A DNA stretch of 64,000 nt from an uncultured Acidobacteriota bacterium (GCA_963813155.1 CAWEYG010000002.1:416001-480000); one strand, 5' to 3'; counted from the first letter of the stretch, positions 1-64,000 are shown. The notes: generated from the letters alone by a model not told the origin. Numbers and translations: made by a program.

Positions 1-203
1 GTCTGGTGATCGTCGCTCGAGGCCAGCGGAATCCAGATTCGCGCGGATTTCGCCGTCGCGGGGAAGTTCTTGAGAACGATCTCCTCCTGAAGGTCGAACG
101 CCCGGCTCGCGTCCGGCTTCGCGTCGCCCTTCGAACCCGACGGGCCGACGGCCACGGCAGCCGCCGCCAGCAGGAGAACCCGGAAAATCGCCCGCCTCTT
201 CAT
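1..203 (-). CDS. Secreted protein, N-terminal part (runs off window); possibly transglutaminase-like family
   Basis: Manual translation from ATG at 203: MKRRAIFRVLLLAAAAVAVG...SARIWIPLASSDDHQ; signal peptide plus a 'RIWIPL' segment reminiscent of transglutaminase-domain proteins. Confidence 0.5.
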   Translation of the reverse strand, partial: MKRRAIFRVLLLAAAAVAVGPSGSKGDAKPDASRAFDLQEEIVLKNFPATAKSARIWIPLASSDDHQ

Positions 204-224
204 GAGAGTTTCATCTTCGGAATC

Positions 225-1696
225 TTAGACGTCGGGGGCGGGAAGGCGCAAGCCGCGCGGAATGAACGCGCGGTCGAGGCCCTGGAAGAGGAATTCGACC
301 GCGAGCGCCAGGAGCGCGGCGGGAACCGCGCCCTGCAGGATCGTCGCGTGATCGTTCAGGTTGAGGCCGCTCAGGATCGGCTCCCCCAGTCCTCCCGCGC
401 CGATCAGCGCCGCGAGCGTCGCGGTCCCGACGTTGATGACCGCGCTCGTCTTGACTCCCGCGAGAATCGACCGCGACGCCATCGGCAGGAGGACCTTCCG
501 CAATTGCGCGCTTCGCGACAGGCCGATCGCTTCGGCCGATTCCCGCAGTCCCGGCGGGATGTCCTGCAGGCCCGTCGCCGTGTTGCGAATGATCGGCAGC
601 AGGCTGTAGAGGAAAAGCGCAAGGATCGCCGTGGCGGGACGAATCCCCAGAAACGGGACGGGCACGAGCAGCGCGAGAAGGGCGAGCGCGGGGATCGTCT
701 GGACGATTCCCGCCGCCCCGAGGATCACGCTTCCGGCGGCCGGTTTGCGAAAAGCGAGAATCCCGAGCGGAATCCCGGCGAGCACGGCGAACGCCAGCGA
801 GATCGAGACGAGCTCCAGATGGCGCGCCGTCCACCGGCCGATCTGGGCCGCCGGGCTCCGCGCCGCGCCGGTTCGCGCGCCGAAGTACAGCGCCGCGGCC
901 GCCGCGTAGTTTTTCGTGCGTTCGGCCTCCGCGTTCAGGCGCGTCATCGCGGCCTCGTCGAGCGTTCCGGAGAGGGACGCGAGCGCGGCGACGGCCGGGC
1001 CCGGGAGATCCGCGCGGTAGAGAAAAACGGCCTGGTACTGCGGAAAGTAGCCCCGGTCGTCCTGGAGAACGACGAGGTCGTCCTGCGCGATGCGCGCGTC
1101 GGTCGAGTACGCGTCCTTGACGTCGAGCGCCCCGGCCGCGAGCGCGGCGTAACCGATGGCATGGTCCACGCCGCGGACGTCGCGCATCGAAAGCGCGTAG
1201 CGGGCCGCGAGGGGCTCCCAGCCGTCCCGTCGCTTCAGGAACTCGTGGGTCAGGCCGACCGCGATCTCCGGGTGCCGCCGAAGGTCGCCGATCGTCCGGA
1301 TTCCGAGCTCCCCGCGCGCGTCCTCCGCATGACGAGCGCGTACGTGTTGTCGAAACCGAGGGGATCCGTCATCGAGACCCCGAGAGGCGCGAGCGCGGCT
1401 CGAATCGCGGCCAGGGACGGCCGGTCCGGGCGCCGCAGGATCTCCTCGGAGATCGTGCCCGTGTATTCCGGGTAGACGTCGATCGCGCGCGTTTTCAGCG
1501 CCTGCCACAGGATGATCGTGCCGCCCATTCCCGGCCGGTGCTCCGCCGCGACGCCGGCGCGGCCGAGCGCCGTTTTCGCGATCTCCGCCAGCACATACGA
1601 CTCCGTGAACTTCTTCGAACCGACCGCCACGGGGCGGGCTCCCGCACGCGTCGGGATCGCCGCGGCGAGAGACAGCAGCAGCCAGCGCCTCAGCAC
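225..1696 (-). CDS. Glycine betaine/osmoprotectant ABC transporter, fused substrate-binding + permease protein (one frameshift near 1320)
   Basis: ORF 1250..1696 has VGSKKFTESYVL and DVYPEYTGT; ORF 225..1508 continues with FPQYQAV, QTIPALALL, the EAA loop ESAEAIGLS and GAGGLG. Confidence 0.85.
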
Positions 1697-2457
1697 GACA
1701 GGCCCCTCTGCGATCGGACGAACTCCGCCACGAAGGGATTCGCGGGACTGTCCCGGAGATCTCCGAGCGAGCCTTCCTGGACGATGGACCCCTCGTTCAG
1801 CAGGACGATCCGGTCGGCGAGGAAGGAGGCCTCCGCGAGGTCGTGCGTGACGAGCACCACCGTCCGGGAAAGACGGCGAAAGATCTCGCGGAGGTCTTCC
1901 TGCAGCTTCGATCTCACCATGGGATCGAGGGCGGCGAGCGGTTCGTCGAGGAGGAGCAGCTCCGGGTCGAGAAGCAGGGCCCGCATCAGCCCGACCCTCT
2001 GGCGCTGGCCGCCCGAGAGTTCCGACGGATACCGGGACAGCGCGTCGAGAGGAAACCGCGTGAGCGCCGAGAGCTCCTCCAGGCGCAGCCGAAGCTCCGA
2101 CTCGCTCCTCCGGAGATGGCGGCCGAGCAGCAGGACGTTGTCCCTCGCCGTCAGGTGGGGAAAGAGACCCCCGTCCTGGACGACGTATCCGATCCCGCGG
2201 CGAACGGCGAGCGCGTTCCGGGGCGCGACCCTCTCGCCGCGGAACAGGACGGTTCCTTCGTTCGGAGGGGCGAGCCCGAGGACGAGGCGCAGGATCGTCG
2301 ACTTCCCGGAGCCGCTCGGTCCGATCAGCGCGACGGTCTCGCCGGGGAATACCCGGAGCTCCACCCCCGAAAGCGCGGGGGTGCCGCCGAAACTCTTGCG
2401 AACTCCGCGCAGCTCGACCAGCGGCTCGACGGGGGAAACGCTCGCTTGCGGCGGCAA
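1690..2457 (-). CDS. Osmoprotectant ABC transporter ATP-binding protein
   Basis: Walker A GPSGSGKST, LSGGQRQRV, LLLDEP, VTHD; overlaps the permease start. Confidence 0.9.
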   Translation of the reverse strand: MPPQASVSPVEPLVELRGVRKSFGGTPALSGVELRVFPGETVALIGPSGSGKSTILRLVLGLAPPNEGTVLFRGERVAPRNALAVRRGIGYVVQDGGLFPHLTARDNVLLLGRHLRRSESELRLRLEELSALTRFPLDALSRYPSELSGGQRQRVGLMRALLLDPELLLLDEPLAALDPMVRSKLQEDLREIFRRLSRTVVLVTHDLAEASFLADRIVLLNEGSIVQEGSLGDLRDSPANPFVAEFVRSQRGLSC

Positions 2458-2473
2458 TTCGCCGAGATTATAG

Positions 2474-2506
2474 AAAAAAAAGCGCCGGATCTTCGCATCC
2501 GGCGCT
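2474..2506 (-). terminator. Rho-independent terminator of the LPKTA protein gene
   Basis: Perfect stem agcgccggat/atccggcgct with a 6-nt loop, followed by a T run on the minus strand. Confidence 0.8.
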
Positions 2507-2528
2507 CGAAAAGAAATCGCAGGAAGGG

Positions 2529-3167
2529 CTATTTCCGCAGGAGGTGCACTCCGGCGGCGCCGCCAACCGCGAGAAGGCCGACGAGTCCGAGGAGAGGAAG
2601 ATCGCTGGCGGTCTTCGGCAGCTCCGTCGGCGCGGGGGCCGGTTCGGGGGCGGGCGCGTTATTTTCCGCGATCGGCGCGGGAGCCGGAGCCGGGGCTTCG
2701 GCGATTTCCGTGGTCTTCGTTTCGGTCTGCATCGGGGTCTGCGTCACGGTTCCGACGTTCTCCGCGACCCAGGTCGCCTTGCCGCTCGTGAACTTCTCGC
2801 CCCACTCGTCGCCCGGATAGAACCAGGTGTCGAGAGCGGGATGGCCGTTCGCGCTCGTGTACGTGAACTGCGCCTGCTCGTCGGTCTGCTGCTTGGTGTC
2901 GAGGTTGCGGCGGACCTTCTGGGTCACGACGGTCGTGAGGATGTTCTTGTCGTTCTCGTCGCTGACCTGCACCTGCACCTTGCCGTCCTTGAAATCGAGG
3001 ACCTTCAGGGTGTACGTGCCGGGCTGCAATACCGTGCCGGACACTTCGGTCGGTTCCGAGACGTTGATCTTGGTGTTGCGCTGGACCGGCGTCGATCCCT
3101 GAGCCAGCATCAGGTTCGCGAACCCGAGGAACGCCATGGATGCGAAGAGGGTTTTCAGATATTTCAT
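2529..3167 (-). CDS. Secreted protein with C-terminal LPXTG-like sorting signal (LPKTA)
   Basis: Signal peptide MKYLKTLFASMAFLGFANLMLA; Pro/Ala linker; C-terminus ELPKTASDLPLLGLVGLLAVGGAAGVHLLRK; GAAGGAG RBS upstream. Confidence 0.85.
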   Translation of the reverse strand: MKYLKTLFASMAFLGFANLMLAQGSTPVQRNTKINVSEPTEVSGTVLQPGTYTLKVLDFKDGKVQVQVSDENDKNILTTVVTQKVRRNLDTKQQTDEQAQFTYTSANGHPALDTWFYPGDEWGEKFTSGKATWVAENVGTVTQTPMQTETKTTEIAEAPAPAPAPIAENNAPAPEPAPAPTELPKTASDLPLLGLVGLLAVGGAAGVHLLRK

Positions 3168-3231
3168 CGGTTTCTCCTTCAAGGGCGGAGAAATGCAAAT
3201 CCTCTGCCAGAAATGGAGCCTCCCCCGGGGC

Positions 3232-4395
3232 TCAGGAGGCGGGCTTGCGGAAGGCGGCGAGCAGCGTGACGTCGTCGTAGAGCTCCCGGTCCCCGGTGTG
3301 TCGGCTCACGGCGTCAGAGATCGTCTCGACGAGGGAAGACGCCGACGGCAGGGGCTTCTCGAGCAGGGCGAGAAGGCGATCCTTCGAAAAGAACCCTTCC
3401 GCGCCCTTCGCGTCCGTGACGCCGTCGGTGTACGCGAGGAGACACTCGCCCGGGTCCATCGTCTCGCGGGCGATCCCGAACACGGAATCGGGAAACAGCC
3501 CGAGCGCCGGTCCCGTCGGCGGAAGCTCCCGCCGGCCGCGGTGCGGTCCGAACACTAGAGCAGGCTCGTGCCCGGCGTTGACGTAAACGAGCGACCCGGT
3601 TGCGGGATCGAGCACGGCGAAGAACACCGTCGCGAACATGTTCGCTCGGCCGTGCGTCACGGCGATGTAGTCGTTCGTCAGGCGAATCGTCTTCTCGAGC
3701 GTGGCCTCGGCGGTCTCCGTTCGGGCTCCTCCGGCCGAGGCTCGCAGCAGCGTCCGAAACAGCGCCATGAACAACGCTGCGCCCACTCCCTTGTCGCAGA
3801 CGTCCGCGACGACGAGCCCGACGACGCCGCCGGGAAGATCGAAGGCGTCGTAGAAGTCCCCGGCGCACTGCCGGGCGGGCTCGAAGCGCGCCGCGATCTC
3901 CCACCCCTCCGGCTGCGGCAGGAATTCGGGAAAAAACGTCGATTGAATCTGGCGGCCGATCTCGAGCTCCCGTTCGAGACTCTGGGCGCGCGACCGCTCG
4001 CGATCGCGAAGGCGTTTCTTCTCGAGAGAGGCGTCGACCCGCGCCTTCAGGAGAGTCGGATTGAACGGCTTCGGAAGATAGTCCTCCGCGCCGAGTTCGA
4101 TACACCGGACGACGGTCTCCAACTCCTCGCTGGCCGAGATCATGATCACCGGGATGTGGCGAAGCGATTCGTCCGCCTTCATCCGCGCGAGCGCTTCGCG
4201 CCCGTCCAGCTCCGGCATCATGACGTCCAGCAGAACGAGGTCGAACAAGCTGCCCGCGAGCATTTCCAGCGCGACGCGCCCGTTCTCGGCTGCCGCGACT
4301 TCGTGCCCCTGTTTTTGCAGGCGGCGGGTCAGCACGTCCCGATTCATCTCGTTGTCGTCGACGACGAGGAGCCGAAAGGGAATCTCGCCGCTCAC
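3232..4395 (-). CDS. Response regulator receiver + PP2C/SpoIIE phosphatase (RsbU/RsbP-like)
   Basis: REC motifs LVVDD, LLDVMMP, YLPKP; PP2C motifs GDFYD, VADVCDKG, YTDGVTDA, DDVTLL; GTG start overlaps the patatin stop. Confidence 0.9.
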   Translation of the reverse strand: MSGEIPFRLLVVDDNEMNRDVLTRRLQKQGHEVAAAENGRVALEMLAGSLFDLVLLDVMMPELDGREALARMKADESLRHIPVIMISASEELETVVRCIELGAEDYLPKPFNPTLLKARVDASLEKKRLRDRERSRAQSLERELEIGRQIQSTFFPEFLPQPEGWEIAARFEPARQCAGDFYDAFDLPGGVVGLVVADVCDKGVGAALFMALFRTLLRASAGGARTETAEATLEKTIRLTNDYIAVTHGRANMFATVFFAVLDPATGSLVYVNAGHEPALVFGPHRGRRELPPTGPALGLFPDSVFGIARETMDPGECLLAYTDGVTDAKGAEGFFSKDRLLALLEKPLPSASSLVETISDAVSRHTGDRELYDDVTLLAAFRKPAS

Positions 4396-5237
4396 CCGGC
4401 GGCTAGGAGCTTGCGCAGGTAGGGCACCTGTTCCCGGGCCGCGCGCTCCCCTTCCTCGATGATCATGGGGATCTTCGACGTCGCGAAGAGCCCGATCCGC
4501 TCCGGAAACGTCGGAATGATCGAGATGACTTCCGCGTGGTGGGCCATGCTGTGGAACGCGAAGTTCGAGCGGAGCAGGTTGTTCGTCATGATGCTGCTCA
4601 ACTGGAACGCGAAACGGGCCGCGGAGTTGATGGAGGTCTGGTACGGGCTCTCGAACCCCATCGCAACGATCACGTTCGCGCCTTCGCGCATCGCGACCCC
4701 GACCGGGAGGGGATCGGACATGAAACCGTCGATCAACAGCCGGCCGTCGATCGTCCAGGGCCGAAAGATGAAAGGAATCGCGATGCTCGCCCGGAGAGCG
4801 TCGACGACGCTGCCGCGCGAGAGAACGACCTGCTCGCCGGTCCGGAAATCGGTCGCGGTCAGGAACAGGGGGGTTTTCATGTCTTCGATCTTCTGGTCCC
4901 CGTAGGCGTCGCGAAGCCGCTGCAGGATGAGGCGGTCGTCTTTCAGGCCAAAGTCCTCCGAAAACCCGAGGACGCCCGGCAGGAACGCGCGCAGAAGAGA
5001 ACGGGTGTGCCGCTTCGCGGTCAGGTCGCGGGTCCACAGCCGGCGCGTCAGGTCGATCGCGGTCTCGACGTCGAGCCCGGCCGCGAGCAGGGCGGCATAG
5101 ATGCTCCCGCCGCTGCACCCGACGACGAGGTCGATGCCGATTCCCTCCGCCGCGAAAACCCTCTGAAGGCCGAGGGCCGCGGCGCACTTCACGCTGCCGG
5201 AACCGATGACGAGCGCGACGCGCTTCCCCGTGCTCAC
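4392..5237 (-). CDS. Patatin-like phospholipase
   Basis: Gly-rich GSGSVK, nucleophile GCSGG, ASIAIP, DGF (DGG-equivalent). Confidence 0.85.
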   Translation of the reverse strand: MSTGKRVALVIGSGSVKCAAALGLQRVFAAEGIGIDLVVGCSGGSIYAALLAAGLDVETAIDLTRRLWTRDLTAKRHTRSLLRAFLPGVLGFSEDFGLKDDRLILQRLRDAYGDQKIEDMKTPLFLTATDFRTGEQVVLSRGSVVDALRASIAIPFIFRPWTIDGRLLIDGFMSDPLPVGVAMREGANVIVAMGFESPYQTSINSAARFAFQLSSIMTNNLLRSNFAFHSMAHHAEVISIIPTFPERIGLFATSKIPMIIEEGERAAREQVPYLRKLLAAG

Positions 5238-5573
5238 GATCCGAAGCTCGCGACCGCGGACTCGACGTCGGGAAAGATCTTCACGATGCTCGTGAACCCG
5301 GAGAGGTTGAGCACTTTCCAAACGTCCGGGCGCACCCCCGCGAGCCGGAAATCGCCCCCCTGCTGGCGCGTGTCCTTGACCGTCGCAAGCACCGCGCGCA
5401 GTCCGGCGCTGCTCATGAACTCGACCTCGCGCAGATCCGCGACGAGTTTCGTCCTTCCGGCACGGACTTCGCCGCCGAGCGAGGCGAGGAGATCGGCCGC
5501 CGTCAACCCGTCGACGCTCCCCTGGATCGCAACGACGGTTGGCACGTTCCATGGAAATGATCTCAATCTGCAT
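5234..5573 (-). CDS. STAS-domain anti-sigma factor antagonist (RsbV/SpoIIAA-like), extra base near 5540
   Basis: DLREVEFMSSAGLR phosphorylation motif; MQIEIISMERA joins TVVAIQGSVD if one base is removed. Confidence 0.85.
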
Positions 5574-6021
5574 TCGGATCTCCCTTCGATTCTTCGAGAC
5601 GGCGATCGCGCCGCTTGACGAGCGTGAGGCGGTTTCCGCCGTCCGGGCTCGATTCGTACTCGACGCCGTCGACCATTTTCCTGATCAGCCACCAGCCGAG
5701 CCCGCCGATCTTCCGTTCTTTCCAGCCCGAGGCCAGGTCCGGCTCGGGCAGCGCCTCCGGCTCGAACGGCGCGGCCACGTCGGCGACCGTGACGACGAAG
5801 CGCTCCGGGTCGGAGCGGAACGTCAGCGAGATCGGCCCCGGTTCGCGGCCCGCGTAGCCATGCGTGATGACGTTGACGCACGCTTCCTCGACGGCGAGCT
5901 TCACCGCGAACTGGTCTCCCGCGCCCGCGCCGGCGCGCGCGCACGCTTCCGAAATGAAGTGGAGCAGCGCGGGGAGATTCTCGAGCCTCGCTTCCCGCGT
6001 GATCTCGCATTTCTCGGTCAC
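5563..6021 (-). CDS. Anti-sigma factor / Ser kinase (RsbW-like HATPase)
   Basis: LAVEEACVNVITHGY, GGLGWWLIRKMVD, GNRLTLVK. Confidence 0.85.
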   Translation of the reverse strand: MTEKCEITREARLENLPALLHFISEACARAGAGAGDQFAVKLAVEEACVNVITHGYAGREPGPISLTFRSDPERFVVTVADVAAPFEPEALPEPDLASGWKERKIGGLGWWLIRKMVDGVEYESSPDGGNRLTLVKRRDRRLEESKGDPNAD

Positions 6022-6389
6022 GCCCGGCTCGCCAGGAGAGCTTCGATCTTGCCGAGGAGCCGGGGAAGGTCGACCGGTTTCGTGTCGAAATCGTCGCAAC
6101 CCGCCTCGAGGGCCCGGTCGCGATGCTCCGACATGGCGTGCGCGGAGAGCGCGAGGATCCGGATCGGCCTCGTTCGGGGATCGGCCTTGAGCTTCCGCGC
6201 CGCTTCCCAGCCGTCCAGCACGGGCAGGTTCAGGTCCATGAGGATCAGGTCCGGCGAATCCGCGGCAGCGCGGAGGACCCCTTCTTCGCCGTCGGACGCC
6301 GTCACGACGTCGAAGCCCTTGCGCGTCAGTCTCCGCGACAGCATGTCCCGGTTGAGCTCGTTGTCCTCGATCAGAAGGATCTTAGCCAT
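6018..6389 (-). CDS. Single-domain response regulator (DivK/CheY-like)
   Basis: [30 protein letters not shown]. Confidence 0.9.
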
Positions 6390-7905
6390 CGGAGGTCTTC
6401 TGGCGCTGGCGGAGCGCCTCGCGCCTCTTTTCCTCCATCTCGAGCAGCTCCGGGAAGTTGATCCGGTGGATCGAGGTCGCGTCGCCTTCCTCATTGAGAA
6501 CGTCGGTCGGCAGCCGCACCGTAAATGTCGTGCCCCTGCCGAACTCGCTTTCCGCGACGACGTCGCCGCCCATCATCTGGCAGAACCGCCTCGACAGGGC
6601 GAGGCCGAGGCCCGTCCCGCCGTACTTGCGGGTCGTCGCCGCGTCGGCCTGGGTGAACGCCTGGAAGAGCTTGCCGAGTTGTTCCGGGGTCATCCCGATC
6701 CCCGTGTCGACGACCCGAAAGACGATCCAGTGGCCCTCCGCGTCGGCTTCGCGACGGGCCTCGAGCCGGACCGAGCCGTTCTCCGTGAACTTGCTCGCGT
6801 TCGAAAGGAGGTTCAGCAGGATCTGTTTCAACTTCGTCATGTCGCCCTTGAGCTCGCCGATGTCGCTCGCGAACTGAACGGAAAACCGGTTCCCCTTCTT
6901 CTCGACGAGCGATCTCGAGGTCACTTCGACTTCTTCGATCAGCGCGGCGATCGAGAAGCTCTCGACGAAGAGGGACATCTTTCCGGCTTCGATTTTCGAG
7001 AGGTCGAGCACGCTGTTGATGAGGCGGAGCAGGTGCTTTCCCGACGTGCAGATCTTCTGGAGGTCGGGGACGAGGTCTTCGTGCCCGCCGTCGGCGGCTT
7101 CTTCCTCGAGGAGCTCGCTGTAGCCGATGATCGCGTTCAGAGGGGTCCGCAGCTCGTGGCTCATGTTCGCGAGGAACGCGCTCTTGGCCCGATTCGCGGA
7201 TTCCGCGGCTTCCTTCGCCTCCTCGGCGGAATTTCGCGCCTGCTCGGCCGCCTCGCGCGCCTGCTCGACCTGCTGGCTCTGCTGCTCGATCTGCTCCTTC
7301 TGGAGAAGGAGCTCCTGCTTGGCGCGGACGACGCGCCGGGTTTGCGAGTGCGAATTGAGCCCGAAGATCGTCGTGAAACTGACGATCGCGAGAATCGAAA
7401 AACTGGTCGTGAGAGGGCTCGATTCCGGGTTCAGGTGAAATCCGAAGAGAAGAATTGCCGCTCCGGCGCCGGCCGCCATCGCGAGAAGGCCCTTGACCGC
7501 GAGACGAAGGCCCCCGACGCTCAGGTTCGCGGCGTTGATGGACGTCAGCAGGGCGACGCAGAGAAACGGGCTGAACGAGCAGATCGCCATGAAGAATCCG
7601 AGGAGGAATGCGTCGGCAACGAGGTTGCGGAGCTCCGCGGCCTTGCTGTCGCGGCTGCGGCTGGCGACGAGCAGAGCGACGTGAGGCCAGACCAGGCCGT
7701 AGAAGGCGAGCAGCGCCCAGAGCAACGGCTGCTTCGGCTTCGACAGGAAGATCGAGCCGACCGCGAGAAAAACGACGAGGCTTGCGGGAATCCGAACGAA
7801 GTAATCCAGGCGAACGATCGGGTGAAGCCCCTTCTCCCGGATCGCGGAGAGGCCGATCGAAGAGTTTGCGCCAGGCGCGGCGGCAGCCGATCCGGTTGCG
7901 GTCAT
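6382..7905 (-). CDS. Membrane sensor histidine kinase with MASE2-like N-terminal domain
   Basis: TM region with WPHVA...ELRNLVAD; H-box [17 protein letters not shown]-box [22 protein letters not shown]. Confidence 0.9.
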
Positions 7906-8018
7906 CTCACCCTTCTCCCGTCGCCGAAGATGAAGAGATCATACCGCGAAGGGATTGCGCTCCCGATCGCGCGGTCGCGAAGGAAACTTTCCCGCGCGGC
8001 CGGCCGTCGCCGGAAAGA

Positions 8019-8579
8019 TCAGTTTCGGACGGCTGTCGAGGGTGCAGCCGCGCCCGAGGCCACGACCGTGCGCGAGGGGTCCTCCGAAGACTCCACCCGG
8101 TGCGCGCGAACGATGAGGCGCTGGGGCGCATCGCCGACGTAGTCGAAAGGAAAGCACGTCACGAGAGTCAGGATCGGATCGGGAGTCGGCTTGAGGACTT
8201 CGACCTGAGAGATTTCGACGACGCGGATCGAGTCGACCTCGTACCGGAAATCGCCGTCGGGAGTCGTCACCTCGATCCGGTCGCCGCAGCGGACGTTGCG
8301 CAACCCGCGGAAATGGCTGTAGCGGTGGGCCGCGAGCGCGACGTTTCCGTGGTCTCCCGGCACGGCCGTGCCGGGAATGTGCCCGACCGAAACGCGAAGG
8401 GTCGCCGCGTCGTCGCCCTCCTGGATCTCCGCGTCGATTCCGAGCCGGGCGATCTCGATCCGGCCGCTCGTCCAGCGGGAAAGGCCGGCTTCGGCAGCGG
8501 GCAGCGCGGCCCGCGCCGGAAGCGTCAGGGCGAGCGTCGAGAGGAGCACCGCCGGGGCGACGATTTTCCCGAGGACCAT
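8019..8579 (-). CDS. Sortase (class D-like)
   Basis: GNVALAAHR, LTLVTCFPF and APQRLIVRA give the His/Cys/Arg triad; hydrophobic N-terminus. Confidence 0.9.
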   Translation of the reverse strand: MVLGKIVAPAVLLSTLALTLPARAALPAAEAGLSRWTSGRIEIARLGIDAEIQEGDDAATLRVSVGHIPGTAVPGDHGNVALAAHRYSHFRGLRNVRCGDRIEVTTPDGDFRYEVDSIRVVEISQVEVLKPTPDPILTLVTCFPFDYVGDAPQRLIVRAHRVESSEDPSRTVVASGAAAPSTAVRN

Positions 8580-8648
8580 TGGCGGGAAAGATAGCGAATT
8601 TCCGCCCGACTTGCACTGTTCTTCCGGACAGGTTGGTATCCTTTCGCA

Positions 8649-9491
8649 ATGCCGGAGGATTCCCGCTACATCCATGGCGTTTCCCGCGCCGAGCAGGGCC
8701 GCCTTTCGACGCTCAATCGCCTGCTCAATCCGGGCTCGCTCCGCGAGCTCTCGGTGCGGCCCGGCGACCGCGTGCTCGAGGTCGGCAGCGGCCTCGGCGA
8801 GCTCGCGCGCGCGATGGGCCGGCTCTCCGGCGTTCGGGTCGTCGCCGTCGAGCGCAGTCCCGAACAGCTCGCGGAAGCCCGCCGGGCGGCGCTCGACGCC
8901 GGGGAAGGGGGGCTCGTCGACTTTCGCGAGGGCGACGCGAGACAGCTTCCGCTCGCCGATTCGGAGCGCGGTGCGTTCGACGTCGCGCACACTCGATTTC
9001 TCGTCGAACACCTTCCGGACCCCGTTTCGGCCGTCGCGGAGATGGTTCGGGCCGTGAAGCCGGGAGGCCGGATCGTCCTCGAAGACGACGACCACGACGT
9101 TCTTCGCCTGTGGCCGGAGCCCCCCGGCCTGAGGACGCTCTGGACCGCTTACGTTCGCACGTATGACCGCATCGGAAACGACCCGTACGTCGGGCGACGA
9201 CTCGTCTCGCTGCTCGTTTCCGCGGGCGCCCGGCCGGTGCGCAACCAATGGCTCTTCTTCGGCAGTTGTTCCGGGCACGCGGATTTCGGCACGCACGCCG
9301 AAAATCTCGCCGGCGTGCTCGAGTCCGCGCGCGCCGCGATCCTCGAAGCGGAGATCCTGGAAGCGGCATTCATCGACCGGACGATCGCCGAGATCCGCGA
9401 ATGGAGCCTGCGTCCCGACGCCGCGATCTGGTACGCGGTGTGCTGGGCCGAAGGCGTCAAGCCGGGCGGGCCCGGCGCTCCGGCCGCCTGA
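8649..9491 (+). CDS. Class I SAM-dependent methyltransferase
   Basis: VLEVGSGLG, FDVAHTRFLVEH, VKPGG. Confidence 0.88.
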   Translation: MPEDSRYIHGVSRAEQGRLSTLNRLLNPGSLRELSVRPGDRVLEVGSGLGELARAMGRLSGVRVVAVERSPEQLAEARRAALDAGEGGLVDFREGDARQLPLADSERGAFDVAHTRFLVEHLPDPVSAVAEMVRAVKPGGRIVLEDDDHDVLRLWPEPPGLRTLWTAYVRTYDRIGNDPYVGRRLVSLLVSAGARPVRNQWLFFGSCSGHADFGTHAENLAGVLESARAAILEAEILEAAFIDRTIAEIREWSLRPDAAIWYAVCWAEGVKPGGPGAPAA

Positions 9492-9547
9492 AGGACAGGT
9501 CCGAAAACCGCCAGCCGGCCGCGGCTGATCGTGCTTAAATCCGTCTC

Positions 9548-10996
9548 ATGGAGCTGGACGAGAGAACCTGTTACCGCGCGGTGACCGCGCGCGATTCGCG
9601 CTTCGACGGCCGTTTCTTCACGGGCGTTCGGACGACCGGAGTGTACTGCCGCCCGATCTGCCCGGCCCGCACGCCGAAGCTGGAAAACGTCCGGTTCTTC
9701 GCGTGCGCCGCGGCCGCCGAGGAGGCCGGGTTCCGCGCGTGCCGCCGCTGCCGTCCGGAGACCGCGCCCGGGACCCCCGCCTGGTCGGGGAAATCGGCGA
9801 CCGTCTCCCGCGCGCTGAGGATCATCGAGCTCGGAGACCGCGGCGATTCGGGCCTCGCGGAGATCGCGGGCCGCCTCGGCGTCGGCACGAGGCACCTGCG
9901 GCGCTTGTTCCGCGAGGAGCTCGGCGCGTCTCCGAAGGCGGTCGAAATCACGCGGCGCACGCACTTCGCAAGAAGGCTCCTGCAGGAGACGTCGCTCCCC
10001 GTTTCCCACATCGCGTTCACGGCCGGATTCGGAAGCATCCGGCGATTCAACGAAGTGATGCGCGAGACGTTCGGAGCTTCTCCGCTCGAGCTCCGATCCG
10101 GAACCGGCGCTCCCGCGGCCGGCCGCGCCGACGGCCTGCTGTCGCTCGAGATCCCGTTTCGGCCCCCGTCTCCCTGGCGTTCGATCGCGGGCTTTCTCGG
10201 CCGTCGCGCGATTCCGGGCGTCGAGCAGGCCGGGCCGCGCTTCTACCGGCGGACGTTTCTCGTCGGAAAGAGCTCCGGCGTCGCGGAGATCCGGCCGATT
10301 TCCGGGAAAAACGCGCTCGAGCTTCTCGTACCCGATGTCGCGGCGCAGGACCTCCTCGCACTCGCGGAGCGGGTGCGGCGCTTGTTCGACACCGATGCCG
10401 ATCCGGCCGTCATCGCGGGCCACCTCCGGCGCGATCCCGGTCTCGCGAGCCGGGCGAAGCTCGCCGGCATCCGGCTCCCGGGCTGCTGGGACCCGTTCGA
10501 AATGGGCGCGCGGGCGATTCTTGGCCAGCAGATCACGGTCGCCGCCGCGAGAACGCTCGCGGGCCGTCTCGCGGAGCTCGCGGGGCCGCTGCTTTCCGGG
10601 CAAAACGAAGCGCTGCAAAGGATTTTTCCCGACGCCGCGTCCGTCGCGGGCGCCGACCTCGGGAAACTCGGCGTGCCCCAATTGCGCGCCCGAACCCTTC
10701 GCGCGTTCGCGTCGGCCTGCGCGGACGGCCGGTTCGATCGCGCCTCGTCCGCCGGCCTGATGCCGCTGCTCGGGGAACTGACGGCGATCCCCGGGATCGG
10801 CGATTGGACGGCACACTACATCGCGATGCGCGCGTTCGGCGAGCCGGACGCGTTTCCGGCGGGAGATCTCTGGCTGCGAAGAGCATTCGCCTCCGGCGGG
10901 CGGGCTCCGTCGGCCCGGGAACTCGACCGGATTTCTCAACCGTGGCGGCCCTGGAGAGCCTACGCCGCCGTTTCTTTGTGGGAGGGAATGTCATGA
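9548..10996 (+). CDS. alkA: Ada-AlkA fusion: Ada Zn-binding/AraC HTH + DNA-3-methyladenine glycosylase II
   Basis: [11 protein letters not shown] and CRRCRP Ada motifs; [13 protein letters not shown]; HhH PGIGDWTA; PWRPWRAYA. Confidence 0.9.
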
Positions 10997-11514
10997 TGAG
11001 GGAAACGGATTTCGAGCGCGCCGAGGCGATGGATCGATTCTCGTCGCCGCTCGGAACGCTCTGGCTCGCCGCGACCCGCAAGGGAATCTGCGCGATTTCC
11101 TTCCGGGCCCCGAAGCGAAAATCGGCTGACAGCGACGGCCATCCCGAGGCCCGGAAGAACCTGAAAAACGCCGCAAAGATCCTCACCCGCTATTTCAAGG
11201 ACGGGACCGAGGCGTTCGACGAAATTCCGGTCGATTCCGAAGGAACCGAGTTCCAGCTCAGCGTCTGGAAAGCGCTTCGGAAGATTCCCCGCGGCCAGAC
11301 GCGCTCCTACGGCGACATCGCGCGCGCAATCGGCCGGCCGAAAGCCGTCCGCGCCGTCGGCGCCGCGAACGGGTCGAATCCCGTCGCGATCGTCGTTCCG
11401 TGCCACCGCGTCATCGGGTCGAACGGAACCATGACCGGCTACGGCGGAGGGCTCGAGAAGAAAGAATGGCTGCTCAAGCACGAGGGCGCCGGAGGCGCGA
11501 CGCTGCCGTTCTGA
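10993..11514 (+). CDS. ogt: Methylated-DNA-protein-cysteine S-methyltransferase
   Basis: [20 protein letters not shown], active site VPCHRV. Confidence 0.92.
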
Positions 11515-11570
11515 GCAAGGCCCGGGAGCGGCCGGGGCTGACGCGATTCGCGCAGGCTGGTCTAGAGACG

Positions 11571-13031
11571 CTAACCCAGGTCCGTCCAGACGGACTTGAC
11601 CTGCGTGTACTCGTGCATCGCTTCCTCGCCGCGCTCGCGCCCGAAGCCGCTCTGCTTGTATCCGCCGAACGGAAGGCCCGGATCGTAGAAGTTGTACGTG
11701 TTGATCCAGACGGTTCCGGCCTGGATCTCGCGCGCGACGCGGAGGGCCTTCTTGATGTCGCGCGTCCACACGGCCGCGGCGAGCCCGTACCGGACCCGGT
11801 TGCCGAGCGCGATCGCCTCGTCGACGGACCCGAACTCGAGCGTCGCGAGGACCGGGCCGAAGATCTCCTCCTTCGCGATCTCCATGTCGGGCGACACGCC
11901 GTCGAAGACCGTCGCCTCGAAGAAGGCGCCCTTGCCGCCGACGTCGCGCTTGTGACCACCGGCGACGAGCCGGGCCCCTTCCGCGACGCCGCGTTCGACG
12001 TATTTCGCGACCGTGTCGCGCTGCTTTTCGGACACGAGCGAACCGAGGCGGGTCTTCGGATCGAGCGGGTCGGCCGGAACGGCCTTCTTCGCGCGTTCGA
12101 CGAGCTTTTCCATCAGCGCTTCGTGGACGGACTTCTCGACGAGGAGACGCGAGCCGGCCGCGCACACTTCGCCCTTCCCGTAAAAGATTCCGTTGAAAGC
12201 CCCGCGCGCGGCGGCTTCGAGATCCGCGTCGGCGAAGACGATGTTCGGAGACTTGCCGCCGAGCTCCATCGAGACGCGTTTGACCGTCCCGGCCGCGGCT
12301 CGGAGAATTTTCTTGCCGGTCTCCGTCTCTCCGGTGAACGTGATCTTGTCGATCCCCGGGTGCTCGGCCATCGCCTGCCCGATGACTTCGCCCGGCCCCG
12401 GCACGACGTTGAAGGCGCCGGGGGGAAGGCCCGCCTGGCTGAGCAGCTCGGCGAACAGCAAGGCCGTCAGCGGCGTCAGGGACGCCGGCTTCAGGATCAC
12501 GGCGTTGCCGCACGCGAGCGCCGGAGCGATCTTCCACATCGCCTGCAGCAGGGGAAAGTTCCACGGCGTGATCGCGCCGACGACGCCGACCGGCTCCCGC
12601 AGCGTGAAGAGGAACGATCCGGCGCCCGAGGGCAGGGTGCGGCCATAGACCTTGTCCGCGTAGCCGCCGAAGTACGCGAGCGCCTCGGCGCACGCGGGCA
12701 TGTCGATCTTCGCGGATTCGAAAATCGGTTTTCCGTTGTCGCGGGTTTCGACGCGCGCGAATTCGTCGACTCGCGACATCAGGAGATCGGCCGCGCGGAA
12801 GAGCACCTTTCCCCGCTGGCGGGGCGTCATCTGCGACCACGGCCCTCCCTCGACGGACGATCGCGCCGCCTTGACGGCGGCGTCGAGATCTTCGCGGCCC
12901 GCCTCGGCGACCTCGGCGAGTAGCTCGCCGGTCGCCGGGTCGCGCGTCTCGAATCGCTTTCCCGACGCCGCGGATCGATAGCTGCCGCCGATGAACAGGT
13001 CTCTCGCGACGGGGGTCTCCGCGTTGCTCAT
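11571..13031 (-). CDS. Aldehyde dehydrogenase
   Basis: ITPWNFP, FTGETETG, ELGGKSP, catalytic GEVCAAGSR, EEIFGPV, PFGGYKQSG. Confidence 0.95.
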   Translation of the reverse strand: MSNAETPVARDLFIGGSYRSAASGKRFETRDPATGELLAEVAEAGREDLDAAVKAARSSVEGGPWSQMTPRQRGKVLFRAADLLMSRVDEFARVETRDNGKPIFESAKIDMPACAEALAYFGGYADKVYGRTLPSGAGSFLFTLREPVGVVGAITPWNFPLLQAMWKIAPALACGNAVILKPASLTPLTALLFAELLSQAGLPPGAFNVVPGPGEVIGQAMAEHPGIDKITFTGETETGKKILRAAAGTVKRVSMELGGKSPNIVFADADLEAAARGAFNGIFYGKGEVCAAGSRLLVEKSVHEALMEKLVERAKKAVPADPLDPKTRLGSLVSEKQRDTVAKYVERGVAEGARLVAGGHKRDVGGKGAFFEATVFDGVSPDMEIAKEEIFGPVLATLEFGSVDEAIALGNRVRYGLAAAVWTRDIKKALRVAREIQAGTVWINTYNFYDPGLPFGGYKQSGFGRERGEEAMHEYTQVKSVWTDLG

Positions 13032-13789
13032 GCCTTCATTCTATTCCGCCGGCGAGTCTCGCGGCTCCGCGCGAATTCCTCGACGGCGCGGCCGAGATCG
13101 GCGCCCCCCGCGAGCCCACGGTAGGCGGCCTCCGCGCGCGCCCGCCCCTCCTCGAAAGCGCGGCGCCGCGGCTCGCGCAACAACCGGAAACGCGGCGTCG
13201 ACGGCGCCTCGCGACCGGGACGCGAGATCGCGAAGAAACCCGAGAGCGACGGCGTCGAGCTGCGATTCCGGAACGGAACGAGACGCGAGCCCCGCTCCCG
13301 CGGCTTCCCTTCCGGAAATCGCCTCGCCGGAGAGAATGAGCTCCGCGGCCCGAGCCGGCCCCGCGACCGCGGGGAGAAGCAGCACCGCGGCGGGAGGAAA
13401 ACAGGCGAGCGTGATTTCGGGAAAGCCGATTCGCGCGTCCTCCGCCGCGAACAGGAGATCGCAGCAGAGAGCGATCTCCGCGCCCCCGCCGAGGCACGCC
13501 CCGCGAACGGCCGCGAGAGTGGGAAACGGGGCTTCCAGCAGAGCCGCCAGGAGACCGTGGATCGCCGGAAGCATTTCGTCGACCTTTTCGGGCGTGTGGT
13601 CGGCGACGTCCACTCCGGCGCTGAAGTTCGGCCGCCCCGTCACGAGCAGGGCCCGGGTTTCCTCCGCCCGAAGGGACGTCACGGCGAGCGCGGCCGCCCG
13701 CAACGCCTCGAGGTCGAGCACGTTGGCGGGAGGCCGCTCGAAACCCAGGACCGCGATGCCTCCCGTTCAGAGAGGCGAAGCGGGTTCAT
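13028..13789 (-). CDS. Enoyl-CoA hydratase/isomerase family protein (frameshifted near both ends)
   Basis: FSAGVDV, CLGGGAEIALCCD, IGFPEITLACFP; corrected frame ends in an ATGA overlap with ALDH. Confidence 0.8.
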
Positions 13790-14693
13790 TTCTTGCCGGA
13801 GGGAACCGGGGGTACGCCGGACGTGCTCTTCAAACGCTTGACGAGAGCCTTGACGTTCTCGAAGTGAGACGCCTTGAGCTCTTTCGGAAGCTCCTTGATG
13901 GCGAGATCCGGCTCCTCGATGCGCGTCGCGAGAAAGTTGTCCGGAACCTTGTCCTCAATCACTTTCTTCGCGATACGGAGAGCGTCCTGAATGTACGCGC
14001 GAGTTCCCGCGATCGAGGCTGCGGGACCGATGGGTCCGTAACCAGGAACGAGCGTCTTGATCCTAAGCTCGCCGATTTTCCCGAGAACCGAGATCCAACC
14101 GTCGGGCTCGATGTCTTTCGAAAAGAGGGGCGGAAGAATCGCGTTTTCAACGAGGTCACCGGAAAACAGAATCTGTTCGTTCGGGAGGTAGACGACGAGG
14201 TCACCGCCGCTGTCGGCGGGCCCCACGAAATCGACTTCGACGAGCTTTTTCGTGTCGCTCAGCACGAGTCTCTGCGACAGGGTCAGAATCTCCGGCGCCG
14301 GGGAACCCCCCTGACCGCGAGCTAAATAGGTGACGAAGTAAGGCCCGAACTTTTCCGCCGTCACGATCCGGGCTCCGCGTTTCGCGAATGCGGGCGAGCC
14401 TCCCGCGTGGGGGCCGAAATTGTTCGTCACGATCAGGAACGCGATCTTCTTGCCTCCGGTGGTCGCGTCGATCGCGGAAAGTACCCCCTCGGAGTTCGTG
14501 TCGTTTCCAGAATCAACCGCGATGACGCCGTCGCCGAAAAGAAACCAGCTCGCGTTCGAGCCCCCTTCGTCACCATGGTCCAGACCCCATCGGCGAGTTT
14601 TTGGGGCTCGTGCAGCTGTTCGGGAGTCATTTGCGCGCTCAGCGCTCCGGCGGCGGCGATGAACGCAATTCCCAGGGCAAGACGAGTTTTCAT
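13786..14693 (-). CDS. Secreted MBL-fold protein with degenerate metal-binding motifs (frameshifted near 14430-14570)
   Basis: Signal peptide [20 protein letters not shown]; VIAVDSG, TNNFGPHAGG, GDLVVYLP...LFSGDL and VPGYGP follow the MBL-fold layout. Confidence 0.7.
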
Positions 14694-15402
14694 ACTTCTC
14701 CTTTTTTCCGCGTCAGACTCTCTTCGACGGGATAACGGATTCGCGAATCGACGGATTCCCGGAATTTCTCGAACAAAAACCTCGCGACCGGGTCCTCGCC
14801 GAGGTTTTCGGGATGCCATTGCACGGCGAAAATCGCGCTTGGACCGTCTCTCGCCTCCACCGCCTCAATCAGCCCTTCAATTGAAAAGGCGCAGGCCCGC
14901 AGACCCGAGCCGAGACGATCGATGCCCTGGTGATGCCGCGAATTCACTGGAAATTCCCGGAACGCCTCCAGGAACGCTCCCGACTCCGCCCGCCACCGTG
15001 CGCTCGGGCATCGCGCGGGGTCTTGACCGCATGGCTCACCGGGGACGGCCTCTCGGAGGGGATGTCCTGGACGAGGCTACCTCCGAACGCGACGTTGAGC
15101 ACCTGGAGGCCGCGGCAGATCCCGAAGATCGGAATCGCGTTGCGCCGCGCGCGGGCGATCAGCGCGAGTTCCTGTTCGTCGCGCCGGCGGTTCACGCGGC
15201 CGAGGCGCTCGTGGCGGACGGCGCCATAGAGCTCGGGATCGACGTCTTCTCCTCCACCCAGGAGCAGGCCGTCGAACGAGAACGGGGAGGCGTCCCGCGA
15301 GTGCACGACCGCGATTTCCTCGCGCACGAACCCGGCTCGCTCGAGAGAGGCGAGGTAGTCCGCTCCGACGGTATCGTCTTCGATCGTGGCGACGATTTTC
15401 AT
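14690..15402 (-). CDS. Peptidase C26 / gamma-glutamyl-GABA hydrolase (PuuD-like), frameshifted
   Basis: [41 protein letters not shown]. Confidence 0.85.
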
Positions 15403-16566
15403 CTCGCGCTCTCGAACAGAACGGCCATCCCCATTCCTCCCGACACGCACAGCGTCGCGAGGCCGAGCCGCGAGCCGCGGCGTCCCATTTCGTGGAGCAG
15501 CGCCGTCGAAATCCCTGGCTCCGGTCGCGCCGATCGGGTGGCCGAGCGCGATCGCGCCGCCGTTGACGTTCAGTTTCGCGCGATCGAGCCCGAGGTCCCG
15601 CTCGCACGCGAGCGACCTGCGGCGGCGAACGCCTCGTCGAGCTCGACGCGTCGACGTCGTCCAATGTCGTTGCCGGTCTTCGCCAGAAGCCTTGCGACCG
15701 CCGGCACCGGTCCGATTCCCATGATGCGCGGCTCGACGCCCAGCAGCGCCATCCGACGATTCGGGCGACGACCGCGATGCCGCGCAACGAATTCCGGCGC
15801 CCGACGCCACGACGATCGCCGCGGCGCCGTCGGTGATTCCGGAGGCGTTTCCGGCGGTATCGTGCCGCCGGCGGAATACCGGCGGGAGCTTGCAAGCGAG
15901 GCCAGGGTCGAACTCCGGCCTCGGATGCTCGTCTGCGCGACGACGGTCTTCCTTGCGGTTCGCACCTCCACCGGCACGATCTCGCGTCGACAGCCCCGCC
16001 GCCGCCGCCTCGCTCGCGCGGCTCTGCGATTCCGAGCGAAGGCGTCGGCTCCTCGCGGGAGATCGCGTCGTCCGCGGCGAGCCTCGGCGGTTTCGCCCAT
16101 CACCTCTCCGCACAGCGGATCGTCGAAGCCGTCGCGTACATGCCGTCGACGATCTCGGCGTTTCCCATCCGATAGCCCCAGCGGGCGCGCGGGAGGAGGT
16201 AGGGAGTGTCGACATGCTTCGGCGCCGCCGGCGAGAATGACGTCTGCCTCTCCCGCCGCGATGGAGAGCGACGCCAGCGTGATCGCCTTCAGCGACGGAG
16301 GCGCAGGCCTTGTTGACGGTGAACGCCGGGCTCGAATCCGGAACGCCCGCGCGGTGGGCGACCTGCCGGGCGGAGTTCGGCCCGCCGCCGGCCTGGCGGG
16401 CGTGGCCGAAAATCGTCTCGTCGACCGCGCGCGGTTCGAGGCCGCCGCGCGCGAGCGCGCCGGCCGCCGCGGCGGTGCCCAGGTCCGCCGCGGACATCCC
16501 GGAAAACGCGCCCCCGAATTTCCCGATCGGGGTCCGGGCCGACGAAAGAACGAACACGTCGCGCAT
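15399..16566 (-). CDS. Acetyl-CoA C-acyltransferase (thiolase), multiple frameshifts
   Basis: [51 protein letters not shown] spread over several frames. Confidence 0.85.
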
Positions 16567-16654
16567 CCGGCGGATCATACGCGAACGGGTCCGCCCAACG
16601 GCCCGCGTTCCGGGCAGATTGCCGCGCGGGACCCGATCCGGTATGTTCGAAGCG

Positions 16655-18525
16655 ATGGCCGATCCCATCAGCTCCGTGACCGGTACCAAAGGCGGCCTCG
16701 CCGTCGCTCCCTCGCTGGAGCCTTCGATCGAGACCGCTCGGACGCCGCCCCGGACCCCGACCGTCGACCGGAGGGTCGTCGTCCTCAGCGTCTGGGCGAT
16801 TCTGATCGGGTTGGGCGCCGGCCTTGTGGCACGAGCTCTCGTGCTGCTGATCGGTTTCATCACGAACGTCTCGTTCTACCACCGGCTCTCCTTCTCGTTC
16901 GCCTCGCCGGCCGGCAACAAACTCGGCGCCTGGGTCATCCTCGTTCCGGTCATCGGAGGCCTCGATCGTCGGTTTCATGGCCCGTTACGGCTCGCAAGGC
17001 GATTCGCGGACACGGGATTCCCGAAGCGATGGAACAGGTCCTGCTCAACAAGAGCCGGATCTCGCCGCGGGTGACGTTTCTGAAACCGCTCTCCGCCGCG
17101 ATCGCGATCGGAACCGGCGGCCCTTTCGGGGCCGAAGGCCCGATCATCGCGACCGGCGGCGCGCTCGGCTCCCTGCTCGGACAGCTCCTCGAGACGACCG
17201 CGGTCGAGCGCAAGACGCTCCTCGCCGCCGGCGCCGCCGCGCGGGATGGCGGCGACGTTCGGAAGCCCCGTTTCGGCGGTGCTCCTCGCCATCGAACTGC
17301 TCCTCTTCGAGTTCCGCTCCGCGATCCCTCGTGCCGGTGCGCTGGCGCAAGCGCGGCGGCGACGGGCATGCGCTTCTTTTCGTCGGAACGGACCCCGTCT
17401 TCGCGATGTCCGAGCTGTCGACAGCCGAGGCGGCGTCGCCCTCGCGCTCTACGTCGCCCTCGGCGCGATCATCGGCGTCGTCGCCGTCGCTGTGACTCGG
17501 GCCGTCTATTCGTCGAAGATGCGTTCGAGCAGCTCCCGATTCACTGGATGTGGTGGCCGGCGATCGGCGCCGTCGCGGTCGGCGTCGTGGGATGGATTCT
17601 TGCCCCGCACGCTCGGCGTCGGCTACGACAACATCGACACGATTCTCTCGGCTCGCCTCACCGTCGAGGCTCTCGCGCTGCTCGGAGCGCTGAAGTTCCT
17701 CTCCTGGTCGATCTCGCTCGGCAGCGGAACGTCCGGCGGGACGCTTGCGCCGCTCTTCACGATCGGCGGCGCGATCGGCGCCCTGCTCGGCGAATGGCCT
17801 GCGCGCGCTGCTGCCGTCCGCGGGGATCGACGTTCGCATCGCCGCGCTCGTCGGAATGGCGGCGATCTTCGCGGGCGCGTCGCGGGCGCTTCTGACATCG
17901 GTCGTCTTCGCGTTCGAGACGACGCTCCAGCCGCTCGGCTTGCTGCCGCTCCTGGGCGGCTGCACGGCCTCGTTCCTCGTGTCTTCGCTGCTGATGCGGG
18001 ACAACGATCATGACCGAAAAGATTTCGCGGCGCGGAGTCCGCGTGCCGGCCGACTACGAAGCGGATTTCCTCGGGCAGGTGCTCGTCCGCGACGCCTGCT
18101 CCCGAGACATCGTCTCTCTGAGCACGGAACAGACGCTCGACGAGACCCGAAGTTGGATCGCGTCGGGAGCCCCGGGGACTTCCCATCAGGGTTATCCCGT
18201 CGTCGACCGGAACGGAACGCTCGCGGGAGTGCTGACCCGGCGGATCCTGCTCGATCCGAAACATGACGGCTCGAGAAGTCTTCGCGAGCTGCTGACGCGG
18301 CCCCCGGCCGCGGTCTTCGATGACTCGACGCTCCGGGAGGCCGCCGATCACATGGTCGGCGAGGACGTCGGCCGGCTTCCCGTCGTCGCTCGGGATCAGC
18401 CTTCCCGCGTCATCGGTTTCATCACCCGGGGCGACCTCCTCGCCGCGCACCGGGGGAGGCTCGACGCCTCCTCGAAACCGGAACGCGCGATCGCGTGGAC
18501 CCGAAAGGCCGCTCCGAAGGCCTGA
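16655..18525 (+). CDS. ClC-family chloride channel/transporter with C-terminal CBS pair, multiple frameshifts
   Basis: [31 protein letters not shown]; CBS motifs YPVVD and LPVV...ITRGDLL. Confidence 0.85.
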
Positions 18526-18532
18526 TCCTCCG

Positions 18533-20477
18533 ATGGCAAGGCGACTCTCGAGCCCGATCCCTCTCCGGACGAGCCTTCTCGGAGCCTCCGCGTTTCTCGT
18601 ACTGACTGGCTGCGCATCCCGGCCGGCGGCTCCGACTCTCGAGGAGTACACGCGGGGCGCCTCGCCGATCGCGGAGGAAGCGGCCCGCCTTTCGAGAGCG
18701 ACGCGGATTCGCCCGGGTTCCGGCGGCCCGAGAGCGGCGGCCTGCTCGACGCCGCCGAACGATGGCGGGCCGAGGCGGACGGCACGAGAGTCGAAAGCTG
18801 GATCGTCGACTTTCCCCGGAAGCCGTCCCGGGCCGCGGTGATGAGAATTCGCGTGAGCCTCGAGGGAACGCAACGGGGAGAACGCGGCGTCCGGCTCTCG
18901 GCCGACGAGCTGTTCGACCTCGACCTCTCGCGCGAGAAAACCCGGTGGACCATCGCCGGAGCGCGGGCGGTCGACACGCCCCGGATTCTCCGCGGACGGC
19001 CGCATCTGCGCGAGGTCGCGTCGGAGATCGGGCTTTCCGCGGCACTCAACGATTCGGTCGATCCCGCGGAAGCGACGAATCTCTGCATCCCCGCGACTCA
19101 CCATCATCCCGGAGTCGTGCTCGCCGACTTCGACGGCGACGGCTCGATCAACGTCGTTCTCCCGGGCGCGCATCCCCGTCTCTTTCTCAACGACGGGCAT
19201 GGACATTTTCGGGACGCGACCCCGGGCTCGGGCCGGTGACGCTTCCTCCCGGAGAAGCGGCGGGCGGCGTCGCGGCCGACCTCGACGGCGACGGGCTGCC
19301 GGAGCTCTTTCTGACGTACGCGTATTCGGATTGCCGCCTCCTCCACAACGACGGGAACGGCCGGTTCCATCGCGGATGGGCCTTCGCCGCCTCGGCGTGC
19401 GACTTCGACGGCGACGGCGACGACGACCTGTACGTCGCGAACGATTTCGGCACGAACTGTCTCTACGAAAACGTGTCCACGCCCGGTCGGCCCCGGTTCC
19501 GCGAGATCGCGAAGAAGGCCGGCGTGCTCGACGACGGCTATGGGATGGGTGTCGCGTGGGGAGACTACGACGGCGACGGCCGCTTCGATCTCCACGTCTC
19601 CGATTTCTCGTCTCCCTACCGGTGGATGATCCGGTCTCCGCTGCTGCCAATGCCGCCGGTTCCAGCTTTCGTTCAGGCCGTCGCGCGGCCGATCGTCGTT
19701 CCGATGCTGCTGCGCCGCTGCGCGGGAGACGGCCTCTACCGGAATCGCGGCGACGGAACGTTCGAGAAGACTTCCGCGAAGGCGGGAGTCGCCGAGGGGG
19801 GATGGGCGTGGGGGACCGAATTCGTCGACCTCGACGGGGACGGTTTCGAGGACCTGCTCGTCGTCAACGGAATGTGGGAGGCGTCTCCGGGCGGGAAGTG
19901 CGACGAGGTGAAGTTCTGGAACGACATGTCGGCGGAGGGGATTGCGTTTCACGACGGGTTCTGGGGCGGAATCGATTTCGGCCGCAACGGAATGGCGTCC
20001 CGGACGGCGAAGCACCTCTACCGGAACCTCGAGAACGGGAAATTCGAGGACGACGCGTACGTCGAGGGCTTCGACACGCGCGGCGACACCCGGGGGCTCG
20101 CGTTCGGCGACCTCGACGGCGACGGCGCGCCCGAGATTGTGCTCTCGACCTTTCGCGGACCCCTGCTCGTCTATCGCAACGGGTGGAACGCCGCCCGGCG
20201 CCTCACGATCCGCCTGGAGGCGACCGCCGGCCACAACCGGGACGCAGTGGGAGCCGTCGTAAGGCTCTCGGCGGCGGGAAAAACGCAGATCCGCGAGGTC
20301 CGCGCCGGCTCGTCGTTTCTCTCCTGTTCGGCGAAGGAGCTCTACTTCGGCCTCGGAAGCGCCGAGAAGGCCGATTCGATCGAGGTTCGCTGGCCGGACG
20401 GGAAACGCGAGACGCGGACCGATGTGCCGGCGGGGAGGTTTACGTGGAAAGAGGAACAGAGGGAAAACGCCCGATGA
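18533..20477 (+). CDS. Lipoprotein with FG-GAP repeats and C-terminal ASPIC/UnbV domain (CRTAC1-like), frameshifted
   Basis: Lipobox LTGC; repeated DxDGDG motifs; NRDAVGAVV, GSSFLS...LYFGLG...VRWPDG. Confidence 0.8.
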
Positions 20478-21220
20478 GGCTCGCTCGTCCCGGATTGCGG
20501 CCAGCCCCAGCGCCAGCTCGGCAAGTCTCTTCGACCCTCGGCCGCAGTTCGCTTTCCCTCGGAATCTCAGAGATCAGCCTGCGCCGGCGCGTTGGCCCCC
20601 GGCCGCTCCGGCCCTGGGTGGTCTTGATTTTTCTTGTGGCGGCACCCGTCTGCGCTTCCGAAAAAGCCCGCGCGTTCCGCGTCCGCGTCGGCAGCGAGTC
20701 GGTCCGCGTGATCGTCCCGAAGACGTTCGAGCCCCTTCTCCCCGGCTCGGTCTACCCGAATCGCCGAAAGCCCGCGGACGCGCGGCGGCTCCCGATCGCG
20801 ATCCTCGCGCCGGAGACCGCTCCGCCCTCGAATTCCTCCTCGAGCGGCAGTTTCTCGTCGCGGTGCGCCACTCCGCGACGGTCGAGGATCTTCTCGGGGC
20901 ACTCGCCTCCCGGCCGGAGGCGGACCCGGGCCGCGCCGCGATTTTCGTTTTTCGCGAGGCCCAGGTGCTGCCGGCCGCGATCCGCGCGATCGCGATCTTC
21001 GATCCCGATCTCCGGGTAAACCGGCCGCGGCCTTCTCTTCCCGTCGCCCTTTTCCTCCGGTCGCCGCACCTCGTTTCCCTCCGCGGAGCTTTCCCGCGAT
21101 CTGAACGGCCGCTTTCGGGACGCATGCCGTCGAGAAGTGGTACCGGGGCGAAACGGGTTTTCCGAAGCAGGCCTACCGCGACGCCGCGGAGTGGGCGGCA
21201 GACGGATCCTCTCGCGTTAG
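20474..21220 (+). CDS. Hypothetical protein, frameshifted, boundaries uncertain
   Basis: ATGA overlap with the upstream gene; hydrophobic segment WVVLIFLVAAPVCA; coding-like peptide continues across frames to FPKQAYRDAAEW. Confidence 0.4.
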
Positions 21221-21231
21221 AATCAAAGGTC

Positions 21232-24007
21232 ATGGCGGATCCGTCCCCGAAGTCTCGAAGCACTGTCCTCCAACCCTGGCAACGCCGGATCTACCAGATC
21301 CTTCTCGTGCCTCTCGGGTTGATCGCCGCCGATTCCATCTACCTCGTTTCGTTCACGAAGTACTCGTCGTTTTTCATGGCGATGTTGCTGCTGCACCTCG
21401 TGCTCGGGCTCCTGCTCTCCATACCCTTCTTCGTCTTCGCTTTCACGCACGCGCGGAAGATGATCCGAACGCGAAACGTTCGCGGCGAGAGCACGGCCGG
21501 CCTCGCGATGGCGCGTCCCTCCGCGATCATTGTCACCGTGACAGGCCTTCTCATGACCTTCAAGGGCGCGACGATCAAGAACCGGCCGATTCTATTTTGC
21601 GCACGTGTTCGCGACTCCGCTTGCGCTCATCGCCTTCGTCCTTCACCGCCGGGCGCACTCGCACCAAATGGCGTTCAAGAAGCTCTTTGCCTGGGGCGGA
21701 GGGGTGGCGGGGTTCCTCGCGGTCATGGCGCTGCTCCACCTGACCGAAAAGCCGCCGCGGCGGGTCGTCAACCGGAACGGCGACACGCAGTTCTTCCTGT
21801 CGTCGGCCGAGACGTTCGACCAGGGACTGCTCGATCCCGCGAAGCTCTCCGCGAACGGCTACTGCCAGGAGTGCCACCCGCACGAGCTACGCGCGCTGGC
21901 CGAAATCGGCCCACCTCTTCAGCTCGTTCAACAACCCCTTCTACCGGCGCTCGGTCGAGCTGATGGCCGACAAGGTCGGCCGCGAGAAGACGAAGTGGTG
22001 CGCGGGCTGCCACGACCCCGTCGTTCTCTTCTCGGGCAAGATGGGCAAGGCGACGCTGCAGAAATTCACCTACGACGACTTCGAAGCCCAGCAGGGGCTG
22101 ACGTGCATGTCGTGCCACTCGATCGCGCAGGTAAAGGACGTCGGGCAACGGCTCCTACGTCATCGAGGATCGAAGCAGTATCCGTTCGCCTTCGCGTCGA
22201 ACCGGTACCTCCACGAGGTCAACAAGCTCCTCATCCGGATGGAGCCGTCGCTCCACCGTCAGACGTTCATCAAGCCCGTCATGCGGCAGCCGGAGTTCTG
22301 CTCGACGTGCCACAAGGTCGCGCTCTTCCGCCCATGAACGACTACAACTGGCTGCGCGGCCAGGACCACTACGACTCCTGGTAGGACTCCGGCGTCTCGG
22401 GCTTCGCGGTGCGGTCCTTCTACGACCCGCCCGCGCCGAAGGCGTGCCGCGACTGCCACCTGCCGCCCTTTCCGTCCGACGAGTTCGGGAACCGCGGCGG
22501 CTTCGTCCACGACCATGCCTTCCCGGCCGCGAACACCGCCCTGCCCGCCGGCGCGGGGACGCGAGACGGCGAATCCCCCGAGAAGTTCCTGAAGGGGTCG
22601 CTCACGGCCGACCTCTTCGCGATCCGGCGCGGCGGCCAGGTGATGCCGATCGGACCGGAATCCGGCGCTCGTCCCGGCGAGACGGTCGGCGTCGAGGTCG
22701 TCGTGCGCACGCGGAAGCTCGGCCACCAGTACACGAACGGCACGGCGGACTCCAACGAGACGTGGGTCGCGTTCTCCGCTGACAACGGCGAAAGACTCGT
22801 CGACAGCGGAACGCTCGCCTCCGACGGTCGTCTCGACCGGCGGCCGACCGCCTTCGCAGCTCGTCCTCGACCACACCGGCCAGCCGATGGACCGCCGCCA
22901 GCCGCCCGAGATCCACACGGGCCTCTACAACAACGGGATCGGGCCGGGCGCCGGGGCTCGCGCGTGCGCTACGCGCTTCGGGTGCCGCGCGAGGCGCGCA
23001 GGGGCCGTGACGCTGTCGGCGGCCGTCGAACTACCGCAAGTTCTCGCGCGATTACTCGATCTTCGACGGGCGGCTCGAATGCGCCCGAGCCTTCCCGTCA
23101 CGGAGATCTCGCGAGACTCGGTGACGCTGCGGTTCAAGTTCGAGGGACTCCGGCACGGGTGTCGGCCTTCGAGATCCCGAGGGAAAGCGAACTGCGGCCA
23201 GGGTCGCGAAGGCTCGACACGCGGGGCGGAGTCCCGACCGGAAACTCGGACAAGGCGTGGCTCCGCTGGAACGACTACGGCATCGGCCTGTTCCTGCAGG
23301 GCGACCTGAAAGGCGCCGAGGCCGCCTGGGCGCAGGCGCGAGCTCCTCGCTCCGACAAGCCGGACGGACCGCTCAACCGCGCCCGCGCCCTGATCCAGGA
23401 AGGCAATCTGGCCGACGCGGAGACGGCGCTGAACGAGGCGGAGCGGCGGCGGCCCGGCTGGCCGAAGACGGCGTTCTTCCGCGCGACTCTCGAGAAAGAG
23501 CAGGGCCAGCTCGATGCTGCGCTGAAGGACATGAACCTCGTCGCCGCGAAGTTTCCGAAGGACCGCGTCTGCTGGAACCAGATCGCGCGGATCCTGTTCC
23601 TCCAGGGCAGGTACGACGACGCGCTGCGCGCGATCGAAAGCGTCTACGCGATCGACCCGGAGGACCTCTCGGCCCACTACAACGCGATGCTCTGCTTCAA
23701 GGCGCTGGGCCGAAAGCCGGAAGGGCTCGTCGAAGAGCGCTGGTACAAGTACCACAAGGACGACGAGACGGCGGGCGCGCTGATGGCCCAATTCCGCCGC
23801 GACCATCCGTTCGCGAATCGCGAGTCGCTGCCGATCCACGTCCACGACGACGCCGCGCCCGTCGCTCCGCCTCCCCCGCCGTGGATCTCGCAGATCGGGC
23901 CGAAGGGGTACGCGTACAAGGGGTACGCGCCGCAAGGCGAGAAAGTCCTCCACGACGACCGCCCGCCCATGGTCATGCCGCCGCTCGTGCCCGCGAAGTC
24001 GAAGTAA
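21232..24007 (+). CDS. Membrane-anchored multiheme cytochrome c + TPR protein (frameshifted; in-frame TAG at 22382)
   Basis: N-terminal TM helices; CQECH (21863), CAGCH (21999), CMSCH (22104), CSTCH (22299), CRDCH (22445); RWNDYGIGL followed by TPR-like helices. Confidence 0.85.
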
Positions 24008-24031
24008 GAACGCTGCTGTAAACTCCCCGCG

Positions 24032-25749
24032 ATGAAAAAGCTCGGCCGTCGCTGTCCTGTGCTTCGCGTCATTCGCCTGCCGGAAGAAGGAAGCACCGGT
24101 CGCCGCGAAAATCCAGCCCGTCGTCGAGGCGAAGGCGCCCGCCGTCCGCTTCCAGGAAATCACGAAAGAATGCGGCATCGCGTTCGTCCAGGTGAGCGGC
24201 GCGGCGGGGAAGAAATGGATGCCGGAGACGATGGGAGGCGGCGTCGCGATTTTCGACTACGACAACGACGGACGCAACGACATCCTCCTCGTCTCGTCCT
24301 CGTACTGGCCGGGCGATCCCCGGGCCGCGAGCCAGAAGAGCTCCCTCGCGCTCTACCACAACGAAGGAAACGGGCCGGACGGCGTTCCGAAATTCCGCGA
24401 CGCGACGAGAGAGGCCGGCCTCGAGCGGGTCCTGTACGGCATGGGCGCGGCGATCGGAGATTTCGACAATGACGGGTGGCCCGATCTCTACGTCACGGGG
24501 CTCGGCGAGCAGGGAGGCAACCGCCTCTTCCGCAACGACCGCGGAAAATTCGTCGACGTGACGAACGCGTCCGGCGCGGGCGACCCCGGCTGGGGAACGT
24601 CCGCCGCGTTCTTCGACTACGACGGCGACGGCCGCCTCGACCTGTTCCTCGCCCGGTACGTGGAGTGGAGCCCCGCGAAAGACATCTATTGCTCGCTCGA
24701 CGGGGCGCGAAAGTCGTACTGCACGCCCGAGCGATACGACGGAACGTCCTCGAGGCTGTTCCACAACGAGGGCAACGGCCGGTTCCGGGACGTCACGGCG
24801 GCCGCAGGCGTCGGGACGAAAAACGCGAAGGCGCTCGGCGTCGCGCCGTACGATTTCAACGGCGACGGAAAGATCGATTTCGCGGTCGCAAACGACACCG
24901 CGCCGAACAACCTCTACCGCAACAACGGCGACGGCACGTTCACGGACGTGGCCGTCGAAGCGGGCGTCGCGGTCAACGAAGCGGGCCGGTCGCGCGGAGC
25001 GATGGGAGCCGACTGGTCCGACGCGAAGACCGGGGCGCAGCGCTCGCGATCGGAAACTTTTCCAACGAGATGAAGTCGTTCTACTGGACCGACACCGGGG
25101 ACGTGTTCCTCGATCTCTCCGCTTCCTCCGGGATCGGGCGCGACTCGCTGCTCGCTCTCACGTTCGGCGTCTTCTTCTTCGACTACGACCTCGACGGACG
25201 ATCCGACCTGTTCTTCTCGAACGGGCACGTCGAAAACTCGATCCAGGACGTGCAGAAGGCCGTGTCGTACCGGGAATCGCCGACGCTCTACTGGAACGCG
25301 GGCGACGGACGGATGTCCGACGCGACGCGGGAGGCCGGGCTCGCGATCCCGATGGTCGGCCGCGGCGCGGCTTTCGGGGACCTGGACGGCGACGGAGACC
25401 TCGACGTCGTGACGGTCGAGAACGGAGGCCCGGCGCACGTCTTCCTGAACCGGCTGGACAAACCGTCCCGGAGCCTTCGCCTGCTGCTCGAAGGGAGCGG
25501 CAAGTCCAACCGCGACGCGATCGGGGCGAAGGTCACGGCGCTCGTAGGCGGAAAGCCCCAGATCCGGATCGTTTCCACGGCGAAGTCGTACGCCTCGGCC
25601 TCGGAAAAGGCGATCACGCTCGGCCTCGGCGACTCGAAGGAGGCCGATTCGGTCAAGGTCACGTGGCCCGACGGCACGACGGCCGAAGCGCTCCACGTCG
25701 GGCCCGGGAACTACCGGTGGGTCGAGGGCGGCCGCCGGAAAAGAAGTGA
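24032..25749 (+). CDS. CRTAC1-like FG-GAP/ASPIC-UnbV protein (probable lipoprotein), frameshifted
   Basis: PETMGGGVAIFDYDNDG, multiple DxDGDG, GRGAAFGDLDGDGDLD, NRDAIGAKV, VTWPDG. Confidence 0.85.
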
Positions 25750-25783
25750 GCGGACCGAGTTATGGCTGTGTTATTATGGCGCG

Positions 25784-26021
25784 ATGAAGAGGACGACGGT
25801 CATGCTGCCGTCCGAGCTCCACGAGAAGGCGGCTCGCTACGCAGCGAGACGCCGCGTCTCGTTGGGGCAGCTCGTTCGGAACTCGCTCCGAGACAGCGAT
25901 GGAGGAACCTCCGAGGAGTCCCCCCACCGGGACCCGCTGTGGGCGGACGACGAGGTGTATCGGGGAAAGACGCCACGAGACCTGGCTCGGAAACCATGAC
26001 CGGTATCTCGAGTCCGATTGA
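25784..26021 (+). CDS. Ribbon-helix-helix antitoxin (VapB-like), frameshifted
   Basis: MKRTTVMLPSELHEKAARYAARRRVSLGQLVR; lies directly upstream of a PIN toxin. Confidence 0.75.
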
Positions 26022-26421
26022 TCTTCGTCGACACGGGCGCCTTTCTCGCGCGATACCTCTCAGGGGATTCGCTGCACGGCCGCGCAACTCGCGCCTGGAA
26101 AGATCTCGAAAGACGAAAACGCGGCAATCTGCACGAGCCACTTCGTGCTCGACGAAACCCTGACCCTGCTGGCCCGGCGCGCCGACTATCGGTTTGCCGC
26201 GGAGCGTGGTCGTCGTATCTACGCTTCTGGAGGCGCTGAGAATCCTGCGCGCGGACGAACGAGCGAGAAACAGGCTCTCGGATATTTCGAGAAATTCGCG
26301 GACCAGAACGTGAGCTTCACCGACTGCGTGAGCTTCGCGCTCATGATGCAGCACAGAGATCGAACGCGTGTTCACGTTCGATCGTCACTTCGCTCTAGCG
26401 GGATTCGACGTCCGGCCGTAG
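26018..26421 (+). CDS. PIN-domain toxin (VapC-like), frameshifted
   Basis: IFVDTGAF, VLDETLTLL, SFTDCVSFALM, FTFDRHF...GF across frames. Confidence 0.85.
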
Positions 26422-26460
26422 TCGACACTTCGGTGGCAGAGCAAGGGGGTGGGCGATTAC

Positions 26461-28118
26461 ATGGTGATTGATCTAGTCTCACCTGAAGCTCGCCGAATTG
26501 AATCTGGAAATCGACGACGCGCACAAATCCTCGCTGGTGCTCACGCTCCCGCGTCCGGAGGCGTGTTGGTGGATCTTGACCGCATCAGAGCTCCTGGCAA
26601 TAAATCATTTTCGTGCTGGCCCACAGCGTTCTGCAATCGCATCAGGAGGCATCCTCGTTTACGTACTACGGATACTTTTTCTCTGGGCAAACGGTCTCCG
26701 TAACACACGTCAACAACTACCCCCACAATGGCAGCCCGATCACTTTGAAGCGGCGAGGGATCTAATTTCCGCCGCAGATGCTTACGGCGACGCAGAAGTC
26801 GTCTTCTCTCTCGCATCGAACGGAATGATCGGATTAAACGTCGAGAATGGAGTCCTCATTCCCCGCATGAGTCCTGAGGTTGATCAGCGCTACGAAGCCT
26901 ATTGTCGTCTTCATCGGTCTCGACCTGAGCGCAGGCAACCCGAGCCAGAACGTCCTGAGCGATTACTCGGCAATTCAAGCGAAGGTAAAGGAGAAACTTT
27001 CTATCATCGACGGCTGTTGGACTCTCCCACTCAACCCTCAGCTGGTTGCCGATGCAAGTGCTCTGGCATCACGTCTCGACACGGCGATGTTCCAGTAACC
27101 TCCAACGTGGCAACTCCATAGCTTTACTTTGGGAGACTACCGCCAATGCGCCATCGCACTGCAAGCAATGGCATTCCTCCGCCGATCCGTGTCGCTCATG
27201 GCCGTGACCTCTGGTGCGGACTGGCGTTTGGTAGGCGGCCTTCTGCAACTGACTTCCCGGGATGAACTGGTACAGCGCCTTCGCCGCTATACGGATCTGG
27301 CGGTTGAAACAGTGACGGCCATCGTCGACTACATGACCCTCGGCTCAGGTGACCTCGGGCCGGGTGCAAGCGACCCGGCACTTCAACCTCTTGATCCCAC
27401 TGGGCGATTCGAATCTAGCCATCTCTCCCTATCTGTTTATCGGGGTCTGACCTCGAGCGAAACCTATTGACATTGGCGAACAAGATTCCCGCCGACCGCG
27501 CGATCTATCAGAGTCTGTCGAACGAGAAACAAGCACTTAATGAATGAACAGTTTCGCTCCTCGGTTAAGGGCTTCGAGTTTTGGTCAGGGTCAATTCCCG
27601 GCCGCAAGGATCTTCCCGACGTAGATCTAGCGATCATTGATCGTCCAACAAAGAGTGTAATTCTTGCTGAGCATGAAATGGTTCTTGCCACCGGCGGAGA
27701 CGCGAGAGGGTCGGGAGAAGACCGCCGAACTGAGGAAGGGAACCGACCAACTCAAGGAAGTTGATCGCACACTCAAGCGCTGGTGAAAGATGACTCGTAG
27801 GAGTTGGGTCTGATTACGAACTGCACCCGGTCGTTGTCTCCAAGAATTGGATCGGTCACTGGGAGGCGCAGGACAACGAAATCCCGATTGTTGCAAATGG
27901 AACACCTGATCCATGAGATCAATGCAACGCACGACGCTGCACGGGTCGGTCTATGGCTCAAGGAGCGAAAGTACCTGCCGGTCGAGGGAACTGACTTCGA
28001 AATAATTTGGCGAAATCGTGACATCTTCGGCCGACACCTCCGGTGGTACGGCCTTCGCCTCCTGAGCAGCCTTAAGACGCACGCTCCTCGAGACTTCAGG
28101 GGAGTTCAAGGAGTTTAG
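26461..28118 (+). CDS. AT-richer hypothetical gene (fragmented) with C-terminal PD-(D/E)XK nuclease-like motif
   Basis: Consecutive same-strand ORF fragments; LPDVDLAIID...ILAE-(M)KW near 27610-27685; visibly lower GC than the flanks. Confidence 0.5.
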
Positions 28119-28124
28119 GTGGCC

Positions 28125-28574
28125 TCAGCACAGGAACCTCCCGATCGGCAGCATTTCCTTGACGCCGCTCGATCCGAGGATGAGGGGCAGGTCCGCGAGG
28201 TGCGACACCGCGATTCCGCCGAGCTTCCAGGCAAAGCCCGGCAAGCGAGAGGTCCTGTCCGGCCGGTGCGGACCGACGAGCAGCGAACCGAAGCCCGGCT
28301 GAAGCACGGCCGCGAGGATCGACCATTCGACAAGGCGCAGCGGCGCGTAGATTTCCCAGTAGAGCGAGACGGGCTGGTCGGCGGGCAGGCGAAGAACCGA
28401 GACGGAGAGGAAGACCGTCAGGCCGAGGACGCCGCCAAGAACGAGACGGAGCAGGCCCAGGCGCAACCCGCTCGGCCACGGAGACGCGCCGGGAGCGCGG
28501 AAGAGCCGGACGCCAAGCGTGCACCAGAGCGCGTAGGCCGTGTACTTCCCGGCGACGTACGCGAGGCCCGCCAA
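28125..28574 (-). CDS. Small integral membrane protein
   Basis: Several hydrophobic segments at the end of ORF 28125..30998; TTG preceded by GGAAGG; fused in the ORF track only through an upstream frameshift. Confidence 0.6.
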   Translation of the reverse strand: MAGLAYVAGKYTAYALWCTLGVRLFRAPGASPWPSGLRLGLLRLVLGGVLGLTVFLSVSVLRLPADQPVSLYWEIYAPLRLVEWSILAAVLQPGFGSLLVGPHRPDRTSRLPGFAWKLGGIAVSHLADLPLILGSSGVKEMLPIGRFLC

Positions 28575-28585
28575 CCTTCCGTCGA

Positions 28586-30347
28586 TCAGCGGCGCTTCCG
28601 CAGCGGCTCGAGCGAGCCGCCCCGCCGCAGCTTCCACGCGCCCGCCTTCACGTCTCCCAGGTCCTGAACCGTGCCGTCCGGCCAGTTGACCGACGCGCGA
28701 GCGGACGCTCGCCGTACCGATGCCGAAGTGGAGCGGAAGCCACGACCCGGACGCGTAAGAAGGTTGGACGAAGAACTCCTTGACGTGTCTCCCGACCGTC
28801 ACGACCGCGCCGAGCACGGTCTTCCGGTCGGCGCCCGCGACGGGGAGGATCTCGATCGCGTTTCCGGCCGGAGTCTCGTTGCGGAGGACGACCGCGGGAT
28901 GGGCGATCGGGTTGTACGCGAGGTCGAGCCGGCCGTCGCCGTCGAAGTCCGCGGCCGCGAGCCCGCGCCCGACGAGGCAGAGCCGGCCCAGGTCTCCCGA
29001 GACCGCCGAGACGTCGTCGAACTTCATCTCCCCGGGCCGCGAGACGTTGCGAAACAGGAATTGTCTCTGCGCGTAGCTCTTCTCGCCGATCCCGAATTTT
29101 CGCGCCTGCGGGTTGACCCAGCTCCCGATCACCGTCCAGAACCGGGAGAGGATCTGGCCGCTCGTCACGGCGAGGTCGTCGCGGCCGTCGTTGTCGTAGT
29201 CGAGCGCGACGGCGCCCCACTTCGACAGGGGCAGCGTGGGATCGCGGTCGCCGCCGAAGGCGGTGCGGTCGTCCTCCTCGAACAGCTGCCCCTCGACGTT
29301 CCGGTAGAGCGTGTTCGGCTCGGCCGCGTAGTTGGAAATGTAGAGATCCGTCCGCCCGTCGCCGTCGAGGTCGTCCGCGACGAGCCCCATGCCGGAGCGC
29401 GTCCGACGGCCGAAGGCGGTCGGCCCTTCCGGCGGGTACCCGGTGCCCGTTTCCTCCGAGACGTCGCGGAATTTCCCGCCCCCCTCGTTGTGGAACAGCG
29501 TGTTTCTCCACTGGTCGTTCGCGACATAGAGGTCGGTCCGGCCGTCGCCGTCGTAGTCGATCGCGACGGCGCCGATCGTCTTGGAGCCCGGGTCGGCCGT
29601 TCCGGACGCCTTTGTGACGTCCTCGAAACGCAGATCGCCCCTGCCCCGGTACAGCGCGTTGTCCTGCCCCGGGTATTCGTCGGGCGTTTTCACGCCGAAC
29701 CCCGCCGACGATTCCCGGACCGGGTCGGTGTCGAGATAGTTCCCCACGTACACGTCGGGAATTCCGTCGCCGTCGAAATCGCCCGCCGCGAGGCCAATCG
29801 TCATCTTTCCGTTCTCGAGCCCCGACCGGGGAACGAGGACGAACGTCCCGTCCCCGCGGTTTCGCCAGAGCGTGTTTCCTCCAACGTTTCCGACGACGAG
29901 ATCGGGATATCCGTCGGAATCGAGGTCGGCCCACATCGCGGAAATCCCCCAGCCGCAAGCGCGGATTCCCGACTTCTCCGTCACGTCCTCGAAGGTCCCG
30001 TTTCCCCGGTTTCGATAGAGTCGGCCGCAGGTCGCGAGATCTTCCGCTCCCGCACGCGCGCCTGCCTTCGAATGCGGGATCTGGTTGACGAAGAAGAGGT
30101 CGATCCAGCCGTCGCCGTCGAAATCCGCCGCCGCGACCCCGCCTCCCATCGTCGGGATCAGCTTCGCGTCGACGAAGTCCCCCTTGAACCGGAATGCGAC
30201 GCCGGAGGCCGCCGTCACGTCGCGAAAGAGCGCGCCGGTCACGTTTCGGCGCCGCGAGTCCTCCTCCCGGAACAGCACGATTCCGACGACGGCGCACACG
30301 GCCGCCAGGATGAAGAGCGCGAACGCGAGCCGGGCCAGCATCTTCAT
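28586..30347 (-). CDS. CRTAC1-like FG-GAP/ASPIC-UnbV protein with N-terminal membrane anchor
   Basis: PTMGGGVAAADFDGDG, many DxDGDG, PSYASGSWLPLHFGIG; frameshift near 28700. Confidence 0.88.
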
Positions 30348-32086
30348 CGGCGGAAGGCTCGAACTTCCGCGAGCTTTTCGCCGCGAAGGCGGTAGAGGCG
30401 GTCGGCCGCAACGTCGCGCAGGACGACCGAAGCCGCCGTTTTTCCGGGAGGGAGGACTTCGACGGAGTCCGCCTTCGCAGCGTCTCCCAGGCCGAAATGG
30501 AGCGGAATCCACGAACCGGACGCGTACGACGGGACGACGATGAACTCCTGTGTCTGCGTTCTTCCTCCCGCCGTCACCCTCACTTTCGTGCCGAGGCAGG
30601 TGTGGCGGTCGGCCGCGGCGACCGGCAGGATTTCGATCGCGTGGCCCTGCGAAGCGGCCGTGTTGCGAAGGAGCCGGGACCCGCCCGAGATCGCCGCGAC
30701 CGCGATATCGACCCTTCCGTCGCCGTCGAAGTCGGCGGCCGCCGATCCCCGCGCGCACACCCTGAGCTTGCCCAGGTCGCCCGATGTCGCGGCCGCGTCC
30801 TCGAACACCCCGTTCCCCCCGTTCCTCCAGAGACAGATCGGCTGGCGATAGGCCCGGTTTCCCTCCCAGATGTGCTCTTTCATTCCGTAGCCGAGCAGTT
30901 TCGAAACTACCGCCAGGATTCGCCGGCCGATGTGGCCCGACACGGCATAGAGGTCCGGATAGCCGTCGTCGTCGAAATCCACAAAGCCGGTGCCCCACTG
31001 AACGAAAGGACGCGAGGCGGCGCCGGAGTTCGTTTCGTCGGTCGCGTCGTCGAACAACTGTCCCTCGACGTTTCGGTAGAGAGTGTTCGTCTCGCCCGAG
31101 AAGTTCGTTACGTAAAGGCTCGGATGGCCCGAAAGGAATGGATCGCCCACGGCGATTCCCATGCCCGCCCTCGCCCGGCTCTCCCGCGCGCCCGCGCCTG
31201 TCTGCTCCGTCACGTCCTCGAATCTTCCGCCGCCCAGGTTCCGGTAAAGACGGTTCGTCGCGAGATCATTCGCGACGAAAAGGTCCTGCTTCCCGTCGCC
31301 GTCATAGTCGAAGAAGACGGCGCCCGTCCCCTTGCCGTGGGCGTTCGAGACCCCGGAGGCCGCGGTTGTCTCTTCGAAGGAGCCGTCGCTCTTTTGATGG
31401 AAGAGACGCGCGTCCTCGCCCGCGTAATCCTCCGGCATCCGAACTTGAAACAGGGGGAACGAGAGCTCGTGCGCGAGCGACGTTTCGAGATATCCGACGA
31501 AATAGAGGTCCACGCGCCCGTCGCCGTCGGCGTCCCCCGCGGCCACGCCGATCGTGAAGTGGTGGCCCAGCACGAGGCCCCATTCCCGGGAGACTTCCCG
31601 AAATGTGCCGTCGCCGCGGTTGTGCCACACGGTCGTCTCGTCGAGCCCCGCGACGATCAGATCCGGGAGGCCGTCCGAATCGATGTCCACCCAGGAAGCC
31701 GACATCTGCCAGCCGCACGCGCGGATCCCCGACCTCGCGGTCGCGTCCTCGAAGGATCCGTCCCCGCGATTGCGGTAGAGCGCGCCGCACGGGCCCTTTT
31801 CCGGCTTGAACGCGTTTCCGGCGGAACCCGTGAAGAACAGGTCGGTCCAGCCGTCTCCGTCGTAGTCCGCCGCGGCGACGCCTCCCCCCATCGTGGAGAT
31901 CATGCGGCCGTGGCGCAGGTCGGTCTTGAACCGAAAGCGGATGCCGGACTCCTTCGTGACGTCCCGAAACGTGAGCGTCGCGGCGAATCCGGGGGCACCG
32001 AGGGCGAGGAGAAACACGACCAAAAGTCGCGAGGGGTGGCGCGGGAGGAGACCCCTTTTGCCGCTCGCGGCGCGGAGTCGTAGCAA
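30344..32086 (-). CDS. CRTAC1-like FG-GAP/ASPIC-UnbV secreted protein (start uncertain, 32086 or 32023)
   Basis: Signal-like LVVFLLALGAPGFA; STMGGGVAAADYDGDG; PSYASGSWIPLHFGLG. Confidence 0.88.
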   Translation of the reverse strand: MLRLRAASGKRGLLPRHPSRLLVVFLLALGAPGFAATLTFRDVTKESGIRFRFKTDLRHGRMISTMGGGVAAADYDGDGWTDLFFTGSAGNAFKPEKGPCGALYRNRGDGSFEDATARSGIRACGWQMSASWVDIDSDGLPDLIVAGLDETTVWHNRGDGTFREVSREWGLVLGHHFTIGVAAGDADGDGRVDLYFVGYLETSLAHELSFPLFQVRMPEDYAGEDARLFHQKSDGSFEETTAASGVSNAHGKGTGAVFFDYDGDGKQDLFVANDLATNRLYRNLGGGRFEDVTEQTGAGARESRARAGMGIAVGDPFLSGHPSLYVTNFSGETNTLYRNVEGQLFDDATDETNSGAASRPFVQWGTGFVDFDDDGYPDLYAVSGHIGRRILAVVSKLLGYGMKEHIWEGNRAYRQPICLWRNGGNGVFEDAAATSGDLGKLRVCARGSAAADFDGDGRVDIAVAAISGGSRLLRNTAASQGHAIEILPVAAADRHTCLGTKVRVTAGGRTQTQEFIVVPSYASGSWIPLHFGLGDAAKADSVEVLPPGKTAASVVLRDVAADRLYRLRGEKLAEVRAFRR

Positions 32087-32163
32087 AGTCCTCCAATCGC
32101 AGCGAGCGGAAAAGCGGGTCGAGTCCCGTGACAGGACCCCGAGCGAGCCAGGCGAGTCGGTGC

Positions 32164-35100
32164 TCAACGAATCGCCGGCTGTCCGTAATCGCGCACCCAC
32201 GCGTAGAACTTTTCGTTCGACACCGGCCTCGTCACCCATTCCTCGAGAAACTTCTCGTCCGGGAATTGTTCCGGTAAGGCGTACGGGTAGCGGCTCATGG
32301 AGTGGAACGGGTAAGGCCCGATCTCCGCTCCGCTCAGCGTGTTCTTGTCGAAATCCTTGTCCCAGCCGTCGGAAACGAGAATGTAGTCGCGCTTCCACCC
32401 CGCCCGCAGGGGGGGCAGCGCGCGCGCGTCGAAATCGATTCGAATCGAGTCGCCGCCGAGGAACGCGACCCACCTGTCGTCGCTTCGCGCGAGGAGCGGC
32501 GTGACGTCGCCGTAGCGCGTGACCCGGCCGGAAACGTCCGCCCAGTGCGGCTGCCCCGAGACCTCGTCGTGGTCGAACACTTCCGGCCCGTCCGGCGTGT
32601 CCCGATACCGCCGCGAGAAACCCCGCTCGGAAAGCGTCGCGCGGACCGGCGACAGCTCCGTCGTCGCGACTTCGACGGCAGGATCGTTCACGGTCACGAA
32701 CGCCTGGTCCCAGTAGACCTCCATGGTCGTTCGAATTCGGACCCGGGGGTCGCGGGGATCGACGATCCCCGTCAGGTCGACCGGCATCGTCTTCGTCTTC
32801 CCGGCGGGAAACCCGAACGACTCGATCGCGACCCTCCAGCCCCCTTTTCCGTCCGGCACTTCGAGCAGGGGCGGGAAGGGGCGGACGTCGCTTCGCTGGG
32901 AGAGCGATACGTTGATTGACGTGTCGGTATAAAAGATCCAGCCGTTGAGAAACAGCATCACACGATCGCCCGCGCGAATCGGACCGAGGTCGAGCGTCAG
33001 AGAATGCTCGCTGCGCACGCCCTGGTAGGCCGTCGGGAGCCCCGGCGCGACGTACCGGCGATCCTCTCTCGCGAGGAGGTCCGTGACATCGACGCCGCCG
33101 TCGGCCCATGCCTTCCGGACGGGTCGCGGCCGCGCGACCGTGAAGATTTTCTTCTCCAGAATGCCGGGCACCATTCGTTCGTTCGGAACGAAGTCGGTTC
33201 CCGCCGGGTGATCGACCGCGACGAGGCGCGCCATGTCGAGAAAGGCCGCCTCCCAGAGCTCCTCCGTGTAATCGAGCTCCAGCCGCCCGTCCCGATCCGG
33301 CGAAAGCATCGCGCCGGGGATCTTCAGCCATTCGCGGGGGTCGGCGCCGGCCGCGTGTACCCCATCGTAGAGAAGGCCGAGGGGAGCGCGGCCGAGCGCG
33401 TCGGAGACGAAGCTCCATTTGCCGGTCGCCCCGTTGCGCGCGTACACGAACGGGCAAGAGCCCTTGAGCTGCTGGATCTCGTGGATCGTCGTTGACGCTC
33501 TCTGGTCGAAGAGATTCTGAGGGACCCCGTTCGTCCAGACGCACCGGACGACGTCCGCCTTCGGCCGCTTGCCGAGGCCGAAATGCGTCGGAAGAACGGT
33601 CACGGTCTGCGCGACGTAGAGGTCGCCCGCCTTCACTTCGAGAAGCGAGCCGACTCCTTCGCGGTTGACCTTGCCGGACCCCGAAGCGAGCCCCTGAAGG
33701 GTCACATCGAGCCAGCCGTTCGCGTTGCCGCCGTCGTTTTCGAGGAGCTTCGGGCCGCTCGCCGTCGCGAGCGCGAGGTCGAGATCTCCGTCCCGGTCGA
33801 AGTCGACGGCAACGATCGCGTCAACCGGATCCGCGATCTTCGGGGCGATCGGCCACCAGGTGAACGTCTCGAAACCGGCGTTCCGGTAGACGATCAGCCC
33901 GGACTCGCCGCCGACGGCGATATCGGGAAATCCGTCGTTGTCGAGATCGGCGATCGCGACGCTCCGCGGAACGAAACCTGCCGGGAGCTTCGCAAGGTCT
34001 CCCCCGGCAGCGCGCTCGAACTTTCCATCCCCCTTGTTGATGAGGAGAATGAGGGACTTCTTCGTCGCGACGACAAGGTCCGGAAGGCCGTCCGCGTCGA
34101 GATCGGCAACGGCGACGTCCACCGCTCCCGCGACGCCGAGAGAAACGTCCTGAAACCGACCCTGGCGCAGGTTCGACCGAACGACGAGGTCTCCCCGCGA
34201 GGTCACGCAGACGAGATCGGGATCGCCATCCCGGTCCACGTCCGCGACGACGACTCTCGACGATGAGAATTTCGCGTCTCCCGTCGCCGAGGTGGCGTCC
34301 GCCCAGGTTCCGTCGAGGTTGTTCCGAAGGAGCCGGTCGGGACCGCCCGAACCGAAGAGGTAGACGTCCAGGTCGCCGTCGAGATCGAAATCGAGAAACG
34401 CCGCGGCCCGATAGGGCGAAGGAATCGAGTAGGCCTGCGGAGCTCCCGAGTTCGAGAGGTCCACCCGGTAGCGAATCGCGTCCGGCGCGAATTCCCGCGC
34501 CCGCGCGGACTTTTCCACGAGCCTCACGGCAACGGGGGATCCGGCCCTCGGCCGGAGCGACTCTTCGAAGGCCGCGCCGAACGACTCGATCGGCAGGCCC
34601 GCGACGTCCGTGTACAGCTCGGAAAGGGACTGGCGATAGCGGTCCGTCACGCGCAGGAGATTCTCGACGATCCGGAACTTCAGCACCGCCTCTTTCGCCG
34701 GACCGGATCGCAGGAGCTCGCGCCCCTCCGAGAAGAATTTGGAAACGCGAGGGTCCATCGGCTCAAGGATCTCCACGATCTTCGCGAGCGTCTCGCGCGC
34801 GGCATCGGTCTCTCCCGAATCGATCCGCAGCAGGAGGAGCTTGAGAAGGGCCGCGAGGTTCGACGGGGACGCGCGAAGGATCTCCTGGAGATACCGGGCG
34901 AGCTCGGCCCGATTTCCCTTCTCGGCCGGGTCGATCTCCGCCGAGCGAATCCATCTCCAGCGCGATTCGAGATCTCGCGGCGAGGCCGCGGCCGCCTTCG
35001 CGAGCAGCGCGCGCATCGCCGGAGCATCGTTTTTCGCGCTCTCGATCGCCGCGCCGATCGCGTACAGGTCCGCTCTCGGCGGACCGAGGGACATCGCCCG

Positions 35101-35364
35101 GGCGAGGAGTTTCGAGGCCTCGGGCAGATCGTTGCTCCGCAGCGCCGCGACCGACGCGTCGGCGGGAGGCAGGGCGTCCCGCGGAACGAGCTCCGCGAGC
35201 TTCTGGAACGAGGCGAGCGCCTCGCGGTTCTTCCCCTCTTCGAGCTCCGCGAGACCCCGGTTCTTCAGGGAGAGGATCACGGCGGCTCGATCCGGGCTCG
35301 CCGCGGCAGCCGCCCGCGCGAGAACCGCGGCGGCAAGGACGGGAAGGAAGACGAATCGCCTCAA
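32164..35364 (-). CDS. Large secreted TPR + FG-GAP + ASPIC/UnbV protein with C-terminal domain of unknown function
   Basis: Signal peptide, TPR-like helices (NRGLAELE), DxDxDGD repeats, HFGLG...WTNGVPQ, KGSCP, GWDKD, PFHSMSRYPY. Confidence 0.85.
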   Translation of the reverse strand: MRRFVFLPVLAAAVLARAAAAASPDRAAVILSLKNRGLAELEEGKNREALASFQKLAELVPRDALPPADASVAALRSNDLPEASKLLARAMSLGPPRADLYAIGAAIESAKNDAPAMRALLAKAAAASPRDLESRWRWIRSAEIDPAEKGNRAELARYLQEILRASPSNLAALLKLLLLRIDSGETDAARETLAKIVEILEPMDPRVSKFFSEGRELLRSGPAKEAVLKFRIVENLLRVTDRYRQSLSELYTDVAGLPIESFGAAFEESLRPRAGSPVAVRLVEKSARAREFAPDAIRYRVDLSNSGAPQAYSIPSPYRAAAFLDFDLDGDLDVYLFGSGGPDRLLRNNLDGTWADATSATGDAKFSSSRVVVADVDRDGDPDLVCVTSRGDLVVRSNLRQGRFQDVSLGVAGAVDVAVADLDADGLPDLVVATKKSLILLINKGDGKFERAAGGDLAKLPAGFVPRSVAIADLDNDGFPDIAVGGESGLIVYRNAGFETFTWWPIAPKIADPVDAIVAVDFDRDGDLDLALATASGPKLLENDGGNANGWLDVTLQGLASGSGKVNREGVGSLLEVKAGDLYVAQTVTVLPTHFGLGKRPKADVVRCVWTNGVPQNLFDQRASTTIHEIQQLKGSCPFVYARNGATGKWSFVSDALGRAPLGLLYDGVHAAGADPREWLKIPGAMLSPDRDGRLELDYTEELWEAAFLDMARLVAVDHPAGTDFVPNERMVPGILEKKIFTVARPRPVRKAWADGGVDVTDLLAREDRRYVAPGLPTAYQGVRSEHSLTLDLGPIRAGDRVMLFLNGWIFYTDTSINVSLSQRSDVRPFPPLLEVPDGKGGWRVAIESFGFPAGKTKTMPVDLTGIVDPRDPRVRIRTTMEVYWDQAFVTVNDPAVEVATTELSPVRATLSERGFSRRYRDTPDGPEVFDHDEVSGQPHWADVSGRVTRYGDVTPLLARSDDRWVAFLGGDSIRIDFDARALPPLRAGWKRDYILVSDGWDKDFDKNTLSGAEIGPYPFHSMSRYPYALPEQFPDEKFLEEWVTRPVSNEKFYAWVRDYGQPAIR

Positions 35365-35413
35365 CCGCGCGAATTCTATCGGTTCTGCGAAGGCGTGAGA
35401 TATAAATCGCGGG

Positions 35414-36142
35414 ATGAAAATCGTCGGGGTCATCCCGTCGCGGCTCGGGTCGACGCGGCTGCCGAGAAAGCCGCTCGCCGTGATCGCCGGAAAGGCGATG
35501 GTCGAGCGCGTCTACGAGGGAGCGCGGGGCTTCGGGGGCTGGGCGAGCCTCGTCGTCGCGACGGATTCGGACGAGATCCTCGCTTTCTGCCGTTCCCGCG
35601 GAATCGACGCGGAGCTGACGTCTTCTTCGCACGTGTCCGGGACCGACCGGATCCGCGAGATCGCATCCCGACGCGAGGCGGACGTGTACGTCAACGTCCA
35701 GGGAGACGAGCCGATGGTGACCGCGGCCCACATCGAAGCGCTCGTGCGCCCGTTTCTCTCCGGCCCGGGCGTCTCCGTCACGACGCTCGCGCTCCCCCTT
35801 CCCGAGGCGGAGGCCGGCAATCCGAATACCGTCAAGGTCGTTTCGCGAAGGGACGGACGAGCTCTCTATTTCTCGCGCAGCCCGATACCGTTCGATCGCG
35901 ACGGCGCCGGGGCCCGCTATTGGAAGCACCTCGGCTTCTACGCGTACCGGGGCGAAATGCTGAACGCGTTTTCGAGCCTTTCCCCTTCCCCTCTCGAAAC
36001 GGCCGAGCGGCTCGAGCAGCTGCGATTCCTCGAGAACGGAATCGACATCCACGTCGCCGAATCGCCGGCCGACACCTGGAGCGTCGACACCGCGGAAGAT
36101 CTCGCGCGCGTCGAAAAATATTTCCAAAAACTCTCCTCGTAA
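35414..36142 (+). CDS. kdsB: 3-deoxy-manno-octulosonate cytidylyltransferase
   Basis: IPSRLGSTRLPRKPL, SGTDR, VNVQGDEP, LYFSRSPIP, LEQLRFLENG. Confidence 0.95.
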   Translation: MKIVGVIPSRLGSTRLPRKPLAVIAGKAMVERVYEGARGFGGWASLVVATDSDEILAFCRSRGIDAELTSSSHVSGTDRIREIASRREADVYVNVQGDEPMVTAAHIEALVRPFLSGPGVSVTTLALPLPEAEAGNPNTVKVVSRRDGRALYFSRSPIPFDRDGAGARYWKHLGFYAYRGEMLNAFSSLSPSPLETAERLEQLRFLENGIDIHVAESPADTWSVDTAEDLARVEKYFQKLSS

Positions 36143-36267
36143 AACTTTCCCGCCGGACCTCGAATTTCGGCATCCCTCTTGCTCATATCTCCAGTGGGGC
36201 TCCGGCACAGAGCATGTCTGGCCGAGAGTCGCCGAATGAGGACTTTGCCAATTAAGGAGGTTTGCAC

Positions 36268-36891
36268 ATGACGAAACGATTGACTCTTCTCGCCGGCGTG
36301 GCCCTCGGCTGTGCCGCGGCCGCGTTCGGCCAGAATTCGACAACGTATGAGAAGACCCAGCAATCGACCGACGGCACCGTCACGACGACGACCCGCACCA
36401 CTTTCAGCGGACCGATCGTCAGCTACGAGCCGGGCCAGGCGATCGTTCTCCGGGAAGACGGCAAGACCGTACGGTACGTACTGAGCCCCGGCGCCGAGAT
36501 CCCCTCGGATGTCGCGGTGGGCAAAGTCGTGACCGTGACGACGACGCCCGACTCGAAGACCGTGACCCGCGTGGTCACCACGGACACGAACATGCGGGGC
36601 GAGCCCCGGCAAACGACGGAAACCCGGGAAGTCGATTCTTCGGGCAACGTCACCACCACGAAGGAAACGACCGTGTACGGCACCGTCTCTTCCTTTGAGG
36701 CTGGAAAGTCCCTGACGATCACCGACAAGCACGGCAAGCGCGTGACCTACGTCGTGACCGACCAGTCCCAGCTTCCCACCTCGATCAAGATCGGGAAGAA
36801 GGTCCGGATCTACACGATCCCGGCCGAAGGGAGCTCGGGTCCCGTCGTGAAACGGGTCACCGTGACGACCGAGACGAATACTCCGGAATAA
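36268..36891 (+). CDS. Secreted Thr-rich protein with two internal beta-rich repeats
   Basis: AAGGAGG RBS; signal peptide; GPIVSYEPGQAIVL...YVL versus GTVSSFEAGKSLTI...YVV. Confidence 0.8.
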   Translation: MTKRLTLLAGVALGCAAAAFGQNSTTYEKTQQSTDGTVTTTTRTTFSGPIVSYEPGQAIVLREDGKTVRYVLSPGAEIPSDVAVGKVVTVTTTPDSKTVTRVVTTDTNMRGEPRQTTETREVDSSGNVTTTKETTVYGTVSSFEAGKSLTITDKHGKRVTYVVTDQSQLPTSIKIGKKVRIYTIPAEGSSGPVVKRVTVTTETNTPE

Positions 36892-36919
36892 CATTCCCAC
36901 GGCCCCACAGCCACGGGAT

Positions 36920-36953
36920 CGCCCGCCGCCGCTCCGGCGGCGGGCGCGTTTTT
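36920..36953 (+). terminator. Rho-independent terminator between convergent genes
   Basis: 12-bp stem cgcccgccgccg/cggcggcgggcg followed by a T run. Confidence 0.75.
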
Positions 36954-36955
36954 CC

Positions 36956-38119
36956 TCAGTCCATCTGCCGGCGAAGCACCGTCGGAATGTCGAAATCCTC
37001 GCCCCGCGCGGAGGCGTTCGGGCCGAACCCCGTCGGGTCGTCGCCGCGCAGGAAGTGAGAGCGCTTCGGCGACGGCTCGACTTCCTCTTCCTGCTGCGCT
37101 TTCGCTTTGCCGCGCTCGTGCTCCGAGTCGAACCCGGTCGCGATGACGGTCACCTTGACGGATCCGGTCAGCCGCTCGTCGGTGACGCAGCCGAAGATGA
37201 TCTCGGCGTCGGGGTCCGCCGCGCGCTGGATGATTTCCGCGGCCTCGTTGATCTCGAAGAGCGTCAGGTCGGCCCCTCCGGTGATGTTGATCAGCACTCC
37301 GCGCGCGCCTTCGATCGACGCGTCCTCGAGAAGCGGCGAGGAGATCGCGGCCTGGGCGGCGGCAACCGCACGGTTCTCGCCGGAGGCGACACCCGTGCCC
37401 ATGAGGGCCCGACCCATGTCCGCCATGATCTTCTTCACGTCCGCGAAATCCAGGTTGATTTCGCCGGGAGAGGTGATGAGGTCGGAGATTCCTTGAATCG
37501 CCTGCCGGAGGATGTCGTCGGCGATTCGGAAGGCTTCGAGGTGCGTCGTGTTGCGTTCGACGAACGAGAGGAGGCGCTGGTTGGGGACCGTGATCAGCGT
37601 GTCCACGTGGTCGCGCAACTCGCGCATTCCCCTCTCCGCCTGCCGCATGCGCTTGGCCCCCTCGAAGAGAAAAGGCTTCGTGACGATGCCGACCGTGAGC
37701 GCTCCCTGCTCCGCCGCGAGCTTCGCGATCACGGGAGCGGCGCCGGTGCCCGTGCCGCCGCCCAGGCCCGCGGCGATGAACACCATGTCGGAGCCGGCGA
37801 GGGTCGCGCCGAGCTTCTCCAGGTCCTCGAGGGCGGCGTTCTTCCCGATGTCCGGGTCGGCGCCCGCCCCCAGGCCTTTCGTCAGGCGTGAGCCAAGTTG
37901 AACCTTATGAGGAGCTTGCGACTTCCTCAGCGCCTGCAGATCCGTGTTGCAGGCGATGAACTCGATCCCGCGGATCCCCGCGGCGATCATCCGGTTGACG
38001 GCATTCGAGCCGCCACCTCCCACTCCCAGCACGCGGATCCGCGCGGGAGCGGCATCGGAGTCTTCGAGCTCGATCGGGAGCCGATGGTCGGGGGATTCGT
38101 CGAACGTGATCATCGTCAT
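36956..38119 (-). CDS. ftsZ: Cell division protein FtsZ
   Basis: [25 protein letters not shown]-terminal DIPTVLR. Confidence 0.98.
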
Positions 38120-38123
38120 CTCC

Positions 38124-39341
38124 TCAGAAAAAGTCTCCGAAAAACTTCTTCACGCGCGCCAGCGAAAAACCCTTTGGCTTTCGATGGGCCTGGTACCTTT
38201 GTCCGTAGAGCAAGAGCCCGGTCGCCACCGCCCACTCCGGGCGCGAGACGACGTCGACGAGTCCTCCGATTCCCGTGGAGGGTACGCCTCGACGTACCGG
38301 TCCGTCAAAGACCGTCTCGGCGACTTCGAGGAGGCCGTCCATTTCCGAACCGCCCCCGGTGAGCACGTAGCCCGACCGAAGATCCGAGTCGAGGCCCAGT
38401 CTCTTGACCTCGTCGCGAACGAGAGTCATCAATTCTTCCGCGCGCGGCTGCAGAATGTCCGCGAGCATCGTCCGGGGGCACAGCTTCGGCGTGCGGCCGC
38501 CGACCATCGGGACCTCGACCATTTCCTCCTCGGAAACCGAGGATCGGAGCGCGGAGCCCGACTTTTTCTTGATTCGCTCCGCGTCGGGGATCGGCGTGCG
38601 CAGCACGACCGCGAGATCGTTCGTGAAATGGTCGCCGCCGACGGGCAGCACGGCCGTGTGCGCGATCGAGCCCTTCTGGTAGACGGCGACTTCCGTCGTT
38701 CCGCCGCCGATGTCCGCGAGGCAGACGCCGAGCTCCTTCTCGTCGGCGGCCAGGACCGCCTCGGCGGCCGCAAACTGCTCCAGAACGAGCTCGACGACCT
38801 CGATGCCCGACTTGTTGAGGCACGCGGCCAGGTTCTGGGACACCGCGATGGGCGCGGTCACGATGTGGACGTTCGCTTCGAGCCTCGCCCCCACCATCCC
38901 GAGGGGGTCCGCGATCCCGTCCTGCCCGTCCACGGAGAACTCCCGCGGGATCGCGTGGACGATTTCGTGGTCCTGGGGTACCTGCACGGATTTCGCGGCG
39001 TCGACGACGCGGAAAATGTCCTCGCGCGAGATCTCGCGGGCCTTCCCGGAGACGGCCACGACGCCCCGGCTGTTGAACGAGCGGACCGACGAGCCCGAGA
39101 GGCCGGCGTAGGCGCGGGTGATCTGGGCTCCCGCCATGATCTCGGCCTCCTCGGCCGATCTCTTGATCGCCTCGACGGTGGAATCCACGTTGATGATGTT
39201 CCCCTTGCGGGCGCCGCGGTGCGCCGTCGAGCCTTTTCCGAGGATGTCGAGCCCCCCGCGGGCGTTCGGCTCCCCGATGAGGATGCAGACCTTCGACGAC
39301 CCGATGTCGCACGCCACGAGGAAGCTCTCCGGTTTCGCCAT
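38124..39341 (-). CDS. ftsA: Cell division protein FtsA
   Basis: DIGSSK, DIGGGTT, VLTGGG. Confidence 0.96.
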
Positions 39342-40096
39342 CAGACGCTCTTGCCTCCCCCGAATGCTCCGAGCAGAACGACGCGGCGCTCGAAGCGAAG
39401 GTCCACCCCGCGCGGCGACAGCCCGCGGGAAACGATCTCCGAGCGAAGAGAGAGGAGATCCCGCACCCGGGCCGGAGCATTCTCGGCCGAAACGTAAATC
39501 GGAATGCGAAGGCTCGAGTCCATCAGGGCAAACCCTCCCGAAGGGAGAGACCAGATCTCGGAGACCGACGAAGCATATGCCGGAATTTCCTTTTGAAGCG
39601 AGCCGAGAAGAGCGGCGGCTTCGGGAAGGCGTTCCGCGGGCGCCGTGATCACGGGGTAGTCTCCGGCTTCCTCGCGCGGATCGTAGGGCGCGACGACCTC
39701 GCCCGAGGTGCCGAGCCACGAAAGGGAGGACCCGATGCGGCAGAACGCGATCGCGGTCTTTTCCTTCACCGAAACCCGAAGCGCGTCGGGAAAGACTTTC
39801 GACACGGTCACGCGCTCCACCCACGGGGCCTTCTCGAGGGCGGCGGCGACCGGGGCGAGGTTCAACAGAAGCAGGTTTTTTCTCTCGAACGGCGCGAGCG
39901 CCGCCATGAGGTCGCGCGTTCGAGTGCGGCGAGTTCCTTCGAATTCGAACCGGCTCAACGCGAGCGCCGGGCCTCGAAGATACCGGTACGAGGCGCCGCC
40001 GGCGGCCGCGAGGAACAGGACCCAGAAGATCGCCGAGATGCGGCGCGGCCGCGAAGCCCTCGCGATTCCGGGACGGAGGAAACGTTTCGCGGTCAT
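39341..40096 (-). CDS. ftsQ: Cell division protein FtsQ
   Basis: TM + POTRA (PWVERVTVSKVFPD), C-terminal VDLRF; position in cluster. Confidence 0.88.
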   Translation of the reverse strand: MTAKRFLRPGIARASRPRRISAIFWVLFLAAAGGASYRYLRGPALALSRFEFEGTRRTRTRDLMAALAPFERKNLLLLNLAPVAAALEKAPWVERVTVSKVFPDALRVSVKEKTAIAFCRIGSSLSWLGTSGEVVAPYDPREEAGDYPVITAPAERLPEAAALLGSLQKEIPAYASSVSEIWSLPSGGFALMDSSLRIPIYVSAENAPARVRDLLSLRSEIVSRGLSPRGVDLRFERRVVLLGAFGGGKSV

Positions 40097-41472
40097 CCGG
40101 CCGCCCCCTTCAGGTATTCCTCGCCGAACCGATACACGTCGCCGGCCCCCATCGTGAGAAGGAGATCGCCGGGCCGCAGGTGGGTTTCGAGACCGGGCAG
40201 GACCTCGCTCCGCTTCTCGAGAAATACCGCCTGCCGATGCCCGAGCGAAGCGGCCTGGTCGACGACCATCCGCCCGGAAACGCCCGGAATCGGGGCCTCC
40301 CGGGAAGGGTAGATCTCGGTCACGAGCGCCACGTCGGCCGCGTTGAGCGCCCGCCCGAACTCGCGCGCGAAGTCGCGAGTCCGCGAGAAGAGGTGCGGCT
40401 GGAACAGCGCGACGAGGCGCCGCCGGGGGTGCGCCTGCCTCGCCGCCGCGAGCGTCGCGGAAACCTCGGTCGGATGGTGCGCGTAATCGTCGACGACGAG
40501 CACGTCGCCGCGCTCGCCCTTCACTTCGAAGCGCCTCGCGACGCCGTCGAAACTCGCGAGGGCTGCGGCCGCGACCGCGAACGGGATCGAGAGCTCGCGG
40601 GCCACGGCGAGCGCCGCGAGGGCGTTGCGGACGTTGTGGCGGCCGGGAAGGGGCAGGAACGCCTCGCCGGTGAATCCCGGCTCGTCGCCGGCGACGGTGA
40701 ACCGGGCTCCGGACGCATCGAGAGCGAGGTCGCGGGCTCGCAGCGACGCCTGGGGCGACTCGCCGAACGTCACGACGCGGCGAGAGAACCGCCGGATCAA
40801 CTCGCTCGCGTTCGGATCGTCCAGCCCCACGAAGACGGCGCCGTAGAACGGGACGCGGTTCGCGAACGCCGTGAACGCTCCCATGATCTCCGAGAGGTCC
40901 CGGTAACAGTCCAGGTGGTCCTCTTCCACGTTCGTGACGACGGCGAGCACCGGGGTCAGCTCCAGGAACGACCGGTCGTACTCGTCGGCTTCCGCGACGA
41001 GCCATTCGCCCTTGCCGAGGCGCGCGTTGGTCCCGAGGTAGTGCGCCCGGCCGCCGACGAGAATCGTCGGGTCGAGGTCCGCGGCCAGGAGAATCGCGCC
41101 GATCATCGACGTCGTCGTCGTTTTTCCGTGCGTGCCGGCGACCGCGATCCCCTGCTTCAGGCGCATGATCTCGCCGAGCATCTCGGCCCGGCGAATCACC
41201 GGAATCGCCCTCGCTCGAGCCTGCTTCACCTCGTCGTTGTCCTCGGCGAGCGCGGACGTGATCACGAGGAGATCCACGGAGTCGACGTGGCTCGCGGAAT
41301 GCCCGATCGAAACGGAAATGCCGAGCGACCGGAGGCGGCGCGTCGTGTCCGATTCAGCCGCGTCGCAGCCGGAAATCGAGAGCGGATACGAGAGCAGGAG
41401 CTCCGCCAGCCCCGACATTCCGACGCCGCCGATGCCGACGAAATGGATGCGGGAAAGCTTCAGGAACCTCAC
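40093..41472 (-). CDS. murC: UDP-N-acetylmuramate--L-alanine ligase
   Basis: HFVGIGGVGMSG, GTHGKTTT, EADEYD, DDYAHHP, FQPH. Confidence 0.96.
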   Translation of the reverse strand: MRFLKLSRIHFVGIGGVGMSGLAELLLSYPLSISGCDAAESDTTRRLRSLGISVSIGHSASHVDSVDLLVITSALAEDNDEVKQARARAIPVIRRAEMLGEIMRLKQGIAVAGTHGKTTTTSMIGAILLAADLDPTILVGGRAHYLGTNARLGKGEWLVAEADEYDRSFLELTPVLAVVTNVEEDHLDCYRDLSEIMGAFTAFANRVPFYGAVFVGLDDPNASELIRRFSRRVVTFGESPQASLRARDLALDASGARFTVAGDEPGFTGEAFLPLPGRHNVRNALAALAVARELSIPFAVAAAALASFDGVARRFEVKGERGDVLVVDDYAHHPTEVSATLAAARQAHPRRRLVALFQPHLFSRTRDFAREFGRALNAADVALVTEIYPSREAPIPGVSGRMVVDQAASLGHRQAVFLEKRSEVLPGLETHLRPGDLLLTMGAGDVYRFGEEYLKGAAG

Positions 41473-42551
41473 GAGACTTCTCCCGCGACCGTGAAGAAGA
41501 GGTCGACGATCCGCCGCGTCGCGTCGGGACGCGACAGCGCCCGCGCGGCTTTTCCCATCGCGACGAGCCGTTCGGGCGAGGAAAGGAGCATTTCGATGTC
41601 GGGCGCGATTCGCTCGTCCGCCTCGACTTCCCGCACCACGATCGCCGCTCCGGCCGCTTCCATCTCCCGCGCGTTGGCCTCCTGGTGGCCGTGCGTGGCG
41701 GCCGCGAAGGGAACGAGGACGGCGGGTCGTCCGGCGGCGCAGAGCTCGGCGACCGTGAGCGCTCCCGCACGGCAAACGACGAGGTCGGACCCTTCGAGCT
41801 GCTTCCAGATCTCCGGAAAGAACGCCTCGACCGTCGCATCCGGGAAGGACTCGAAAGCGGCTCGCACCGAGGCGAGCTCCCTGTCTCCCGTCTGGGCGAC
41901 GACGCGAATTCCCGCCGCCCGAAGCGCGGACGCGGACCGGACCAGCGCGCGATTCAGCGCGCGCGAGCCCTGGCTCCCGCCGAAGAAGAACACGATCCTC
42001 GATCGGGGCCGCGACTCGAGCGACGCCACGTCGAAGAATTCCGGGCGAACGGGGTTGCCGGTCCAGACCGCGCGCGCGCCGAACCGCGACGCGGCGGATT
42101 CGAATCCAACCGCGGCCGCGGCGGCGAATCGCCCCGCGATCCGATTCGCGACCCCCGGCACGGAGTTCTGCTCCTGGATCATCGCCGGAATCCCCGAGAA
42201 TCTCGCCGCCAGGACGACGGGAAGCGAAGCGTATCCGCCAACGCCCAGAACGGCGCGGACGCGGCGGCGGCGAAGCAGCGAGCGCGCCTGGAAGAATCCC
42301 CGGACGAGCGACAGGAGCGCTCCCATTTTGGAACGCCAACCCGTTCCGACGAAGCCGGAAGCGGAAACGAACTCGATCGGAAATCCCTCGCGGGGCGCCA
42401 CGCGGGCTTCCATCCCGCGCGGAGTGCCGACGAACAGCACCTCGGCGAGCGGCCGGCGCCTCCGGATCTCGCGCGCGATCGCGACGGCCGGGAACACGTG
42501 GCCCCCGGTGCCCCCGCCCGCGAGAACGAATGCTCCACTCCCTTCCTCCAT
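41469..42551 (-). CDS. murG: Lipid I N-acetylglucosaminyltransferase
   Basis: GGGTGGH, GNPVR, GGSQG, RAGALT, HQEANA. Confidence 0.96.
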   Translation of the reverse strand: MEEGSGAFVLAGGGTGGHVFPAVAIAREIRRRRPLAEVLFVGTPRGMEARVAPREGFPIEFVSASGFVGTGWRSKMGALLSLVRGFFQARSLLRRRRVRAVLGVGGYASLPVVLAARFSGIPAMIQEQNSVPGVANRIAGRFAAAAAVGFESAASRFGARAVWTGNPVRPEFFDVASLESRPRSRIVFFFGGSQGSRALNRALVRSASALRAAGIRVVAQTGDRELASVRAAFESFPDATVEAFFPEIWKQLEGSDLVVCRAGALTVAELCAAGRPAVLVPFAAATHGHQEANAREMEAAGAAIVVREVEADERIAPDIEMLLSSPERLVAMGKAARALSRPDATRRIVDLFFTVAGEVS

Positions 42552-42552
42552 C

Positions 42553-43644
42553 TCACGTGACGTGCTGCGACACATTGAGGAGAAGGCCGGCCGCGATGCA
42601 ATCCGCGACCAGCGCCGACCCGCCGTAGGAGAGGAACGGCAGCGGTATTCCCTTCGTCGGCAGGAGAGTCAGCACGACCCCGACGTTGATCGCCGCCTGC
42701 AGAACGATCATCGCCGTCGCTCCGCCGGCCAGGTAGGCGAGGTAGGGCTCGGGGGCTCGGCGCGCCGCGCGCAGTCCGCGCCACGCCACGACCCCGAAGA
42801 GGCCGAGCACCGCGATCGCGCCCAGGAACCCGAGCTCTTCGCCGACGATCGCGTAAATGAAATCGGTGTGGGGATAGGGAAGGAAGAAGAGTTTCTGACG
42901 CGACTGGCCGAGCCCGTTGCCGGTCCATCCGCCCGTCCCGACGGCGATGAGCGACTGCGCGGCCTGGAACCCTTTTCCGAGCGGGTCCGCCTCCGGGTGG
43001 AGGAACGAGAGGATCCGCTGGCGGCGATAGCTCGCCGAGACCACGAGGATCGCGAGGACGGGAAGGCTCGCGGCGGCGCCGAACGCGAAATACCGTAGCG
43101 GAGCTCCCGCCAGGAAGAAGAGGGCCGCCGCGACGAGCACGAGCGAGGTCGCGGTGCCCAGGTCCGGCTCGGCGAGAACCAGAGCGGTCGCGATCGCGAG
43201 GAAGAACGCGGTCGGCAGGATGCCCTGCACGAAATCGTCGAGCCGGTCTCGCTTGCGGTCGATCTGGTACGCGAGAAAGAGGACGAGCGCGACTTTGAGG
43301 AATTCCGCCGGCTGCAGCGTGAGCTTCCCGAACACGAGCCATCGGCGAGCGGAGTTGATCGGCGGCCGGAAGAGCACGGCCGCGCACAGCAGGAGGCAGA
43401 CCCCGAGCCCCGAATAGACGACCCACGGACGGCGGAAAAACGAGGCGTCGACCCTCGACACGCCGAAAGCCAGGCAGAGCCCGACGGCGAGAGCGATCAG
43501 CTGCTTGAACAGGTAACGGTACGGGTTCCCCCAGAGACGCGCCGCTTCGAGCGCCGACGCGCTGTAGATCATCACGCAGCCGAGCAGCGCGAGGGCGACG
43601 AACGCCGAAAAGAGAATCTTGTCGGACGCGAGCTTACGAGCCAT
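42553..43644 (-). CDS. ftsW: SEDS glycosyltransferase FtsW
   Basis: QPAEFLK, EPDLG, HTDFI, KGIPLPFLSYGGS. Confidence 0.95.
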   Translation of the reverse strand: MARKLASDKILFSAFVALALLGCVMIYSASALEAARLWGNPYRYLFKQLIALAVGLCLAFGVSRVDASFFRRPWVVYSGLGVCLLLCAAVLFRPPINSARRWLVFGKLTLQPAEFLKVALVLFLAYQIDRKRDRLDDFVQGILPTAFFLAIATALVLAEPDLGTATSLVLVAAALFFLAGAPLRYFAFGAAASLPVLAILVVSASYRRQRILSFLHPEADPLGKGFQAAQSLIAVGTGGWTGNGLGQSRQKLFFLPYPHTDFIYAIVGEELGFLGAIAVLGLFGVVAWRGLRAARRAPEPYLAYLAGGATAMIVLQAAINVGVVLTLLPTKGIPLPFLSYGGSALVADCIAAGLLLNVSQHVT

Positions 43645-45019
43645 TGGCCCTCCGGGCGGCCGGCGCCGCGCCCTCGAGCGAACGCACGAGCTCCTCGAAC
43701 CGCTCTCCCCGGTGCTCGAAATCGCGGAATTGATCGAACGAAGCGCACGCCGGGGAAAGCAGGACCGTGTCGCCCGGTCGAGCGAGGCGGGCGCTTTCCT
43801 CGACGGCGCGTTCGAGGGTGCCTGCCCGCCGGACGTCGAGACCTTCGAGCGCGCGTTCGATCGCGTCCGCCGATTGCCCGATCGTCAGGACCACGCGAGC
43901 CGCTCGTCCGGCCTCTCCGCGGAGAATCGAGAAATCGCTGCCCTTCTCGGAGCCGCCGAGAACGAGAATGACACTCCCGTCGCGGTACCCGGCGAGCGAT
44001 TTCACGGTCGCGTCGGGATTCGTCCCCTTCGAATCGTTCACCCATTCGACGCCGCCGATCACGGCGACTCGCCGGCTGCGGTGGGGAAGGCCGGCGAAGG
44101 TCCGGAGACCTCCGGCGATCGCCGGGATCGGCGCGCCGAGACATTGGGCGGCGGCGGCCGCCGCCATCGCGTTTTCCAGGTTGTGAACGCCCGGAAGCGA
44201 GATTTCCGCGACTGGCAGCAGCGCTTCGCGCGCGCCGGAGATCTCGGAGACGAGCTCCCCTTTTTCCGCGTAGATCCCCCCGGCAACGCTCTTCCGCCGC
44301 GAGAATCCGACTCGCCGGGCCGGAGCGGCGAGGCTGGACGCTCCCCGGTCGTCTTCGTTCAAGACCGCGGCATCCGAGCCGCGCTGGTTCTCGAGGATCC
44401 GCGCCTTCGCGGCGGCGTATCTCTCGATTGTCCCGTGCCGGTCGAGGTGGTCCGGCGTGATGTTCGTTACGACCGCGACATCGAGCCGGAGCCGCTCGAT
44501 CGATTCCAGCTGGAACGAGGAGAGCTCCAGAACGAAATCGCGCGGGGCGCGCGACGCGCAGAAGTCGGAGAGGGGTGTGCCGATATTGCCGGCGAGCGCC
44601 GCGGGGCGGCCGGCGCGGCCCAGGAGCTCCGCCGTCCAGGTCGCGACCGTCGATTTGCCGTTCGTGCCCGTGACGCCGACGTAGCGGTTCTTCCCCTCGC
44701 GCTCTTCCTCGAGGATGCGCCACGCGACCTCGACCTCGGACAGAACGGGGATCTCCCGGGATCGCGCCTCGAGCACGGCCGGCGCCGACGTCGGGACCCC
44801 GGGCGAAATCGCGAGCAGCTCGGCTCCCTCCAGAAATGCGGGATCGGGCCCCGAGAAGAAAAGCGCGACGCCCCGCGCCCGCAACTCTCCGGCGGATCGG
44901 ACCTCGGGCTCGGACCGCCGGTCCCCCGCCGAAACCGCGATTCCGCGATCGCGCAGCGCGAGCGCGAGCGACCGACCGCTCCTCGCGAGACCCAGGACGG
45001 CGATTCTCTTCTCCTTCAT
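43634..45019 (-). CDS. murD: UDP-MurNAc-L-Ala--D-glutamate ligase
   Basis: GLARSG, TGTNGKST, LELSSFQLE, NDSKGTN, LSPACASFD. Confidence 0.96.
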   Translation of the reverse strand: MKEKRIAVLGLARSGRSLALALRDRGIAVSAGDRRSEPEVRSAGELRARGVALFFSGPDPAFLEGAELLAISPGVPTSAPAVLEARSREIPVLSEVEVAWRILEEEREGKNRYVGVTGTNGKSTVATWTAELLGRAGRPAALAGNIGTPLSDFCASRAPRDFVLELSSFQLESIERLRLDVAVVTNITPDHLDRHGTIERYAAAKARILENQRGSDAAVLNEDDRGASSLAAPARRVGFSRRKSVAGGIYAEKGELVSEISGAREALLPVAEISLPGVHNLENAMAAAAAAQCLGAPIPAIAGGLRTFAGLPHRSRRVAVIGGVEWVNDSKGTNPDATVKSLAGYRDGSVILVLGGSEKGSDFSILRGEAGRAARVVLTIGQSADAIERALEGLDVRRAGTLERAVEESARLARPGDTVLLSPACASFDQFRDFEHRGERFEELVRSLEGAAPAARRANGS

Positions 45020-46101
45020 CTCAGTTTCAGCGTCGACAGCGCGAGCGTCGCAAAGAGGAGAGACAGGATCCAGAACCGAATGATCACGCGCGGCTCCGCC
45101 CACCCCGCGAGCTCGAAATGGTGGTGGAGCGGCGCCATGCGAAAGATCCTCTTTCCCGTGAGCTTGAAGGAAGCGACCTGGAGGATCACGGAGCCCGCCT
45201 CCAGCACGAACAGCCCGCCCACAATCGTGAGAAGGATCTCCTGCTTCGCCATGACGGCGATGATTCCGATCGCGCCGCCGAGAGGAAGCGAGCCCACGTC
45301 TCCCATGAAGACGTCGGCGGGATGGCAGTTGAACCAGAGAAAGCCGAGCGACGCCCCGACGACCGCTCCGCAGAGGACCGAGAGCTCCCCCGCGTCGGAC
45401 ACGAAGGGCACGCGCAGGTAATGCGCGACGATGGAGTTTCCCGCCACATACGTCAGCACGGCATAGGTGGCCGCGGCAATGCCGACCGCGCCGATCGCGA
45501 GACCGTCGAGCCCGTCCGTGAGGTTGACCGCGTTGGAGGACCCGACGACGACGACGGAAACGAAGGGAACGAACAGAATTCCCAGGTCGAGGTAGGCGTT
45601 CTTGAGAAAAGGAAATGTGAGAACCGTCGAAAGCCGCGGGGCCTGCGGCCAATGCTGAATCAAAAACGCCGCCGCCAGGGTCACGGCGAACTGCAGCAGG
45701 AGTTTCGCGCGGCCGGAAAGCCCGCGGTTGTGCTTGCGCCGGACTTTCGTCCAGTCGTCGAGAAAGCCGATTCCTCCGAGCGCCGCGGTCGTTCCGAGCG
45801 CGATCCAGACATCGCGGGTTCCGAGATCCATCCACAGGAGCGTGGCGAGGAAGATGGAGCCGAGAATGAGCAAGCCCCCCATCGTCGGGGTGCCGGCCTT
45901 TTTGTAGTGCGATTCCGGCCCCTCCTTCCGAACGAATTGCTTCAGCTGCCACGATTTCAGTTTCCGGATGGCCCACGGGCCGAGCCACAGCGACAGGATC
46001 AGCGCCGTCACCGCGGCCATCGCGGTGCGAAACGTGATGTAGCGAAAAACATTGAACGCCGGAAAACGGCTGCGAAGCGGGTAGAGCAGCGCGTCGAGCA
46101 T
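45016..46101 (-). CDS. mraY: Phospho-N-acetylmuramoyl-pentapeptide transferase
   Basis: GTPTMGG, NAVNLTDGLDGL, FMGDVGS, APLHHHFE. Confidence 0.97.
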   Translation of the reverse strand: MLDALLYPLRSRFPAFNVFRYITFRTAMAAVTALILSLWLGPWAIRKLKSWQLKQFVRKEGPESHYKKAGTPTMGGLLILGSIFLATLLWMDLGTRDVWIALGTTAALGGIGFLDDWTKVRRKHNRGLSGRAKLLLQFAVTLAAAFLIQHWPQAPRLSTVLTFPFLKNAYLDLGILFVPFVSVVVVGSSNAVNLTDGLDGLAIGAVGIAAATYAVLTYVAGNSIVAHYLRVPFVSDAGELSVLCGAVVGASLGFLWFNCHPADVFMGDVGSLPLGGAIGIIAVMAKQEILLTIVGGLFVLEAGSVILQVASFKLTGKRIFRMAPLHHHFELAGWAEPRVIIRFWILSLLFATLALSTLKLR

Positions 46102-47462
46102 CAGCCCCGCAGCCCATCGCTGACGAGGTCCAGGCGGATTCCGCGCGAACCCTTGACGAGAACGACGTCGCCCGGCTCGAGGAGCGGCCGGAGGTACGGG
46201 GCCACTTCCGAGGCCTCCGCGAAGTACTCGATCCTGTCGGCCGCGAGGCCCGCGTCGCCGGCTCCCCGGCCGATTTCGCGGGCGAGCGCTCCGACACACA
46301 GCAGCCGGTCGACCCGCTCGGCGGCAAAGGCCCCGACGTCGCGGTGAAGCCGCGCGCCGTCGGCGCCGAGCTCGAGCATGTCGCCCAGGACCGCGATCTT
46401 GCGGGCGCGGCCGCCCGATTCGAAAAGCGCCGCCAGGGCCGCGCGGGCGGCGAGCGGGCTCGAGTTGTACGAATCGTCGATGAGCGTCGCCCCGGAAGGG
46501 AGCAGAACGGTCTTTCCCCGCCGCTCGGGAACCGAGAACGCGTTCGCGGCCCCCGCGACTTCCGAGGCGTGAAAGCCCCACGCGAGCGCCATCGCGGCCG
46601 CGCAAAGAAAATTCGAAACCTGGTGGCGCCCCGTCGCGCCGAGGCGAACCGGCTCGGTTTCCCCTCGCATCGACAACTCGAAGCGCACTTCGCCCAGCTC
46701 GGGAGCCTCGACTCCGAGGGCCGAGACGTCCGCTCCCGCCGTTCCGAACGAAATCTTCTTTCCGCCGTATTCTTTCGCCCGGCGGCTCAGCCGCTCGTCG
46801 TCGGAATTGAACACGAGCGTGCCCTCCGGCGCGAGGCCCTCGACGATCTCCCACTTCGCGTCGGCGATTTCGTCGACGGACGCGAAGTTCTGCCGGTGAG
46901 CCGAGGAAACGTTCGTGATCGCGGCCGTTTCAGGTCGAAAGAGCCGCGACAGAAGGGAGATCTCCCCCGGGTGGCTCATCCCGAACTCGCCGGCGACCGC
47001 CTCGCAGCCCTCCTCCAGGTTCAGGATCGCCATGGGAACGCCGATGCCGCTGTTGAGGTTGCCCTTCGTTTTCCCCGTTCGAAATCGGACGGCGAAGATC
47101 GCGGCCGCCATTTCCTTCGTCGTCGTCTTGCCGACCGACCCCGTCACCGCCGCCAGCCGGAAGCCCGCCTGCCGGCGCTTCTCCGCCGCGAGCTTCTGCA
47201 GGGCTTCGAGCGGATCCGGCACGACGAACAGCGCCCGCGCGCCATTGATCGCCGGCGGCACCCTCGACACGAGGGCCGCCCGGGCGCCCTTTTCGAACGC
47301 GGCACCGACGAATTCGTGACCGTCGACGCGCTCTCCCGGAAGGGCGACGAACAGGTTTCCCGGCTCGACCCGGCGGGAATCGACCGCGACGCCCTCCATC
47401 TCGAAATCCGGCAGGGGCGGCGTTCCCCAGGTCGCGGCGGCCTCTCGCGCGTGGATCTTCAT
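46101..47462 (-). CDS. murF: UDP-MurNAc-tripeptide--D-Ala-D-Ala ligase
   Basis: DSR, TGSVGKTTTK, DDSYNSSP, GDMLELG, KGSRG. Confidence 0.95.
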   Translation of the reverse strand: MKIHAREAAATWGTPPLPDFEMEGVAVDSRRVEPGNLFVALPGERVDGHEFVGAAFEKGARAALVSRVPPAINGARALFVVPDPLEALQKLAAEKRRQAGFRLAAVTGSVGKTTTKEMAAAIFAVRFRTGKTKGNLNSGIGVPMAILNLEEGCEAVAGEFGMSHPGEISLLSRLFRPETAAITNVSSAHRQNFASVDEIADAKWEIVEGLAPEGTLVFNSDDERLSRRAKEYGGKKISFGTAGADVSALGVEAPELGEVRFELSMRGETEPVRLGATGRHQVSNFLCAAAMALAWGFHASEVAGAANAFSVPERRGKTVLLPSGATLIDDSYNSSPLAARAALAALFESGGRARKIAVLGDMLELGADGARLHRDVGAFAAERVDRLLCVGALAREIGRGAGDAGLAADRIEYFAEASEVAPYLRPLLEPGDVVLVKGSRGIRLDLVSDGLRG

Positions 47463-48955
47463 GAAACGCCGGATTTCCGGAGACGCGCGGCGAATTCCGC
47501 GGCGACGGCGCGGTCGTCGAACGGATCCGACCGGTTGCCGATGACCTGAACCGTCTCGTGACCCTTTCCCGCGATGACGACGATCGAACGCGAGTTGGCG
47601 AGCTCGATCGCTTTCTCGATCGCCTCGCGCCGGTCGACGAACTTCAGGTACTTCGACGCGCCGCCGTTCCGCAGCCCCGCCTCCACTTCCCGGAGGATCT
47701 CGGCCGGGTCTTCGCCCCGGGGATTGTCGGACGTCGCGATCGGAATGTCGGAGAGCTCGGCTGCGGCTCGGCCCATCGGCTCGCGCTTGCCGCGGTCGCG
47801 GTCGCCTCCGCACCCGAAAACGAGAATGATCGTCCGATCCGTGAGCTCGCGGACTCCCGACAGGAGCCTTCGGAGCGCGTCTTCCGTGTGCGCGTAGTCG
47901 ACGAGAATCGTGAACGGCTGCCCGGCGTCGACCCTTTCCATCCGGCCGGGCGCTCCACGGCTTTTCCCCAGCGCCGCGCGAATCGTGCCGGGCTCGATCC
48001 CCAGAGCGCGCGAGGCGGCCCAGGCGCCGAGCAGGTTCTCGACGTTGAAGCGGCCGACGAGCGGGCTCTCGATCTTCTGCTCCCGCGCCCCGGGGGCAAG
48101 CGCCGTTCCCTCGACCCGAAAGCTCGTCCCTTCGAGGCCGACGGAGATCCCCACCGCACGGAAATCCGCTGAGGGTTTTCCGGAGGGGGAGAACGAGAAC
48201 CGGGGACCCGCGATCCGCTCGAAGAGCCCCGCGCCGAACGGGTCGTCGATGTTCACGATCCCAACGCCCCCCTCCTTTCGAAAACCGAAGAGCCGGGCCT
48301 TGGCGGCGCCGTAATTTTCGAGCGTCCCGTGAAAATCGAGATGGTCGCGCGTCAGGTTCGTGAACACGGCCGCGTCGAACCGCAGTCCGGCCACCCGCTC
48401 CAGCGAAAGCGCGTGCGAAGAGACCTCCATCGCGCACGCGGGAACGCGCTCGGCGACCATTTGCGCGAGCGCCTCCGCGAGGACGTCCCCCTCGGGCGTC
48501 GTGCGGGGCGCCTCGAGACTGCGGCCGCCCCAGCGGTAACCGGTGGTTCCGAGAAATCCCGACGCTCCCCAGGCCTCGCGAAACACGTCGGAGAGAAGAA
48601 CGGCCGTCGTCGTCTTTCCGTTCGTGCCCGTGATTCCGGCCAGACGAAGGTGTCGCGCCGGGTCGCCGAGCGCCCGCGAGCTCAGGACCGCCGCCGCGAG
48701 CCGAGCGTTCGAAACGCGCACCCAGGGAACGGAGAGGGGCTCGGCGGGACGCGCCGACTCCGCGGCGACCGCGGCCGCGCCCCGACCGATCGCGCTCCGG
48801 GCGAAGTCCATGCCGTTCGCCTTTTCCCCGCGGATCGCCACGAACAGCGAGCCGCTCCCGGCGCGGCGGGAGTCGGAGACGACCGAGGAAATTTCGGGAT
48901 CGGGGGGCGGTTGGAAATCGGAGGGGTAGTCCGCGAGCAATTCCGTCAACCTCAT
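47459..48955 (-). CDS. murE: UDP-MurNAc-dipeptide--meso-DAP ligase
   Basis: TGTNGKTT, MEVSSH, DYAHT, DNPR (DAP-type), GKGHE. Confidence 0.96.
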   Translation of the reverse strand: MRLTELLADYPSDFQPPPDPEISSVVSDSRRAGSGSLFVAIRGEKANGMDFARSAIGRGAAAVAAESARPAEPLSVPWVRVSNARLAAAVLSSRALGDPARHLRLAGITGTNGKTTTAVLLSDVFREAWGASGFLGTTGYRWGGRSLEAPRTTPEGDVLAEALAQMVAERVPACAMEVSSHALSLERVAGLRFDAAVFTNLTRDHLDFHGTLENYGAAKARLFGFRKEGGVGIVNIDDPFGAGLFERIAGPRFSFSPSGKPSADFRAVGISVGLEGTSFRVEGTALAPGAREQKIESPLVGRFNVENLLGAWAASRALGIEPGTIRAALGKSRGAPGRMERVDAGQPFTILVDYAHTEDALRRLLSGVRELTDRTIILVFGCGGDRDRGKREPMGRAAAELSDIPIATSDNPRGEDPAEILREVEAGLRNGGASKYLKFVDRREAIEKAIELANSRSIVVIAGKGHETVQVIGNRSDPFDDRAVAAEFAARLRKSGVS

Positions 48956-50925
48956 GGGGAGGAGGATCCCGAGAGCTGGAGCCGGCACGAATCGCCCGGA
49001 ACGACCGGCGACCCCGACTCGGGGTCCTGCGAGACGACGAATCCCGAACCCGTCAACTTCGCTTCGACACCCCGCCGGGACAACTCCGCGATCGCGACGC
49101 GGGCCGGGAGACCGATCAGGTCGGGCATGCGATCGGCCGTTTCCGCCGCGGAGCCGCGGGACAGCGCGGCCGGCACGACGCCGGAGGCGAAAACCGGCCT
49201 CCTCTGAGCGACCTGAATCGGCGGCGCCGCGGGCGCGGGCACGACCGACCCCGACGGCGGAACTCCGAGCATCGGAAGCATCCGGGAGAGGATTCGCCCG
49301 AAGACGGGCGCCGCGACTTCGCTCGCGAAATACTGCCCGCGGGGCTCGTCGATCGTCACGACGAGCGTGACACGCGGATCGTCGGCCGGGGCGAACCCGG
49401 CAAACGTCGCGACGAACTTGTCCCGCGAATAGCCGTGGCCGATCGCCTTTTGCGCGGTCCCCGTCTTCCCCGCGACGAGGTAGCCCTCCGCGGCCGCCCT
49501 CTTGCCCGTGCCTTCGACGACGACGCTGCGCAGGATGTCGTTCATTGCCGACACGGTCGACGCCGACAGGACGCGCTGCGGCGGAAACGGGGGCGCCGCC
49601 GATTCCCCGCCGTCGGGGTCGATCGTGCGAGCGCGGATCCTGGGCCGAACGCGGTACCCTCCGTTCGCGATGACGGACATCGCCACCCCGATCTGTACCG
49701 GAGTGACCGAGACTTCCTGGCCGTAGGAGATCGACGCGTTCGAAAGCAGGCTCCATTGCGAGACCTGCCTCAGGATTCCGGCGTTTTCCCCCGGCAGGTC
49801 GATGCCGGTGGATTCGCCGACGCCAAAGGAACGGACCGCCGAATACATCCTCTGCGGCCCGAGGCGAAGACCGAGCCTCACCATGCCGACGTTCGACGAT
49901 TTCGCGATCACCTGCGAGAACGGAATGATCCCGTAGCGCTCGTGCTCGGCGTCATGAATGACGAAATTTCCAACCTGAATCGAGCCCTGGCCGCAGTCCA
50001 CGGGATCCGCGGGCGCCGCGATTCCCGACTCGATCATCGCGGAGCCGGTGATCACTTTGAACACGGAGCCCGGCTCGTAGCTGTTCGTGATCGGAAGATT
50101 GCGCCAGTCCGACGGGGAAAATTGAGAATACCGGTTCGGGTCGAACGTGGGAAACGAAGCCATCGCGAGCACGTCGCCGGTGCGCGGATCCATCGCGACG
50201 ACGCTGCCGTCCCGGGCGCCCGTCTCGGCGATCGCGCGCGCGAGCTCCTGCTCGGCCACGAATTGCAGGTCCCGGTCGAGCGTGAGAACGATCGCCGACC
50301 CCTGCCGCCCCTCCCGGCCGGGGATCGGCGTCAGGGCGTACCCTTCCTGGCGAGCATCGCGCGAGACGCGCATCTCGCCTTCGCGGCCCCGGATCGAGCC
50401 GTCGTATTCGAATTCGACGCCGCCCAGCCCCTCGCCGTCGAGCCCCACGTACCCGAGCACGTTCGCAGCGAGGGACTCGTTGGGATAGAAGCGGCGAACC
50501 TCCGGCAGAAGGTCGATGCCCGGAAGCTTTCGCTGGCGGAGCCTGTCGGCGGTGGAATCGTCGATCTTCCGCGCGACCCACGTGAAAGCCTTGTCGGCCG
50601 TGAGCTTCGCGAGGACCTCGCGCGCGGGAATGCCGAGGATCGCCGCGAGCTCGCGGGCCTCGGCGGTGGGGTTCGTGACCTTGTCGGGCACGGCGAACGC
50701 CGAGAAGGCTTCCACCGAGATCGCCAGCTCGCGGTTCGCGCGGTCGAAGATCGAGCCGCGGCGGGGCGAAAGCCGGACCGTGCGCTCCTGCTGCTGCCGG
50801 GCGCGCGAGCGGTAGGCGGGCCCCCGGACGATCTGCACCTGCGCGAGCCGGAACCCCACGGAGACCCCCCAGAGCCCGAGAAGGATCCCGAAGGCGGCGA
50901 GCCTTTTCGGCGAGATGCCGTTCAT
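48952..50925 (-). CDS. ftsI: Penicillin-binding protein FtsI with C-terminal PASTA domain
   Basis: EPGSVFK (SxxK), SSN, KTG; PASTA-like MPDLIG. Confidence 0.93.
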   Translation of the reverse strand: MNGISPKRLAAFGILLGLWGVSVGFRLAQVQIVRGPAYRSRARQQQERTVRLSPRRGSIFDRANRELAISVEAFSAFAVPDKVTNPTAEARELAAILGIPAREVLAKLTADKAFTWVARKIDDSTADRLRQRKLPGIDLLPEVRRFYPNESLAANVLGYVGLDGEGLGGVEFEYDGSIRGREGEMRVSRDARQEGYALTPIPGREGRQGSAIVLTLDRDLQFVAEQELARAIAETGARDGSVVAMDPRTGDVLAMASFPTFDPNRYSQFSPSDWRNLPITNSYEPGSVFKVITGSAMIESGIAAPADPVDCGQGSIQVGNFVIHDAEHERYGIIPFSQVIAKSSNVGMVRLGLRLGPQRMYSAVRSFGVGESTGIDLPGENAGILRQVSQWSLLSNASISYGQEVSVTPVQIGVAMSVIANGGYRVRPRIRARTIDPDGGESAAPPFPPQRVLSASTVSAMNDILRSVVVEGTGKRAAAEGYLVAGKTGTAQKAIGHGYSRDKFVATFAGFAPADDPRVTLVVTIDEPRGQYFASEVAAPVFGRILSRMLPMLGVPPSGSVVPAPAAPPIQVAQRRPVFASGVVPAALSRGSAAETADRMPDLIGLPARVAIAELSRRGVEAKLTGSGFVVSQDPESGSPVVPGDSCRLQLSGSSSP

Positions 50926-51269
50926 GGCTTCCCGGCTTTCGAAACGAAATAGACCTGCCCCGGTTTCGCCGCCACCAGGTTCGCCTTGCGGGCGAATTCG
51001 GCCGCCCGCTCGGGGTTCGTGTCGGCCGCCATCCGGAGGACGAGCTTCTGCCGCGCTTCCTGCAGCCGGGCGACCGTTCGCCGGCCCCGATCGATCTCGT
51101 ATCCGACCTGGACCGTCTGCAGGTGAAGCCCGGTGTACGTCAGCAGGGCCACGGCGACGGGCAGCACGGCGGCGACCAGGGCGAGCAGCTCTTTCCCGCG
51201 GCGGCCGTCGCGCTCCCGGGCGACCCGGGAATTTTCGACGCGTTTGAATTCGGCATAGACCGAGCTCAT
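50922..51269 (-). CDS. ftsL: Cell division protein FtsL
   Basis: Short TM + coiled-coil protein between rsmH and ftsI. Confidence 0.75.
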   Translation of the reverse strand: MSSVYAEFKRVENSRVARERDGRRGKELLALVAAVLPVAVALLTYTGLHLQTVQVGYEIDRGRRTVARLQEARQKLVLRMAADTNPERAAEFARKANLVAAKPGQVYFVSKAGKP

Positions 51270-52195
51270 GGCCTCGCCGAGACCCTCTCGGCCACCCGAA
51301 GCCGCGCGCTGCGCGACCGGGGGTTGCGGTCGATTTCCGCGGCGGACGTGCGGATCGGCCGGCGCGTCAGGATCTTCAGGATCCGCTCTCCCCCGCAGAC
51401 GCAAACCGGCAGCGCCGGGGGACACTGGCATCCGGAAGACTCCCTTCGAAAGTAGTCCTTCACGATGCGATCCTCGAGGGAGTGGTAGGAGAGCATGGCG
51501 AGCCGCCCTTCGAGCTCGAGCCTCTCGACGGCGGTCTTCAGGAAGCGCGAGAGGGACGCGAGCTCCTGGTTGACTTCGATCCGCAGGGCCTGGAACACCC
51601 GCGTGGCGGGATCGATCTTTCCGCCCCGTCCGACGACTCCCTCGACGAGAGTCGCGAGTTGCCGCGTCGTCAGGATCGGGTTCGTCTCCCGTTCCTTGAC
51701 GATCCTCTGCGCGATCTTGTACGCCATTCTTTCCTCCCCGTATTCGCGAAATATTCGCGTCAGCTCCGGCACGTCGCCGCGAGCGACGATGTCGGCTGCG
51801 GTTTCGCCCGCCGAGCCCATCCGCATGTCGAGGGGACCGTCGCGCCGAAAGGAGAATCCCCGGGACCCCTCGTCGATCTGCATCGAAGAAACTCCCAGGT
51901 CGGCAAGAATGCCGAGCGCTCCGCGCTCCCCCGCCTCGTCCATGGCCTCTCCCAGCTCCACGAAATTCCCAAGATGGAAAACCACACGCCCGCGAAACGG
52001 GGCGAGACGCTCGCGGCAGATGGCGAGCGCCGCGGGGTCGCGGTCCAGGGCGAGAAGCCGCACTCCCGGATCGGCCTCGAGGAGCGCCGCCGCGTGGCCG
52101 CCCGCGCCCGCCGTCGCATCGACGAAAAGACCCTCGCGGGGCGAGAGGAGTTGCACCGTCTCTTGGAGGAGAACGGGAGCGTGCGGAGCACCCAT
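51266..52195 (-). CDS. rsmH: 16S rRNA C1402 N4-methyltransferase
   Basis: HAPVLL, DATAGAGGH, DLGVSSMQ, FQALRIEVN, HSLEDR. Confidence 0.97.
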   Translation of the reverse strand: MGAPHAPVLLQETVQLLSPREGLFVDATAGAGGHAAALLEADPGVRLLALDRDPAALAICRERLAPFRGRVVFHLGNFVELGEAMDEAGERGALGILADLGVSSMQIDEGSRGFSFRRDGPLDMRMGSAGETAADIVARGDVPELTRIFREYGEERMAYKIAQRIVKERETNPILTTRQLATLVEGVVGRGGKIDPATRVFQALRIEVNQELASLSRFLKTAVERLELEGRLAMLSYHSLEDRIVKDYFRRESSGCQCPPALPVCVCGGERILKILTRRPIRTSAAEIDRNPRSRSARLRVAERVSARP

Positions 52196-52201
52196 GTCGA
52201 C

Positions 52202-52648
52202 CTAAAGCAACAGCTTCGAGAGTTCGTCGTAGTCCTCCACCGTGAAGTTTTCGGTCGCCATGCGATCGCGCGTGGCTCCCCGGTCGGTCACGACGAGATG
52301 GTCGATGTTTCCGGTGACGACGACGTCGCCCGACAGGCCGGAGGTTTCGCGGAGGATCGCGGGAAGCAGCGTGCGCCCCTGTCCGTCGAGCTTTTCCTGC
52401 TGCCCGAAATAGTTGACCCTCTCGAGGAACTTCATCTTCGAGCGGTGAACCGCCGGAGCCGCGACGAGGCGCTCTTCGATCGTCTGCCACACGGAAAGGG
52501 GATAAACGAGACCCTCCTTGCCGTGAATCGACGTGACGAAGAGATCGTTTCCGAACGCTTCTTCGATCTGACGCCGAAAGACGTTCGGAATCTTGAGCCG
52601 GCCTTTCTCGTCGATCGAGGCCGGTGCGCTACCCCGAAACCGATCCAT
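52202..52648 (-). CDS. mraZ: Division/cell-wall cluster transcriptional repressor MraZ
   Basis: Two SpoVT/AbrB motifs DEKGR and DGQGR. Confidence 0.93.
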   Translation of the reverse strand: MDRFRGSAPASIDEKGRLKIPNVFRRQIEEAFGNDLFVTSIHGKEGLVYPLSVWQTIEERLVAAPAVHRSKMKFLERVNYFGQQEKLDGQGRTLLPAILRETSGLSGDVVVTGNIDHLVVTDRGATRDRMATENFTVEDYDELSKLLL

Positions 52649-52653
52649 CGGGA

Positions 52654-52687
52654 CCACTCCTATCCACTTTTACCCAGAATTACCCAC
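52654..52687 (-). promoter_or_regulatory. MraZ-binding repeats
   Basis: Minus-strand GTGG/CTGG/GTGG/GTGG at exact 10-nt spacing (52684, 52674, 52664, 52654). Confidence 0.8.
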
Positions 52688-52691
52688 GAGC

Positions 52692-52721
52692 ATGTTAGGG
52701 TTCGGCGCTCGTAACAGTCAA
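52692..52721 (-). promoter_or_regulatory. Sigma70-type promoter of the dcw cluster
   Basis: TTGACT-18 nt-TAACAT directly upstream of the MraZ repeats. Confidence 0.65.
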
Positions 52722-52760
52722 GATAAAAAAGGGGTTGCGCGGAGATCCGGGCGTAAGGAA

Positions 52761-52781
52761 GGCGTCAGGCGTCAGGCGTCA
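52761..52781. repeat. Heptamer tandem repeat (GGCGTCA)x3
   Basis: Direct reading: ggcgtca ggcgtca ggcgtca. Confidence 0.85.
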
Positions 52782-52847
52782 GACCCTGGCAGTGGTCTAG
52801 TTTGAATCATCAGCATCGGACGGGTTAGCGGATAATCCGCCGTACTC

Positions 52848-53435
52848 ATGTTTTCAATTCCGAAAGGCACGCCCGCGGGCTGGCTTACCGGCTGCGGCGT
52901 TTTTGCGGCCCCAGTTTTTCTCATCCTCTCAGTTCCTTCGTGGCGGCAATCCATGACAGGCATGGGGCTAGCCTTCGTGTTCGGGTTCATTTCCATCTCC
53001 GCGCTCGTGCTAGCTGGTAGGGAGCACTGGCTCGGGGAGGGACGTAACGAAGGCGTTGCTCAAGGACGAACCCAGGCGCTTGCAGAGTCGGAAAAGGCCA
53101 GAGTGATCGCGAGCGCCGCGGCCGTCGACACTTCCCTCCCCGCGCCAACCGTGCTTCCTGCGCCCACCTCGCCTCCTCCGCCGCCCGCCGCGGTTGCTGC
53201 ACCAGAAGAGAAGCAGAAACAGCTGGCGATTCGCACGCCAACTCGGGAGGAGATAAGCCTCTACCTCAATTCTCTCCCGCTATTGCAAGTCGAACAGGCC
53301 GCAAAGCATCTTCTTCGACCCATTGGTCAGCCGCGTGAACCGTCGGCCTTCATCACCCGTTCATCTCCCGCGGGTAATCGTCGGCCCGCTTGGAGCACGA
53401 GTTTCACTGGGACTGTCCCGAGTGCGGCGAGATGA
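52848..53435 (+). CDS. Hypothetical membrane protein (two TM segments, Pro-rich linker); 3' end uncertain
   Basis: Hydrophobic N-terminal segments; atypical composition. Confidence 0.4.
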   Translation: MFSIPKGTPAGWLTGCGVFAAPVFLILSVPSWRQSMTGMGLAFVFGFISISALVLAGREHWLGEGRNEGVAQGRTQALAESEKARVIASAAAVDTSLPAPTVLPAPTSPPPPPAAVAAPEEKQKQLAIRTPTREEISLYLNSLPLLQVEQAAKHLLRPIGQPREPSAFITRSSPAGNRRPAWSTSFTGTVPSAAR

Positions 53436-53597
53436 ACGCGACCCTTCTGGATTCGCAGCCTGCCGCGCGATCGCCTTCCGGCGCTGATCGGGAATCAGGG
53501 CCATTCGAGTTTTTCCGGCGGCTAGACCGCCCCTGCGGCCCAGGGCCACGGCATGGGGGTTTTTGCGCGTCCGTTTGGCCTTAGAGCCGCGTTCCAC
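53361..53597 (-). CDS. Small basic protein of the KNPxAVALGRxGG type (mobile-element associated), possibly degraded
   Basis: KNPHAVALGRRGGLAAGKTR...RRKAIARQAA. Confidence 0.5.
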   Translation of the reverse strand: MERGSKAKRTRKNPHAVALGRRGGLAAGKTRMALIPDQRRKAIARQAANPEGSRSSRRTRDSPSETRAPSGPTITRGR

Positions 53598-53762
53598 GGC
53601 CTCCCCCCGTCGTCATTTGGGCCAGCACGCGGAACGGTGGCTGATTCTCGTCCTCGTCGATGCTACGGCGCTTTGGCAGACAAGGAGTATAATCTCGCTC
53701 CTTAGAACGCAACGGGGAAGGGCAGCGAGTGAAGGAATTCTTCGGGAATGCCCGAGCTGCGG

Positions 53763-54124
53763 TGCACGAAGTCCTCCCACAGGGAAGGAGCGCGCAGCAT
53801 CCGACCCGCCCCGCGTCCTCGCGCCCAGCCGAGCGAGGAGTCCCCGTCCGTCCTGTCGTAGAACGGCGTCAGGTCATGGCCGAGCGAAAAGATCCGGGCC
53901 GTCCACTCGCGGATCTTCGCCGCGGGCGCCGGCGGGAACGACTCGACGGCCAGCCCGCGCGGCCCCTCCGAAAAGACGAGCGCGACCGCGCTTCCCTCGT
54001 GCTCGACGGTGACCGAGGGCCGCGCGGCCGCGCGGTCGTACGCGAACGGAGGAAGGTCGTACCAGCCGTGCGACCGGGCCACGGCGTCGAGCCGGAAACC
54101 GTCCGACGGGGACCGGGAAAAGGG
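53763..54124 (-). pseudogene. N-terminal fragment of an HhH-GPD/OGG-like DNA glycosylase
   Basis: FRLDAVARSHGWYDLPPF...GAGRMLRAPSLWEDFV, then resemblance stops; no HhH motif follows. Confidence 0.55.
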
Positions 54125-55396
54125 CTATTCGTACCGGAGCGACTCGATCGGATCGAGCCGGGAGGCCTTCACCGCCGGATACGCTCCAAAGAAGATTCCC
54201 ACGGTCATCGACACGGCGAGCCCGACGAGGATCGACCACAGCGGCACCGACGCCGGCAGCGAGATCGGCAGCGCGCGAACGAGGGCCGCCATGCCGATGC
54301 CGAGCAGGACGCCGATCACTCCGCCGATCGTCGACAGCGTCACCGCCTCCGTCAGGAACTGGCCGATGATGTCGCGCCGGAACGCGCCGACGGCCTTGCG
54401 AATTCCGATCTCGCGGGTCCTCTGCGTCACGGAGACGAGCATGATGTTCATGACGCCCACTCCCCCGATCAGAAGGGAAATCAGGGCGATCAGAATCATC
54501 GCGCCCGTGATCCCACCGGTGATCGCTTTGAACTGATTGATCAGCTGGTCCGGCGTCGAGATCGCGAAGTTGTTCGGCTTGTTGAAGGGAACGTGGCGGC
54601 GAAGCCTCAGGATCTCGGTTCCCTGCTCGATCATTTTGTTGAGGTCTTCCGGGCGTTTCGGGACGACGCTGATGTTGGAGATCCCGTCCTTTCGCACTTC
54701 GAAACCGAACTGCTTTTCGAACGTTCCGTACGGAAGCACGACCTTGTTGTCCGGAGACCAGCCGAACTGCGCGCCCTTCCTCTCGAGCACGCCGACGACG
54801 AGATAGCGCAGGCCGTTCACCGTGACGACCTTTCCGATCGGGTCCTCGCTCGGGAAGATCGCGTCCTTCACGTCCGCGCCGATGACGACCTCCAGCGCGC
54901 TGTGCTCCACTTCGAGCGGCGTGAAGAATCGCCCGTGGCCCACGACGTACGCGGTCGCCTGCGGATATTGATGGTCCACGCCGAGAACGTAGGGATTGTT
55001 CGCCTCGAGGCTGCCGTTCTTGACGTGGATTTCCGCGTCGAAGTACCCGACGAGGCCGGACACCGCCGCGGCATCGGGCAACGCCTCGCGCATCGCCTTG
55101 ACGTCGTCCATCGTCAGGTTCGGGCGGTATTTCTCCTCGTCGCTCGACGGCTTTCCGCCGAACCGATCTTCGTATTTCTGGAACTCGATCCGGTTCGCGC
55201 CGAACGCCTGAAGGTTCCCGATCACGTTGTTGTTGAAGCCCGTGACGATCGAGACCATCGCGATCACGGTCGTGACCCCGACGACGATGCCGAGGACCGT
55301 GAGGCCGGAGCGGAGCTTGTGCTCGCGAAGCGCATTGAACGCGAACCGGATGTTCTCGAAGAAACCGCGCCGAAAGGTCTCGATCAAACGATTCAT
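54125..55396 (-). CDS. MacB/FtsX-family ABC transporter permease
   Basis: LRSGLTVLGIVVG, GVGVMNIMLVSVTQRTREIG, ASRLDPIESLRYE. Confidence 0.92.
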   Translation of the reverse strand: MNRLIETFRRGFFENIRFAFNALREHKLRSGLTVLGIVVGVTTVIAMVSIVTGFNNNVIGNLQAFGANRIEFQKYEDRFGGKPSSDEEKYRPNLTMDDVKAMREALPDAAAVSGLVGYFDAEIHVKNGSLEANNPYVLGVDHQYPQATAYVVGHGRFFTPLEVEHSALEVVIGADVKDAIFPSEDPIGKVVTVNGLRYLVVGVLERKGAQFGWSPDNKVVLPYGTFEKQFGFEVRKDGISNISVVPKRPEDLNKMIEQGTEILRLRRHVPFNKPNNFAISTPDQLINQFKAITGGITGAMILIALISLLIGGVGVMNIMLVSVTQRTREIGIRKAVGAFRRDIIGQFLTEAVTLSTIGGVIGVLLGIGMAALVRALPISLPASVPLWSILVGLAVSMTVGIFFGAYPAVKASRLDPIESLRYE

Positions 55397-55406
55397 GACT
55401 TCCTCC

Positions 55407-56621
55407 TCATTCGAACCGCAGGGCCTCGACCGGCGGCAACTTCGATGCCGACGTCGAGGGCGCCAGACCCGCGAGCAGGCCCGTGATGGTCGCCGTCGCG
55501 ATCCCGATCAGGATGAACACGAGCTTGACCTCGGCCGGAAAGATCTGGCTCACCGCCATCGCGATGAGCGAGCCGAGGATCACGCCGACGATACCGCCCG
55601 ACGTCGCGAGCAGGGCCGATTCGAGCAGGAACTGGCGCTTGATGTCGCGCCGCCGCGCGCCGAGCGCCATCCGCAGGCCGATCTCCTTCGTTCGCTCCAC
55701 GACCGACACGAACATGATGTTCGCGATCACGATCGCTCCGACGACGAGCGAGATTCCCGAGATCAGCAGCATCAACCCGAACGCGCTCGCGGAAATCGAG
55801 TTCCACAGCGACTGGATCGCCTCCGAGCCGACGATGCCGAAAGGGTCCTCCGCCGAAAACGGGGTCTTTCGCAGCGACCGAAGGATCGTGCGGACCTCGT
55901 CCTGCGTCCGGTTGAGGCCGGCCATGCCGCCGACGGGGCGCACGAAGATCGACAGATCGTCCTTCGAGGTCATGATCTTTCGGACGAAGGAAGCGGGCAG
56001 AAACACGACGTTGTCCCGGCTCTGGCCCAGCACGTTGCCGAGCTTGGACTGAAGGCCGATCACCGTCACGGGATAGCCCGAAACGTAGAGCGTGCGGCCG
56101 AGGGGGCTGATCGACGGGAAGCACTGATCCTTCACGTCGTAGCCGATGACGGCGACGGCCGTCGCATGATCGTCCTCCACGGGAGTGAAGAATCGACCCG
56201 ATTCGAGGTCCACGTTGAGCATCGACGCCATGTTCGCGCTGTAGCCTTCGACCGTGACGCCCGAGAGCTTGCGCGGACCGACGTGCACGTTGGCCTGCTC
56301 CTCGAAGTTCACGCCGACGGCCGCGCAGGACTTGCATTCCTTCTCGACGAGCTGCGCGTCCCGCATCGTGACGGGCTTGCGTTTCTTCGCGAGCAGATAT
56401 TCCTGGCGGCCGCGAATGATCCCGTATTTCGTGAAGACGAGAACGTCCGGGTTCAGGTTCAGCACCTTGTCCCGGACGTATCCGTTCAATCCGCTGATCA
56501 CCGACACCACCGCGACGACCGTCATCACGCCGATGATCACGCCGAGCAGCGTCAGGAACGAACGCAGCTTGTTGCGCCGCAGCGCGCTGAAAGCAACCTG
56601 GAAGAGCTCGGCGAAGCTCAC
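55407..56621 (-). CDS. MacB/FtsX-family ABC transporter permease
   Basis: LRSFLTLLGVIIG, NIMFVSVVERTKEIG, PVEALRFE. Confidence 0.92.
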   Translation of the reverse strand: MSFAELFQVAFSALRRNKLRSFLTLLGVIIGVMTVVAVVSVISGLNGYVRDKVLNLNPDVLVFTKYGIIRGRQEYLLAKKRKPVTMRDAQLVEKECKSCAAVGVNFEEQANVHVGPRKLSGVTVEGYSANMASMLNVDLESGRFFTPVEDDHATAVAVIGYDVKDQCFPSISPLGRTLYVSGYPVTVIGLQSKLGNVLGQSRDNVVFLPASFVRKIMTSKDDLSIFVRPVGGMAGLNRTQDEVRTILRSLRKTPFSAEDPFGIVGSEAIQSLWNSISASAFGLMLLISGISLVVGAIVIANIMFVSVVERTKEIGLRMALGARRRDIKRQFLLESALLATSGGIVGVILGSLIAMAVSQIFPAEVKLVFILIGIATATITGLLAGLAPSTSASKLPPVEALRFE

Positions 56622-56622
56622 T

Positions 56623-57936
56623 TCAGCTCTTCTCGGCGGACTCGCCGTCCTTCTTTTCTTTCTCGACGACGACCTTGTCGCCGTCCTTGATCGACCGCAG
56701 CGCCTTGAACGGCCCCGTGATGATCTCCTGCCCGGCCGTGACGCCCCCCTTGACCTCGACGGCCAGCTCCCCGGAGAGGCCCGTCTGGATGTTCGCGAAT
56801 TCGGCCTTTCCGGCCTTCAGGACGTAGGCGCCTTCTTCGGTCTTGACCTTTCCGGAGGCGGTCTTTTCCTTCTTCGGGGAATCGCGCACGACGACCGCCG
56901 AGAGGGGAATCGTCAGCACGCCCGGCTTCGTGCCCGTGATCACGTCGGCCGTCACCGAGAAGCCGGGCCGAATCGTGTCGGGGGGATTGACGACCTTCAC
57001 CCGGACCTTGAAATTGATCGCGTCGCTCGTCGTCGTCAGGCCCTGCAGATCCGGATCGTTCGGCAGGATCGGAGAGTTCCCCACTTCGGTCACGATGCCG
57101 TCGAACGGATGATTCGGGTAGGCGTCGACGGTGACAATCGCCTTCTGGCCGACCTTCACGTTCGGCACGTCGGTCTCGTCGACCATCAGCACCGCTTCGA
57201 CCGTCGCCATATCGGAGACCGTCATCAGCTGCGTGCCGGCGTTGTTCATCGTTCCGATGACCGTGACCTCGCCCTGTTTGATCGGCAGCGCCGTGACGAC
57301 GCCGTCGAGCGGCGCCCGAACGGTCGTCTTCGACAACGTGTCGCGCGATCCGTTGAGGTTCGCGCGACCCTGGTCGATCCGGTTCTGGGCGCCCTGGTAG
57401 TTTGCGGCCGCGGTGTCGAGCGTGGACTTCGCCTTCTGGTAGTCCGCCTCGGAAAGAATGTTCGCCTCGAAGTTCTTCTTCGCGCGCTCGTAGTCGCGGC
57501 GCGCCTGTTCCATCGTCGCTTTCGAGGAATCGCGATCGGACAGGCTCGCCTGCAGGGCGGCGGCGGAGCCCGCCTCTCCGGCAGCCGCCTGGTTCTTGTC
57601 GATCTGCAGAAGGAAGTCGCCCTTCTTGACGTGGTCCCCTTCGCGGACGGCGAGGTTCACGATCTGGCCCATGACGAGGGCGGAAAGATCGACTTTCTTC
57701 TCGGCCTGGATCTTGCCGTTGGCCGTCACCTTCGACACGATGTCCTGGAGCTCGACTTTGGCCGTCTGGACCCGCGGGATTTTCGCGTTTTTCGCGCGGA
57801 TCGAGCTCATCACGACGAGCGCGACGATCACGACGGCGATCGCGATGATGATCTTCCACTTTTTCGAGAGCTTCCGCCGGGCCGGGGCGATCAACACGGG
57901 CGGCTCGAACTGGGTTTCCGGATTCGTCGTAGACAT
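56623..57936 (-). CDS. Efflux periplasmic adaptor subunit (MacA-like)
   Basis: TM anchor, VREGDHVKKGDFL, coiled coil, APLDGVV, VDETDV. Confidence 0.92.
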   Translation of the reverse strand: MSTTNPETQFEPPVLIAPARRKLSKKWKIIIAIAVVIVALVVMSSIRAKNAKIPRVQTAKVELQDIVSKVTANGKIQAEKKVDLSALVMGQIVNLAVREGDHVKKGDFLLQIDKNQAAAGEAGSAAALQASLSDRDSSKATMEQARRDYERAKKNFEANILSEADYQKAKSTLDTAAANYQGAQNRIDQGRANLNGSRDTLSKTTVRAPLDGVVTALPIKQGEVTVIGTMNNAGTQLMTVSDMATVEAVLMVDETDVPNVKVGQKAIVTVDAYPNHPFDGIVTEVGNSPILPNDPDLQGLTTTSDAINFKVRVKVVNPPDTIRPGFSVTADVITGTKPGVLTIPLSAVVVRDSPKKEKTASGKVKTEEGAYVLKAGKAEFANIQTGLSGELAVEVKGGVTAGQEIITGPFKALRSIKDGDKVVVEKEKKDGESAEKS

Positions 57937-58031
57937 GACTCCTCAGTTTCTGGATGGCGGAAAAGTCCCGCCTCTCGAACCATATTACGTTCCTGGAACC
58001 GGTTTGTTTTGGACTATAATCCCGCCCCCGC

Positions 58032-58121
58032 GGAGGGGTGCTGGAGTGGTTGATCAGGCCGGTCTCGAAAACCGGTAAACCCGAAAGGGTTTCGAGGGTT
58101 CGAATCCCTCCTCCTCCGCCA
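58032..58121 (+). tRNA. tRNA-Ser (anticodon CGA)
   Basis: GGAGGGG acceptor stem; anticodon arm CCGGT-CTCGAAA-ACCGG; long variable arm; GGTTCGAATCC; CCA end; TATAAT at 58015. Confidence 0.95.
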
Positions 58122-58256
58122 AATTCAGCCGGATTCGGCACTTACGAGCCATCTCCCGGGAATCCAGAAGGCGTGGCAGACGATCCGGCGCCGGATTCCG
58201 CTGATCGCGTTCGTGATCGTCTCCGCGCAATTCTCACGGGTTTAGAATGCGTCATC

Positions 58257-59333
58257 TTGTCTCGCCGCCTCTGGCTGATCGGAGTTCTCGTGTGGGCCGC
58301 GCTGCTCTACGGAGTCGCGTTCCTGGCCGTCGCGCGATTCGGGCCGGTCCGGGTCGGAGGAGTTCCGCTGCCCGGCATTTCGCCCCGTCTTCTCGAACGA
58401 GCCCCCTTCGCGCGGTGGGACTCCCACTGGTACGGGCGCGTCGCAATCGGGGGCTACGAAGGCAGCGGCGAGGGGAACTACCGGGACACGGCCTACTTCC
58501 CGCTCTATCCGGCTCTCCTCTCGGCCGTCTCCCGGACGACCGGCCTTCATCCCTTTTTCGCGGGCGAGGCGGTTTCCCTCCTCTGCCTTCTGGGCGCCGT
58601 CGGGTTGTTGTTCGCGCTCGCGCGCGAGGAAGGTTTCGACCCCGACGCGACCCTGCGGGCGCTGCTTTTTTTCCCGGCGGCGTTCTTTTTTCTCGCCTGC
58701 TACACCGAATCGCTCTTTCTGCTGACGACGGCCGGGTCGCTCCTCGCGCTCCGAAGAAGACGATTCGCCGCGAGCGCGGCGTGGGGGTTTCTCGCAGCGC
58801 TGACCCGGCCGACCGGATTCTTGCTCGTCCTCCCGATTCTCTGGGAGGCGCGCGACCGGAAGGCCCGCCCCGGAGTCTTTCTTTCCGCCGCCGGTCCGGT
58901 GGCCGGGACGGGAGCTTTCGCGATTTTCCTGTGGGTGAAGTTCGGATCGCCGCTGACGTACGTCCGCGCGCAGAAGGCGGGCTGGAGATACCACCTCGCG
59001 TGGCCATGGCGGCCGTTCATCGAAGCGTGGCGCTGGCACCCCACGCACCGCGCGAGCGCGCTCGCCGCCATTCTCTTCGGGGCGATCGGCATCTGGATGC
59101 TGCGGAGATGGACCGGCTACGCCCTTTACGTCCTCGCCTCACTCGCGCTCATTCTCGAGAGGGGGAACCTGAGCAGCGCCGTCCGCTATGGAATCGTTCT
59201 CTTCCCCGCGTTCTTCGTCCTCGGCGAGGCCATGCGCCGATCGAAACCGTTCGAGCGGCTCTACACGATGGCAGGGATTGTCGGCCTCGCCGTTTATACC
59301 GCGTGGTTCGCCGTCGGATTCTGGGTCGGCTGA
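58257..59333 (+). CDS. Membrane glycosyltransferase, GT-C fold (mannosyltransferase PIG-V-like)
   Basis: RWDSHWY, AYFPLYP, YTESLFL, LTRPTG, multiple TMs. Confidence 0.8.
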   Translation: MSRRLWLIGVLVWAALLYGVAFLAVARFGPVRVGGVPLPGISPRLLERAPFARWDSHWYGRVAIGGYEGSGEGNYRDTAYFPLYPALLSAVSRTTGLHPFFAGEAVSLLCLLGAVGLLFALAREEGFDPDATLRALLFFPAAFFFLACYTESLFLLTTAGSLLALRRRRFAASAAWGFLAALTRPTGFLLVLPILWEARDRKARPGVFLSAAGPVAGTGAFAIFLWVKFGSPLTYVRAQKAGWRYHLAWPWRPFIEAWRWHPTHRASALAAILFGAIGIWMLRRWTGYALYVLASLALILERGNLSSAVRYGIVLFPAFFVLGEAMRRSKPFERLYTMAGIVGLAVYTAWFAVGFWVG

Positions 59334-59810
59334 GTTTCCGGCCCTGCCGGAGCGTCTCCGAAGGCGAAAAAAATCCCGGAGCGCGGCTCCGGACTCCTCC
59401 GCGAGCACTCCTCCGGCGACCTCGCACCGGTGATTGAGCCTCGGGTCCGAAGCGAGATTTCCGAGGGACGAAACGTAACCCGCCTTCGGGTCGGCGCACC
59501 CGTAGACGATCCTTGCGATCCGGGCGTTGACGCAGGCGCCCGCGCACATCGCGCACGGCTCGAGCGTGACGTACAGCGTGCAGCCGTCCAGGCGCCACGA
59601 CCCGATCTTCCGGGCAGCCCGGCGAATCGCCTGAACCTCGGCGTGGGCCACGGGGTCATGCTTTGTTTCCCGCTGGTTGCAGCCGACGGCCACCAGCCGG
59701 TTCCCGCAAACGACCACGGCCCCGACGGGCACCTCTCCCCGGCGCGACGCGAGTCTCGCCAGGCGCAGGGCCCGGCGCATCGCGGATTCGTCCTCTTCCT
59801 TCCGGTTCAT
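59139..59810 (-). CDS. tadA: tRNA adenosine(34) deaminase
   Basis: EVPVGAV, HAE, TLEPCAMC, DPKAG, LNHR, FFRLRR. Confidence 0.92.
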   Translation of the reverse strand: MNRKEEDESAMRRALRLARLASRRGEVPVGAVVVCGNRLVAVGCNQRETKHDPVAHAEVQAIRRAARKIGSWRLDGCTLYVTLEPCAMCAGACVNARIARIVYGCADPKAGYVSSLGNLASDPRLNHRCEVAGGVLAEESGAALRDFFRLRRRSGRAGNSADPESDGEPRGINGEADNPCHRVEPLERFRSAHGLAEDEERGEENDSIADGAAQVPPLENERE

Positions 59811-59995
59811 TCGAGGTTCATTGTTTTCTCGCGCGTCAAGGATTTCAAGAAATGCTTGCGTTTCCCGGGAGAGCGCGCTAGATTCCTCGAATTCTCGGTG
59901 GATTTGACCTTCGGAGATATCGACAACCGGCATGATAACGTGAAAAAAAGCCGCAGCGGATTCCGCGGCGGCGTGAAAGGAAAGGAAGGATATTC

Positions 59996-60286
59996 ATGGC
60001 AAAAGCGATGACCAAGTCCCAGATCGCCGATCAGCTCAGCAAGAAAACCCTCGTCACGAAAAAAGTGGCGACCCAGTTCCTGGAGGAGCTCGCGGGTCTG
60101 GCGTACCGGGAAGCGAAGAACTCCTTTACGATCCCGGGACTCGGCAAAATCGTGCTCGTGAACCGGAAGGCCCGCATGGGGCGCAACCCCGCCACCGGCG
60201 AGGCGATCAAGATCGCGGCGAAGCGCGTCGTCAAGTTCCGCGTGGCGAAGGCCGCCAAAGACGCGATCCTCGGCGCGAAGAAGTAA
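59996..60286 (+). CDS. HU family DNA-binding protein
   Basis: MTKSQI, RKARMGRNPATGEAIKI, VKFR. Confidence 0.95.
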   Translation: MAKAMTKSQIADQLSKKTLVTKKVATQFLEELAGLAYREAKNSFTIPGLGKIVLVNRKARMGRNPATGEAIKIAAKRVVKFRVAKAAKDAILGAKK

Positions 60287-60312
60287 GTTTCCTCTCCCGT
60301 CACGAATCGATC

Positions 60313-60342
60313 AGGCGCGGTCCTCCGCGCCTTTTCTTTTTT
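60313..60342 (+). terminator. Rho-independent terminator after HU
   Basis: aggcgcgg-tcct-ccgcgcct followed by a T run. Confidence 0.8.
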
Positions 60343-60361
60343 CGCCCGCCGGCCCCGATCC

Positions 60362-60390
60362 TTGAAATCCCGGGGCCTTTTCGCTACTCT
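60362..60390 (+). promoter_or_regulatory. Sigma70-type promoter of tRNA-Arg
   Basis: TTGAAA-17 nt-TACTCT, 10 nt before the tRNA. Confidence 0.65.
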
Positions 60391-60400
60391 GCCGCTCCCT

Positions 60401-60477
60401 GCGCCCGTAGCTCAATTGGATAGAGCATCTGACTACGGATCAGAAGGTTGGGGATTCGAATTCCTCCGGGCGCACCA
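60401..60477 (+). tRNA. tRNA-Arg (anticodon ACG)
   Basis: GCGCCCG/CGGGCGC acceptor stem; TCTGA-CTACGGA-TCAGA; TTCGAAT; CCA end. Confidence 0.96.
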
Positions 60478-60533
60478 TTGATTCGCGGCCCCGATTCCCT
60501 GTTAGAATCTCGCCGCCACCAGGAGGTAGAAAC

Positions 60534-60910
60534 ATGAAGAAGACCCTCGCACTCATCATATCGATCGCCGCCGTCGCGAGCACGCTCGCGTTCGCGGCCG
60601 GAAGCCCGAATCTCACCCCCGCGGAAGCGGCGGCGCACATCGGGGAGACCCGCACCGTTTGCGGCGCCGTCGCCAGCGCCGACTACGTGCCCTCGATGCA
60701 GGACAAGCCGACCTTCATCAACCTGGACAAACCGTATCCGAACCAAATTTTCACGATCATGATTTCGGGAGCGAACCGGCGAAGTTCGGCCAGCCGGAGG
60801 TCACCTACAAGGGAAAACGGATCTGCGTGACGGGCGTGATCAAAACGTTCCGCTCAAACGCCCAGATCAACGTTACATCGCCCGACCAGATTCGCGTCCA
60901 GGACAAATAA
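60534..60910 (+). CDS. Small secreted OB-fold-like protein (frameshift near 60780)
   Basis: AGGAGG RBS; signal peptide; PTFINLDKPYPNQIFT continues in another frame as YKGKRICVTG. Confidence 0.7.
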
Positions 60911-60923
60911 AACGATCCGCTCG

Positions 60924-62192
60924 CTGGCGAAACGGCTGCTGCCCTTCGGCCTGGCGCTCGGCCTCTTCGTCTGGGGATTCGCCGCCGAGCGCTACAAGGT
61001 CTTTCCGATCGGCCTGATCCGCCGGATCCGGGTTCGCCTGGGAGTTCCGGGTTGGCCGGTCGACATCCAGTCGAAATCGCCCGCGGTCGCCGGACTTGCG
61101 TCGATCCCGTACCTTCACGGCCAGTTCGATCCGCACGCGAAATCGAGCGGGGTCCTCCTCGACGAGCCGGACCGGGTCTCGCCCGGATTGAATTTCTTCT
61201 CGACGCTCGGAAGCGGAGACGCGTTTCTGATCGACCGCGAAGGGCATTCCCGCTGGCGCTGGTCCCTCCAGCGGTATTTCGATCGTTCCGAGCTCAAGGC
61301 CGCCGACGATTTCGGTTTTCCGCATCTCTTTCCCAACGGCGACGTCCTCGCTTACGTCGCGGAAAAGGCGCTGTACAAGCTCGACAAGCAATCCAACGTC
61401 GTCTGGAAGTATCCCGCGCGCGTCCATCACGACGCGTTTGTCGCCGCCGACGGGCGCATCTGGACGCTCCGGCACGTCTTTCAAAAAGTCCCGGCCATCG
61501 ACCCGCGTTACATGTCTCAGATCGACGAAATCGACGTGCTCTCGCCCGACGGAAAGCTCGAGCGCACGATTTCGCTGCTCGAGCTGCTGGAGAAATCCCC
61601 CTATGCCTTTCTCCTGCCCCGGACGGCCGGGCTCCCGCTGCCGCGCGACACGACGACCGTCGACGTGTTCCACGCGAACCACGTCGAGGTCTTCGACGGC
61701 TCGCTGGAGGACAGGTCGGAGCTCTATCGCCGCGGAAATTTTCTCGTTTCGATGAGGAACATCGATTCCGTCGCGATCGTCGACGGAAGCACCCTGCGCG
61801 TGCTCTGGCTGTGGGGCCCGACGAACCTGACGCTCCAGCACCACTCCACGATCCTCGCCAGCGGAAACATCCTGCTGTTCGACAATGGAACGAAGATTTC
61901 GGCCGTCGTCGAGGTGGATCCGCGGTCCAACGCCGTCGTCTGGCGCTACGCCCCCGAAAAGGAGTTCTTCAGCTACATCCGCGGCGCCTGCCAGCGATTG
62001 CCCAACGGCGACACTCTCGTCACGCTCTCGATGCCCGGCTATGCGCTGGAGGTGACTCCGGCCGGGAAGACGGTCTGGAAATTCGCGAATCCCGCCGTCA
62101 GCCCGGCGGGCGTTCGAGACTCGATCTACCGGATGACCCGCTTTTCCGCGGCCGAACTTCCGTTCGTCACCGGGGCGCCTCCCCGCCCCTGA
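60924..62192 (+). CDS. Arylsulfotransferase (ASST)-like beta-propeller protein; start uncertain
   Basis: HHD, DVFHAN, QHHS...LLFDNG, QRLPNGDTL; frame is open upstream with hydrophobic LLPFGLALGLFVWG. Confidence 0.75.
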   Translation: MAKRLLPFGLALGLFVWGFAAERYKVFPIGLIRRIRVRLGVPGWPVDIQSKSPAVAGLASIPYLHGQFDPHAKSSGVLLDEPDRVSPGLNFFSTLGSGDAFLIDREGHSRWRWSLQRYFDRSELKAADDFGFPHLFPNGDVLAYVAEKALYKLDKQSNVVWKYPARVHHDAFVAADGRIWTLRHVFQKVPAIDPRYMSQIDEIDVLSPDGKLERTISLLELLEKSPYAFLLPRTAGLPLPRDTTTVDVFHANHVEVFDGSLEDRSELYRRGNFLVSMRNIDSVAIVDGSTLRVLWLWGPTNLTLQHHSTILASGNILLFDNGTKISAVVEVDPRSNAVVWRYAPEKEFFSYIRGACQRLPNGDTLVTLSMPGYALEVTPAGKTVWKFANPAVSPAGVRDSIYRMTRFSAAELPFVTGAPPRP

Positions 62193-62850
62193 AGATCTGC
62201 CCGGGACTTCCCCGCCGCTCGACCCGGCCGCGCGCCAGCACGAGGACCTCGTCGCAGAGAGCGAGGACCTCCTCCGGGTTGTGGGCGACGTAGATCGTCG
62301 GAACCGGAAATCGCGAGTGAATGGCCTTCAACGACGAGATCACCTGGTCGCGCAGCGGGGAGTCGAGGCCCGTCAACGGCTCGTCGAGCAGCAGGATTCG
62401 CGGGCCGGAGAGCAGAGCGCGAGCGAGAGCGACGCGCCGCTTCTCGCCCCCGGAAAGATGCGTGACGGCACGGGTGAGCAGCGATTCGAGCCCGAGAACG
62501 CCGACGACTTCGTCGAAGCCGGGCGAAGCGCCGCCGCCGCGAGGCGTTCCGTAAAGGAGGTTCCGCCGGACGGAAAGATGAGGGAAAAGCGTTTCGTCCT
62601 GGGTCACGTACCCGACGCCCCGGGACCTCGGAGCGATCATCGTCCGCGTCGACGCGTCGAAGACGATCCGGCCGTGAATCGCGATCGATCCCCCGGCGGG
62701 GCGTCGAAAGCCGGCGATCAACTCCAGGAGAGACGTCTTTCCCGCTCCCGACGGGCCGACGAGCCCCGTCCAGCCGGGCCGGAGCTCCGCGTCGACGTCG
62801 AGGTCGAATCCCGACAGCGGAAGCCGGACGGACCGGAGAACGACGCTCAC
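62167..62850 (-). CDS. modC: Molybdate ABC transporter ATP-binding protein
   Basis: GPSGAGKTS, LSGGEKRRV, LLLDEP; follows modB. Confidence 0.85.
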   Translation of the reverse strand: MSVVLRSVRLPLSGFDLDVDAELRPGWTGLVGPSGAGKTSLLELIAGFRRPAGGSIAIHGRIVFDASTRTMIAPRSRGVGYVTQDETLFPHLSVRRNLLYGTPRGGGASPGFDEVVGVLGLESLLTRAVTHLSGGEKRRVALARALLSGPRILLLDEPLTGLDSPLRDQVISSLKAIHSRFPVPTIYVAHNPEEVLALCDEVLVLARGRVERRGSPGQIFRGGEAPR

Positions 62851-63521
62851 CGTCCCCGCCTTCGCTTCGCGAGGAACGTCTCCCCGATCCACACGGCGAC
62901 GAACGCGATCACCGCCGTGATGCCGACCAGCCGAGCCGCGTCGCCGTCGCGGCCGAGCTGCAGATCGCTGTAGATGGCCAGCGAGACGGTCGTCGTGCGT
63001 CCCGGGATGTTGCCCGCGACGAGAATCGTCGCCCCGAACTCGCCGACGGCGCGCGCGAACGAGAGGACGATCCCTCCGACCACGCCGCGAATCGCGAGCG
63101 GCAGAGTGATCGTGAAGAAGACGCGAAGCTCCCCTCCCCCCAGAGAGCGCGCCACCTGTTCCATCCGGGGGTTGACCTCCTCGAAAGCGTCGCGCGCGTG
63201 GCGGACGAGAAACGGAAAGGACATGACCATCATCGCGAGGACGACCGCGCGCCACGTGAACACGATCTCCGCGCCGAAGACCCGATGAAAGAGCGAGCCG
63301 AGGCCCGCGCGGCGGCCGGCGAGCTTGAGGAGGATCATTCCCGTCGCGACCGGGGGCAGCACGAGCGGAAGGGCGACGAGCGATTCGACGAGCGTCTTGC
63401 CCGCCCAATTTCCGCGCGACAACAGCCATGCGATCGCGAGACCGAACGGCAGGGAAAGCACGAGGGAGAGACCGGCCATCCGGAGAGTGAAGGCGACGAT
63501 CGACCACTCCTGCCCGGTCAA
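62847..63521 (-). CDS. modB: Molybdate ABC transporter permease
   Basis: LPLVLPPVATG, FARAVGEFGAT, GNIPGRT. Confidence 0.93.
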   Translation of the reverse strand: MTGQEWSIVAFTLRMAGLSLVLSLPFGLAIAWLLSRGNWAGKTLVESLVALPLVLPPVATGMILLKLAGRRAGLGSLFHRVFGAEIVFTWRAVVLAMMVMSFPFLVRHARDAFEEVNPRMEQVARSLGGGELRVFFTITLPLAIRGVVGGIVLSFARAVGEFGATILVAGNIPGRTTTVSLAIYSDLQLGRDGDAARLVGITAVIAFVAVWIGETFLAKRRRGR

Positions 63522-64000
63522 GGATTCCTGGGAATCAGCAGGAAGCCGTAGCGCCGGAAAATCTGCGCGGCGGCGGGCGAGCCGAGAAAGTCGAGGAATT
63601 TCTTCGCGGCCTCCCCGTGGCGGCTCTCCCGAATCACGGCCGCGGGGTAGGAGATTCGAGGTCCCTCCGCGGCGGGCACTTCAAACGCGATGCGCACCTT
63701 CTTCGAAATGCCCGCATCCGTGCGGTAGACGATCGCGGCGTCGGCGTTTCCCGCTTCGACCGCCGCGAGCGCGGCCCGCACGTTTTCCGTCGGGATCACT
63801 TTCGGCCGGACGCTCTCCCAGATTCCGATCTTCTGTAGGTATTCCCGCGCGTAGATCCCGGCGGGCACGGAGCCCGGCTCCGCCAGCGCGAGCGAGTGCA
63901 CGTCGCCGGAGCCGAGATCTCGCGGCGCACGGATCGGAGGCGCCGAGTCTTTCGAGACGACGATGACGAGCGTGTTGGAGAGAAACGAAGTTCTCGTCCC
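63518..64000 (-). CDS. modA: Molybdate ABC transporter substrate-binding protein (partial, starts outside window)
   Basis: VPAGIYA, ENVRAAL, IVYRTD, ISYPAA. Confidence 0.88.
   Translation of the reverse strand, partial: GTRTSFLSNTLVIVVSKDSAPPIRAPRDLGSGDVHSLALAEPGSVPAGIYAREYLQKIGIWESVRPKVIPTENVRAALAAVEAGNADAAIVYRTDAGISKKVRIAFEVPAAEGPRISYPAAVIRESRHGEAAKKFLDFLGSPAAAQIFRRYGFLLIPRNP

Follow-up and report, generated by a model that had tools for sequence, protein, structure and literature searches.

Genomic linkage of a pentahaem cytochrome-TPR gene with UnbV/ASPIC propeller genes in Acidobacteriota: a candidate envelope redox system

Members of the UnbV/ASPIC (CRTAC1) family are conserved both in vertebrates and in the gene cassettes for enediynes, yet to our knowledge the family has no established function in any organism. 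Among multihaem cytochromes, NapC/NirT/CymA, Geobacter CbcL, and ImcH are membrane-anchored quinol dehydrogenases, and the b-type domain of CbcL is C-terminal and of the HydC/FdnI type. Redox enzymes that combine a propeller with a cytochrome are also known, as in the quinohaemoprotein dehydrogenases and cd1 nitrite reductase. Here we analysed a 64,000-nucleotide stretch of DNA from an uncultured Acidobacteriota bacterium (the window), in which two convergent gene runs between positions 18533 and 35433 encode five FG-GAP/UnbV (CRTAC1-like) proteins and one cytochrome-TPR protein.

On the plus strand, G1 (18533-20477) encodes a lipoprotein with an FG-GAP propeller and a UnbV_ASPIC domain (FG-GAP_3, E=1.3e-34; UnbV_ASPIC, 72.8 bits; family F30). 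It is followed by the remnant of a small putative lipoprotein gene, read over three frames (20606-21215; u59/F25 family), by the cytochrome-TPR gene (21232-24007), and by G3 (24032 to ~25750), which encodes a UnbV/FG-GAP lipoprotein (FG-GAP_3, E=6.8e-38; UnbV_ASPIC, 51.8 bits). Next comes a 2.8-kb low-GC insert (25750-28585) that is absent from the closest relative, has no bounding repeats, and gave no PADLOC, Pfam, plasmid, or phage match. The minus-strand run consists of G4 (28586-30347), an FG-GAP/UnbV protein with an N-terminal TM anchor; G5 (30344-32086), a secreted FG-GAP/UnbV protein with a signal peptide, an open frame, and an inferred TTG start (UnbV, 40.7 bits); and G6 (32164-35433), which is intact at 1089 aa and combines a signal peptide, TPRs, an FG-GAP propeller, a degenerate UnbV domain, and a C-terminal domain. 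The start codon of G4 and the stop codon of G5 overlap. The true start of G6 is probably 35364, since with a start at 35433 it would share 20 nt with the divergent kdsB. No further FG-GAP/UnbV genes were found elsewhere in the 64 kb, and there were no Rfam families in or near the region and no tandem repeats. No locus showed a sigma-54 promoter consensus near the operon, no sigma-70-like sites were found, terminator-like hairpins occurred at the frequency expected from shuffled sequence, and no component has a specific NCBIfam model.

The cytochrome-TPR protein has five predicted TM segments, five CxxCH motifs (CQECH, CAGCH, CMSCH, CSTCH, and CRDCH), a mid domain of ~220 aa, TPRs (TPR_2, E=6.7e-12), and a conserved tail, and a full-length relative aligns to its gene over four frames. 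The family is large: at 50% identity it forms 3063 clusters, of which 742 reach E<=1e-30. Its carriers include abundant Acidobacteriota of soil and sediment, Planctomycetota such as the cultured Isosphaera pallida (ATCC 43644; WP_013565916.1), and, as another distant group, Blastocatellia. There is no specific Pfam or NCBIfam model for it, and a search of the literature found no paper on the family or its UnbV pairing. All five CxxCH sites are retained in 93 to 94 of 94 full-length representatives. Because there are only four invariant non-motif His residues for five haems, one haem could be catalytic, in which case the protein may act as an enzyme and not as a carrier. The haem domain gave weak c554, MtrC-domain, NrfB-like, and NapC matches in up to 26 of 26 members, and the mid domain gave a weak CARDB match (E=0.03).

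The N-terminal domain contains five hydrophobic stretches, with His pairs predicted to lie on helices 2 and 4. Among aligned representatives, His55 (82/83) and His122 (81/85) are better conserved than His73 (65/81) and His136 (60/85). The spacing His122-x13-His136 is classical, whereas His55-x17-His73 departs from the classical 13. This membrane domain matched no Pfam family at E<=1 and no PDB sequence at E<=10, solved b-type cytochromes included; an atlas search gave a lead (score, 0.84) to a cluster in which 18% of members carry Cytochrom_B561.

The earlier note, made from the window sequence alone, had joined the cytochrome to the UnbV proteins and held that a lack of linkage or an independent distribution across genomes, together with no sign of interaction, would tell against the link. 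We compared the best 80 of 361 loci, almost all from one class. Because the greedy gene caller gave antisense shadow ORFs (F8 and F18) and missed genes, the counts rest on tblastn matches. Within this best-80 set, a G3-type gene lies downstream on the same strand in 50 of the 52 loci with at least 9.5 kb of downstream sequence; the two exceptions carry G1 upstream. L003 and L004 have no G3 within 10 kb. As a control, the upstream 9.5 kb contains an FG-GAP/UnbV gene in 4 of 59 loci, and the 46 loci with both flanks full give 3 upstream versus 44 downstream. With the flank relaxed to at least 1.5 kb downstream (69 of the 80 loci), 40 loci have a same-strand G3-type gene starting no more than 600 nt away, and in 21 it lies at 698 to 8009 nt; 8 loci have none, and 6 of these have less than 6 kb of flank. 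A median of 25 nt separates the cytochrome stop from the inferred G3 start, and the distance is at most 52 nt in 21 of 26 cases. G5-type and G6-type genes, in convergent orientation, are present in 33 and 34 of the 52 loci, respectively. These results support genomic linkage of the cytochrome-TPR gene to UnbV paralogues across related genomes.

The small gene at 20606-21215 also has a conserved place. Copies of its family (~200 to 265 aa, with no Pfam family) occur in 25 related loci, and 24 of them end just before the cytochrome start, the 25th being further upstream. In two of the three clades, a gene for this putative lipoprotein is conserved on the upstream side of the cytochrome. Two orphans had previously been counted in the region; one of them is therefore a member of a conserved family, and the other small ORFs belong to the low-GC insert.

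The explanation that we prefer, and to which we give nearly an even chance, is that the cytochrome is a quinone-linked b/c-type electron-transfer protein working with G3 as a ligand-binding propeller lipoprotein. The core module conserved in Thermoanaerobaculia would then comprise two or three genes with extracytoplasmic products, in the order small lipoprotein (where present), cytochrome-TPR, and G3. The cytochrome would sit in the inner membrane with its five N-terminal helices running N-in to C-out, and the two His pairs on helices 2 and 4 would hold one or two b-haems. On the periplasmic side would follow the five-haem c-type domain, a beta-rich mid domain, the TPRs, and the conserved tail. 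Electrons would cross the membrane and then pass along the haem chain in a transfer linked to the quinone pool, a function like that of CymA, CbcL, or ImcH. The co-transcribed G3 lipoprotein would be the partner in contact with the cytochrome, most likely binding or presenting a ligand (a substrate, a polymer, or a surface) without a redox cofactor of its own. The convergent G6-G5(-G4) genes form a second set of related secreted propellers, often but not always neighbouring, and G1 and G4 would be recent additions in the window's lineage.

Alternatively, the genes may be neighbours without partnership: the cytochrome would be a self-sufficient respiratory or extracellular-electron-transfer cytochrome, or a NrfA/c554/OcwA-type haem enzyme; the propellers would be unrelated envelope adhesins or glycan binders; and gene order would have been kept by descent within one class. 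The weak haem-domain matches described above are in line with this, as is a match to T. tepidum c552 (E=0.031). Main-clade synteny also spans EPSP synthase, a sigma-54 activator, Mrp, and a Macro-domain gene, and because it covers such housekeeping genes, part of the main-clade conservation is inheritance; the best-80 loci should be counted as about four independent contexts instead of 50. In the second clade, G3 is 3.3 to 8 kb from the cytochrome with unrelated genes between them (and G5 and G6 are absent within 10 kb), and co-transcription is therefore not universal. Additionally, no true cytochrome-propeller fusion was found, with FG-GAP/UnbV in 0 of 42 cytochrome representatives scanned. 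However, the pairing persists where all other neighbours have changed: it is kept in three deep cytochrome clades that differ in their surroundings (S8 peptidase/EPSP synthase, AddAB, and G1/ClC) and beside a polysaccharide cluster in one further locus (L026). The operon-like gaps and the asymmetry between the upstream and downstream flanks also argue against mere descent. Furthermore, the order cytochrome then G3-type gene recurs in a family member (P0391, a frame-shifted read-through ORF) only 36% identical to P0006, and CRTAC1-like genes adjoin two other multihaem families, one of them an OcwA-like cytochrome with eight CxxCH motifs that follows a G3-type gene (P0352). Given this evidence, we consider neighbourhood without partnership unlikely.

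In the window, none of five genes (G1, the small one at 20606-21215, the cytochrome gene, G3, and G4) reads as one uninterrupted frame; 1- to 2-nt indels break G1, the cytochrome gene, G3, and G4. G1 is broken near 18691 and 19235; the cytochrome gene changes frame near 21595, 21882, and 22330 and has a scrambled stretch at ~22750-23250; G3 is broken near 24043 and 25034 and has lost its stop codon through a 1-nt indel near 25734; and G4 has a single break near 28706. The plus-strand run (G1, the small lipoprotein gene, the cytochrome gene, and G3) could therefore be a set of decaying pseudogenes, the system being nonfunctional in this organism. Dozens of 1- to 2-nt indels relative to a close relative (L001) fall between 13.2 and 25.7 kb while ALDH, G6, kdsB, and the dcw genes are unaffected, and there is one in-frame stop in the cytochrome read in L001's frame, as decay would have it. 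However, genes with no relation to the system (for a ClC channel and an MBL-fold protein) also lie in the broken zone, which is thus regional rather than specific to this system; nearly every change is a one-base indel, and large deletions are absent. The reverse case is seen in G5, intact in the window but broken in L001, which fits patchy consensus error. The coding sequences are under purifying selection, with pN/pS values of 0.18 for the cytochrome gene and 0.15 for G3; the broken genes as a whole (0.15 to 0.22) match intact G6 (0.16). Because G1, the cytochrome gene, G3, and G4 are intact in L001 and pN/pS matches that of the intact paralogue, we read the window's frame breaks as consensus errors and hold decay to be improbable.

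Next, we consider the propellers themselves. All five match FG-GAP_3 (E=1e-34 to 1e-46), with 5 to 7 DxDxDG motifs each. The description of all five as ASPIC/UnbV proteins holds in full for the FG-GAP part, but the UnbV_ASPIC domain (PF07593; Pfam gathering score, 23.4 bits) is above cut-off in only three of five (G1, G3, and G5). G4 (16.6 bits) scores low because the frame break cuts the domain; G6 reaches 16.9 bits, and a main-clade G6 representative has no UnbV_ASPIC match. Other features reported by the earlier note were borne out, namely, the varied targeting (lipobox, TM anchor, signal peptide, and TPR), the pentahaem cytochrome-TPR protein, and the TMGGG and P-x-x-Y motifs of three paralogues (TMGGG with TPERY in G3, TPDEY in G4, and MPEDY in G5). 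Export signals are present on all partners, including, by reading, a lipobox ending in LVLTGC in G1. G3 is a Ca-loop FG-GAP propeller on a Pro/Thr-rich linker, and its lipobox Cys (C23) is conserved in all 36 orthologues. Among 120 long G3 relatives, two carried cytochrome domains; fusion was rejected, as their Pro/Arg/Gly-rich junctions suggest frameshift read-throughs of adjacent genes. G1 is confined to the window's own small clade (L001 to L004), and so is G4, which is a lineage-specific duplicate of G5. The C-terminal domain of G6 (~450 aa) is highly conserved; it has no Pfam family or PDB match, and an atlas search led only to unnamed or UnbV-associated clusters.

Residues common to all five propeller groups are those of the FG-GAP/Ca-loop scaffold. 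No Cys/His/Met cluster is conserved across the groups, and no redox-type site is kept. G3, G4, and G5 additionally share polar residues (the P-E/D-x-Y loop, R325, N347/F348/E351, and R450), with H404 in G3 and G5. Solved sequence relatives of the propellers are CRTAC1, lectins, integrins, and a toxin-shell propeller, with no oxidoreductase among them. The earlier proposal that all five propellers are redox enzymes mounted on the cytochrome through TPR contacts in one periplasmic or surface complex, with the cytochrome exchanging electrons with their active sites, can draw on the gene clustering, on TPRs in two proteins (the cytochrome and G6), on the polar residues of G3, G4, and G5 as a possible pocket lining, and on the precedent of propeller-plus-cytochrome redox enzymes, but with only a scaffold in common and no Cys/His/Met cluster, binding modules as solved relatives, G1 and G4 limited to one small clade, and G5 or G6 missing within 10 kb in 18 to 19 of 52 loci, the second clade included, it is very improbable.

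Taken together, the operon-like pairing of G3 with a membrane-anchored multihaem cytochrome gives the UnbV/ASPIC (CRTAC1) family its first testable functional context, and two further cases, in which CRTAC1-like genes adjoin multihaem proteins of other families, are in line with it. A broader reading, possible but in our view doubtful, is that CRTAC1/UnbV-like propellers are dedicated partners of multihaem cytochromes and that the pentahaem-TPR family, with a haem-b membrane domain of its own, makes up with G3 an undescribed quinone-linked envelope redox system, in which the propeller binds the substrate or acceptor of the haem chain. If true, this would be the first biochemical role for a family that extends from bacteria, through enediyne cassettes, to human CRTAC1. 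If the cytochrome is a quinone-linked electron conduit, it would also bear on the respiration of poorly cultured soil and sediment Acidobacteriota.

Several described systems resemble the cytochrome in part. NapC/NirT/CymA, CbcL, and ImcH likewise combine an inner-membrane anchor with a periplasmic multihaem c domain, and Cytochrom_NNT gave weak matches in 23 of 26 family members (18.3 bits in the window versus a cut-off of 24.1). Unlike NapC/NirT/CymA, however, the cytochrome here has five TM segments with conserved His instead of a single anchor helix, together with five haems, a mid domain, TPRs, and a tail. Dihaem b-type cytochromes (b561- and FdnI/HydC-like) ligate two b-haems through two His pairs on two TM helices; of the membrane His residues here, His55 and His122 are near-invariant and His73 and His136 ~75% conserved, only one of the two pairs has the classical spacing, and there is no Pfam match. 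NrfA has a catalytic CxxCK motif, whereas all five motifs here are CxxCH and there is no Cytochrom_C552 (PF02335) match. MtrCAB/Pcc conduits include a beta-barrel porin, encoded nearby, with one periplasmic and one surface decahaem protein, and no porin-like family is among the 31 conserved neighbour families here; an MtrC-domain Pfam match is at or below cut-off (30.5 versus 30 bits in L022 and 17.4 in the window piece). The PHC cytochromes (T. tepidum c552, 5ze8; Geobacter ExtKL/Gsu2801) may share with it an arrangement in which a beta-rich (Ig-like) domain comes after five c-haems, and 5ze8 is the sole solved sequence relative of the haem domain, a borderline one over haems 1 to 3; as described in PMC11976967, PHC proteins differ from this cytochrome in having neither a five-TM domain nor TPRs.

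For the propellers, FG-GAP lectins (PVL 2bwm, 4tqj) and the propellers of integrin alpha chains belong to the same repeat family (E=5e-12 to 1e-6 with the G6 profile), and these are pure binding modules without a UnbV domain or a cytochrome partner. In the enediyne PKS cassette (PKSE with E3/E4/E5/E10), UnbV is beside a PKS, whereas no KS, AT, or PKS domain was found among the window ORFs scanned (16 in one scan and 33 in another) or the 31 neighbour families, in agreement with the earlier note; the enediyne steps are treated in PMC9682884, and three long G3 relatives carry the JGI label "enediyne biosynthesis protein E4." The CRTAC1/UnbV_ASPIC family (9etn; enediyne E4/UnbV) has the same DxDxDG FG-GAP propeller followed by UnbV_ASPIC, and solved CRTAC1 (9etn) is matched at E=6.6e-20 by a single G3, 1.4e-28 by the G3 profile, and 3.6e-13 by the G6 profile; unlike human CRTAC1, the proteins here are lipoproteins or carry a signal peptide, and they have no EGF domain. 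The HZS-like clusters involve another haem family (homologues of HZS alpha and beta-gamma) without TPRs or a five-TM cytochrome (PMC12758564). In these clusters, which occur in Planctomycetota, Syntrophobacter, and the acidobacterium Paludibaculum, a CRTAC1-family FG-GAP gene likewise stands, as a conserved element, among genes that encode haem c proteins on either side, some of them with c554-type multihaem domains (PMC12758564).

In the window, which is chromosomal DNA of about 67% G+C with Thermoanaerobaculia (Acidobacteriota) genome bins as its nearest relatives, the two convergent gene runs that the earlier note had placed at 18.5 to 35.4 kb were borne out by open reading frames and domain matches. 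On the forward strand lie G1 (18533 to 20477), a lipoprotein with an FG-GAP propeller and a UnbV_ASPIC domain; a small gene remnant (20606 to 21215); the membrane-anchored TPR cytochrome (21232 to 24007), in which all five CxxCH motifs were found; and G3 (24032 to ~25750), with FG-GAP and UnbV domains. On the reverse strand, G6 (32164 to 35433) encodes a signal peptide, TPRs, FG-GAP repeats, a degenerate UnbV domain, and a 450-amino-acid C-terminal domain; G5 (30344 to 32086) encodes a signal peptide, FG-GAP, and UnbV; and G4 (28586 to 30347), whose start codon overlaps the G5 stop, encodes a TM anchor, FG-GAP, and UnbV. The pairing of TMGGG with TPERY, TPDEY, and MPEDY was also recovered in the window proteins, and the other 47 kb of the window contains no further FG-GAP/UnbV gene. 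The longest-ORF start of G6 (35433) gives a 20-nt overlap with the divergent kdsB (35414 to 36142), which a start at Leu24 (35364), directly before the signal peptide, removes. A reverse-strand division and cell wall cluster (mraZ, rsmH, ftsI, murE, murF, mraY, murD, ftsW, murG, ftsQ, ftsA, and ftsZ; 36956 to 52657) looks complete; outside it are housekeeping genes of the ordinary kind, and tRNA-Ser (58032 to 58121) and tRNA-Arg (60401 to 60477) are also present.

A single scan covering 185,579 species genomes identified 361 with a relative of the cytochrome, and we examined the best 80 of these 361 loci together with flanks of up to 10 kb. Genes were counted from tblastn hits with the window proteins as queries, and a gene was called G3-type at an identity of at least 45% on the same strand as the cytochrome. 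Among these 80 loci, 69 had at least 1.5 kb downstream; the G3-type gene started within 600 nt in 40, lay further off in 21, and was missing from 8, in 6 of which the flank was shorter than 6 kb. Where at least 9.5 kb was available downstream, 50 of 52 loci had a G3-type gene, 33 a convergent G5-type gene, and 34 a convergent G6-type gene; the two exceptions lacking G3 (L003 and L004) have an upstream G1. The upstream side served as an internal control: of 59 loci in which that flank was complete, only 4 had any FG-GAP/UnbV gene there, and where both flanks were complete (46 loci), the tally was 3 upstream versus 44 downstream. The linkage of cytochrome and UnbV proteins across genomes proposed earlier is thus upheld for these loci. 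The gap between the cytochrome stop and the inferred G3 start had a median of 25 nt; in 21 of 26 adjacent pairs, it did not exceed 52 nt.

The loci are mutually related and therefore are not 50 independent observations of the pairing. A tree of 58 full-length cytochromes contains three deep, well-supported clades, each with its own neighborhood. In the main clade, genes for an S8 peptidase, a metallophosphoesterase, EPSP synthase, and a sigma-54 activator lie upstream, with rhomboid, Macro, and Mrp genes beyond G5/G6. The second clade has AddAB-like genes upstream and G3 3.3 to 8 kb downstream, after genes for an MBL-fold protein and an M1 aminopeptidase, and the window's clade has a ClC channel gene and G1 upstream. 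A compact cytochrome-G3-G6 block also occurs in two bins labeled Dokdonella (Gammaproteobacteria), L026 and L057, which may reflect either misbinning or transfer of the block as a unit; in L026 (1 to 17796), it sits behind a polysaccharide synthesis cluster. Across the clade neighborhoods and the Dokdonella-labeled bins, the cytochrome-G3 pair thus persists in about four contexts that otherwise differ. We consider it unlikely that the cytochrome and the propellers are neighbors without partnership.

Other features of these neighborhoods were recorded. The L026 cluster includes an ABC-2 exporter, glycosyltransferases (one fused to a sulfotransferase), and a GDP-mannose dehydratase. In 29 main-clade loci (e.g., L036, 6753 to 9947), the gene immediately preceding the cytochrome, in the same orientation, encodes a 1,065-amino-acid S8 subtilase that has a P-domain. 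The sigma-54 activator near the cytochrome in main-clade loci has 1,300 amino acids; no sigma-54 promoter consensus was found at these loci despite its gene being nearby.

No single open frame covers G1, G3, G4, the small gene, or the cytochrome in the window, and a full-length relative aligns to the window cytochrome as four frame segments plus one scrambled stretch. Proteins of L001, the closest related locus (about 90% identical), map piecewise onto every window gene from about 14.9 to 28.7 kb, including an unrelated ClC/CBS channel gene and an MBL-fold gene, and the L001 aldehyde dehydrogenase, G6, and kdsB each map in one piece. At the DNA level, the differences from L001 are mostly patchy 1- to 2-nt indels, with dozens at 13.2 to 25.7 kb and zero in the coding regions of those three genes. 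The murD-murE frames are open; G5 is open in the window and broken in L001. Values of pN/pS against L001 were 0.18 for the cytochrome, 0.15 for G3, 0.22 for G1, and 0.20 for G4, compared with 0.16 for the intact G6, so that the substitution pattern of the broken genes is that of working genes. Because of this pattern, the breaks are very probably consensus errors of the assembly, and positions 13200 to 28700 are probably a low-quality patch; recent decay of these genes in the window's strain is a distinctly improbable explanation. Frame-breaking 1- to 2-nt indels relative to L001 are limited to 13200 to 28700, and the flanks are clean.

With the intact three-heme core as the query, 3,844 longer proteins were found at an E value of ≤0.001 among 4,962 candidates. 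The 120 relatives listed are mostly about 900 amino acids long, and few are named, as "multiheme c-type cytochrome" or "tetratricopeptide repeat protein." A TPR-free profile (A2) gave 3,063 clusters at 50% identity (E ≤ 1e-3), 742 of them at E ≤ 1e-30; the family extends to Blastocatellia bins and to a cultured planctomycete, Isosphaera pallida ATCC 43644. In the family architecture, numbered as in P0006, five hydrophobic stretches (residues 20 to 169), whose basic loops on alternate sides fit, by reading, an N-in, C-out topology, precede the five CxxCH motifs (209 to 408) and a mid domain (about 430 to 650) with a weak CARDB match. TPRs, matched at E ≤ 1e-5 in 32 of 42 representatives scanned, begin with a conserved RWNDYG motif, and two tail histidines are retained in about two-thirds of members.

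Among 94 full-length representatives, all five heme sites are retained in 93 to 94, and His225, His340, His427, and His499 are invariant. Because these are four distal histidines for five hemes, one heme may be other than bis-His. In the same set, helices 2 and 4 each carry a nearly invariant His at the outer end (His55 and His122) and, at the inner end, a His retained in about three-quarters (His73 and His136); this is the pattern that b-heme ligation by two helices would give. Pfam and PDB sequence searches returned no family match for this reading of the membrane domain, and the sole outside hint is an atlas neighbor (score, 0.84) with Cytochrom_B561 in 18% of its members. The only solved sequence relative of the heme domain is the Thermochromatium tepidum low-potential pentaheme c552 (5ze8; E = 0.031), which a paper on cable bacteria (PMC11976967) groups structurally with Geobacter ExtKL and Gsu2801 in a pentaheme-plus-Ig-like family.

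A signal peptide and a lipobox Cys, with Arg-Arg/Lys as the usual next residues, are present in all 36 G3 orthologues, along with a linker rich in Pro, Thr, and Ala; the signal peptides of G5 orthologues are of the ordinary kind, and in G6 the signal peptide is followed by TPRs. The five propellers have only 43 positions in common, all scaffold (DxDxDG loops, repeat Asn/Gly/Phe, and the WPDG end). A P-E/D-x-Y loop, missing from G1 and G6, is common to G3, G4, and G5, as are an Arg, an N-F-x-x-E motif, and a second Arg; G3 and G5 additionally have a His in common. PDB profile searches matched human CRTAC1 (E = 1.4e-28), fungal GlcNAc-binding lectins, integrin alpha chains, and a toxin complex B subunit propeller, all of which are binding modules. 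The conserved positions of the five proteins hold no redox-enzyme-like metal or cofactor site, and the earlier note's idea that the propellers are enzymes is not supported. Its full TPR-assembled complex of five propeller enzymes is very improbable. The most conserved part of G6 is its C-terminal 450 amino acids (32164 to 33480; residues ~650 to 1089), with 64 to 91% identity among the 120 relatives listed and many invariant motifs; Pfam, PDB sequence, and atlas searches matched it to nothing known.

Of two genes previously called orphans, the one at 20606 to 21215 loses that label, being the remnant of a conserved upstream neighbor of the cytochrome. This gene, for a putative lipoprotein of about 200 to 265 amino acids without a Pfam family, immediately precedes the cytochrome in 24 of the best 80 of 361 loci (e.g., L001, 9191 to 9988; L006, 9142 to 9927), which comprise every locus of the second clade and the window's clade; one extra copy is more distant from the cytochrome.

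The convergent ends of G3 and G4 are separated by a 2.8-kb low-GC (about 0.56) insert (25750 to 28585) missing from L001. Two ORFs can be read in it, one RHH-like and the other PIN-like and divided between two frames; it matched nothing in Pfam, PADLOC, plasmid, or phage searches and is not bounded by repeats. A segment of 110 nt, present once in each of the two loci at 91% identity, lies between G6 and G5 in the window (32031 to 32139) and between G1 and the small gene in L001 (9250 to 9359), where ~206 nt are absent from the window.

Outside the class, cytochrome domains occur in two of the 120 long G3 relatives listed. We rejected both as true fusions: their Pro/Arg/Gly-rich junctions point to frame-shifted read-throughs of two neighboring genes. 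P0391 belongs to this cytochrome family (36% identical to P0006; E = 7e-119) and has the cytochrome before a G3-type propeller, the same order in a distant lineage. In P0352, a G3-type propeller precedes a TM-anchored cytochrome with eight CxxCH motifs that matches 6i5b (E = 4.8e-19), the surface terminal reductase OcwA, which is structurally of the NrfA/c554/MccA kind (PMC6703420). Because each is a single metagenome protein, they are suggestive only of a wider pairing. Independently, a 2025 report (PMC12758564) places a CRTAC1-family FG-GAP gene between genes for heme-containing hydrazine synthase subunit homologues in Planctomycetota, Syntrophobacter, and Paludibaculum.

Our tentative overall reading is of an inner membrane cytochrome linked to the quinone pool, with G3 as its working partner. 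The cytochrome would be an electron transfer protein that takes electrons from, or gives them to, quinones via a heme b-bearing helical domain, and the electrons would then travel along the five periplasmic c-hemes. The cotranscribed G3 lipoprotein would most likely dock on the TPR/tail region and bind the ligand, polymer, or surface acted on by the redox chemistry. The small upstream lipoprotein may serve as a third subunit, and G6 and G5 would form a related, often adjoining pair with a looser tie to the cytochrome. What the data show directly is the domain content, export signals, family size, gene order, gene spacing, and selection; the b-heme, the link to quinones, protein contact, and ligand binding by G3 are inferred.

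In this proposed function, the cytochrome resembles membrane-anchored multiheme quinol dehydrogenases. It falls outside both NapC/NirT and NrfA, has no porin partner, unlike porin-cytochrome systems, and has just one borderline match to tie it to the PHC/c552 family. The propellers belong to the CRTAC1/UnbV family and lie outside the context of enediyne cassettes; consistent with the earlier note, no PKS domain was found among the window ORFs scanned or the conserved neighbor families of related loci. The literature, supplements aside, yielded no description of this cytochrome family or of its UnbV pairing. What is new compared with these systems is a family of membrane multiheme cytochromes with an unprecedented, conserved CRTAC1-like partner.
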